Part shown: positions 1 through 35,914 of the stretch, piece by piece
How the letters are laid out: each line of letters starts with the position of its first letter
How positions within the stretch are numbered: the stretch's first letter is position 1
Assembly: GCA_964484335.1 (NCBI GenBank)
Contig: CAZAGA010000001.1
Span: 4,640-40,553, forward strand
Direction: 5' to 3'
DNA: 35,914 bases
From: an uncultured Anaerolineaceae bacterium
Lineage (GTDB): Bacteria > Chloroflexota > Anaerolineae > Anaerolineales > UBA4823
Notes under the pieces: generated by a model
Told to the model about the DNA's origin: nothing
Databases searched by the model: none
The model's input: the letters and a program-made list of their open reading frames with translations, nothing else
Made by a program: the position numbers and the translations under genes

Positions 1-460
1 CGCGCACATCCACCCAGGCCATCTTCTTGCTGCGATCGTCACCCGGCTCCATATACCTGGCCGATACCCTGGCCCGGACTTTCATCCTGGCCAGTAATTC
101 CTCGACCACAACTTTGCATATTTGTAGAACGTCATCTTGCAGATCTTCAGCGGTCGCTTCGACGCGAGCTTGCTCCTCGTATTCTTCGAGAAGCTCTTCT
201 TCTTCCCCCGTCGGTTCCAGATCAAATGTTTCTTCAATCCTGTCCGATTGGCCAGGTTTGGCTTGATCGTTCGCTTCTGAAAGAACTATCAGCCGGACAC
301 GCGCCTGGCGTGAGCCCAAGCCAAACAAACCACGGCTGCCTTGGTCCAATACTTCAATCTCAACCTGGTCTTCTGTCAGACCAAGCTCGGCCAGGCCATT
401 TTCAATCGCTTCCTCGATACTTGTCGCAATAACCTCTAAGTGAGTGCGTTTTTCATTCAT
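1..460 (-). CDS. khpB: Jag/KhpB-type RNA-binding protein, N-terminal part only (C-terminus lies beyond the left window edge)
   Basis: Absent from the ORF track because there is no stop inside the window. Reverse-complement reading from the ATG (cat at 458-460) gives MNEKRTHLEVIATSIEEAIENGLAELGLTEDQVEIEVLDQGSRGLFGLGSRQARVRLIV..., a typical Jag N-terminal domain. It starts 20 nt downstream of yidC, the conserved yidC-jag arrangement. Confidence 0.75.
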   Translation of the reverse strand, partial: MNEKRTHLEVIATSIEEAIENGLAELGLTEDQVEIEVLDQGSRGLFGLGSRQARVRLIVLSEANDQAKPGQSDRIEETFDLEPTGEEEELLEEYEEQARVEATAEDLQDDVLQICKVVVEELLARMKVRARVSARYMEPGDDRSKKMAWVDVR

Positions 461-480
461 ACCCGCCTCGTTCCCTTACC

Positions 481-1380
481 TTACTTAGCCGTCTTACCTT
501 TCGATGGCTTGGGCTTGCTAGATTTTCCAACCGGGGCCGTCTTCGGAGGCGCTTTCAAAGCTTTCTCCCCCGACAAGCTTGGGGTGGACGCCTTACTTTC
601 TACCGCTGGCGCTGACTTTTTACCCGGCAGAATATTGCTCCAATCAACCTTTCCCATCGCAGCGTACTGAACAATCGTCACGATGTTGCTGGTCACAAAA
701 TAGAGTGAGAGGCCAGCAGCAAAAGTCCAAGCCAGATAACCCATAAAGATCGGCATGTACAGGTTCATCATCTGGGTCATTTGGGCGCCTTGATCGCCTG
801 GCTGCGAGGGCGGCGTCATCAGCTTGGATTGCAGCCAGGTAGTTGCTACCACCACAATTGCCAGCAAAGGAATCCCATAACCAAGCACGTAGATCCGTTC
901 TGGCTGGCTGAGATCCATCCATAAGAACTGGTTGTCAATCGGAATGAGTTTCGAGATAGGGATGAGCTTGTCGAAGGGCGAGAACTGGTAAACGTGCTTG
1001 TACAGGTCCACCATCTGCATCGGCGCTCCGCCCAAGACGCGAATAACCGCCTGGTAGAGACCAATGATGATCGGGAACTGAACAAGGGTCGGCAGGCAGG
1101 AGCCCAATGGGTTGATCCCCATCTCCTGGTACATGCGCATCTGTTCCTGCTGCAGTTTTGCTTTGTCATCCTTGTATTTTTTCTGCAGCTCCTGGTAAGC
1201 CTTGCTGCGCTGCATTTCCTGCATCTTTTGGCCACTGCGAATCTGCTGGACAGATAGCGGGTGGGTGATCAAGCGAATCAGGATCGTAAATAAGATGATC
1301 GCCAGACCAAAGTTACCGACCACCCCATAGATCAGCAGCAGGATGTTAACCATCGGGTTAATAATCAGGGTATCCCACAT
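481..1380 (-). CDS. yidC: YidC/Oxa1-family membrane protein insertase, short form with Lys-rich C-terminal tail
   Basis: 299-aa ORF with multiple TM segments. Typical YidC core (ILFTILIRLITHPL, MQEMQ...MRMYQEMGINPLGSCLPTLVQFPIIIGLY) and a basic tail (KSSKPKPSKGKTAK). Synteny with rnpA/yidD/jag. Confidence 0.9.
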   Translation of the reverse strand: MWDTLIINPMVNILLLIYGVVGNFGLAIILFTILIRLITHPLSVQQIRSGQKMQEMQRSKAYQELQKKYKDDKAKLQQEQMRMYQEMGINPLGSCLPTLVQFPIIIGLYQAVIRVLGGAPMQMVDLYKHVYQFSPFDKLIPISKLIPIDNQFLWMDLSQPERIYVLGYGIPLLAIVVVATTWLQSKLMTPPSQPGDQGAQMTQMMNLYMPIFMGYLAWTFAAGLSLYFVTSNIVTIVQYAAMGKVDWSNILPGKKSAPAVESKASTPSLSGEKALKAPPKTAPVGKSSKPKPSKGKTAK

Positions 1381-1439
1381 GGTGCACTCTTTTTCAGTAC
1401 TGAACCAATATTTCTCGGATTAATCCATCGCGCCGGAGG

Positions 1440-2567
1440 TTATTTCGCCGGAACGAAAGGTTGCCATTTTAGCTCACCATTCGCGTCGATGGCGACCAGC
1501 AAATGCTGAGCCCCCATCAGCGAAAGGTAGATCGTCTCGCCGTCGGTATGGACAGGTGCATACAACTTCCCCAGAGTCGTCTTCCCATTTTCACTACCAA
1601 ACGGTTTCTGCAGGCTATTCCAACGGGTAGCGCCATTCTCAATATCCAGCGCATATAGAACGCCTGCCTTGACACCAAAGAAAACCGTATTACCGACCAC
1701 CGCCGCCTGGCCCGAAATTTCTGGGTCTTTATCGGCATGCGGTTCAGCCTGCCAGATCACACTACCAGAAGCTGCATCGATAGCGTAGAAAACGCCCTTT
1801 AGATTACCAACATACAGCCGGCCCTCGTGCAAGAGCGGCGAGGCATAGACCCAGCCCCAAACCGGGGTGCGCCAGAGGATCTCGCCATTGGTAGCCTTTA
1901 CAGCCAAAAGCTCATCGGCGTAAGTGCCAAAATATAGGACGCCATCCGGACTGAGCACCGGGGTACCTGAGATCGAGCCGCCTAGGTCTTCAGACTGCCA
2001 GACAACAGCGCCAGTTTCCGGGTCGAGGGCATACAGGAAATGATCCATCCCAGCCTGGAAGACCAGTTTGCCATCACTAACCGGGGCGCTCCACAAAGCG
2101 CTACCGGTTTTGAACTTCCAGGCCAGTACGCCTGAGCCGTCCAGCGCATACAGGTTGTGGTCGATGTTTGGCAGCAAGATCTTAGAACCGATGGATAGGC
2201 CAGAAGCATAAAAGTGATTGCCAGCCTGACTGAAAGTCCAATTGAGCTGGCCAGACGCTGCATCCAGGCTGTACACTTTATTATTGGTGCCACCTACAAC
2301 AAGCTGGCTGTCTCCCGTCAGGACTGAAGGAGCAGAAAAGAGCACATTACGCTCAGCCGGGTTGGGATAACGCCATTTTTCAGCACCGGTCTGCAGGTTA
2401 ATGGCATAGACATGGCTGCCGTTTGAAATGTAGCCGACCTGGTTTTCAGCATCAATGGTAAAACCCGGCCAGTTCTGCACCATAGCGCTGCCGCTGGCAC
2501 AGGCAGATAACACAAAAGCCAGGATCGTGAGGGTAAAAAGCAGGAAGAGCTGACGAGATTTATTCAT
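1440..2567 (-). CDS. PQQ-like 8-bladed beta-propeller lipoprotein (BamB-like fold family)
   Basis: Signal peptide plus lipobox (LAFVLSAC). Eight repeats of the pattern hYAhD..tG...W (VYAINLQTGAEKWRY, VYSLDAASGQLNWTF, LYALDGSGVLAWKF, LYALDPETGAVVWQS, LLAVKATNGEILWRT, FYAIDAASGSVIWQA, LYALDIENGATRWNS, LVAIDANGELKWQP). Confidence 0.8.
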   Translation of the reverse strand: MNKSRQLFLLFTLTILAFVLSACASGSAMVQNWPGFTIDAENQVGYISNGSHVYAINLQTGAEKWRYPNPAERNVLFSAPSVLTGDSQLVVGGTNNKVYSLDAASGQLNWTFSQAGNHFYASGLSIGSKILLPNIDHNLYALDGSGVLAWKFKTGSALWSAPVSDGKLVFQAGMDHFLYALDPETGAVVWQSEDLGGSISGTPVLSPDGVLYFGTYADELLAVKATNGEILWRTPVWGWVYASPLLHEGRLYVGNLKGVFYAIDAASGSVIWQAEPHADKDPEISGQAAVVGNTVFFGVKAGVLYALDIENGATRWNSLQKPFGSENGKTTLGKLYAPVHTDGETIYLSLMGAQHLLVAIDANGELKWQPFVPAK

Positions 2568-2582
2568 GGTCGTTTGTTCTGT

Positions 2583-2891
2583 TCATGGTACCGGGTCAAA
2601 ACCACCCGGGTTGAAAGGATTACAGCGCAGCACGCGCCAGACAGCCATCCAGCCGCCCTTTATCGCACCGTGCTTGTAAATCGCCTGGTATCCGTAGTGA
2701 GAGCAGGTCGGGGTATACCGGCAGGTATTGGGAGGCACCGCGCGGGAAAAAGTCGCCTGGTACAGGCGGATGAGTCCCAGTAAAACCCAGCGCGGGATAT
2801 TCCAGATGGTAAAGGGTAAATCGCGCAGTCTCGGCTCTTCGGGCGCATGGTAATCAGGCGGCACCGGTCGAGGGTGGGAATGCGAAGCCAT
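2583..2891 (-). CDS. yidD: Membrane protein insertion efficiency factor YidD
   Basis: [63 protein letters not shown] is the YidD signature. The ORF overlaps the rnpA 3' end by 38 nt. The exact start is uncertain. Confidence 0.85.
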
Positions 2892-3231
2892 AAGATTTAT
2901 CCAGTAAACCTGCCCGTTTGAGCAAACCGGTCATTGCAGATTGCAACTCGACAAACGGAGCGGCAAGAAGTGGTTCGCGAGCAATCCAAATCAAATCCCA
3001 ACCGGAGGGAAGCTGTGCCAGGTAGAGCTGCTGTGCAGCGCGCAAGCGGCGTTTGGCGTGATTGCGCTGAACCGCGCCGCCCAACGAGCGACCGGCCGTA
3101 ACGCCAAAGCGCGTACAACCCAGCTGGTTGGGATGCACCACCAGCACAACAAGCGGGTGGGCATAAGACTTTCCAAACCGCCGCACCCGCTTGAAATCGA
3201 TAGAACTGGTCAGGCAGAACCTGGATTTCAC
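2854..3231 (-). CDS. rnpA: Ribonuclease P protein component
   Basis: 125-aa basic protein ([20 protein letters not shown]...[22 protein letters not shown]) located immediately downstream of rpmH. Confidence 0.85.
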
Positions 3232-3255
3232 CTACTTGTTTCAACGCAACCTGGC

Positions 3256-3432
3256 TTAAGCGTTCCAGTTTACCTTTTTGACGTGATTGTTCTTGGTCAC
3301 CGTCAATTTGTAACGCCCTTTGGCCCGCCGGCGCTTTAATACCTCACGACCATCTGCAGTGGACATTCGGGAGCGAAAACCGTGGACGCGCACTCGGCGG
3401 CGAATCTTGGGTTGGTATGTACGTTTTGTCAT
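3256..3432 (-). CDS. rpmH: 50S ribosomal protein L34, with a short C-terminal extension
   Basis: Below the ORF-track size cut-off. Reverse complement from ATG (cat 3430-3432) reads [58 protein letters not shown], stop at 3256-3258. A Shine-Dalgarno-like aagga lies just upstream. Confidence 0.85.
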
Positions 3433-3477
3433 TCCTTACATCCTATTTTGATAATATCAGGGTACAGACGAAACGTG

Positions 3478-3483
3478 ATTATA
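3478..3483 (-). promoter_or_regulatory. Candidate -10 element (TATAAT on minus strand) for the rpmH operon
   Basis: Minus strand reads ...ttagggTATAATcacg..., about 45 nt upstream of the rpmH ATG. No convincing -35 element. Confidence 0.3.
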
Positions 3484-3490
3484 CCCTAAG

Positions 3491-3541
3491 AAAGAAAAAA
3501 TCGGGGAGGTTTTGACGATCCAGGTCGCCAAAACTTCCCCG
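3491..3541 (-). terminator. Intrinsic terminator downstream of folD
   Basis: The minus-strand RNA would read cggggaagttttg-(14 nt loop)-caaaacctccccg followed by auuuuuucuuu. The stem is 13 bp with one mismatch and starts 19 nt after the folD stop. Confidence 0.6.
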
Positions 3542-3559
3542 AATTGAATGAAAATTTTA

Positions 3560-4459
3560 TTAGAAAATGCTCTCGACCGGCAGTCCCTGCGCCAGCTTAG
3601 CCGCACGGACAGTGTTTTTCATCAGCAGGGCAATGGTCATCGGGCCAACACCGCCCGGCACCGGGGTAATTGCGCTGGCAACTTCCTTGGCCTCGTCAAA
3701 TTTCACATCGCCAACCAGGCGCGAGCCCTTCGGATGTTCCGGATCCTCGATCCGGTTAATCCCCACATCAATGACCACCGCGCCGGGTTTTACCCAATCG
3801 CCGCGCACCATTTCTGCCCGGCCTACTGCTGCGATCAAGACATCGGCGCTTCGCACCACATCTGGTAGGTTTTTGGTGCGCGAGTGACAAATGGTGACGG
3901 TAGCATTCCGACGCACCAAGAGCAGCGCTACCGGCATGCCAACGATGTTCGAGCGGCCCAATACAACCGCGTTAGCGCCATCCAGCTTGACCCCAAATTT
4001 GTCCAGCATCAGGATACAACCAGCCGGCGTACACGGCACAAACAAGGGATCGCGGCCCTTTTGCGCCAACCGGCCAATATTTATCGGGTGAAAACCATCG
4101 ACATCTTTCTCCAGGCTGATCTTTTTTAGCACATCCTCCTCAATCAAACCACCCGGCAAGGGAAGCTGGACCAGGATGCCATTGACGCGCGGGTCAGCGT
4201 TCAACTCGGCCACCAAACCTTCCACCTCTGATTGAGTGGCTGTCTCAGGCAGGTGAAAACCATAAGATTCCATACCCAGCTCAGCGCAAGCCTTTTGCTT
4301 CGAGCCGACGTACGACTTAGAAGCCGGGTTTTCGCCAACCAAAACCGTTGCCAGGCCTGGCCTGGGCATTCCGGCGGCGACCAATTTGGCAACTTCTTCA
4401 GCGGCTTCTTGCCTAACCTGCTGGGAAAGGATCTTTCCATCAATGATTTGTGCGGTCAT
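3560..4459 (-). CDS. folD: Bifunctional 5,10-methylenetetrahydrofolate dehydrogenase / methenyl-THF cyclohydrolase
   Basis: 299 aa. Starts MTAQIIDGKILS..., with SKSYVGSKQKACAELG, VQLPLP, VVLGRSNIVGMPVA and PVPGGVGPMTIA, all characteristic FolD blocks. Confidence 0.92.
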   Translation of the reverse strand: MTAQIIDGKILSQQVRQEAAEEVAKLVAAGMPRPGLATVLVGENPASKSYVGSKQKACAELGMESYGFHLPETATQSEVEGLVAELNADPRVNGILVQLPLPGGLIEEDVLKKISLEKDVDGFHPINIGRLAQKGRDPLFVPCTPAGCILMLDKFGVKLDGANAVVLGRSNIVGMPVALLLVRRNATVTICHSRTKNLPDVVRSADVLIAAVGRAEMVRGDWVKPGAVVIDVGINRIEDPEHPKGSRLVGDVKFDEAKEVASAITPVPGGVGPMTIALLMKNTVRAAKLAQGLPVESIF

Positions 4460-4524
4460 GACTCACTCCTTTTTATGTGAAAATTTGACCATTTTTAATT
4501 CAGGGTAACCGAGCGGTCTTTTCA

Positions 4525-4553
4525 ATTATCTATAATTTTCGATTTCCTGACAA
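4525..4553 (-). promoter_or_regulatory. Candidate sigma-70-type promoter for folD (TTGTCA-17 nt-GATAAT on minus strand)
   Basis: Plus-strand attatc (4525-4530) and tgacaa (4548-4553) give TTGTCA / GATAAT on the minus strand with a 17-nt spacer. An aggag Shine-Dalgarno lies before the folD ATG. Confidence 0.4.
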
Positions 4554-4600
4554 TTGATAAATGTCACCCACAAAGCAATCAACTCTCCTATTTTTCGATT

Positions 4601-4606
4601 TATAAT
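4601..4606 (+). promoter_or_regulatory. Candidate -10 element (TATAAT) for the sugar ABC operon
   Basis: cgatttTATAATtgggc lies 43 nt upstream of the ATG at 4649 and is followed by an aaggaaggg Shine-Dalgarno. The flanking motif ttttcgattt occurs twice (4537-4545 and 4592-4600). Confidence 0.3.
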
Positions 4607-4648
4607 TGGGCACAGGATCGATATTTCAAATTTTCAAGGAAGGGAACT

Positions 4649-5959
4649 ATGAAGAAAATCAATCTCTGGATCAGTTTCATCATGGTAGCCAGTCTGATTC
4701 TTGCGGCCTGCCAAACCAGCACCCCTGCCCCCGCGGCTGAAGAAACTAGCGCCGAATCAGAGGTGATCGTCATTCGGGCTGGCACCGGCGACGGAGGGGA
4801 TGGGCTGACACCACACCAGCAAATCATTCAGAACTTTGAAGATCAAAACCCAAATATCATCGTCCAACTCGAACCCGTCTCGGGGCGCGATTACTACGCC
4901 CGCCTGCTGACCCAATTAGCCGCCAAGGGCGCACCGGACATCATGCAGGTTGGCGACGATGCGGTGCCATCCTTTGTTGAGAAAGGCGCCTTCATCCCCC
5001 TGGATACCTGTATTAAACAAAGCAACCTGGACACGTCAATTTACCTGCCCGGGCTACTCGACCCTGGCAAAGTCAACGGCCAGCAATACCTGCTGCCCAA
5101 GGATTATTCGCCATTGGGGATTTACTATAACAAGAAACTCTTTGACGCAGCTGGCGTAGCCTATCCGAAAGAAGGTTGGACCTGGGATGAACTGCTCTCC
5201 ACCGCCCAGCAACTTACCAAGGATGAAAATGGCGACGGTGTTCCCGAAGTATGGGGCATCCAACTGCCGGCGACCTGGACAACCGGTTTCGAATACTGGG
5301 TGGCGGCTGCCGGCGGTAAACTAATCAACGAAGATGGTAAAAAGTTCGTCGGCTATATGGACTCGCCAGAAGTCATCCGGGCAGTCCAGTTCTATGCTGA
5401 TCTGTACAACAAATACAAAGTCGCACCACCGCCCGCAGATTTGAACCAGTTTGGCGGCGGTAACAGCGAATTCGATAATGGCCAGGCAGCCATGCGTTTG
5501 TTTGGCCGTTGGCCGCAATCGGGGATGAAGAACAACCCTCTGATTGACCTGGGCGTAGCCGCACCGCCACAAGACAGCCAGCGCGCCAATGTTCTCTTCT
5601 GGGGCGGCTTTGGTATTGCCAGCACGTCCAAAAATCCGGACGAAGTATGCAAGTTCCTGACTTTCTATACGGGAGAGCCTGGCGCTCAAGTCTGGAAGGA
5701 TTGGGCCCTCCCGGCAGTGAAATCGGTAGCTGAGGCCTCCGGTCAACTAGCCGATCCGATCGAGGGCGTCTGGTTGGGCGAATTAAACCACCTGGTTCCG
5801 CGCGCCTACACCTTTACCCCTTACTGGAATGAGACTGCCGACCCGGCGTTGCGCGCCGCCCTGGAAACGGTCCTACTTGATCCGACCGCAGATGTTGCAA
5901 CCGTAATGCAAAAAGCAGCCCAAGACGCTCAAAACGCGCTTGATGCTCTCAATAAGTAA
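4649..5959 (+). CDS. ABC transporter extracellular solute-binding lipoprotein (carbohydrate, family 1 type)
   Basis: 436 aa with lipobox LILAAC. The overall pattern is typical of sugar-binding SBPs (DIMQVGDDAVPSFVEKGAF, LPKDYSPLGIYYNKKLFDAAGV, WTWDEL). It is followed by two MalF/MalG-type permeases. Confidence 0.85.
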   Translation: MKKINLWISFIMVASLILAACQTSTPAPAAEETSAESEVIVIRAGTGDGGDGLTPHQQIIQNFEDQNPNIIVQLEPVSGRDYYARLLTQLAAKGAPDIMQVGDDAVPSFVEKGAFIPLDTCIKQSNLDTSIYLPGLLDPGKVNGQQYLLPKDYSPLGIYYNKKLFDAAGVAYPKEGWTWDELLSTAQQLTKDENGDGVPEVWGIQLPATWTTGFEYWVAAAGGKLINEDGKKFVGYMDSPEVIRAVQFYADLYNKYKVAPPPADLNQFGGGNSEFDNGQAAMRLFGRWPQSGMKNNPLIDLGVAAPPQDSQRANVLFWGGFGIASTSKNPDEVCKFLTFYTGEPGAQVWKDWALPAVKSVAEASGQLADPIEGVWLGELNHLVPRAYTFTPYWNETADPALRAALETVLLDPTADVATVMQKAAQDAQNALDALNK

Positions 5960-5987
5960 ACCGGCTCGTTCCGACACAAATTAAGTT

Positions 5988-6028
5988 ATAGGCTTGAAAA
6001 ACGGTTCGATTCCGTTTTTCAAGCCTAT
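5988..6028 (+). terminator. Perfect 17-bp stem-loop between the binding-protein and permease genes (attenuator or mRNA-stabilising hairpin)
   Basis: ataggcttgaaaaacgg - ttcgatt - ccgtttttcaagcctat. There is no clear trailing U-tract, so partial termination or processing protection is more likely than full termination. Confidence 0.5.
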
Positions 6029-6052
6029 CCTGTCGGGGAAAATTTCATCTCC

Positions 6053-6949
6053 ATGCAGCATTCGTACCAGAAACGGCGAGAAAGCCTTGCGTTTTATCTC
6101 AGCATTTCACCCTGGCTGATCGGCTTCTTTTGCCTGACCCTAGGCCCAATGCTGGTCTCGCTATACGCCAGTTTCACCAGTTGGGACCTACTGAGCGACC
6201 CGGTCTGGATCGGCCTGGATAATTACTCCAGGATGCTCAATGATCCACGTTTCTTGCAGGCATTGAAAGTCACCGCCATTTATACTCTAGCTTATGTACC
6301 GTTAGACATGGCCGGTGGGCTGCTGCTGGCGATGCTGGTTCGCGCCCGACTGCCTGGGGTAAAAGTCTTCCGGACCATCTTCTATTTGCCAACAGTTTTC
6401 TCTGGCGTGGCATTCGTCGTGGTTTGGATATGGATGCTCAACCCAAACGGCGGTTTAATTAACCTGGCCTTGTCCCAATTCGGAATCCAGGGACCGCGCT
6501 GGCTGCTTGACCCCAAGCTGGCGCTGTGGTCTTTGGTGATGATGAGTTTTTGGGGCTGGGGAAGATCCATGGTGCTGTTCCTATCCGGTTTGCTGAGTAT
6601 TCCAGGTGAATCATATGAAGCGGCAGCAATTGACGGAGCCAACGCCTGGAGGCAGTTTTGGAAGATTACCTTCCCCCTACTCACCCCGACGATCTTTTTC
6701 AACCTGGTTCTGAGCATCATTATGACCATCCAGACCTTCACCAATGCTTTCGTGGCGACCGATGGTGGCCCACTGGATTCAACCCTGTTTTTTGTACTAT
6801 ACGTCTACCGCCAGGCCTTCCAGTTTTTCAACATGGGTTACGCTTCCGCTCTGGCTTGGGTCTTATTCATTATTATTCTGGTATTTACCCTGCTGATCTT
6901 TCGTAGCCAGCGATTTTGGGTGTTTTACCTGGGAGAACAGCGAGAATGA
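6053..6949 (+). CDS. Carbohydrate ABC transporter permease (MalF/UgpA-like)
   Basis: 298 aa with about 6 TM segments and an EAA-type loop (SYEAAAIDGANAWRQFWKITFPLL). Confidence 0.85.
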   Translation: MQHSYQKRRESLAFYLSISPWLIGFFCLTLGPMLVSLYASFTSWDLLSDPVWIGLDNYSRMLNDPRFLQALKVTAIYTLAYVPLDMAGGLLLAMLVRARLPGVKVFRTIFYLPTVFSGVAFVVVWIWMLNPNGGLINLALSQFGIQGPRWLLDPKLALWSLVMMSFWGWGRSMVLFLSGLLSIPGESYEAAAIDGANAWRQFWKITFPLLTPTIFFNLVLSIIMTIQTFTNAFVATDGGPLDSTLFFVLYVYRQAFQFFNMGYASALAWVLFIIILVFTLLIFRSQRFWVFYLGEQRE

Positions 6950-7806
6950 ACCCATCTGACGAGTACGAACCTGCCATTCTACGGCTTAAAGGATGGAAGA
7001 AAGCGCTGCGATATCTGCTGCTAGGAGCGGTCTCAATTCTCTTTTTAGCCCCGGTATTTTGGATGGTTTCATCGGCGCTCAAACCCGATTACCAGGTTTT
7101 TGCTCTTCCACCCATCTGGTGGCCTGACCCGCCACGTTGGTCGAATTTTCATGATGCACTCACATCGCTCCCCTTCGGTCGTTTTGCTGTAAACACACTG
7201 ATTATCGCCACCGGATCAGTCATCGGTCACCTGCTGTCTTGCTCAATCGTCGCCTATGGATTTGCCCGCCTGGAAGCCCCCGGAAAAGGTTATTGGTTTA
7301 TCATCCTGGTCTCAACCTTGATGCTACCCTACCCTGTGACGATGGTTCCGCTCTACATCCTATTTTCGAGGCTGGGCTGGATTAACAGCTTCTTGCCGCT
7401 GGTGGTTCCAACTTTCTTCGGTAACGCGTTTTATATTTTCTTGTTGCGTCAGTCATTTAAGCAGGTGCCAGCCGAGTTGGAAGACGCTGCCCGTATAGAT
7501 GGGGCCAGCTTTGTCCAAATCCTGCGCTATGTCATCCTGCCAATATCGACCCCCGCCCTGGCAACCGTGGCGATCTTTTCTTTTCAGGCCGCCTGGAACG
7601 ACTTCCTCGCTCCACTGATCTTCTTACACGATCAATCGAAATACACCTTGCAGCTAGGGTTGAGCTTTTTTCGCGGCAGCTACACTGTAAATTGGCCCTA
7701 CCTAATGGCTGCCTCACTGGTAGTCACTATCCCGGTGATCTTGATTTACTTTTTCTTCCAAAGGGCTTTTATCGAAGGAATTGGCTTCACAGGCACGAAG
7801 CTCTAG
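6946..7806 (+). CDS. Carbohydrate ABC transporter permease (MalG/UgpE-like)
   Basis: EAA loop ELEDAARIDGASFVQILRYVILPIS. The ATG at 6946 overlaps the upstream stop (ATGA), and I prefer it to the TTG at 6916 used in the ORF track. Confidence 0.85.
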   Translation: MNPSDEYEPAILRLKGWKKALRYLLLGAVSILFLAPVFWMVSSALKPDYQVFALPPIWWPDPPRWSNFHDALTSLPFGRFAVNTLIIATGSVIGHLLSCSIVAYGFARLEAPGKGYWFIILVSTLMLPYPVTMVPLYILFSRLGWINSFLPLVVPTFFGNAFYIFLLRQSFKQVPAELEDAARIDGASFVQILRYVILPISTPALATVAIFSFQAAWNDFLAPLIFLHDQSKYTLQLGLSFFRGSYTVNWPYLMAASLVVTIPVILIYFFFQRAFIEGIGFTGTKL

Positions 7807-7820
7807 CCTATCCACACATT

Positions 7821-9356
7821 TCAGGGAAATAACCCCCGATCTTCAATCGGGGTGTATTCCTGCACCGCCTGTTTCAAAGGGGTTTCCAAGGGGCTGCCCA
7901 GGCGGACATACAAGTCGCCTGCTGCATCCGAGTAGATCAACACCCAGCCTGATTTAAGTTTCATCAAGTTATAAATCGGAGTATGATCATTAACTAAAAC
8001 CATATCAGTTGGGTAATCATCCAATAGCTGATCCCAGCGTCCCAATCCAAGCAGAAAGCCAAGATTCTTCTCGTATACTTCAGGCGAATAGACCGTCTCC
8101 CGGCGCCCATCCACTGATACTTTGATGCCTGGTCCAAGGTGCCAGATTACGTAGCCGCCCCAGTTATACTCGGTAGCGATATTCCCCTGCACCTGGCTAT
8201 TCTTGATGATCTGGACTGCCTGGACCGGGTACGGGGGTGATTGGCTAACCGTAATGTAGCCCAGGTTGGGAATCGCCAGCAGAAGAATTCCCAGGGCAGC
8301 AAATAGAGCCAGAAATGAGCCCCAGCGCGGGACACCCAGCGCCTGTCGGCGCATCCAACCGGAGCGCATCAGCAGGCTGGCAATATGCTCTCCTGCGACC
8401 ATCAATGCAAGGATCGCAAACAGGGAGAGATGGCGCTTGGCAACAAAGGGCATCAGGGCAGCGACACTCAGGAGCAGAACCATCACCGGCGAACGGTGTC
8501 GCTGAGAATAGATCAGGGCAACAATTGAGACCGCCAACAGAAACAGATACAGAATACCAAACGGGCTGGTGAGGGTTAGTGGAGCCCAGACCCAGATTTC
8601 TGGCCGGGCATCACTTGAGGAATGAAGCAGGTACTGGTAAAGCGATAATCCGTAAGGCGTCACAAGGGTTGCCAGCAAGCTTACCGCGGTTGGAAAAACA
8701 ATTTTCCGCCAGTCGAAGGACTGGATCACCAGGTGCATTACCACCCAGCCCAATAACAAAGCCACCCCAATTAGAAAGCCCCCATGCAAATTGGCCCATA
8801 GGAGAAAAATCGGTGGAGCAGCCCAGAGCAGCTTGAGGTTTCCTTCTTCAGCACGCAGCAATAAGGAAACGAACAGCGCCAACATCGGCAGGGTAAAAAT
8901 TTGCGGGTAAACCGTTGAAAAATCGGAGGCCAGCAGGATACTACCAATAAATAAGACCAATCCACCTGCCAGCAGGTCTACATGTTGGAGACGAAAGTTA
9001 TTAAGGATAATCCCAAGCGTAAGCAAGCCAAGCAGCAGTTTCAACAGCACCAACCCGATTACCTGGCCGATCCTCCAGGCCAACGCAAACAGGATTTGCG
9101 CCAGCCACTCGTGGTTGATCCAGCCCTGACCTCCGGTCAAGTAAGAATACGGATCGCTGCGGGCAATTGCTAAGCTGCTTAGATTATCCAACCCAGCCTT
9201 TAGATGACTCCAAAGGTCAATATTGGCAATCGTGCCAGAAAAAGTTAATAATGTCAGTGAAACCAGCAGCGCCATCAGACTGATCCTCCACAAGCCGGGA
9301 TCCTTCTTCCGGTCGTCCTGAGTTCTGCTGGCTGGGATTGCTGCATCGGTAGACAT
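7821..9356 (-). CDS. Polytopic integral membrane protein with C-terminal extracytoplasmic domain (possible GT-C-like glycosyltransferase or polymerase; function unknown)
   Basis: More than 10 predicted TM helices followed by a soluble C-terminus of about 130 aa. The track ORF begins at a TTG (9392). The ATG at 9356 (MSTDAAIP...) is preceded by TTGTAC-18-TATAAT-6 nt and has no Shine-Dalgarno, so I take 9356 as the start. Confidence 0.6.
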   Translation of the reverse strand: MSTDAAIPASRTQDDRKKDPGLWRISLMALLVSLTLLTFSGTIANIDLWSHLKAGLDNLSSLAIARSDPYSYLTGGQGWINHEWLAQILFALAWRIGQVIGLVLLKLLLGLLTLGIILNNFRLQHVDLLAGGLVLFIGSILLASDFSTVYPQIFTLPMLALFVSLLLRAEEGNLKLLWAAPPIFLLWANLHGGFLIGVALLLGWVVMHLVIQSFDWRKIVFPTAVSLLATLVTPYGLSLYQYLLHSSSDARPEIWVWAPLTLTSPFGILYLFLLAVSIVALIYSQRHRSPVMVLLLSVAALMPFVAKRHLSLFAILALMVAGEHIASLLMRSGWMRRQALGVPRWGSFLALFAALGILLLAIPNLGYITVSQSPPYPVQAVQIIKNSQVQGNIATEYNWGGYVIWHLGPGIKVSVDGRRETVYSPEVYEKNLGFLLGLGRWDQLLDDYPTDMVLVNDHTPIYNLMKLKSGWVLIYSDAAGDLYVRLGSPLETPLKQAVQEYTPIEDRGLFP

Positions 9357-9362
9357 AGCAAA

Positions 9363-9392
9363 ATTATAGCATTGCTTGGAATCTTGGTACAA
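9363..9392 (-). promoter_or_regulatory. Candidate promoter giving a leaderless transcript for the 7821-9356 gene
   Basis: Minus strand reads TTGTAC (9392-9387), an 18-nt spacer, TATAAT (9368-9363), then tttgct and ATG (9356). Confidence 0.4.
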
Positions 9393-9430
9393 TTGCCGGC
9401 GGATTAAAAAACAAATAAAGGAACACGGCT

Positions 9431-9820
9431 ATGCGTTCACGGCTATTCCCAAAAATTCTCCTTGTCCTTATATTGGTTCTGCTTAGCGCTTGCGCAACGG
9501 AATCCGGCAGCGCCCCGGCGGCTATTGAAAGCTACCTGCAAGCCCTGGTGACCAAAAATGCCAGCCAGCTTGTGGCTGCCTCCTGTGCAGCATGGGAAGC
9601 CAGCGCTCGCCAGGAGTTGCGCACCTTTGATGCAGTAGAGGTTAGCCTGAACGAACTGGCCTGTCAAGTAGCTGATCAGAGCGGAGATACCGTTCGGGTT
9701 GCCTGCAGCGGCAGAATTACCGCCAATTATGGCAATGAAGTGCTTGAGATCAACCTGGCCGACCGCAGTTATACCGCTGTTAATGAAGCCGGCGAATGGC
9801 GGATGTGTGGATATCAATAA
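9431..9820 (+). CDS. Small secreted lipoprotein, unknown function
   Basis: 129 aa with lipobox VLLSAC. Cys-rich mature part and an aaaggaa Shine-Dalgarno upstream. It is the first gene co-directional with the acylation locus. Confidence 0.7.
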   Translation: MRSRLFPKILLVLILVLLSACATESGSAPAAIESYLQALVTKNASQLVAASCAAWEASARQELRTFDAVEVSLNELACQVADQSGDTVRVACSGRITANYGNEVLEINLADRSYTAVNEAGEWRMCGYQ

Positions 9821-9840
9821 ATGCTCACTCAGCAAAAAAG

Positions 9841-9960
9841 ATGACTAGACCTTGGCTGAACCGTGAAAACCTGGCGGCACTTGTCTTTTGCCTGATCTTG
9901 ATCGCAATCGTCATCGCCAGCGCAGATCAATCCCCGCAGTGGATTTACCAAGGTTTTTAG
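9841..9960 (+). CDS. 39-aa single-TM microprotein with C-terminal WIYQGF motif (DltX-like acyl-shuttle candidate)
   Basis: Not in the ORF track (too short). ATG 9841 to TAG 9958-9960 gives MTRPWLNRENLAALVFCLILIAIVIASADQSPQWIYQGF, one hydrophobic helix plus a C-terminal aromatic-IY-x-x-F hexapeptide. Its stop codon abuts the GTG start of the MBOAT gene. No strong Shine-Dalgarno. Confidence 0.55.
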   Translation: MTRPWLNRENLAALVFCLILIAIVIASADQSPQWIYQGF

Positions 9961-11394
9961 GTGACTCTGCTACCTGCCCTGGTATTCCCACTGGGCGCTG
10001 TACTGATTGCCTGGTTGCTACCTGCTCGGATGCGGCTGGGAGCAATTGTAGTCGCCGGTCTATTAGCAGTTTTCTGGCTGCAGCCCGCCCTTCCAATTCG
10101 CAGCCTGGATTATTGGCTGCCGACTGCCAGCCTTATCCTCACCATTATCGTCTGGACCACAACCCAGCCAACCATCCTGGAAACCGCAGACCAACGGAAA
10201 AGCTTGCTACAGGCCGGCGGCTTGATCGGCGGATCACTCCTGCTGCTCAGTCTGACCCGCTATCTGGACGGAGTGTGCTGTCTGAGCGCATCACGCCCTC
10301 CCCAGCTTGGGCAAGTCTTCTTATTTGTAACTGCTGGCCTTGCCCTGGCTGCCTTGCCTCTCTTGCTCCCCCGCCACAGACGTCTGTTTTCACTAGCGGC
10401 AGTTGGCATTATCCTGGCGCTCTTCCTGGTCTTAAAAAGTCCAGCCTTATTGCAGGCCGCCAGCCATGCATTGCGTGGCCTGACCGGCCAGCCGGTTGAA
10501 CTGGCCAGTCCGCAGGACCTCAGCTGGATTGGCTTTTCCTTCATCGCTTTCCGGCTGTTACACGCTTTACTGGACTTTCGCGCGGGCCGATTGCCTGCTT
10601 ACCGGCTTGATCAGTTTGCCGCATACGTCCTGTTTTTTCCCAGCTTGGCAGCCGGACCAATCGATCGCTCGCAGCATTTCATTGGCGAGCTAATCAATCC
10701 TAAAAGCTCACCAGCCGCCAACCTGTCGACCGGCTTGGAACGGATTGTGTGGGGATTATTTAAAAAGTTCGTCCTGGCAGATAGTTTTGCACTGGCCGCT
10801 CTGAACAGTCAAAACGCGGCCCAAGCAGAATCAACCCTGTGGACCTGGCTGCTGGTTTATGCGTATGCTTTGCGAATCTACTTCGATTTTTCAGCCTACA
10901 CAGACCTGGCATTGGGGACAGGAAAAATCCTTGGCCTCAATCTGCCAGAGAACTTTGACCGGCCTTACCTGAAGCAGAACCTGACTGCCTTCTGGAATAG
11001 CTGGCATATCACCCTGGCGCAGTGGTTCCGGGCTTACTTTTTTAATCCACTGACGCGCGCCCTGCGCTCGCGGGCCCGACCGATGCCAGGATGGAGCATT
11101 ATCCTGTTGGCCCAGATCAGCACCATGTTGCTGATCGGACTATGGCATGGGATTAATTGGAATTTTGCTATCTGGGGCGCCTGGCATGGACTGGGATTGT
11201 TTATCCATAACCGCTGGAGTGAATGGAGCCGGTCACGCCTGGGCTTTCTTGAAACCCATTCGAGTTGGAAACGCGTTGCCCGTGGAGCTGGCTGGTTACT
11301 CACCTTCCAATATGTCACCCTGGGATGGGTCTGGTTTGCTCTGCCATCTGTCCAGCTCTCCAGCCGGGTGTTTCAAAAATTAGCTGGGTTTTAG
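9961..11394 (+). CDS. MBOAT-family membrane-bound O-acyltransferase (DltB/AlgI-like)
   Basis: 477 aa, polytopic. Contains the hallmark blocks RIYFDFSAYTDLALGTGKILGLNLPENFDRPY and FWNSWHITLAQWFRAYFFNPL, the latter carrying the conserved catalytic His. Confidence 0.9.
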   Translation: MTLLPALVFPLGAVLIAWLLPARMRLGAIVVAGLLAVFWLQPALPIRSLDYWLPTASLILTIIVWTTTQPTILETADQRKSLLQAGGLIGGSLLLLSLTRYLDGVCCLSASRPPQLGQVFLFVTAGLALAALPLLLPRHRRLFSLAAVGIILALFLVLKSPALLQAASHALRGLTGQPVELASPQDLSWIGFSFIAFRLLHALLDFRAGRLPAYRLDQFAAYVLFFPSLAAGPIDRSQHFIGELINPKSSPAANLSTGLERIVWGLFKKFVLADSFALAALNSQNAAQAESTLWTWLLVYAYALRIYFDFSAYTDLALGTGKILGLNLPENFDRPYLKQNLTAFWNSWHITLAQWFRAYFFNPLTRALRSRARPMPGWSIILLAQISTMLLIGLWHGINWNFAIWGAWHGLGLFIHNRWSEWSRSRLGFLETHSSWKRVARGAGWLLTFQYVTLGWVWFALPSVQLSSRVFQKLAGF

Positions 11395-11396
11395 AA

Positions 11397-12560
11397 ATGT
11401 ATCAACCTTCAACACTTCCGAAGAAGGAGACTTTCTCAGCCATCCATGTGGCCTGGAAAGGGTTGCTGTTATTTATCCTGGTCAATCTGGCATTTGCCGC
11501 CGTTTACCCGATGCAAGCACTGGGGCGGATTTCTGCGTATAACACCCTGCTGCCTGGCCGGCCGCGACTGCCATACGGCGACAATCCTGAGCGATCCAAT
11601 AGCCTTAGCCTGTTCAACCTGGAAGCAATGTTCGCATCGCATGAGCTGGCTGGCCAGGCCGAGAAGCCAGATGGTGAGTACCGGATTATTTTTATCGGCG
11701 ACTCGGCCACTTGGGGCTTCCTGCTACCAGCAAAGGAAACCCTGACCGCGCAGATCAATAACTCAGGAGCCCACCTGCCCGATGGTCGGATTATCCGTGC
11801 CTATAACTTCGGCTATCCGGTGATGTCACTGACCAAGGATCTGCTGATCCTGACTTATGCCATGCGCTACCAGCCGGATCTGGTGGTTTGGCCAGTAACG
11901 CTTGAGTCGTTCCCAGATGACAAACAGCTCTTTCCCCCGCTACTGAAAAATAATCCTGAGCCAGTCTTCGCGTTGATCGAACGCTATCAGCTCGGTTTAG
12001 ACCCGGCATCTGCTCACCTGGTCGAACTTGGCCTGTTGGAGCGGACAATTTTTGGGGCGCGCCGGGAGCTGGCCGATCTCTTCCGCTTGCAAATGCTGGG
12101 CATCCCCTGGGCCGCGACCGGCATTGACCAGGATATTCCGGAAAGTTTCATCGCTCGCCAGGAAGATCTTTCCGCGGATCTGACTTTCCATGACTTTGAA
12201 CCTGGCCAACTCGACCCGCAAGCACTGGCATTTACAGCGCTTGAGGCCGGGATCGCGATAGCCGGAGATATCCCCGTGCTACTGGTCAACGAGCCAATGT
12301 TCATCAGCCAAGGAGCCAACAGCGATCGGCGCTATAATTATTACTATCCTCGCTGGGCTTATGATGATTATCGACGCTTAATGGTTGAGCTAAGCGCCCA
12401 GCAGGATTGGCTATATCGGGACTATTGGGACCTGGTACCAGGCAACGAGTTCACCAACAGCGCTGTTCATATGAGCCCGGCCGGAACAGCTCTTTTTGCG
12501 GAACGGTTGCTACAAGATATCCTGGAAATCAACCAACCGATTACTAGACCCGATCTATAG
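11397..12560 (+). CDS. N-terminally membrane-anchored SGNH/GDSL-type acyl-transferase/esterase (DltD-like role)
   Basis: The ATG at 11397 lies 2 nt after the MBOAT stop; the track's upstream extension overlaps the MBOAT in another frame. TM helix LLLFILVNLAFAAVY, Block I IIFIGDSATWG and a C-terminal His block NSAVHMSPAGTALFAERL. Its 388 aa is similar in size and topology to DltD. Confidence 0.75.
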   Translation: MYQPSTLPKKETFSAIHVAWKGLLLFILVNLAFAAVYPMQALGRISAYNTLLPGRPRLPYGDNPERSNSLSLFNLEAMFASHELAGQAEKPDGEYRIIFIGDSATWGFLLPAKETLTAQINNSGAHLPDGRIIRAYNFGYPVMSLTKDLLILTYAMRYQPDLVVWPVTLESFPDDKQLFPPLLKNNPEPVFALIERYQLGLDPASAHLVELGLLERTIFGARRELADLFRLQMLGIPWAATGIDQDIPESFIARQEDLSADLTFHDFEPGQLDPQALAFTALEAGIAIAGDIPVLLVNEPMFISQGANSDRRYNYYYPRWAYDDYRRLMVELSAQQDWLYRDYWDLVPGNEFTNSAVHMSPAGTALFAERLLQDILEINQPITRPDL

Positions 12561-12575
12561 CCGGGCTGGTTAAGA

Positions 12576-12581
12576 TATAAT
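12576..12581 (+). promoter_or_regulatory. Candidate internal -10 element (taaGATATAATccg) 7 nt upstream of the ATG at 12589 (leaderless candidate)
   Basis: TATAAT at 12576-12581 and ATG at 12589-12591, with no Shine-Dalgarno between them. The same GATATAAT octamer recurs in three other intergenic regions. Confidence 0.35.
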
Positions 12582-12588
12582 CCGCTTG

Positions 12589-13584
12589 ATGAAATCCCTG
12601 TCCTTGTCCTTCTTGATCCTGCTATTTTGCCTGACTGCTTGCGGCGGGAGCGAGCCGGCGAGCACGGCCTCACCAACGAACCCGTCTCCGGTCGGAGAAC
12701 CAACTGCACTGACCAGAGCAACTGCCGGCCCATCCCAGGCTCAATTCATCCCCACCGCCCCAGAACCTACCAAAGGAATTGTCGAACCCACCGCCGCCCC
12801 CCCTACTCTACCCGCCCCGACAGCCACCTTACGCCCGACGCTGAGTCCAGAAGACTGGAAAAATTTGCCCGTCATCCCCGAGATCAGCTCAACTGTGATT
12901 CAAATCTACCAGCACGGTGTGTCCCTGGGAAATAATCCACGCGCCTTTTCAAAAATCGGCGACTGCGGCAGTACCCCGGCCTGGTTCCTGGGAGACTTCG
13001 ATCGCGGTCCTAAATATTACAACCTGGGGCAGTACACCAATCTGGAACAGGTTATTGGAGTCTTTCAGGGCTCGTACAGCCGGACGAGCCTGGCTGCCAA
13101 GTCCGGTTTTAATGCTTCCTCGATCTTCTCGCCCTTGTGGTCTGACCCCAAGCAATGCCAACCTGGTGAGGCGCCGCTGGCATGCGAATACCGGGTCCAT
13201 CGTCCCAGCATGGCCTTCATCATGCTGGGCTCGAACGACGTTTACCATCCGGATGAATTTGAACCCCAGATGCGCCAGATTATCGAGCTGTCGATCGGTC
13301 AGGGGATTATTCCAATCCTATCCACCAAAGCTGATAACCTGGAAGGAGACGGCAGCATTAACGCCGCCATTGCCCGGCTGGCACAGGAGTACGACATCCC
13401 ACTGTGGAATTACTGGCGGGCGGTTCAGGATCTGCCAGATCAAGGACTGCAAGAAGACAACGTCCATATCACCTGGGCGTCAAACCAGTTCGATAATCCC
13501 TTCAATATGAGCCGGGGTTGGCCAATTCGCAACCTGAATGCGCTGCAGGTCTTGGATGCCATCTGGTTGGCGGTGTCACAATAA
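12589..13584 (+). CDS. Secreted SGNH-like lipoprotein with Pro/Thr-rich linker and a GDC variant of Block I
   Basis: Lipobox LFCLTAC and a PT-rich linker of about 70 aa. The catalytic-domain blocks are KIGDCGSTPAWFLG (Block I with Cys where Ser is expected), AFIMLGSNDV (Block III GxND) and EDNVHIT (Block V DxxH). Confidence 0.7.
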   Translation: MKSLSLSFLILLFCLTACGGSEPASTASPTNPSPVGEPTALTRATAGPSQAQFIPTAPEPTKGIVEPTAAPPTLPAPTATLRPTLSPEDWKNLPVIPEISSTVIQIYQHGVSLGNNPRAFSKIGDCGSTPAWFLGDFDRGPKYYNLGQYTNLEQVIGVFQGSYSRTSLAAKSGFNASSIFSPLWSDPKQCQPGEAPLACEYRVHRPSMAFIMLGSNDVYHPDEFEPQMRQIIELSIGQGIIPILSTKADNLEGDGSINAAIARLAQEYDIPLWNYWRAVQDLPDQGLQEDNVHITWASNQFDNPFNMSRGWPIRNLNALQVLDAIWLAVSQ

Positions 13585-13638
13585 AGTTAGCTGCCTGAAC
13601 CGACCCCAGGTTTTCTTGAATAACTAACGAGAGCCCAA

Positions 13639-13887
13639 ATGAACCCAACCATTGCTGAACCACTGGCCCAATATATAGCCGAGAAAATCCTTAAGCTGCC
13701 CAAGCGGAAGATTCAGCCGGATGAGCCACTGCTCTCTGGAGGACTGATTGACTCTTTCTACCTAGTTGACCTGGCTCTGTTCGTTGAGGATGTTTTTGGA
13801 GTGCGAATCGATGATACCGAGCTCAACAAAGACAGCTTTGACACCCTGGCGCAATTGAGCAAGCTGATCGAGCAACGCCAGAGATAG
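13639..13887 (+). CDS. Acyl/peptidyl carrier protein (phosphopantetheine-binding)
   Basis: 82 aa and acidic, with GGLIDSFYLVDLALFVE containing the DS attachment serine. The size and helix pattern are those of ACP/DltC-type carriers. Confidence 0.85.
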   Translation: MNPTIAEPLAQYIAEKILKLPKRKIQPDEPLLSGGLIDSFYLVDLALFVEDVFGVRIDDTELNKDSFDTLAQLSKLIEQRQR

Positions 13888-13907
13888 CGCCAACGAAAAA
13901 CTATCCG

Positions 13908-15614
13908 GTGACTGTCAATAGCAACCTTGCCCATACCCTTCTGCGCCTGGCACAGGAAAAACCTGAACAGGCGGCGGTTCGCCTGCTGTTTGCTCAGGCG
14001 CCCGAGGTGAGCTTGAGCTATCAGGAGCTGTGGGCACGCTCTGGAGCCTATGCGCAGGCCATGGCGCAGGCTGGTGTTACCCCTGGCGAGATCGTCATTC
14101 TTATTATGCAACACGGCCCGGACCTGGTGGCAGCATTTTTTGGCGCCTTGCTCCAGGGAGCAATTCCCTCGATCATGCCTTTCCTGACTGAAAAACTGCT
14201 CCCCGACCATTACCGACGCTCACTAGAAGCTTTATTCGAAATCACCCTCCCGGGTGGCGTCATCACCTACCCAGAATTCCTGGCTGAAATCCAAACGGCA
14301 GCCAGCCAGGCCAGCTCGATAAAGGCTATCCTGGTTTCGGATAAAATCCCGCCCGCCTACGACTTGAATCCCGACCATTTTCCAGGGCTGCAGCGCGGCC
14401 CTGATGAGATTGCTCTGTTACAACATTCTTCGGGTACCACGGGCCTACAGAAAGGCGTGGCGCTTTCACACCAGGCGATCCAGAATCAGATATCCAGTTA
14501 TGCGAATGCACTGCATTTGAGCAAAGAAGATGTTGTGGTGAGCTGGCTACCGCTATACCATGACATGGGACTGATCGCTGGCTTTATTCTGCCCATCCTG
14601 AGTGGGTTGCGTCTGGTGTTGCTTTCGCCTTTTGATTGGGTGCGCGCCCCGCAGAAACTGCTGCATGCAATCAGCGCCTACCAAGGCAGCCTATGCTGGC
14701 TGCCAAACTTTGCCTACAACTTCTGTGCACAAAAAATTCGGGCGCGTGACCTGGAAGGGGTCAACCTTTCCAGCCTGCGGGCAGTGATCAACTGCTCAGA
14801 GCCGATGTCGTGGAAGAGCCAGCAGATGTTCCTGGAGCGCTTCCAGCCGTATGGGCTACGCCCGGAGGCGCTGGCAACCTGCTATGCAATGGCTGAGAAC
14901 GTCTTTGCAGTAACACAAGGCGGGATTGACACACCCGTTTTAGTCGATGTGATCGACGCCGCTGCCTTTTCCCAGCGCCATACCGCCAGGCCGGTTAAGC
15001 AGGCTGTTCCATTGGATGCGCCTGGGTCGCTCAAGATGCTCTCGGCTGGACGACCGATCGCGAATACCCAGGTTCGGGTAATCGGAAAACATGGCCAGGA
15101 TCTTCCCGAACGACAAGTCGGCGAGATTGTCCTACAGAGCAATTGCATGTTGACCAGTTACTACCATCGCCCCGATTTAACCCAAGAGACTTTCATCGAT
15201 GGCTGGTATCTAACTGGCGACCTGGGTTACCTGGCGAATGGAGAACTATATGTCACCGGCCGAAAAAAGGATTTGATCATCGTCGGTGGAAAAAACGTTT
15301 ACCCGGCTGATATTGAACGGCTGGCCAGCGAAGTCAAGGGAGTCCATCCCGGCCGTGTAGTGGCCTTTGGGGTGTATGATGAACAGCAAGGCACGGAAGA
15401 AGTAGCCCTGGTAGTTGAGCTAGAACAATTCGAGCAATTAAATGAAGTGGAGCAGGAGCAGATTCAACTCCAAATCCGGCAACATGTAAGCCAGGGGTCG
15501 GATGTCGTTGTTAGGAGGATACAAGTAGTAGGAAAAAACTGGCTGCAAAAAACCAGCAGCGGTAAGATCGCTCGCAGCGCTAATCGAGAGAAATACCTGG
15601 CTGAAATTACTTAA
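13908..15614 (+). CDS. AMP-forming adenylating enzyme, fatty-acyl-AMP ligase (FAAL)-like
   Basis: 568 aa with a GTG start. Motifs: LLQHSSGTTGLQKGVALSH (AMP-binding core), WLPLYHDMGL, NLSSLRAVINCSEPMS, GDLGYLANGELYVTGRKKDLIIVGGKNVYPADIE and SSGKIAR. The overall pattern resembles FAAL/acyl-ACP ligases more than DltA. Confidence 0.88.
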   Translation: MTVNSNLAHTLLRLAQEKPEQAAVRLLFAQAPEVSLSYQELWARSGAYAQAMAQAGVTPGEIVILIMQHGPDLVAAFFGALLQGAIPSIMPFLTEKLLPDHYRRSLEALFEITLPGGVITYPEFLAEIQTAASQASSIKAILVSDKIPPAYDLNPDHFPGLQRGPDEIALLQHSSGTTGLQKGVALSHQAIQNQISSYANALHLSKEDVVVSWLPLYHDMGLIAGFILPILSGLRLVLLSPFDWVRAPQKLLHAISAYQGSLCWLPNFAYNFCAQKIRARDLEGVNLSSLRAVINCSEPMSWKSQQMFLERFQPYGLRPEALATCYAMAENVFAVTQGGIDTPVLVDVIDAAAFSQRHTARPVKQAVPLDAPGSLKMLSAGRPIANTQVRVIGKHGQDLPERQVGEIVLQSNCMLTSYYHRPDLTQETFIDGWYLTGDLGYLANGELYVTGRKKDLIIVGGKNVYPADIERLASEVKGVHPGRVVAFGVYDEQQGTEEVALVVELEQFEQLNEVEQEQIQLQIRQHVSQGSDVVVRRIQVVGKNWLQKTSSGKIARSANREKYLAEIT

Positions 15615-17868
15615 CCCGCGGGCGCCAGGCCGGATCGAAATCGAAACTTGCATCGTTGGTCAAGTCTCGCCGCGAAGCGCCATTGCTGGTCATAATGGTT
15701 ATCTCGTGGTTTTCCCCGGTTGGCCAGCTCTCAAACACGAGCCAGATGCCATCTGGAGAAAATTGAGCTTCGCGCATCGGCACCGGCCCCAGCAATAATG
15801 GAAATTCAATTTGCTCCTGAGTTTTTTCGAGGTTCACCGCAATCAAGGTTGGCGGCTTGCCCTGCAATGGATAACGGGTAAATAAGATCGACTTGCCATC
15901 CGGCGACCATGCCGGGTGGACATCTGAAGCTGCTTTTGGCTCTTCCAGAAGTGGGGTGCGGTTACCTTGGGTATCCAAAATCATTATTCGTCCCAGGGTT
16001 TGTTCTTCCACATATACCAACCGGGATCCATCTGGTGACCAAGCTGGATTGTAACTCCGGATGAATAACGGCGTCACCACACGAACTGACTTGTCAGCCA
16101 TTTCCATGATAAATATCCGTGGGCTAGCAGTGTCGCGTTCCGAGGTAAAGGCGATCTTTGTACCATCGGGCGACCACGCCGGGTCATAATCGCCGCCATA
16201 AGTGGTAGGAAGCGGGATGACTTCGATCTGCTCAACGTCAACATCTGGGATCAAGAATAAGGCTGAACCAGAATAGGATTCCTTATTCCGTTCACAAGGT
16301 GAGACGAAAACCAACTGTCTGCCATCCGGTGCCCAGGCTGGCTGGCAAGCACCTTCGGGGATATTGGTCAACTGGCGTGGCTGTGTCCCTTCCGTGGTCA
16401 TCAACCAAATTTGTGGGAAGCGAGTTCCACGCGCGGCAGCAAAGGCAATCTGTCCACCGCTGTCGCCCATCGCGGTAGGCATAGGCGTGAGAGTTGGTGT
16501 TGGCGTAGATGTCGATGTACTGGTGGCGGTTGCAGTTGAGGTGGGAGAGCTCGTCGGGGTTAGCGAGGGAGTCAGGGTAGCCATCAAGGTTGGTGCGAGG
16601 GTCAGCGTTGGGGTCTGGCTGCCCTGTGGCAAGGGGGCAACAACCGCTTGCGTTGCATCGGGCGTGGCTGGGCTGGGCGTTAAGTTATCTGCCTCAAACG
16701 GTGGGATCAGGTTGAAGTTCTCAAAGATCTTGATCAGGGCGCTTTTTGAGATCGTCGGGTTGATCGTATAAAAACTAACCGCAAACACAGTGATCGCTAC
16801 AACAAACAGGGAAAGGAGCCAAAAACGGAGCAGATTTTCACGCCGTTTCTTAGCTATGACAGCCGGCTTTTCGACAGGCAGCAGGCCTTGCATGATCAAC
16901 TGTGGGGCCGGCTGCCCAGCCGGGCGAGGAAGCTTGGCGGACACATCCGGTGGTACCAGGGCATGATCGCCGGGCAATGGTTTATCTGCCACTCCAGGCG
17001 GAGGCGCAACTACGTATTCATCCAAATTCCGCTGGGAGGGCGTACCCGAATTTAATAAGGCTTGCTTGAAATCTTCTGCTGTCTGATAACGCCCATCTGG
17101 CCGGATGTCCAGCGAGCGCTCGATCACCGATGCCAAGCGGCGTGAGACCCGGCTATTATGCCGGCGAACGGGCGTCAGATCGACGTGATCGACCGCCCGG
17201 CTCAAAGCATCCTCGGGGATCATCCCAGTCAGGGCAGCGTAAAGGGTTGCGCCAAGCGAATAAATATCAGAGCGCTGATCCGTGCGGGCTGAACCATATT
17301 GTTCTGGAGGTGAGTAACCGGGGGTCATCGCCCGAGCTCCGGTCGTGGTCGTCTGGTGGGTTTTCAGGTCTTTGGCCAGCCCAAAATCGACCAGGTAGAT
17401 ATGACCCTGGGGCGTGATCCGGACATTACCAGGCTTGATATCCCGGTGAACCACCGGCGGATTGCAGGAGGCCAGATAAGAGAGTGCATCGCAGATCGCA
17501 GCGCCAATAATAATGACTTCATCATCCCCCAAAATACCGACCCGGTCCATCCGCTGACGGAGATCTTCCCCCTCAATATAATCCATCACCAGGTATTGGC
17601 CCTGTCCGTCGATCACAAAGTGATCGGTTACACGCGGCAGGTTCGGGTGGCGCAGCGTCGCCAGCAAGACAGCTTCACGGCGAAACTGGCGCGCATAATC
17701 GTCGGTCGTAAACAGGTTATCCTTGACCGCTACTTCCACACCCAGGTTTTCGTCAATCGCCTTATAAACCGACCCCATTCCCCCCTGGCCAAGGATTTCG
17801 ACGATCCGGTAGCGATTATTGAGCAGCGCACCTCGTTCGAGTAACAAATGATAGCATCCGTCTTGCAA
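15607..17868 (-). CDS. Hanks-type Ser/Thr protein kinase with TM segment, Thr/Pro/Ser linker and C-terminal TolB-like (PD40) beta-propeller
   Basis: GQGGMGSVYKA, VAVKD, VVHRDIKPGNV, DFGLA and SPPEQ, then a TM helix (FWLLSLFVVAITVFAVSFY). A low-complexity TPT/STS linker follows. The C-terminal part has repeated D/PAWSPDG blades (PAWAPDGRQLVF, PAWSPDGTKIAF, PAWSPDGSRLVY, PAWSPDGKSILF, FSPDGIWLVF). TTG start, exact start uncertain. The 3' end overlaps the convergent FAAL gene by 8 nt. Confidence 0.85.
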   Translation of the reverse strand: MQDGCYHLLLERGALLNNRYRIVEILGQGGMGSVYKAIDENLGVEVAVKDNLFTTDDYARQFRREAVLLATLRHPNLPRVTDHFVIDGQGQYLVMDYIEGEDLRQRMDRVGILGDDEVIIIGAAICDALSYLASCNPPVVHRDIKPGNVRITPQGHIYLVDFGLAKDLKTHQTTTTGARAMTPGYSPPEQYGSARTDQRSDIYSLGATLYAALTGMIPEDALSRAVDHVDLTPVRRHNSRVSRRLASVIERSLDIRPDGRYQTAEDFKQALLNSGTPSQRNLDEYVVAPPPGVADKPLPGDHALVPPDVSAKLPRPAGQPAPQLIMQGLLPVEKPAVIAKKRRENLLRFWLLSLFVVAITVFAVSFYTINPTISKSALIKIFENFNLIPPFEADNLTPSPATPDATQAVVAPLPQGSQTPTLTLAPTLMATLTPSLTPTSSPTSTATATSTSTSTPTPTLTPMPTAMGDSGGQIAFAAARGTRFPQIWLMTTEGTQPRQLTNIPEGACQPAWAPDGRQLVFVSPCERNKESYSGSALFLIPDVDVEQIEVIPLPTTYGGDYDPAWSPDGTKIAFTSERDTASPRIFIMEMADKSVRVVTPLFIRSYNPAWSPDGSRLVYVEEQTLGRIMILDTQGNRTPLLEEPKAASDVHPAWSPDGKSILFTRYPLQGKPPTLIAVNLEKTQEQIEFPLLLGPVPMREAQFSPDGIWLVFESWPTGENHEITIMTSNGASRRDLTNDASFDFDPAWRPRVK

Positions 17869-17903
17869 AGATAGTCCGGTAAACCCGCTGGTTGATCAAG
17901 CAA

Positions 17904-19847
<1,944 letters not shown>

Positions 19848-19867
19848 CTACCGGTCCCAACGCGGAA

Positions 19868-20857
19868 TTATGAATTCGAAGTAAACTGCTGGATCCGTCC
19901 TTGAACGTACATCCCAGCATCACGATAATAGATAAAAAACGCAGCTAATAGACTAACCGCAATAAAAGCATGCCCGACCACCCCTACCAAAGCAAACCAA
20001 GAGTTGTCAGGCGGGATGTTCCAGAGAAGATCCAAACCCTGGCTGAAGACCATGATAATTAACACAAATAAGAAAGTGTTCGGCGTGGTCCAGCGCGCCA
20101 GCCGGGCGCCGCGCCTTACAGAAGCCCACATACTATCATGGTGGACAAATATGCCAAACGGTGCAAAAATTAATGGGAATAGCAGCCAGATAACAATAAC
20201 AGCATATACCAACAGCCCGGCACGCCCAAAACTTCCTGCACTGGCAAGGGATGGCAGGATGCAGCTCAATGGAATGCTTACAGCAATCATCAAAGTTAAA
20301 CCAAACAGGCTGAGTTGGACCACCTGTCTGAATTGCGAGACTACCTGTCCTAACAACGAGTTGCCGGTTTCAACTTTCGGCAACACCGTCCGAGAAACCA
20401 ACCAGAAATAGGCTGTGGCGAGCAGCAAGCCCATCAGGGTCAGCCCCAGCCAGGCAAGAAAAGCTGCCCCAAAAGAAGTGATCTCAATCACATGCGGCTG
20501 TCCCAGGGGATTATCCACCGGCCCACGGCCGGTCATCAGACTGGCAACCCCGATCGGGAAAGTCCGCAGCGTGCTCATGAGGTTGAAACGATCGACAAAG
20601 GGCTGGAGCAATTCTGTACTGGCGCGCGTAAATTCTGCCAACTGTCCGGTCTGCAAACTGGCTGCCCGAAGAGTAACATCCAGATAGGCTCTAATCAACT
20701 GGGACAGGCGGAACTGGGGACCAAACCAAAGCAGAAGATCCAGGACAATCGGAAATAACAGTAGCGCCATGTGATTGGCAACAGTGTCAAAACCTGCCAA
20801 GAGCGCTTTTAGCCAATTTGGCGGCGCCGGAACCAGCTTGGAATTAACAACATTCAT
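19868..20857 (-). CDS. Polytopic membrane protein, unknown function
   Basis: 329 aa with about 7 hydrophobic helices and no recognisable catalytic motif. It lies upstream of and co-directional with gyrB (44-nt gap). Confidence 0.6.
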   Translation of the reverse strand: MNVVNSKLVPAPPNWLKALLAGFDTVANHMALLLFPIVLDLLLWFGPQFRLSQLIRAYLDVTLRAASLQTGQLAEFTRASTELLQPFVDRFNLMSTLRTFPIGVASLMTGRGPVDNPLGQPHVIEITSFGAAFLAWLGLTLMGLLLATAYFWLVSRTVLPKVETGNSLLGQVVSQFRQVVQLSLFGLTLMIAVSIPLSCILPSLASAGSFGRAGLLVYAVIVIWLLFPLIFAPFGIFVHHDSMWASVRRGARLARWTTPNTFLFVLIIMVFSQGLDLLWNIPPDNSWFALVGVVGHAFIAVSLLAAFFIYYRDAGMYVQGRIQQFTSNS

Positions 20858-20859
20858 AG

Positions 20860-20875
20860 ATTATAAATTTTACCA
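20860..20875 (-). promoter_or_regulatory. Candidate extended -10 promoter (TGgTAAAAT / TATAAT) giving a leaderless or near-leaderless transcript for the 19868-20857 gene
   Basis: Minus strand reads ctgtaTGgTAAAATtTATAATctATG. TAAAAT ends 9 nt before the ATG and TATAAT ends 2 nt before it. No Shine-Dalgarno. Confidence 0.3.
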
Positions 20876-21032
20876 TACAGGTGAAAGCCGCGCCCGAGAT
20901 CGCCGAATCAAAATATAATTTGAAATTTATTACCTTTATGCAATTTTATTAATCCTGTCAGACAGAATTTCTGCACAATTCCCATCTTTGTGAAATTGTT
21001 CGCAAAATATAGAGAAGAAATTTGGTATACTA

Positions 21033-21062
21033 TTGACAAACCATCACATAATCGACTAAGAT
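21033..21062 (+). promoter_or_regulatory. Candidate sigma-70 promoter (TTGACA-18 nt-TAAGAT, overlapping GATATAAT) facing the liv operon
   Basis: tatTTGACAaaccatcacataatcgacTAAGATataat lies inside the AT-rich region. It would give a 5' leader of about 270 nt. Confidence 0.35.
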
Positions 21063-21340
21063 ATAATTTATTAATTTCCAATCAAACTCAGAGAATATAA
21101 TAAAAAATTATGTTCAGGTTCTCTGAGCCAAGCCAGCTTTTCGATAATCTTAAGGTGATCGGATCCAGTTTATAGCAAATACGTTGCTGGATAGTAAGGT
21201 TGCAACCCCGTAACCGAATTGGTGTAAAAAGGAGGTGGTTATCTGGATAATGATTCTAAAAGCAGAAAGACCCCAACCTGGCGAGGCCGTGAATGAACGG
21301 CCCTAAAGTACCCAACACACAATCCAAGAGGAGATAGAAG

Positions 21341-22576
21341 ATGAAATTCAGCAAGATCCTACCGTTATTGCTCGTCGTCGTTATGCTGCTCTCAGCATGC
21401 GGTGGCGCAGCCACTGAAGCTCCTGCGGCCGAAGCCCCCGCTGCAGAAGCCCCCGCTGCAGAAGCCCCCGCTGCAGAAGCGCCCGCTGCAGAAGCGCCCG
21501 CTGGCACCATTAAAGTCGCTCTGCTCGCCCCGCTGACCGGCTCCGTGCCTACCTTTGGTCAATCAACCAAGGAAGGTGTTGAACTGGCAGTCAAGGAATG
21601 GAACGATAAAGGCGGTCTACTCGGCAAGCAAATCGAGTTAATCGTTGAAGACAGCCAGTGCGAAGCAGATCCAGGCGTCAACGCCGCCAACAAGGTCATC
21701 AACCAGGACCGCGTCAAGTACATCATTGGCGAAGTCTGCTCCAAGTCTTCAATCCCGATCTCGGAAGTCGCCAATCCTGCCGGCGTAATCCAGATCAGCC
21801 CGACCTCTACTAACCCATCCCTAACCGTGGCTGGCGATGGCACTACCAAGGATTATATCTTCCGCGCCTGCTTCATCGACCCGTTCCAGGGGTTGGTAAT
21901 GGCCAAGTTTGCCGGCGAGAAGGGTTATAAGACTGCCTTCTTGATGTACGACCAGGGTAATGACTATACCGTCGGCCTGGCCGAAGCGTTTGAGAAAGCC
22001 TTCACTGAATTGGGTGGCCAGGTGCTCGGCAAAGAGACCTATGTCAGCACCGACACCGACTTCTCGGCGATCCTGACCAAAGCCAAGGACAGCGGCGCTG
22101 AAATACTTTACCTGCCTGACTATTACAATATCGTCAACCTGGTCGGCGCACAGGCAAAGCAGTTGGGCGTGACCGCAGTGATGATGGGTGGTGATGGTTG
22201 GGATTCTTCCGACCTGGATGTTGCAGCGGCCGAGGGTGGCTTCTATTCCAACCACTACGACGCTAGCGATCCTCGCCCCGAAGTTAGCGCCTGGCTCGAG
22301 CGCTATGGCGCTGCCTACAAGAACGAAGATGGCAGCCCCAAGGTTCCCGACGCCCTGGCAACCCTGGGCTACGATGCAGCCAACATCCTGTTCCAGGCGA
22401 TCCAGGCTGCTGGTACAGAAGACACTGCAGCAGTGAAAACTGCACTGGAATCTGGCACCTTCCCGGTAGTTTCCGGCACCGTCAAGTATGACGCCTCCCA
22501 CAACCCAATCAAGAATGCGGTTGTCGTCGGTGTGGCTGGCGGCGCAAAGGCAGCCGTTGGTTCGGTTGCTCCGTAA
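21341..22576 (+). CDS. livJ: Branched-chain/hydrophobic amino-acid ABC transporter substrate-binding lipoprotein (LivJ/LivK family)
   Basis: 411 aa with lipobox MLLSAC and an (EAPAA)n linker. The Peripla_BP_6-type core reads IKVALLAPLTGSVPTFGQSTKEGVELAVKEWNDKGGLLGKQIELIVEDSQCE. A gaggag Shine-Dalgarno lies upstream. Confidence 0.9.
   Translation: MKFSKILPLLLVVVMLLSACGGAATEAPAAEAPAAEAPAAEAPAAEAPAAEAPAGTIKVALLAPLTGSVPTFGQSTKEGVELAVKEWNDKGGLLGKQIELIVEDSQCEADPGVNAANKVINQDRVKYIIGEVCSKSSIPISEVANPAGVIQISPTSTNPSLTVAGDGTTKDYIFRACFIDPFQGLVMAKFAGEKGYKTAFLMYDQGNDYTVGLAEAFEKAFTELGGQVLGKETYVSTDTDFSAILTKAKDSGAEILYLPDYYNIVNLVGAQAKQLGVTAVMMGGDGWDSSDLDVAAAEGGFYSNHYDASDPRPEVSAWLERYGAAYKNEDGSPKVPDALATLGYDAANILFQAIQAAGTEDTAAVKTALESGTFPVVSGTVKYDASHNPIKNAVVVGVAGGAKAAVGSVAP
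21416..21505 (+). repeat. Six tandem copies of a 15-bp unit (gaagcNccNgcNgcN) encoding (EAPAA)n
   Basis: Units start at 21416, 21431, 21446, 21461, 21476 and 21491. The three central units are identical (gaagcccccgctgca). In-frame within the lipoprotein linker. Confidence 0.9.
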
Positions 22577-22592
22577 TCGACCACGATCTTTT

Positions 22593-22625
22593 GGGGGCGG
22601 CCTCTAGGGCCGCCCCCCTTTCTTC
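22593..22625 (+). terminator. GC-rich stem-loop with T-rich tail after the binding-protein gene (terminator/attenuator)
   Basis: gggggcggcc-tctag-ggccgccccc followed by cctttcttcc. It begins 17 nt after the stop at 22576. Confidence 0.55.
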
Positions 22626-22700
22626 CTGACCACGAATCGAAGAATTTCGCGGGTGCAAAGCAACCGCGAAATCATTTTGAAAAATCACACCGAGGTGATT

Positions 22701-23831
22701 ATGAGAGCTACGGCTGCTGCAACCCCTCGAACGTCCTTCTTTGAGACAGTGATCCGCAAGCGCTGGATCGGACGGATATTCCTGCTCCTCATCGCAATCT
22801 TTGCGCTTATTTTCCTGATTATTAACCCTATTCGCGACAATTGGATCCTGTTCACCCAACAGGTAGTCAATGGCCTGCAATTAGGTTTTGTGTATGCCCT
22901 AATTGCCCTGGGCTACACCATGGTTTATGGCATCGTGCGCTTGATCAACTTCGCCCACGGCGACGTATTCATGGTGGGCGCTTTCACCAGCTTTTTCGCA
23001 ATTGCCCGTTTTGGCTTGAATACCTGGCCAAGCAAGCTTTTCCCGTCGATCCCCGAATGGTTAAGCATCCTGATTGGCGTGACAACGGTAATCTTGCTTT
23101 CAATGGTCACCTGCGCTGTGCTGGCTTTCATCATCGAACGGATTGCCTACAAACCCTTGCGCACTGCCCCGCGGATTTCCGCCCTGATCACAGCCATCGG
23201 CGTATCCTTCTTCCTGGAATACTTCGGCGCTCTGCCATTTGTCTATACATCGAACTTCGTGACCTATAAACGGCCATTCCCGGTGCAAACCTGGGCAATC
23301 AGCGGGGAGGGACTAACCAGAGTCTCAGCAGCGACTCCAGCTCCGGACAACTCAATCTTGATTACCAACATTATGGTGATCATTATCATTGTCTCGATCC
23401 TGCTGGTGCTGCTGCTCAACTACATTGTCCGCCAAACCCGGATCGGTAAAGCCATGCGCGCTTCCGCGTACGACAAACCCACTTCACGATTGATGGGTAT
23501 CAACGTGGATGGCGTTATCTCGATCACCTTTGCGATCGGCGCCTCGCTGGCTGGTGCGGCCGGGGTGCTTTTCGCCACCGCCTACAACCAAGTTTACTTC
23601 GTCATGGGCATCCTGCCTGGCTTGAAAGCTTTCGTTGCGGCGGTGTTAGGTGGGATTGGCAGTATTCCTGGAGCGTTAATCGGCGCTTTGATCATCGGTC
23701 AGGCTGAAAACCTGAGCGCTGCATATATTTCGTCTCCAATGCGCGATGCAGTCGCCTTCACCATCCTGGTGCTGGTGCTATTGGTCCGGCCAACCGGCAT
23801 TTTCGGCGAGCCTACCACTGAGAAAGCATAA
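22701..23831 (+). CDS. livH: Branched-chain amino-acid ABC transporter permease (LivH-like)
   Basis: QQVVNGLQLGFVYALIALGYTMVYGIVRLINFAHGDVFMVGAF is the LivH signature. The ATG at 22701 follows a gaggtga Shine-Dalgarno, and I prefer it to the track start at 22653. Confidence 0.85.
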   Translation: MRATAAATPRTSFFETVIRKRWIGRIFLLLIAIFALIFLIINPIRDNWILFTQQVVNGLQLGFVYALIALGYTMVYGIVRLINFAHGDVFMVGAFTSFFAIARFGLNTWPSKLFPSIPEWLSILIGVTTVILLSMVTCAVLAFIIERIAYKPLRTAPRISALITAIGVSFFLEYFGALPFVYTSNFVTYKRPFPVQTWAISGEGLTRVSAATPAPDNSILITNIMVIIIIVSILLVLLLNYIVRQTRIGKAMRASAYDKPTSRLMGINVDGVISITFAIGASLAGAAGVLFATAYNQVYFVMGILPGLKAFVAAVLGGIGSIPGALIGALIIGQAENLSAAYISSPMRDAVAFTILVLVLLVRPTGIFGEPTTEKA

Positions 23832-23843
23832 GCGGAGCAGCAT

Positions 23844-25136
23844 ATGAAGAAAATTCCTCGCGACAAATTACTGTTTTTCGGTGGGACGCTGCTGCTCTTT
23901 GCGATCGTCCAGATCATGATTAGCTCTGGTTACCTGAATGATTTCTGGTCCACCATCATCCGCCTGGGTTCAGTCTATGCGATTGTTGCCTTAGGCCTGA
24001 ACCTGATTTATGGATTCAATGGCCAGTTTTCCTTAGGTCAATGGGGGTTTTATGCAATTGGCGCATATACGGCGGCCGATATCACTTACCGGTGGAATAA
24101 TCAGCAAAGCTCCCTGGGTCTGACCGTGGTACTTTCGGTAGTGTTATTAACTGGCCTGGCCATCTTACTACTGCGCAAAGTACTTAGCCGGATCCGCGGC
24201 CTGGATGCTCTCTCGGCATTCGCCATTTATATCGTGGCTGTCCTGGGTTTGGCAGTGGCTGGCGTTTACCTGGGTGCAGCAATCGCACCGGCCTTCGATG
24301 GCATCCTCTCGATCCTGCCCGCGGGTGGATCCATGTCCGTGGTGTACGTGTTTTCCATCCTAATGGGCGGCCTGGTAGCAGCCGAGATCAGTTTCCTCTT
24401 TGGCCTGCCGGTCCTCACCCTGGGCTCGGACTACTTCGGCATCGCCACCCTCGGCCTGACGATTATCGTGAAAGTGCTCCTGGATAACTCGGACACGCTG
24501 CTTGGCTTTGAGGAAATGAAGGGCGCCCGCGGAATGATTGGCATTCCTAAGATCACGACCTGGTTCTGGGCTTTCCTGTTCTTGTTCCTGGTCGTGGTGA
24601 TCATGCGCAACCTGCTTCACTCCAGCTACGGACGGGCGATTATCTCGGTACGTGAGGATGAAATTGCTGCCAAGGCGATGGGCATCGATGTTGGCAACTA
24701 TAAAACGACAGCGTTTGTTCTGGGTAGTCTATTTGCCGGGATCGGCGGCGCGATTTACGCCCACATCAACGGCTTTTTACACCCGAACACGTTTAACTTT
24801 ATTAAGTCCTTCGATCCGATGATCATCATTGTGCTGGGTGGCCTGGGAAGCATCACTGGGACGATCATCACATCCTTTGTCTGGGTCTTGCTTTTGGAAG
24901 GAGTCTTGCGATTGATCTTACCCGAAGGCTTTGAGACCTGGCGATATGTGGTTTACCCAATCATCTTGCTTCTGGTGATGTTGTTGAGGCCGAAAGGGAT
25001 CTTCGGAGATTATGAATTGCCTTTCCTGCGTCAGATCCTGCCGCCAATGTACGCCAGTCCACAAGCTGTTCAAGAAGCCAGTATTGCGGTCGCTGACCTG
25101 CCTGGCAATCCCACTTCCGAGGAGGCGACCAAATGA
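23844..25136 (+). CDS. livM: Branched-chain amino-acid ABC transporter permease (LivM-like)
   Basis: 430 aa, polytopic. Contains GLNLIYGFNGQFSLGQWGFYAIGAYTAA and SVREDEIAAKAMGIDV, characteristic of LivM. Confidence 0.85.
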   Translation: MKKIPRDKLLFFGGTLLLFAIVQIMISSGYLNDFWSTIIRLGSVYAIVALGLNLIYGFNGQFSLGQWGFYAIGAYTAADITYRWNNQQSSLGLTVVLSVVLLTGLAILLLRKVLSRIRGLDALSAFAIYIVAVLGLAVAGVYLGAAIAPAFDGILSILPAGGSMSVVYVFSILMGGLVAAEISFLFGLPVLTLGSDYFGIATLGLTIIVKVLLDNSDTLLGFEEMKGARGMIGIPKITTWFWAFLFLFLVVVIMRNLLHSSYGRAIISVREDEIAAKAMGIDVGNYKTTAFVLGSLFAGIGGAIYAHINGFLHPNTFNFIKSFDPMIIIVLGGLGSITGTIITSFVWVLLLEGVLRLILPEGFETWRYVVYPIILLLVMLLRPKGIFGDYELPFLRQILPPMYASPQAVQEASIAVADLPGNPTSEEATK

Positions 25137-25972
25137 GCGCCGAAAACATCTCTCCCGATGGTCGCCAGCCAATCTTGCAAGCCAACGAACTAGTGATGCA
25201 GTTTGGCGGTCTCCGAGCGGTTAACAACTTCAACCTTGCGTTATACCCGCATGACTTGCAGGGTTTGATCGGCCCCAACGGCGCTGGGAAAACCACGGTA
25301 TTCAACATGATCACCGGGGTTTACACCCCTACCGCTGGAAATATTAGCCTGGCTGGCGAAAACATCACCGGGCTGCAACCCTATGAAATTAACCAACTAG
25401 GAATCGCGCGTACTTTCCAAAATATCCGCCTTTTCCCGAACCTGACCGTACTTGACAATGTCCGGATTGCCTACCACACCCATGCTGGCTATGGCATGTT
25501 TGACGGCATCCTGCAGAACAAGCACTTCGGAGCGAAGGAAAAGGAGTTAACCCAGCGAACCCAAGAATTTCTGAGCGTCTTCAACCTGCAAGACCGGCAG
25601 GGCGCCATCGCGAAGAATCTGCCCTACGGCGAGCAACGCCGGCTCGAAATCGCCCGTGCCCTGGCCGCCAATCCTAAGGTTCTGCTCCTCGATGAACCTG
25701 CCGCGGGCATGAATCCGCAGGAAAGCATCCGCCTGATGGACCTAATCCACTTCATCCGCGAGCGCTTTGACCTGACCATCTTGTTGATCGAACACCAGAT
25801 GCGGGTGGTAATGGGCATCTGCGAGACCATCACGGTGATGGATTTTGGCGAGGTGATCGCACGTGGGACGCCTAAGGAAATCCAGACCAACCAGAAGGTG
25901 ATCGAAGCCTACTTGGGGCCTGGAACAGCGGCGCTATCCGAGAAGTTCCGCCGCAAGAAAGAAATCCAATAG
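25133..25972 (+). CDS. livG: ABC transporter ATP-binding protein (LivG-like)
   Basis: Walker A GPNGAGKTT, signature LPYGEQRRLEIARAL and Walker B LLLDEPAAGMNP. ATGA overlap with livM. Confidence 0.9.
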   Translation: MSAENISPDGRQPILQANELVMQFGGLRAVNNFNLALYPHDLQGLIGPNGAGKTTVFNMITGVYTPTAGNISLAGENITGLQPYEINQLGIARTFQNIRLFPNLTVLDNVRIAYHTHAGYGMFDGILQNKHFGAKEKELTQRTQEFLSVFNLQDRQGAIAKNLPYGEQRRLEIARALAANPKVLLLDEPAAGMNPQESIRLMDLIHFIRERFDLTILLIEHQMRVVMGICETITVMDFGEVIARGTPKEIQTNQKVIEAYLGPGTAALSEKFRRKKEIQ

Positions 25973-25983
25973 GATGTTGAACT

Positions 25984-26718
25984 ATGGCAGATAATCATTT
26001 CTCCCTGCTTGAAGTAAAAGATCTGAATGTCTATTACGGCGCGATTCATGCCTTGAAAGGCATCAGCTTCCATCTTGACAAAGGTGAGATTGTTGCCTTG
26101 ATTGGTGCGAACGGGGCAGGCAAAAGCACCACCCTGGGAACCATATCGGGCATTCTCCGCCCCCGGGTGGGTAATGTCATTCTGGAGGGTGAAGATATAA
26201 CCCAGACACCTTCGGAAATCATCGTTCACAAAGGTATCGTCCAGGTACCTGAGGGACGAAAGATCTTTGCTACCCTGACCGTCCAGGAGAACCTGGAAAT
26301 GGGCGCCTTTACCCGCGAAAATAAGGAAGAAATCGCCAAATCAATGGACAATGCCTTTGAGCGGTTTCCCCGGCTGGCAGAACGGCGTAAGCAGTTAGGC
26401 GGCACCCTCTCCGGCGGTGAGCAACAGATGCTGGCAATTGCCCGCGGCATGATGTCTCGCCCGCGAATTATGCTCCTGGATGAACCATCGATGGGTCTGT
26501 CACCACTGCTGGTTGAACAGATTTTCACCATCATCCGTGACATTAATAATGCCGGTACCAGCATTCTGTTGGTGGAGCAAAACGCCCAAATGGCTTTATC
26601 CATTGCCGATCGGGCCTATGTATTGGAAACAGGCCGGGTAGTTCTGGAAGGCACTGGACAGGAGCTCCTCCACAACGAAATGGTGGCAGAAGCCTACCTG
26701 GGCGGCGGTCATTCGTAA
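25984..26718 (+). CDS. livF: ABC transporter ATP-binding protein (LivF-like)
   Basis: Walker A GANGAGKST, signature LSGGEQQMLAIARGM and Walker B MLLDEPSMGLSP. Confidence 0.9.
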   Translation: MADNHFSLLEVKDLNVYYGAIHALKGISFHLDKGEIVALIGANGAGKSTTLGTISGILRPRVGNVILEGEDITQTPSEIIVHKGIVQVPEGRKIFATLTVQENLEMGAFTRENKEEIAKSMDNAFERFPRLAERRKQLGGTLSGGEQQMLAIARGMMSRPRIMLLDEPSMGLSPLLVEQIFTIIRDINNAGTSILLVEQNAQMALSIADRAYVLETGRVVLEGTGQELLHNEMVAEAYLGGGHS

Positions 26719-26735
26719 CACATCTGGAGTAAACG

Positions 26736-27098
26736 ATGACAACGATCAAAAAAATCCTCTTCTTTGTCGTGCTGCCCTTACTGGCCCCATTAATCTTGCC
26801 CCCGAGACTGTTACAGCCTGGCGGTGGTCCAATCCTGTTCCTTGGCCTGCTATTCGGCATCTCAGCGCTGCTTCTAAGCCCCTTCCTTTGGCGAGGTCGA
26901 ACCACAGCGCTGACCCTGGCCATTTTCCTGCAAGGTCTGAACGCGGTCATCCGCCTGATGACCTTTTATCCCAACTTGGCAAAACAGGGAGTATATGACA
27001 TCCCCTGGTTAATCACCAGCCTGGTTTCCCTGGCGCTTTCGGTTTACCTAATCTTGCGTCTGGATCGCACAGATGTCCGGGTAACCATGATCAGCTAA
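26736..27098 (+). CDS. Small 4-TM membrane protein, unknown function, last gene of the liv operon
   Basis: 120 aa and hydrophobic. It starts 17 nt after livF and is followed by a hairpin. No recognisable motif. Confidence 0.5.
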   Translation: MTTIKKILFFVVLPLLAPLILPPRLLQPGGGPILFLGLLFGISALLLSPFLWRGRTTALTLAIFLQGLNAVIRLMTFYPNLAKQGVYDIPWLITSLVSLALSVYLILRLDRTDVRVTMIS

Positions 27099-27104
27099 GC
27101 ATAC

Positions 27105-27137
27105 GAAATTTGCGGGCGCATAGCGCCCGCAAATTTC
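27105..27137. terminator. Perfect 15-bp palindromic stem-loop after the liv operon
   Basis: gaaatttgcgggcgc-ata-gcgcccgcaaatttc. The A/T-rich stem base could act as a terminator in either direction. Confidence 0.5.
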
Positions 27138-27154
27138 TAATGGTCAAGTAGAGC

Positions 27155-28315
27155 ATGCCATCTGCAGAAATCATCACCATCGGGACAGAGATTCTGCTGG
27201 GCGAGATTTTAGACACCAATGCCCAGACCATTGCCCAAACCCTGCGCGAGAACGGTATTGACCTATACCGAAAAACCACCATCGGAGACAACCCCGGACG
27301 AATTGCGCAGGCGATACGTGAATCCCTGGAACGTTGCGAGATCGTCATCACCACTGGCGGGCTGGGGCCTACCGTAGATGATCCAACCCGAGAGGCTATC
27401 GCCCAGGCTATCCAGGTAGAGCTCGAGTTTCGCCCCGAATTATGGGATCAAATCCAGGCTCGCTTCCAGCGTTACAACCGCCAGCCGACTGAAAACAATC
27501 GTCGTCAGGCGTATATTCCACGTGGAGCGCAGGCGATCGAAAATCCAGTGGGGACCGCGCCGTCATTTGTCGTTGAGCTAGACCAGAAATGCATCCTGGC
27601 GCTCCCAGGTGTGCCCAGCGAGATGCGCTACTTGCTCCGCCAGGCGGTCATCCCATACTTGCGCGAACACTACCAGATTCACACCGTAATTAAAAGCCGC
27701 AACCTGCACACCGCGGGCGTGGGCGAATCGCAAATTGATTCTTTGATCTGCGATCTAGAGACGCTGGCAAACCCAACCGTCGGGCTGGCGGCTCACTCTG
27801 GACAGGTGGATGTACGCGTGGTTGCCAAGGCAGACTCCGAGGTCGAAGCTGACCGGCTGATTGCAGAAATTGAACGCCAGCTACGCCAACGATTAGGGAA
27901 CTGGATCTATGGTGCAGACAAGGAAAGTCTGGAGGCGAAAGCGATCGAAGCGCTGGACAGCCAGAGCTGGTCATTGGCAGTTGTTGAAGCTGGCTCGAGT
28001 GGAGAGTTATCCCGCCGCCTGTCTGGCGTCGCCAATCCGCTCTTTCGAGGCGGCGAGGTAGTTGCTGAGCTGCTCAGCCCAGAAAACTTGCTCTCCCGGA
28101 CGGAGGAATTTCGCCAGGCCCGCCAGGCGCAGGTCGGTTTTGGCCTGGCTATTCAACCGGGGCCAGAACAGCAGAAAGTTTTCCTGGTTTTGATCACCCC
28201 CGAACTGCAACAACTTTACGAGCGCCCCTACGGCGGTCCACCTGATTATGCCCCGCGCTGGGCTGTGCATCACAGCCTTGACCTGATCCGAAAATTACGA
28301 AAGGAAACCGAATGA
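27155..28315 (+). CDS. cinA: CinA-family protein (MoCF-binding N-terminal domain; divergent PncC-like C-terminal domain)
   Basis: The N-terminus AEIITIGTEILLGEILDTNAQTIAQTLRENGIDLYRKTTIGDNPGRIAQAI...VITTGGLGPTVDDPTREA is a classical CinA N-domain. In the C-terminal domain the usual ESCTGG block reads EAGSSGE. Confidence 0.8.
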   Translation: MPSAEIITIGTEILLGEILDTNAQTIAQTLRENGIDLYRKTTIGDNPGRIAQAIRESLERCEIVITTGGLGPTVDDPTREAIAQAIQVELEFRPELWDQIQARFQRYNRQPTENNRRQAYIPRGAQAIENPVGTAPSFVVELDQKCILALPGVPSEMRYLLRQAVIPYLREHYQIHTVIKSRNLHTAGVGESQIDSLICDLETLANPTVGLAAHSGQVDVRVVAKADSEVEADRLIAEIERQLRQRLGNWIYGADKESLEAKAIEALDSQSWSLAVVEAGSSGELSRRLSGVANPLFRGGEVVAELLSPENLLSRTEEFRQARQAQVGFGLAIQPGPEQQKVFLVLITPELQQLYERPYGGPPDYAPRWAVHHSLDLIRKLRKETE

Positions 28316-30312
28316 GCAATTTGGAAAAAATTCCGGCTGACATTTTGCTTACGAATGCCATCATCTTGACTATGGATGATAAGTATACCCAGTATGAACC
28401 GGGTGCACTGGTCATCAAAGGAGACCAGATCCTGGCGGTTGGTCCACAAGCCGAGATTATCACCAGCTATAACGCGCTGCAGGTCATCGACTGCGGCGGT
28501 AAGGTTTTAATGCCAGGCATGGTTAACGCCCATACCCACGTCCCGATGACGTTAATGCGCGGCCTGGCCGACGATCTCCGCCTGGATGTCTGGTTACAGG
28601 GATATATGTGGCCGGTCGAACGCGAATATGTCTCGCCGGAATTCGTCCGCCTTGGCACCCAAATTGCCTGCGTAGAGTTGATCCGCAGCGGAGTAACCTG
28701 CTTCGCGGACATGTACTTTTTTGAAGAACATGTCGCCCAAGCAACGGCTGAGGCGGGCCTACGGGCGGTCTGCTCGCAAACGGTGCTTAAATTCCCGGCG
28801 CCAGATGCGCAATCCTATGAAGAATCACTAGCCGCGGCGCGTGAGTATATTGCGCGTTGGAAAGGTCACCCACTCATTGAGCCATCTGTCGCCCCACACG
28901 CTCCATATACCTGCACAGATGAAATCCTGCGCGCCACAGCAGCCCTGGCTGCGGAGTATGATGTCCCATTACATACCCACCTGGCCGAAACCGCCCTCGA
29001 GGTCGAAAATTCGCGCGCAGAATATGGGATGCCAATCATTCCATATGTCAAGAAACAAAACCTGTTTGACGCCAAGGTTCTGGCAGCGCATTGCGTCCAT
29101 ATCGACGACGGTGAAATGCTCACCCTGCTCCACAACCGGGCCGGCGTGGCGCATAATCCGTCTTCAAATTTAAAATTAGCATCTGGTTTCGCTCCAATCC
29201 AACGGATGATTGAAATGGGCCTTAATGTGGGGATAGGAACGGATGGACCAGCTTCCAACAACGACCTGGACATGTTTGAGGAGACACGTTTGGCTGCCTT
29301 CCTGGCTAAGAGCGTCACCAATGATCCCACTGCCCTGCCAGCACATACTGCACTTGCGATGGCCACTCGCCTAGGAGCTAGGGCGCTCCACCTGGGACAC
29401 CTTACGGGCACGCTGGAGCCCGGCAAACGGGCAGACATGATCCTGGTCGAATTATCGCCATTTCACAACGCACCGCGCTTCCGCCGCGAACCGCATGGGA
29501 TCTATGCCCAGCTTGTCTATGCTGGAAAATCAACCGATGTTACTGACGTGATAGTAAACGGAAAATGGCTGATGCGTCAGCGGGAGCTGACAACGCTGGA
29601 TGTAGCGCCACTCCACCAGCAGGCTCAGGATTACGCCCGGCGAATTGACTCTTTCTTGATTCAGCGCGAAAAATCGATCCTGTCTAAACTAATTGCGATC
29701 GGTGGCGCGCTAGAAGAAGAGAGCTTTGAAGTGCAAACCAAGGTCCGCATTGCCGATCCAGATGCAGTGATTGAGGCGCTGAACAACCCGGCAATTGAGA
29801 TTCTACGCAGCCGGCACTATCACGAATTCGATACCTACTTCTTGTTCGCTGAACCCCAGCAAGGAACCCTGCGTTATCGTGAAGACGAAACCATTCGGGA
29901 AGACGGAGAGGTGGCAGGCGTACGCTACCGGCTGACCTTAATCGGCCCGGCGCGCGAGCGCCAGTTCCCCAGCGATGTGCTGCTTTCACGTAGCCGATAT
30001 CTCGCACCTGCCTCTCACAGCCTGCGCTTCTATCGCGAATATTTCAAACCTACCCGGGAGGTAGAGGTTGAGAAAGATCGCTTGCGTTGGCGAGTCCTAT
30101 TCAAAGGAACAGAATTCTACATCAACCTCGACCAGGTCAAAAAACCGGCTCTGGGATACTTCCTGGAAATAAAAAGCCGCACCTGGAGCCGCCGCGATGC
30201 GGAACACAAAGCCGAGATCGCTATCGACCTGATAAATTTCCTGGGTGCTTCGGATAAAGAGACTGTGTCGCAGGATTACCTCACCCTGGCTGAGACCAAC
30301 CTCGCCGAGTAA
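28312..30312 (+). CDS. mtaD: Amidohydrolase (5-methylthioadenosine/S-adenosylhomocysteine deaminase, MtaD-like) fused to a C-terminal CYTH-like domain
   Basis: The first 440 aa or so carry MPGMVNAHTHVPMTLMRGLADD, LHTHLAET, HCVH, NPSSNLKLASG and GIGTDGP, the metal-dependent deaminase blocks. The last 200 aa or so follow a CYTH/CyaB-like pattern: SFEVQTKVRI, FDTYF, LRYRED, VEVEKDRLRW, FYINLDQV...GYFLEIKSR. ATGA overlap with cinA. Confidence 0.8.
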   Translation: MSNLEKIPADILLTNAIILTMDDKYTQYEPGALVIKGDQILAVGPQAEIITSYNALQVIDCGGKVLMPGMVNAHTHVPMTLMRGLADDLRLDVWLQGYMWPVEREYVSPEFVRLGTQIACVELIRSGVTCFADMYFFEEHVAQATAEAGLRAVCSQTVLKFPAPDAQSYEESLAAAREYIARWKGHPLIEPSVAPHAPYTCTDEILRATAALAAEYDVPLHTHLAETALEVENSRAEYGMPIIPYVKKQNLFDAKVLAAHCVHIDDGEMLTLLHNRAGVAHNPSSNLKLASGFAPIQRMIEMGLNVGIGTDGPASNNDLDMFEETRLAAFLAKSVTNDPTALPAHTALAMATRLGARALHLGHLTGTLEPGKRADMILVELSPFHNAPRFRREPHGIYAQLVYAGKSTDVTDVIVNGKWLMRQRELTTLDVAPLHQQAQDYARRIDSFLIQREKSILSKLIAIGGALEEESFEVQTKVRIADPDAVIEALNNPAIEILRSRHYHEFDTYFLFAEPQQGTLRYREDETIREDGEVAGVRYRLTLIGPARERQFPSDVLLSRSRYLAPASHSLRFYREYFKPTREVEVEKDRLRWRVLFKGTEFYINLDQVKKPALGYFLEIKSRTWSRRDAEHKAEIAIDLINFLGASDKETVSQDYLTLAETNLAE

Positions 30313-30318
30313 AAAAGC

Positions 30319-31122
30319 ATGGGATCGCCAGCCGAATTTGCTGTGCGCGTGGCAGTAGAGACCGGGCGGCTGTTGGGCGAATATTTTCGCCAACCCGACC
30401 TACCAGCTACCTGGAAAACGGATCGTACCCTGCTAACCGAAGCCGATTTGGCTGCCGACCGGTTTATTACGCAAGCTATCCAAAATACTTACCCAGACGA
30501 CCTGCTGTTGAGTGAAGAAAATATCCAAGGGATCGAGGCGATTATTACAGAAAGCGCTGAGCGGGTGGTGTGGGTGATAGATCCACTGGATGGGACGACA
30601 AATTTCAGCCTGGGTCTGCCAGTTTGGGGCACGCTGATAACCCGCCTGGTGAATGGTTGGCCAGAAACCACCGTACTTAACTTTCCGCTGCTGAATGAGC
30701 TTTACAGCGCCGAGAAAGGGTCTGGCGCTCGCCTGAACGGCCGACTAATCCAGGCTAACCCAGAACAACATCAGCCGCGCCTGCCATTCTTTGCTTGCTG
30801 TTCACGCACCTTTCGCAAGTATCAGGTTAGCATTCCTTATAAAGCGCGTATCCTTGGTTCTGCTGCCTATAGCTTCTGTCTGGCCGCGCGCGGGGCAGCA
30901 ATCGTCAGCTTTGAAGCCCGGACGAAGCTTTGGGACATTGCTGGACCATGGCTATTGGTGACTGAAGCCGGCGGGTGGATCGCTGCGCACCAGGAAATTC
31001 AACCTTTTCGACTACGAGCAGGTATTGATTATGCCAATCAGAATTTCGCCACCCTGGCTGCTGCAACCGCTGACGAGCTCGCCAAAGCGCAGGTAAGTAT
31101 CCTGCTGAAACCATCCGGTTGA
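30319..31122 (+). CDS. Inositol monophosphatase / CysQ-family phosphatase
   Basis: Contains LSEE, WVIDPLDGTTNF and the WD..AG motif (KLWDIAGPWLLVTEAGG). It starts 7 nt after the upstream gene. Confidence 0.85.
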   Translation: MGSPAEFAVRVAVETGRLLGEYFRQPDLPATWKTDRTLLTEADLAADRFITQAIQNTYPDDLLLSEENIQGIEAIITESAERVVWVIDPLDGTTNFSLGLPVWGTLITRLVNGWPETTVLNFPLLNELYSAEKGSGARLNGRLIQANPEQHQPRLPFFACCSRTFRKYQVSIPYKARILGSAAYSFCLAARGAAIVSFEARTKLWDIAGPWLLVTEAGGWIAAHQEIQPFRLRAGIDYANQNFATLAAATADELAKAQVSILLKPSG

Positions 31123-31170
31123 CTCACCGAAGCAGAGCAAACGAAGTTGGATGATCATTTCGCCTTGGGA

Positions 31171-31179
31171 TGATATAAT
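31171..31179 (+). promoter_or_regulatory. Candidate extended -10 promoter (TGaTATAAT) for the PP2C-FHA genes
   Basis: gggaTGATATAATccg lies 33 nt upstream of the ATG at 31212. It shares the GATATAATCCG sequence with the site at 12574. Confidence 0.35.
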
Positions 31180-31211
31180 CCGATCATTAATATCGTGAAA
31201 GCTGACCTGAC

Positions 31212-32102
31212 ATGACCCTCTTTCAAAAACTACTTGGCCGCCCGAAGCAGGAGCCTGGGGAATCTTCTCCTCGCGCTGCAGATGCACCAACCCTGCCACT
31301 TAAGCAGAAAGGACGATCTAGCCCGCAGATTTCCTCTGGTTGGATGTTCGCTTCCGCCCAATCCGTCGGCCGGCAGCGCGATCACAATGAAGATGCCCTG
31401 TTTACCTTTGGCGGCAACCTGGCTTACGAAGACCAGGCAGGCTTCGGCGGGTTGTTCGTAGTAGCAGATGGCATGGGAGGTCATGCCAATGGCGAGCTTG
31501 CCAGTGGACTGGCAGTTCGAACCCTGGCGCGTGAATTGTTTGAGAAAGGCTTTGCCGGCGGCTTCGTCTCCGAGTCTGCCATGAGCGTGGAAGAACTTGA
31601 AATCAACCTTCGCCAGGCTGTACAAGACGCGAACCAGAATGTCAAGAAGCAGGTTCCGGGGGGCGGAACTACCTTGACAGCAGTTCTGATTTATCAAGGC
31701 AGGATGCTTATTGCTCATGTTGGCGACAGCCGTGCTTATTGGATTTCAGCTGGAGGCGAGGTACAAGCTTTAACCCGCGATCATTCATTCGTTCGCCAAA
31801 TGGTTGACCTGGGCCAGCTTACAGACGAAGAAGCATCAGTGCACCCGCAACGAAATATCCTTTCCATGGCTTTAGGACAATGGGAACCACTGGAACCAGA
31901 TATCTCCAACCAGCCGGTTCCAGCCGCTGGGTACCTGCTGATCTGTTCTGATGGCCTGTGGGGCGTAGTCTCCGAAAAAAAATTTGCCGAGAGCATCCTG
32001 GCAGAGCCGGACCTCTACACCACCTGCCGGGAGTTAATCGAGATCGCCAACCAATTAGGCGGGCCAGACAACATCACTGCCATTTTGCTACGCATTCCCT
32101 GA
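31212..32102 (+). CDS. PP2C-family Ser/Thr protein phosphatase
   Basis: Contains RDHNEDA, FVVADGMGGHANGELAS, VGDSRAY, LLICSDGLW and GGPDNITAILL. Confidence 0.88.
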   Translation: MTLFQKLLGRPKQEPGESSPRAADAPTLPLKQKGRSSPQISSGWMFASAQSVGRQRDHNEDALFTFGGNLAYEDQAGFGGLFVVADGMGGHANGELASGLAVRTLARELFEKGFAGGFVSESAMSVEELEINLRQAVQDANQNVKKQVPGGGTTLTAVLIYQGRMLIAHVGDSRAYWISAGGEVQALTRDHSFVRQMVDLGQLTDEEASVHPQRNILSMALGQWEPLEPDISNQPVPAAGYLLICSDGLWGVVSEKKFAESILAEPDLYTTCRELIEIANQLGGPDNITAILLRIP

Positions 32103-32103
32103 A

Positions 32104-32496
32104 ATGATCATGGACTCCCACAGCAATAGGCACACCACCAAAGTAATCCTCCGGTCCCCGGATCGTAACCAGACGATTGAATTGGCTGGACGCGGCGAGT
32201 TCATCCTCGGGCGCAGCGGCCAGGACCGCACCGCTGGAGGCAGCAGTACAAGTACTGTTGGCCGAGTGGATATTGACCTGTCTCCTTTTCAGGCTTACGA
32301 AGCTGGCGTCTCACGACACCATGTATCCATCTTTGTGGGCGAAAACCTGGTCACTGCCACCGACTTGGGATCAACGAATGGAACGCGCCTAAACGGCGAA
32401 TTGCTCCCAAGGTTCGTTCCTGAAGGGCTAAAGGATGGCGATATCTTGACCCTCGGAAATCTGAAATTACAAGTCGAGATCGGCCGGGCAAATTGA
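32104..32496 (+). CDS. FHA-domain protein
   Basis: Contains FILGRS, VSRHHVSI and TDLGSTNGTRLNGELL. It starts 1 nt after the PP2C stop. Confidence 0.85.
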   Translation: MIMDSHSNRHTTKVILRSPDRNQTIELAGRGEFILGRSGQDRTAGGSSTSTVGRVDIDLSPFQAYEAGVSRHHVSIFVGENLVTATDLGSTNGTRLNGELLPRFVPEGLKDGDILTLGNLKLQVEIGRAN

Positions 32497-32521
32497 GATA
32501 TAACCGGCTAGAAAGGAATGT

Positions 32522-33271
32522 ATGACCGACGCGCGCTTACAAGACCGGCGTATCCTGGTCGTGGACGATGAAGAGCGCATGGTGCGCTTCATTCGTCTTA
32601 ATCTTGAGCACGATGGGTTTCGTGTGTTAACGGCTTACAATGGCATGCAAGCGATCAATAAAGTCCGCAGCGACCTGCCCGATCTGGTGCTGTTGGATGT
32701 AATGATGCCTGATCTAGATGGGTTTGAAGTCCTGAAAATCATCCGCGAAACCAATCCGGTTCCAGTGATCATGTTGACTGCCAAAGGCGATGAAGATGAT
32801 CGAGTCCGCGGGCTTGAGCTGGGCGCTGATGATTATGTCACCAAGCCCTTCAGCCCACGCGAGCTGGTCAGCCGGGTAAAAGCAGTTCTACGCCGGACAG
32901 AGCCCGCTTCGAGTTCATTACATGGGCTGGTCAACGTGGATGAGCATCTCCAATTTGATTTTGACCGCAGGGAAATCTGGTTAGATGGAAAGCTGGTTCA
33001 GCTCCGCCCAACCGAATATCGCCTTTTATATCACCTGGTACAAAATGCAGGCTGGGTGCTTACCCACGACCAGCTCTTAACCAAAGTGTGGGGTTACGAA
33101 TACCGGGATGAACCCCACTATGTCCGCCTGTATATTAATTACCTGCGCCAAAAGCTAGAAAAAGATCCAGCCAATCCAATCTACATCCTGACTGAGAGAG
33201 GTGTAGGCTATCGCTTTGTCGATTTCCGGCGCCAGAATCCTGGCGCAGCTATTGAAAAAAGCCAAGGCTAA
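32522..33271 (+). CDS. OmpR/PhoB-family response regulator (receiver + winged helix)
   Basis: Contains [44 protein letters not shown] and the C-terminal [14 protein letters not shown]...TERGVGYRF. Confidence 0.9.
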
Positions 33272-33324
33272 AAAAATCGCTACCGAGGGAACCGGCTAGC
33301 TGAACTTGAAAGGAATCAAGAATA

Positions 33325-33978
33325 GTGGAAAAACAGCGTATTTTGCTGGTGGATGATCACGAAGTCGTACGGTTGGGGTTGAAAGCGCTGCTCGAACGCC
33401 ACCCATCCTTTGAGGTGGTGGCGGAAGCGGGAACTGCGCGCGAAGCGGTTGAACAGGTTGAATCGCTTCAGCCGGATGTGGTAGTGATGGATATTCGCCT
33501 ACCGGGCGGATCTGGAATTGAAGCCTGTGAAGAAATCGCCGATCGTTTTCCACAGTCAAAAGTAATTATGCTAACATCGTATGCCGAAGATGAGATGCTC
33601 TTTTCTGCCATTCGCGCTGGCGCATCTGGCTACGTTCTCAAGCAAATTGGCGGCGAAGACCTGGTAAGGGCAATTGAAGCGGTCGGGCGAGGCGAGGCGC
33701 TGCTCGACCCTGCGGTTACTCAGCGCGTCTTCCAGGAAGTACGCAAGGCAGCCAAGGAGGAAGAAGCTTCTTCTTTCTCGGCGTTAACCCAACAAGAAAA
33801 GCATGTTTTACTATTGGTTTCGGAAGGCAAGACCAACCGCGAAATCGCCAAAGGACTTTTCCTAGGCGAAGGCACGGTCCGTAATTATGTTAGTAGCATT
33901 CTATCCAAGCTGGGCGTTTCCAACCGGGCCGAGGCGGCTGCCTACGCTGTCGAGCACAATCTTAAGGATTATTTGTAA
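33325..33978 (+). CDS. NarL/LuxR-family response regulator (receiver + HTH)
   Basis: GTG start. Contains [33 protein letters not shown] and the [54 protein letters not shown]. Confidence 0.9.
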
Positions 33979-34325
33979 CCGGTATAGGAACTCTGGCATT
34001 CAGGACAGGCACAGATCGCCCGCAGGTAATCCCAGGTATAAATTCCGTAGTGGTGCCCATCCTCCCATTCCAGGGTAATGGCATAACCGCCAACTGCTTC
34101 GACATTCCGCAGCCGCATGGCTGCGGTATTTTCATCCGGCAGGCTGAATATCTCAGGATCCGGTAACTTCCCCATATTTTCGTGTCCACCGCGGCACTCA
34201 GCGCATGGGCAGGCGCGGCGCAGCACCGTAAAAGGATAAACGCTTTCATGGTCATCAGACCAGTTGATGATAAATTCCCGGCTGGTCCGGTTGGCAGTAA
34301 TGTTTACTGGTTTCAATGAACTCAT
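33969..34325 (-). CDS. DUF971-family protein (gamma-butyrobetaine-hydroxylase-like N-terminal zinc-ribbon domain)
   Basis: 118 aa. Contains [12 protein letters not shown]...[22 protein letters not shown] and a C-terminal CxCPEC. A gaggt Shine-Dalgarno lies upstream. The 3' end overlaps the convergent response-regulator gene by 10 nt. Confidence 0.8.
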
Positions 34326-34337
34326 TCTGACCTCATT

Positions 34338-34817
34338 TCATGGCGTTTGGGCTGGTTTGAGAAAATCAGCCACCGCCCATCCGCGGCGGGTGCGATCATC
34401 AGGATTTTCCAAATACCACCAGGTGTATCCATCCACAGTTTGTGGACCTTCGACAACCTGAAATTTCTCCCCTTCCTTCCCCAAGAGGCGCACCTGGCTG
34501 TCAAGCCCCGCTGTAAAGCGTAGGCGCAGCCCAGCACCACCAGTTCCGGAGACTGCGACGCTGCCGCCGACAAAATATTCACCTTCCTGGGGAGGTTCCG
34601 CCGGCGCACTTTGAGTTGGTGGTGCCGGCGGTGTGGGCGTGTCGCTAGGAGCGGGGATGATCTGCAAAACCGCAGTCCCCGCTGCAATCGGAGCAGCAGC
34701 GGGACGAGCGCTATAAAATAGTACTATAGCCAGTGCCATCAATACCAGGGCAACCAACAATCCACCCAAAAGCACGACCGGCCGGAATAGAATCTGGAGT
34801 TGGCGTTGAATACCCAT
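34338..34817 (-). CDS. Membrane-anchored protein with Pro-rich linker and bacterial SH3-like domain
   Basis: I start at the internal ATG 34817 (MGIQRQLQILFRPVVLLGGLLVALVLMALAIVLF...). The C-terminus FVGGSVAVSGTGGAGLRLRFTAGLDSQV...DGYTWWYLENPDDRTRRGWAVADFL fits an SH3_3-type fold. The longer track ORF (to 35039) would run across the divergent kinase promoter and start. Confidence 0.55.
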   Translation of the reverse strand: MGIQRQLQILFRPVVLLGGLLVALVLMALAIVLFYSARPAAAPIAAGTAVLQIIPAPSDTPTPPAPPTQSAPAEPPQEGEYFVGGSVAVSGTGGAGLRLRFTAGLDSQVRLLGKEGEKFQVVEGPQTVDGYTWWYLENPDDRTRRGWAVADFLKPAQTP

Positions 34818-34889
34818 GATGATTGATTTTACCTGAAATAACCTGTAAGCGGAAAACTTCCAGCGCTCCAAGGCTTCAGAGAGGCAGCC

Positions 34890-34898
34890 TGATATAAT
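34890..34898 (+). promoter_or_regulatory. Candidate extended -10 promoter (TGaTATAAT) for the right-hand kinase gene
   Basis: agccTGATATAATtggg lies 27 nt upstream of the ATG at 34925, with a caggag Shine-Dalgarno in between. Confidence 0.35.
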
Positions 34899-34924
34899 TG
34901 GGTACAGGAGCACAAGTTCAGGAT

Positions 34925-35914
34925 ATGCCAGAAGTCCATATTCTAAACCATCGTTATCGTCTTGACGAAATCCAGGCCACCGGTGGAATGGCGACGGTTT
35001 ACCGCGCGACCGACCTGATGCTTGAGCGAACTGTGGCAATTAAAATCCTGCGCACTGAGCTTTCGGATGATCCTGAGTTTCGCAACCGTTTTCGCCAGGA
35101 AGCTAAGGCGGCAGCCAATCTATCTCACCCAAATATTGTCACCGTACATGATTTTGGTCTCGACGCCGGACAGGTTTTTATTGTGATGGAGTACGTGCCG
35201 GGGACAGACCTGAAGACAATCTTACATAGCCGGGGTCGCCTTCCTATCCTGGAAGCGCTCGACCTGATCATCCAGGCCTGCAGCGGAATTGGACTTGCCC
35301 ATCGCGCTGGCCTGGTACACTGTGATATTAAACCGCAGAATATGCTGGTCACACCTGGGCAACAAATGAAGGTAGTCGATTTTGGCATCGCACACGCCAT
35401 CGCCAGTGCTTCGCCAGATGAAAAATCTGAAGTTGTTTGGGGATCGCCACAATATTTCTCCCCTGAACAAGCCAGTGGCTTGCCGCCGACTCCCGCTTCC
35501 GATGTCTATTCCTTGGGAGTCGTATTGTTTGAAATGGTGACCGGTCGCCTGCCCTTTACTGGCGCGACGCCAGAAGAACTAGCAGTCCAACATCGAGAGG
35601 CGCCGCCTCCTTCGCCGGGACGGCTGAATCCAGAAATTCCACCCGACCTAGAGCAACTTCTGCTTAAGGTGCTCTCCAAAGAACCTTCAGCTCGTTACCG
35701 GACCGCTGACCAGATGGGACAAATCCTGACTGGTATCCAACATAGGCTGATCAACGAAGCTGGATTGGCAGCTATCCCAGCTCCCTCGCTACCAGAACCA
35801 TCCCTGGTAAAACCACCTGGGACTTATCCCGAAAACTGGCTGGTTAACGAATCCGCCTCAACCCGACCAGGGCAGCCGGACTTAGGTGATTCCACCTGGC
35901 GCCCAGCACCTCCG
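34925..35914 (+). CDS. Hanks-type Ser/Thr protein kinase, N-terminal 330 aa (continues past the right window edge)
   Basis: Absent from the ORF track (no stop). Reads MPEVHILNHRYRLDEIQATGGMATVYRATDLMLERTVAIKIL...NLSHPNIVTVHDFG...GLVHCDIKPQNMLV...KVVDFGIA...GSPQYFSPEQA...SDVYSLGVVLFEMVTGRLPF. The open frame runs exactly to position 35914. Confidence 0.85.
   Translation, partial: MPEVHILNHRYRLDEIQATGGMATVYRATDLMLERTVAIKILRTELSDDPEFRNRFRQEAKAAANLSHPNIVTVHDFGLDAGQVFIVMEYVPGTDLKTILHSRGRLPILEALDLIIQACSGIGLAHRAGLVHCDIKPQNMLVTPGQQMKVVDFGIAHAIASASPDEKSEVVWGSPQYFSPEQASGLPPTPASDVYSLGVVLFEMVTGRLPFTGATPEELAVQHREAPPPSPGRLNPEIPPDLEQLLLKVLSKEPSARYRTADQMGQILTGIQHRLINEAGLAAIPAPSLPEPSLVKPPGTYPENWLVNESASTRPGQPDLGDSTWRPAPP

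Follow-up and report, generated by a model that had tools for sequence, protein, structure and literature searches.

A Dlt-like operon from an Anaerolineales bacterium that looks rebuilt around a fatty-acid-type activating enzyme

Can the machinery that Gram-positive bacteria use for D-alanylation (Dlt) be built around a different acyl group? The question is raised by a block of tightly packed genes in the window, a 35,914-nt stretch of DNA from an Anaerolineales bacterium (Chloroflexota). The initial annotation had likened the block to the parts of the dlt pathway and found that the host does not look like a Firmicute with teichoic acids, and the host assignment and the recurrence of the block in Chloroflexota agree with the latter view. 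Our analysis supports the Dlt-like reading overall. The likeness is one of architecture, however, and the proteins are not members of the DltB, DltX, DltD, DltC or DltA families. From its sequences, the locus looks like a version of Dlt in which the activating enzyme is of a fatty-acid type and the rest has been rebuilt around it.

The gene block and its conservation

All six open reading frames first described lie on the + strand with the coordinates and spacing originally assigned, and five of the products (477, 387, 331, 82 and 568 aa) were called independently at the same sizes on public contigs of identical sequence. These six assignments hold, but a seventh conserved gene (9431–9820) had been missed. 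The order was annotated as differing from that of dlt, as the coordinates bear out; with the leading lipoprotein gene it reads lipoprotein-X-B-D-SGNH2-C-A:

9431–9820, + strand: 129-aa lipoprotein that heads the block (signal peptide, lipobox Cys21, conserved position)
9841–9960, + strand: DltX-like microprotein, 39 aa (WIYQGF end)
9961–11394, + strand: MBOAT acyltransferase, 477 aa (PF03062)
11397–12560, + strand: membrane-anchored SGNH-fold protein in the DltD position, 387 aa (predicted fold, GDS)
12589–13584, + strand: second SGNH-fold protein, a lipoprotein, 331 aa (G-D-C, Lipase_GDSL_2, predicted fold)
13639–13887, + strand: stand-alone carrier protein, 82 aa (PP-binding, Ser39)
13908–15614, + strand: FAAL-type adenylating enzyme, 568 aa, GTG start (AMP-binding)

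The microprotein gene ends in TAG (9958–9960), immediately before the GTG with which the MBOAT gene starts at 9961, and the gaps after the MBOAT gene are, in gene order, 2, 28, 54 and 20 nt. Each motif quoted in the initial annotation was found: WIYQGF in the microprotein, YFDFSAYTDLALG and FWNSWHITLAQWF in the MBOAT, GDSATWG in the protein at 11397–12560 and IDS in the carrier. The MBOAT, PP-binding and AMP-binding profiles are likewise matched by the respective translations.

Genomes of about 80 Chloroflexota species contain this block as well, which takes it far beyond chance. The leading lipoprotein gene lies directly upstream of the microprotein gene in 68 of 77 related loci, and its product has a signal peptide, lipobox Cys21 and, counting that residue, five invariant cysteines (C21, C52, C78, C92 and C126). 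A PDB sequence search gave no match for this protein and its sole profile matches, DUF4440/SnoaL_3, are sub-threshold; its fold is possibly NTF2-like.

The carrier (ACP) and adenylase (FAAL) genes were proposed to belong with the MBOAT and SGNH genes, and their co-conservation is consistent with this. Among the 56 GTDB species loci with room to show these neighbors, both adjoin the core in 42, the ACP gene occurs without FAAL in 6 and neither lies beside the core in 8. The pair stays beside the core where the second SGNH gene is missing, moved or fused, and amid unrelated flanks; in cultured Leptolinea sp. HRD-7 every part is on one replicon, but dispersed. Part of this co-occurrence is plain synteny, as roughly half of the loci also retain gyrB and a kinase gene downstream.

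These data bear on an alternative that we consider unlikely, namely that the locus encodes ordinary MBOAT-SGNH O-acetylation of the PatA/PatB or AlgI/J/X type, fed by acetyl-CoA or a different acyl-CoA, with the tyrosine motif on a separate microprotein and with ACP and FAAL as neighbors from another pathway. FAAL is not beside the core in 14 of the 56 loci, and a divergent sister subfamily (L102 and L103) possesses an MBOAT and an SGNH protein with no ACP/FAAL pair and no detectable microprotein. The combination of two SGNH modules with a small periplasmic accessory resembles AlgJ/AlgX/AlgF, and in Deinococcus a cis-type MBOAT gene is preceded by an AlgF gene. Set against this, ACP and FAAL track the core through rearrangements, fusions and differing flanks, the ACP is kept even where FAAL is absent, and the genes near the locus include no PKS, NRPS or lipid-synthesis gene able to use it.

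The MBOAT and its microprotein

The MBOAT matches PF03062 (E = 1.6e-20). Its sole NCBIfam match is LTA_dltB (212.7 bits, under the cut-off of 375) and its sole PDB sequence match is DltB (1.2e-57). Its architecture is DltB-type: both catalytic histidines are kept (H349 and H396, equivalent in S. thermophilus DltB to His289 and His336), and the C-terminal FxYxxF tail present in all six AlgI/PatA-like (cis-type) comparison MBOATs is absent. DltC docks on DltB at Met302–Arg317 (PMC11035591). The equivalent, putative carrier-docking (HC) segment of the Anaerolineae protein is of DltB length, contains invariant Arg366 and Arg369 and lacks the LGGNR block, whereas the six cis-type MBOATs carry LGGNR and are 7 residues shorter there. 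The docking segment argues against the O-acetylation alternative, but overall similarity leans toward it, with 196–230 bits to a small cis-type HMM against 150–188 bits to a DltB HMM, and 28% against 24% identity. In a neighbor-joining tree the Anaerolineae MBOATs, DltB and the cis-type proteins form three separate clades, and the tree does not place any two of them as sisters. By sequence, the MBOAT is a member of its own clade rather than a DltB orthologue, and it falls outside the acetyl-CoA-type clade.

In the microprotein a short N-terminal stretch is followed by a single hydrophobic helix and by a tail, predicted to be extracytoplasmic, that ends in WIYQGF. All 78 microproteins compared (77 related loci and the window) terminate in P-x-W-I-Y-Q-G-F-stop, while the codons of this tail vary freely: every synonymous codon is used, as is each of the three stop codons. 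An invariant tail despite free synonymous change leads us to conclude that the gene is real and under strong purifying selection. It directly precedes the MBOAT gene in related loci, usually within ~100 nt. It is uncalled at L001–L003, and the exact protein sequence is not in the collection searched. The microprotein gave no statistically significant match to DltX. Reference DltX proteins terminate in FIYNEF, and the shuttle motif has been defined as FXYXXF (PMC12148441). Judged by sequence, the WIYQGF tail is a DltX-type C-terminal tyrosine "acyl shuttle" motif, in keeping with the DltX-like label it was first given, and Tyr36 is the presumed acyl acceptor.

Activation, transfer and the acceptor

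The carrier protein exceeds the PP-binding cut-off (25.9 versus 20.8 bits) and has the DS serine attributed to it: the predicted phosphopantetheine site is Ser39, in GGLIDSF, and the core GG-x-I-D-S is conserved across 55 sequences. In the PDB it matches type II carrier proteins, among them DltC (4e-4). The adenylase matches AMP-binding (E = 1.1e-52), and its top NCBIfam matches, to subfamilies of FAALs and of long-chain fatty-acid ligases, score 334–357 bits, all under cut-off. PDB matches include FAALs from L. pneumophila (3kxw, 4e-69) and E. coli (3pbk) and FadD32. The second-best is McyG; FAAL-clade enzymes are able to activate non-fatty acids, and we count this match against fixing the identity of the acyl group. 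The adenylase and the L. pneumophila FAAL have in common an insertion of ~27 aa and the motif YHDMGL, both lacking from DltA, to which similarity is weak (E from 2e-16 to 1e-5). YHDMGL stands where DltA has FSFDLSV, which we take to be the position of the amino-group-binding Asp (A-domain motif A4). As the initial annotation suspected, the sequence clearly marks this enzyme as FAAL-type, not DltA-type.

A true Dlt pathway, moving D-alanine or another amino acid by way of a diverged adenylase, would account for the set of parts and for the tyrosine microprotein, and DltB is the only NCBIfam name for the MBOAT. We nevertheless regard it as highly improbable: the adenylase has the FAAL insertion, YHDMGL in place of FSFDLSV, and far stronger matches to FAALs (4e-69) than to DltA (2e-16 or weaker), and none of the proteins reaches the equivalog cut-off of a Dlt family. 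Teichoic acids are not known from Chloroflexota; a literature search gave no paper on the point.

The DltD-position protein, whose gene adjoins that of the MBOAT in essentially all loci, was annotated as an anchored SGNH protein. Structure prediction upholds the anchor and the fold: the AF2 model (mean pLDDT 83.5) has an N-terminal helix at 15–36, and Foldseek returns SGNH hydrolases and DltD (6pfx, 3bma, 7dxm) at E of 2–5e-4 and TM of ~0.4. Likeness to DltD in sequence, however, is nil (hhalign probability 0.8%), and the protein has no Pfam or NCBIfam match. Its GDS (Ser103) is conserved and His358 is invariant; the Asp of the DxxH block is absent. The extra secreted SGNH lipoprotein is also borne out, except that its nucleophile position is Cys rather than Ser: a Pro/Thr-rich linker leads to a catalytic domain with invariant G-D-C (Cys126) and D290-x-x-H293. 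Lipase_GDSL_2 gives 26.7 bits against a cut-off of 32.9, which many relatives exceed, and the AF2 model (mean pLDDT 89.3) resembles TesA and GDSL lipases. In other lineages this module is fused to the DltD-like protein (P0363, P0364 and P0381), gene structures that show the two as predicted to act together. A second SGNH module has a precedent in AlgJ/AlgX of the alginate system.

Altogether, we think it fairly likely that the seven genes form an operon whose products relay an acyl group other than that of Dlt across the membrane in Dlt fashion, the steps being read from gene anatomy. The substrate that the FAAL-type enzyme would adenylate is a carboxylic acid, in all likelihood fatty or at least not an alpha-amino acid, and the acid would be loaded as a thioester onto the phosphopantetheine arm at Ser39 of the carrier dedicated to it. 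The acyl-ACP would dock at the cytoplasmic horizontal-helix segment of the MBOAT, which through His396 and His349 would move the acyl group via its tunnel to Tyr36 of the microprotein at the outer membrane face. Ser103 of the anchored SGNH protein would then attack the acyl-tyrosine ester and this protein would hand the acyl group to an acceptor outside the cytoplasm, probably a glycopolymer of the wall or surface. The Cys-type SGNH lipoprotein may assist, either by catalyzing a further transfer, as in AlgJ/AlgX, or by editing as an esterase, and the 129-aa lipoprotein would be an accessory factor. The same anatomy suggests that the acyl group is probably fatty or another non-amino acid.

A glycan or polysaccharide acceptor is hinted at by one lineage, in which the DltD-like protein and a CE4 polysaccharide deacetylase form one fused protein, encoded beside a sugar epimerase and a GT2 glycosyltransferase. 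The relay could instead end on a membrane lipid, a lipoglycan or a secreted protein, in which case the locus would be a lipid-remodelling or protein-lipidation system. Eukaryotic MBOATs, which lipidate secreted proteins, offer a precedent, TesA (a thioesterase/lysophospholipase) is among the closest structures of both SGNH proteins, including octanoate-bound forms, and the window has no teichoic-acid or glycan-synthesis genes. Yet the CE4 fusion and its neighbors speak against such an acceptor, as do the characterized bacterial MBOAT-SGNH pairs, all of which modify glycopolymers (PMC12148441), and we hold it to be rather improbable.

Comparison with known acylation systems

In layout the proposed relay resembles Dlt. 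In each, a single operon encodes an adenylase of the cytoplasm, a small carrier protein, an MBOAT with both histidines, equal length in the region where DltC docks and no fused shuttle tail, and an N-terminally anchored extracytoplasmic SGNH protein; a separate single-pass microprotein ending in aromatic-x-Y-x-x-F is also common to the two (PMC12148441). The Anaerolineae system differs in gene order, in its FAAL-type adenylase, in the added Cys-type SGNH lipoprotein and small lipoprotein, and in its Chloroflexota host. No protein reaches a Dlt family cut-off, and homology of the DltD-like protein to DltD is not detectable.

The acetyl-CoA-type systems PatA/PatB (peptidoglycan), AlgI/J/F/X (alginate) and WssF-I (cellulose) likewise pair an MBOAT with SGNH proteins and an acyl-tyrosine motif, their MBOATs are slightly closer overall to the Anaerolineae protein than DltB is, and the alginate system also has a pair of SGNH-like modules together with a small extracytoplasmic accessory protein. 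In contrast, their MBOATs bear FxYxxF on two extra C-terminal helices (6/6 examples) and an LGGNR block that the Anaerolineae MBOAT lacks, and they operate without a carrier protein or adenylase (PMC12148441). If the acyl group is indeed fatty, the eukaryotic protein-lipidating enzymes HHAT, PORCN and GOAT would share with the relay an MBOAT-mediated fatty acyl transfer to acceptors that are luminal or extracytoplasmic. They belong to the same Pfam family; these enzymes acylate proteins directly from acyl-CoA with no tyrosine microprotein or SGNH relay.

Finally, the FAAL and ACP modules of L. pneumophila and E. coli and those with the mycobacterial FadD32 and FadD28 resemble the activating end of the operon in the FAAL insertion, YHDMGL, full-length similarity (4e-69 to 1e-54) and an adenylase gene adjoining the carrier gene. 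Whereas the known pairs supply cytoplasmic PKS, NRPS or lipid synthases, the sole plausible downstream partner encoded in this operon is a transmembrane MBOAT, and the anatomy of the operon suggests that it probably carries an acyl group across the membrane onto a cell-surface molecule.

A conserved gene block in Anaerolineae

The initial annotation described a Dlt-like locus of six tightly packed genes, and all six open reading frames, together with every motif quoted from them, are present on the + strand. The packing is likewise as described: the microprotein stop codon (TAG) abuts the GTG start of the MBOAT gene and the later gaps measure 2, 28, 54 and 20 nt. The gene list was nevertheless incomplete, as a seventh conserved gene, encoding a 129-aa lipoprotein, had been overlooked. 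The block comprises:

9431-9820, + strand, 129-aa lipoprotein
9841-9960, + strand, 39-aa microprotein
9961-11394, + strand, MBOAT
11397-12560, + strand, putative anchored SGNH protein at the DltD position (DltD-like)
12589-13584, + strand, second SGNH protein, a lipoprotein (SGNH2)
13639-13887, + strand, carrier protein (ACP)
13908-15614, + strand, FAAL-type adenylase

Independent gene calls on identical public contigs give products of 477, 387, 331, 82 and 568 aa for the MBOAT and the four genes that follow it; the existing calls on these contigs lack the microprotein gene. Among the translations, the MBOAT, carrier and adenylase have Pfam matches and SGNH2 has a weak one, below cut-off. The suspicion that the host is not a Firmicute proved right, since the source names of close homologues and a genome scan both point to an Anaerolineales bacterium of the Chloroflexota. 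Scans for tRNAs and Rfam families in the window returned no match, and a promoter and terminator scan did not rise above shuffled expectation.

On the - strand, a gene at 15607-17868 encodes a Ser/Thr protein kinase that has a linker rich in Thr, Pro and Ser and an ectodomain of the PD40/Tricorn beta-propeller type; the gene runs toward the FAAL gene, whose last 8 nt it overlaps. Also on the - strand and divergent from the operon, 7821-9392 encodes a polytopic membrane protein (523 aa as an open reading frame, 484 aa on public contigs) that has no Pfam or NCBIfam match and is conserved at that position in the three closest species only. On an identical contig, window positions 1-3500 contain the Jag, YidC, YidD and ribosomal protein L34 genes, and gyrB (17904-19823) follows the operon at a distance of 2 kb. 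Such a set is origin-proximal, but GC skew shows no switch within the window.

A search of GTDB species genomes with an MBOAT profile returned 356 relatives. We examined the loci of the best 80 of these 356, all of which belong to Chloroflexota and mostly to Anaerolineae, by tblastn with the window proteins. The recurring order is 129-aa lipoprotein, microprotein, MBOAT, DltD-like protein, SGNH2, ACP and FAAL. Wherever a locus had room the microprotein was present (77/77), the lipoprotein lay directly upstream of it in 68 of the 77, and the DltD-like gene follows the MBOAT on its 3' side in essentially all loci. Linkage of the putative donor genes was counted in the 56 loci having at least 6.5 kb downstream: both ACP and FAAL lie beside the core in 42, ACP alone in 6, and neither in 8, one of which (L066) has an ACP match about 8 kb upstream.

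In about half of the related loci the kinase and gyrB genes further downstream are syntenic too, so synteny alone is weak evidence that ACP and FAAL belong with the core. The pair nevertheless stays at the core in loci that lack the kinase/gyrB context and in loci where SGNH2 is absent or has moved (L054, L057, L073 and L055), and a search of sequence representatives found an ACP and an AMP-binding enzyme at the core in more divergent lineages. In loci L104-L107, with unrelated flanks, the order is lipoprotein, microprotein (ending WIYQGF), MBOAT, in places a DUF3048 gene, a DltD-like::SGNH2 fusion, ACP and AMP-binding enzyme; in L100 it is a DltD-like::CE4 deacetylase fusion, ACP, AMP-binding enzyme, an NAD epimerase and a GT2 glycosyltransferase. 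The co-conservation on which the initial annotation depended holds through rearrangements, fusions and new flanks; 14 of the 56 loci have no adjacent FAAL. Genes inserted within the cluster (L027, L055, L083 and others) are extra GDSL paralogues, xylose-isomerase-like TIM barrels or broken genes and give no clue to the acyl group. Cluster genes of several long-read metagenome assemblies (L034 at 9839-10000, L026, L030 and L045) contain single-base frameshifts, which mimic fusion or gene loss and should not be read as biology.

In the cultured Leptolinea sp. HRD-7 (AP024711.1; L084, L097, L098 and L099) all parts reside on one 212-kb replicon, at four sites:

Parts of the system on the Leptolinea sp. 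HRD-7 replicon (AP024711.1)
29.4-31.8 kb, tandem SGNH2 (709 aa) and adjoining ACP
61.6 kb, DltD-like gene
148.8 kb, FAAL
183.8-185.7 kb, lipoprotein, 47-aa microprotein (ends WIYQGF) and MBOAT, together

Within a plasmid collection, the DltD-like and SGNH2 proteins match only Leptolinea. As a cultured carrier of all parts, this organism makes the question testable and could serve as an experimental model.

The MBOAT and its putative microprotein partner

The acyltransferase belongs to the MBOAT superfamily (PF03062, 74.1 bits against a cut-off of 27, E=1.6e-20). Across 24 relatives H349 in FWNSWH and H396 in GLWHG do not vary; they correspond to Streptococcus thermophilus DltB residues His289 and His336, which have been named as active residues (PMC11035591). 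Its sole specific NCBIfam match is the DltB equivalog TIGR04091, at 212.7 bits below the cut-off of 375, which leaves it outside the DltB family; its sole PDB sequence matches are DltB (1.2e-57), and it shares 24-27% identity with five reference DltB proteins.

In PatA/AlgI-type enzymes a C-terminal two-helix extension ends in FxYxxF, whereas DltB-type enzymes receive this motif in trans (PMC12148441). For comparison we assembled six non-Dlt MBOATs from plasmids of Bacteroides, Deinococcus, Paludibaculum, Pseudomonas, Methylomonas and Skermanella, which adjoin SGNH, AlgF or glycosyltransferase genes with no carrier nearby. All six end in F[IL]Y[FW]xF, a fused shuttle motif, and we refer to them as cis-type; the distant MBOAT matches inspected in the plasmid collection are cis-type and have no ACP or FAAL gene nearby. 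The Anaerolineae MBOATs stop about 60-70 residues before the cis-type ends. The window protein finishes in VFQKLAGF with no C-terminal tyrosine motif, which is the DltB-type architecture, and the motif is found in trans on the microprotein. Apparent natural fusions of microprotein and MBOAT in L016 and L034 were rejected as artefacts, one arising from a run of N and the other from a one-base frameshift through which WIYQGF is read as NGFIRGF and seemingly joined to the MBOAT.

DltC docks on DltB at the horizontal helix HC (Met302-Lys312) and at Arg317 (PMC11035591). The corresponding segment of the Anaerolineae MBOATs matches DltB in length and exceeds by 7 residues that of all six cis-type proteins, which share an LGGNR block; its contact residues differ, with T, R and R in place of V305, I306 and M309 of DltB, and Arg366 and Arg369 are invariant.

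A neighbor-joining tree resolved Anaerolineae, DltB and cis-type proteins as three groups, each with 100% bootstrap. With three groups and no outgroup such a tree cannot identify a sister pair, so we turned to HMM cross-scoring, in which the Anaerolineae MBOAT scored 150-188 bits against the DltB HMM and 196-230 bits against the cis-type HMM; mean identities are 24% to DltB and 28% to the cis-type proteins. The initial annotation would have been undermined by an MBOAT placed inside an acetyl-CoA-using clade. The protein is indeed separate from that clade in the tree, but it is also separate from DltB. Its lower DltB-HMM score, its own clade and its DltB-like architecture together argue that the MBOAT would work like DltB but stands outside the DltB family.

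The microprotein typically has 38-44 residues and one hydrophobic helix. In all 78 sequences (77 relatives and the window) the reading frame ends in P-x-W-I-Y-Q-G-F-stop, save for A in place of G in one sequence and Y in place of F in another, and the codons of this tail vary freely: Pro and Gly each use four, Ile uses three, Tyr and Phe two each, and all three stops occur. The N-terminal region also varies among relatives. An invariant tail combined with free synonymous change argues that the gene is translated and under strong purifying selection. Its exact 39-aa sequence is missing from a collection of 15 billion proteins, and it has no Pfam or NCBIfam match.

DltX has the same layout: a brief N-terminus leads into one hydrophobic helix, and the short tail that follows ends aromatic-x-Y-x-x-F. 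The FXYXXF motif has been described as an ‘acyl shuttle’ whose tyrosine takes the acyl group from DltB and hands it to DltD (PMC12148441). Reference DltX proteins end in FIYNEF, and in WIYQGF a W replaces the first F of FXYXXF. The microprotein is therefore of DltX type by architecture, being single-pass and encoded in the operon with the shuttle motif at its extreme C-terminus and an invariant tyrosine that is predicted to be acylated. No NCBIfam DltX profile matched it even at E up to 10, and hhalign comparison with four DltX proteins gave probabilities of 0.3-4.6%. As judged from these comparisons, the relation is one of architecture and motif rather than of demonstrable homology.

Putative donor genes and two SGNH proteins

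The carrier is a generic PP-binding domain (25.9 bits against the Pfam cut-off of 20.8) with a conserved GG-x-I-D-S core and serine. It falls below both DltC equivalog models (26.4 and 22.4 bits against 68 for NF003464 and 52.35 for TIGR01688), is 25% identical to Staphylococcus aureus DltC (E=2.8e-4) and resembles type II carrier proteins, with a DltC match at 4e-4.

The adenylase (AMP-binding, E=1.1e-52 in Pfam) bears out the view that it is FAAL-like rather than DltA-like. Its top PDB matches include the FAALs of Legionella pneumophila (3kxw, 4e-69) and Escherichia coli (3pbk, 3.7e-60) and FadD32 (about 1e-54), and it shares with the Legionella enzyme an insertion of about 27 residues and the motif LPLYHDMGL. 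DltA lacks this insertion and at the position of the motif has APFSFDLSV, its A4 motif of amino-acid type; four DltA proteins are 21-25% identical (E 2e-16 to 1e-5), a generic similarity that does not make the enzyme a DltA. In NCBIfam the highest-scoring models belong to subfamilies of FAAL and of long-chain fatty-acid ligase, at 334-357 bits, all under their cut-offs of 572-600. The insertion and the closest similarity to characterised FAALs place the enzyme in this group, its substrate and its non-use of CoA being predictions. These FAAL-type features, and a likeness to DltA that is only generic, make an alpha-amino acid an improbable substrate. Enzymes of the FAAL clade by default activate a fatty acid, although some relatives, McyG among them, use acids of other kinds.

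The protein at the DltD position has no Pfam or NCBIfam match and so falls outside the DltD family. Sequence comparison found no significant homology to DltD: a 35-sequence profile matched no PDB sequence and hhalign against four DltD proteins gave a probability of 0.8%. Only fold comparison makes a link, and a weak one. An AF2 model (mean pLDDT 83.5) places an N-terminal helix (residues 15-36) ahead of an alpha/beta domain in which Foldseek recognises the SGNH fold, with TesA and carbohydrate esterases at about 2e-4; the DltD structures 6pfx, 3bma and 7dxm are among the top matches over the full length, but at TM scores of only 0.40-0.42. The GDS block has an invariant Ser103 and a nearly invariant Asp102, and His358 is likewise invariant, but the DxxH block lacks its Asp and reads T-N-S-A-x-H. 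When 1.84 billion representatives were searched with a profile, the family proved compact, with 280 clusters at E<=1e-30 and 1226 at E<=1e-3, and some distant members exceed the GDSL_2 cut-off.

SGNH2 is a lipoprotein whose linker is rich in Pro and Thr and whose domain spans about 245 aa. Its AF2 model (pLDDT 89.3) has the SGNH fold, with Foldseek matches to TesA and GDSL lipases; the window protein reaches 26.7 bits for Lipase_GDSL_2, below the cut-off of 32.9 that many relatives pass. The nucleophile of SGNH enzymes is a serine. Block I of SGNH2 reads G-D-C, with Cys126 at the nucleophile position invariant in 30/30 and 35/35 relatives, and D290-x-x-H293 is kept, so that the protein departs from the Ser-plus-DxxH definition of an SGNH/GDSL hydrolase at the nucleophile position. 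Two further cysteines, C190 and C199, are invariant and probably form a disulfide, which would leave C126 free. SGNH2 may thus be a thiol-type SGNH enzyme; our literature searches found no paper on SGNH enzymes of this kind.

Three proteins (P0363, P0364 and P0381, from L104-L107) are DltD-like::SGNH2 fusions, which argue strongly that the two SGNH modules act together. P0366, from L100, joins the DltD-like protein to a CE4 polysaccharide deacetylase. A divergent subfamily (L102, 2380-5850; L103, 6561-10031) has the same type of MBOAT beside a 676-aa DltD-like protein with an N-terminal extension of about 310 aa containing several hydrophobic segments and repeated beta-rich units; neither a reading frame that ends in the tyrosine motif nor a gene for ACP or FAAL lies within 13 kb. 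The 129-aa lipoprotein has four invariant cysteines and only sub-threshold NTF2-like matches (DUF4440, SnoaL_3). Its position recalls that of AlgF in the alginate system, upstream of AlgI-type MBOATs.

A proposed relay and known acylation systems

We envision a relay in which the FAAL would load an acid onto the ACP and the acyl-ACP would dock on the MBOAT, which would then acylate Tyr36 of the microprotein at the outer face of the membrane. Ser103 of the anchored SGNH protein would take the acyl group and pass it to an envelope acceptor. The lipoprotein with the Cys-type SGNH domain could be a second transferase or an editing esterase, and the small 129-aa lipoprotein an accessory factor. We infer every one of these steps and hold the relay as a whole with moderate confidence. 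Three observations weaken it: the MBOAT is somewhat nearer to the acetyl-CoA type, an adjacent FAAL is missing from 14 of 56 loci, and the L102/L103 subfamily exists. A narrower version, which we advance tentatively and consider rather doubtful, is that a fatty chain travels from acyl-ACP through the MBOAT and the acyl-tyrosine shuttle to the SGNH pair, one member of which has a Cys nucleophile, to lipidate a wall glycopolymer or a surface protein. The CE4 deacetylase fusion and the neighbouring sugar epimerase and GT2 genes hint that the acceptor is a glycan.

Filamentous Anaerolineae are abundant in sludge, sediments and soils, and should the acyl group be a fatty one, this system could account for their surface hydrophobicity or the properties of their sheaths. 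For enzymology, the locus offers an unannotated microprotein gene with an invariant C-terminus and an SGNH family with Cys at the nucleophile position. Full-text searches, in which the literature is incompletely covered, turned up no account of a FAAL/ACP pair feeding an MBOAT or of dlt-like loci (dltB) in Chloroflexi.

Acetyl-CoA and D-alanyl-DltC are the two established donors in envelope acylation by bacterial MBOAT-SGNH systems, and a conserved system with a FAAL-loaded carrier would, if the reading is right, add a third donor chemistry. If the acyl group is indeed fatty, it would be a prokaryotic counterpart of the lipidation of Hedgehog, Wnt and ghrelin. To our knowledge the DltX tyrosine shuttle has so far been described for Dlt operons only, and the locus would carry this mechanism into a deep-branching phylum with little-known envelope chemistry. 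Judged by its protein sequences, the locus is formally a member of none of the Dlt families. It shares its relay logic with DltXABCD and its module count with the alginate system.

Follow-up and report, generated by a model that had tools for sequence, protein, structure and literature searches.

A conserved microprotein encoded beside a DltB-like MBOAT in Anaerolineae is a candidate acyl-shuttle subunit

Directly upstream of an MBOAT gene of an uncultured Anaerolineaceae bacterium (phylum Chloroflexota) lies an open reading frame of only 39 codons, whose predicted product ends in WIYQGF. Does this micro-ORF encode a real protein, and if so, could that protein carry acyl groups for the adjacent MBOAT? 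A precedent is known from the Dlt system: DltB moves D-alanine from DltC to the invariant tyrosine of DltX's C-terminal FxYxxF motif, and DltX hands it on to DltD (PMC12148441). In the current published view, a separate microprotein is used only in Dlt; in the other MBOAT-SGNH pathways, the motif is on the MBOAT itself and the acyl donor is acyl-CoA (PMC12148441).

The features of interest are listed below. All of them are on the forward strand, and positions are those of the window, which is the entire 35,914-nt stretch of DNA that we analysed.

9431..9820, + strand: first gene of the operon; predicted lipoprotein of 129 amino acids (lipobox LSAC), with weak matches to DUF4440 and Rv0361-C
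9841..9960, + strand: micro-ORF; single-pass membrane microprotein of 39 amino acids ending in WIYQGF; proposed trans-acting acyl-shuttle subunit, analogue of DltX
9961..11394, + strand: MBOAT of 477 amino acids (PF03062), DltB-like short type without a C-terminal tyrosine motif, with FWNSWH (His349)
11397..12560, + strand: protein of 387 amino acids with an N-terminal transmembrane anchor and an extracytoplasmic SGNH-fold domain; DltD/PatB-like predicted acyl acceptor
12586..13584, + strand: SGNH/GDSL lipoprotein of 332 amino acids (lipobox LTAC; PF13472, 9e-6); putative second esterase or transferase
13639..13887, + strand: phosphopantetheine carrier protein of 82 amino acids (PF00550, 1.2e-5), in the position of DltC
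13908..15614, + strand: adenylating enzyme of 568 amino acids, FAAL type (PF00501, 1e-52), in the position of DltA

The micro-ORF and its conservation

The micro-ORF begins with ATG at 9841 and has 39 sense codons (translation: MTRPWLNRENLAALVFCLILIAIVIASADQSPQWIYQGF). Its stop codon, TAG at 9958-9960, is followed directly by the GTG start codon of the MBOAT at 9961. The sequence 5' of the ATG (CAGCAAAAAAG) lacks a strong Shine-Dalgarno. AlphaFold2, given an alignment of 40 sequences, predicts a single helix (residues 8-28) and then an 11-residue non-helical coil tail, DQSPQWIYQGF. A first-pass annotation of this locus, made from the DNA letters alone, had already described the ORF, its abutment on the MBOAT, its single transmembrane helix, and the lack of a strong Shine-Dalgarno, and we reproduced its coordinates and peptide exactly. 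Lysine and arginine residues average 2.4 per sequence at the N-terminus of the microprotein versus 0.04 in the tail. An N-terminus rich in these residues and a tail free of them suggest an N-in/C-out topology, as in DltX, which would place the tail outside the cell.

Gene calls on the identical DNA leave the 140 nt between the gene for the 129-amino-acid lipoprotein and the MBOAT gene without a called gene. The first-pass annotation had claimed that the ORF falls below calling thresholds; this was mistaken, as its length exceeds Prodigal's limit and homologues of 38-42 amino acids are commonly called in other genomes. Its further claim, that automatic annotation would miss the microprotein, is correct for this genome, but homologues elsewhere are often called as "hypothetical protein." We found no Rfam elements within 9300-10100, and a scan for promoters and terminators gave counts near those expected from shuffled sequence.

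The microprotein belongs to a large and compact family that gene finders often call elsewhere. A word-indexed profile search of 5.8 billion clusters, with a family alignment that is headed by a 54-amino-acid version of the ORF, gave 4118 matches at E<=1. The best 120 of these 4118 are mostly 38-42 amino acids long, none has a Pfam domain, and nearly all are unnamed or "hypothetical protein." When 1.84 billion representatives were searched exhaustively with HMMER, 198 of them (at 50% identity) matched with E<=1e-3 and 136 with E<=1e-10. Among the best 150 of the 198, nearly all are 32-90 amino acids long and are aligned at their own C-terminus, and rare variants of the motif (FIYQAF and WIYQAF) appear in remote members. 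One divergent member that ends in FIYQAF (P0499) is encoded on a contig of just 1.2 kb. The exact sequence of the window's microprotein was missing from a collection of 15 billion proteins.

We then compared 80 loci that encode relatives of the MBOAT, using one genome per GTDB species. Loci L001-L036 are Chloroflexota orthologues, with 40-61% identity to the window's MBOAT, and 32 of them include upstream sequence. In 27 of these 32 informative loci, an ORF ending in W-[IV]-Y-Q-G-F-stop lies directly 5' of the MBOAT. In a 28th locus (L004), the micro-ORF has a normal start (MKRIFTRENLLALLLCLILIALV) before masked N cuts it short. The remaining four (L013, L015, L032, and L033) lack both an adjacent micro-ORF and a tyrosine motif fused to the MBOAT; there, the shuttle module would be either encoded elsewhere or dispensable. 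(The same four loci have no carrier-protein or FAAL genes within 7 kb.)

Across the loci, the micro-ORFs encode 35-43 amino acids and have sensible start codons, which fits the 39-amino-acid reading here. In the terminal motif of the 28 loci, W, Y, Q, G, and F are invariant, and I is replaced by V once. At A13, P32, and W34-F39, the residues are conserved while their codons vary synonymously, and the transmembrane helix and an N-terminal F-S-R-E-N motif are conserved as well. At invariant residues, alanine, proline, and glycine use four codons each; tyrosine is split evenly (14 TAC, 14 TAT), and phenylalanine and glutamine are split 18/10 and 20/8. Pairwise identity at codon positions 1, 2, and 3 of the micro-ORF is 0.61, 0.81, and 0.38, the median dN/dS is 0.22, and the last 8 codons show 1306 synonymous versus 329 non-synonymous pairwise differences. 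The first-pass annotation had suggested asking whether the frame and terminal motif recur in orthologous loci and whether the conservation is at the level of protein or of nucleotides. They do recur (27 of 32, plus the N-masked locus), and selection appears to act on the protein, with low dN/dS and with two to four synonymous codons at invariant residues. Since the same ORF with the same hexapeptide occupies the same position in most of the orthologous loci, it is not a product of chance; as judged from these patterns, the micro-ORF almost certainly encodes a real protein under selection.

In at least 22 of the 28 loci, the distance from the stop codon of the micro-ORF to the start codon of the MBOAT is between -1 and +4 nt (TAG directly followed by ATG, the overlap TAATG, or gaps of 1-4 nt). 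This juxtaposition points to translational coupling of the two genes, which would help to match the amounts of the two subunits. In the window, the micro-ORF and the MBOAT also share a reading frame (9841-11394) with a single TAG between them. This seems to be incidental, because other loci show TAATG overlaps or gaps of 1-4 nt instead.

The MBOAT and the location of the tyrosine motif

The MBOAT matches PF03062 at 1.6e-20. Its sole match in NCBIfam is to TIGR04091 (DltB), at 212.7 bits, which is under the cut-off of 375, and its only relatives among PDB sequences are the DltB entries 6BUG and 8JEM (1.2e-40). By these comparisons it is DltB-like, but not a DltB equivalog. FWNSWH does not vary among 24 homologues, and its counterpart in the alignment to DltB is FWNRWH. 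Another possibility raised by the first-pass annotation, that translation of the MBOAT begins upstream in another frame, is contradicted by the conserved N-terminus (M1 and L3 are nearly invariant in the 24 homologues) and by independent gene calls on the identical DNA, both of which place the start at 9961.

If the microprotein supplies the acyl-accepting tyrosine, then the MBOAT might be expected to lack one. Indeed, the MBOAT in the window ends with ...VFQKLAGF, and the Chloroflexota MBOATs of this split type end 129-138 residues past FWNxWH, without a tyrosine motif. In contrast, all 42 of the distant MBOATs with a complete C-terminus, which come from many phyla, end 187-217 residues past FWNxWH. 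These 42 end with ...PF[IV]Y[FG][QNR]F-stop, fused on an extension of 55-80 amino acids, and a motif scan found no transmembrane-bearing micro-ORFs with the motif beside them. So the tyrosine motif is either in trans or fused, and never both in one system (four loci have neither). This complementarity corresponds to the design of DltB with DltX versus that of the PatA/AlgI-type MBOATs, and it is the decisive extra evidence for an acyl shuttle. Together with the conservation and the operon context, it makes it likely that the microprotein is a trans-acting acyl-shuttle module of a DltB-type MBOAT. The first-pass annotation had favoured the same interpretation, and what it listed as potential objections, so far as we examined them, did not apply.

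Both kinds of MBOAT can occur together. In L004, from Anaerolineales, a second MBOAT of 464 amino acids with a fused DFIYFQF-stop (L004:2787-4181, + strand) is located 3 kb upstream of the split operon, which makes the split type a paralogous system of its own. Against DltB, the window's MBOAT scores 143 bits and a fused Chloroflexota MBOAT scores 115 bits; this is suggestive of a closer kinship of the split MBOAT with DltB. The last helix and tail of the fused MBOATs in L045, L047, and L057 (Chloroflexota and Obscuribacterales; ...VFSPDTSPKFIYFQF) closely resemble the tail of the microprotein (...IFTADTSPTWIYQGF), a likeness that hints at an origin by gene fission or fusion. However, when the microprotein was compared to this part of fused MBOATs with HMMER, no score was higher than 13 bits, and the match is not significant.

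We considered several other explanations for the micro-ORF. Could it be a chance ORF, or a fragment that a frameshift or an assembly error has separated from the MBOAT gene? The shared frame in the window, broken by one TAG, would fit a fragment, and the micro-ORF is not called as a gene on this DNA. But the same-frame arrangement is not conserved in the other loci, with their overlaps and short gaps, and the micro-ORF recurs in hundreds of independent assemblies. We also looked for a natural fusion of the micro-ORF with the MBOAT: it is absent from the eight longest MBOAT homologues, which all start at the conserved MTL... N-terminus. Given the conservation, the variable spacing, the fusion-free homologues, and the independent recurrence, we regard a chance ORF or an MBOAT fragment as effectively ruled out. 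Alternatively, the micro-ORF could be a leader or regulatory ORF whose translation alone matters, for coupling to the MBOAT or for attenuation, with a peptide that has no function. This could account for why the micro-ORF abuts or overlaps the MBOAT in most loci, and also for the weak Shine-Dalgarno. However, a leader peptide is not expected to have dN/dS of about 0.2, or invariant residues that are encoded by two to four synonymous codons, or a transmembrane helix that is conserved while the MBOATs diverge down to about 40% identity; nor is there an Rfam element at this site. A leader ORF is very improbable.

Even if the peptide itself is functional, it might serve the MBOAT complex in its structure or assembly, for example by stabilising it or by linking it to the SGNH protein, without its tyrosine carrying an acyl group. 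That the transmembrane helix and the N-terminal F-S-R-E-N motif are also conserved could mean that the role is purely structural. This seems inconsistent with where the conservation is strictest, which is the hexapeptide at the extreme C-terminus with its invariant tyrosine, and in both DltX and PatA, experiments have shown the same C-terminal hexapeptide to accept the acyl group (PMC12148441). Nor would it explain why the MBOATs that have a microprotein lack their own motif, and vice versa. We consider a purely structural role unlikely.

Operon context and a proposed pathway

The gene for the 129-amino-acid lipoprotein, which is called, ends 20 nt 5' of the micro-ORF, and in 24 of the 36 Chloroflexota loci this gene is directly upstream of the micro-ORF and MBOAT. 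The lipoprotein probably belongs to this system as an extracytoplasmic component. (The conserved end of the lipoprotein, GEW..CG.Q at the C-terminus, overlaps an out-of-frame 5' extension of the micro-ORF.)

The gene for the 387-amino-acid protein is also called, and its ATG is 2 nt past the stop codon of the MBOAT. This protein has no sequence match in Pfam or PDB. An AlphaFold2 model built with 38 homologues (pLDDT 83.9, pTM 0.84) has a transmembrane helix at residues 15-36 and a globular domain. Foldseek matches the model to SGNH esterases, and the best full-length matches are to DltD (7DXM, 6PFX, and 3BMA, with TMq of 0.38-0.44), so the predicted structure bears a modest resemblance to DltD. 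The motif G101-D-S103, which includes the putative catalytic serine, is invariant in the family, and so is H358.

The last three genes of the operon encode the SGNH lipoprotein, which has TesA-like matches in PDB (about 5e-5) and is syntenic in most loci; the carrier protein, which matches ACP, PCP, and DltC and is also syntenic; and the adenylating enzyme. The best NCBIfam match of the adenylating enzyme is PRK07768 (a long-chain-fatty-acid--CoA ligase subfamily, 357 bits), and PRK09192 (FAAL) scores 334 bits. Its best PDB matches are FAALs (3KXW at 4e-69, 3PBK, and FadD32). DltA appears neither in the 25 best NCBIfam families nor in the 49 PDB matches at E<=1e-20. Because the adenylating enzyme appears to be of the FAAL type, the acyl group is probably not D-alanine.

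The gene order (lipoprotein, micro-ORF, MBOAT, 387-amino-acid SGNH protein, SGNH lipoprotein, carrier protein, FAAL) recurs across Anaerolineae, although the carrier protein and FAAL are sited elsewhere in some genomes. The operon is flanked by housekeeping genes (gyrB, folD, yidC, and ABC transporters). The first-pass annotation had placed the MBOAT outside the classical dlt context. This is only partly right: the operon is fully dlt-like in having a carrier protein and an adenylating enzyme as well as a DltD-like SGNH protein, but the slot of DltA is taken by a FAAL-type enzyme.

We propose the following pathway. The FAAL-type enzyme would adenylate a carboxylic acid, probably a fatty acid or another non-amino acid, and load the acyl group onto the 82-amino-acid carrier protein. 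The MBOAT, via its conserved His349, would then move the acyl group across the membrane to the Tyr36 hydroxyl of the WIYQGF motif. The tail of 11 residues, being flexible, could bring the acyl-tyrosine ester to the catalytic Ser103 of the 387-amino-acid SGNH protein, which would transfer the acyl group to an extracytoplasmic acceptor in the envelope. The SGNH lipoprotein may be an esterase or a second transferase. We infer the topology, the acylation of Tyr36, and a complex of the microprotein with the MBOAT, as well as the kinds of acyl group and acceptor. More specifically, but tentatively, we suggest that Anaerolineae might use a carrier-protein-dependent MBOAT and a detached tyrosine-shuttle microprotein to export FAAL-activated acyl groups, probably long-chain or non-amino acyl groups, that are esterified onto a component of the envelope.

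Some of the neighbouring genes deserve mention. In Leptolinea tardivitalis YMTK-2 (L014:8454-12496), genes for a Bro-N protein and a Type ISP restriction-modification enzyme come after the micro-ORF and MBOAT, in place of the SGNH, ACP, and FAAL genes, and this looks like an insertion that split the operon. In a locus from Caldilineae (L010:8454-11733), a convergent gene for the lipid II flippase MurJ and a gene of the FemAB family come after the MBOAT, which hints weakly at a link between the pathway and the cell wall. In the window, the gene for a polytopic membrane protein of 523 amino acids without a match in Pfam or NCBIfam (7821-9392, - strand) is divergent from the operon; of the loci compared, only L001, the closest relative, has it in synteny (56% identity). 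A Ser/Thr protein kinase containing PD40 beta-propeller repeats is encoded by a convergent gene on the other side (15607-17868, - strand), which overlaps the 3' end of the FAAL gene by 8 nt.

Comparison to DltX and to other MBOAT systems

WIYQGF fits the FxYxxF pattern of DltX at the extreme C-terminus, apart from tryptophan instead of phenylalanine at the first position, which is a conservative deviation. For comparison, the motif is FIYNEF in DltX from B. thuringiensis (PMC5541007) and FLYFGF in DltX from S. thermophilus (PMC11035591). The first-pass annotation's match to the DltX hexapeptide thus stands, but it does not extend to a match between the families. The window's microprotein does not match the Pfam family of DltX (PF12459, DltX/DUF3687) at E<=1, and among 25 members of the microprotein family, PF12459 matches only one, at E = 0.14. 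With hhalign, the last 15 residues align end to end with B. thuringiensis DltX, but with a probability of just 2.3%, and with HMMER, B. thuringiensis DltX has no score against the family. A profile search of PDB for a solved DltX-like chain gave only spurious matches to transmembrane helices (E>1). As there is no significant sequence similarity to DltX, the assignment rests on the motif, the architecture, and the context, and we file the microprotein as a sequence family that is separate from DltX and would work like DltX.

The resemblance to the Dlt system goes beyond the hexapeptide. Like DltX, the microprotein has fewer than 50 amino acids, one transmembrane helix, an N-in/C-out topology (here predicted), and a short tail ending in aromatic-x-Y-x-x-F. 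And like the dlt genes, the operon pairs an MBOAT without its own tyrosine motif with a membrane-anchored protein of the SGNH fold, and it also includes a carrier protein and an adenylating enzyme. The systems also differ in several ways. Unlike DltX, the microprotein has tryptophan for the first phenylalanine and an invariant Q-G, and has no detectable homology to DltX outside of the hexapeptide. Whereas the dltX gene precedes dltA, the micro-ORF is immediately before the MBOAT. The adenylating enzyme is of the FAAL type instead of DltA, there are two extra lipoprotein genes (for the 129-amino-acid lipoprotein and the 332-amino-acid SGNH lipoprotein), and the MBOAT has about 80 more N-terminal residues than DltB. 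Finally, the host belongs to the Chloroflexota (Anaerolineae) and not to the Firmicutes. In the literature that we searched, we found no description of teichoic-acid D-alanylation in Anaerolineae or other Chloroflexota.

PatA/PatB, AlgI/AlgJ/AlgX, and the WssH-type systems share with this operon the MBOAT core, the catalytic histidine motif, and an SGNH partner. The logic of the hexapeptide is also common to the fused systems and the microprotein (P-F-I-Y-F-Q-F versus P-x-W-I-Y-Q-G-F). However, in the PatA, AlgI, and WssH-type MBOATs, the motif is within the MBOAT, on two extra transmembrane helices, while here it is on the product of a separate upstream gene; and those systems use acyl-CoA as the donor and lack a carrier protein, which is present here. 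A FAAL-like enzyme encoded next to a stand-alone carrier protein is reminiscent of FAAL and ACP modules such as FadD32/Pks13 or the Legionella FAAL (3KXW). But the known FAAL-ACP pairs feed PKS or NRPS enzymes or cytoplasmic lipid assembly, while here the genes adjoin those for an MBOAT and SGNH proteins. The literature that we searched contained no description of an MBOAT coupled to a FAAL and an ACP, and no DltX-like microprotein outside of Dlt; the original paper on the mechanism of DltX (Schultz 2023) was outside the scope of that search.

The microprotein thus represents a second family, distinct in sequence from DltX, with hundreds of members across Anaerolineae and none with a Pfam family on record, and it is paired with a short MBOAT and a feed from a FAAL and a carrier protein. 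The split design of DltX and DltB probably also operates in this distinct Chloroflexota system, and the locus would extend the acyl-tyrosine shuttle beyond D-alanine and beyond the Firmicutes. If our proposal is correct, then this would be the first bacterial MBOAT pathway in which a fatty acyl group borne by an ACP crosses the membrane via an acyl-tyrosine microprotein. The split microprotein design would then exist outside of D-alanylation in Firmicutes, in a family of distinct sequence, either through an independent origin or through ancient divergence. The locus also points to an uncharacterised modification of the envelope in an abundant but poorly cultured phylum; Leptolinea tardivitalis is one cultured species that has the micro-ORF and MBOAT pair. 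For annotators, a simple rule follows: if an MBOAT lacks a terminal FxYxxF, look for an adjacent micro-ORF.

A locus from Acidobacteria (L055:6575-10000, + strand) combines features of both architectures: an MBOAT with a fused PFLYFQF has, directly after it, a homologue of the carrier protein (39% identity) and one of the FAAL-type enzyme (48% identity). Contrary to a simple rule that fused MBOATs use acyl-CoA, the feed from a carrier protein and a FAAL is not confined to the split architecture.
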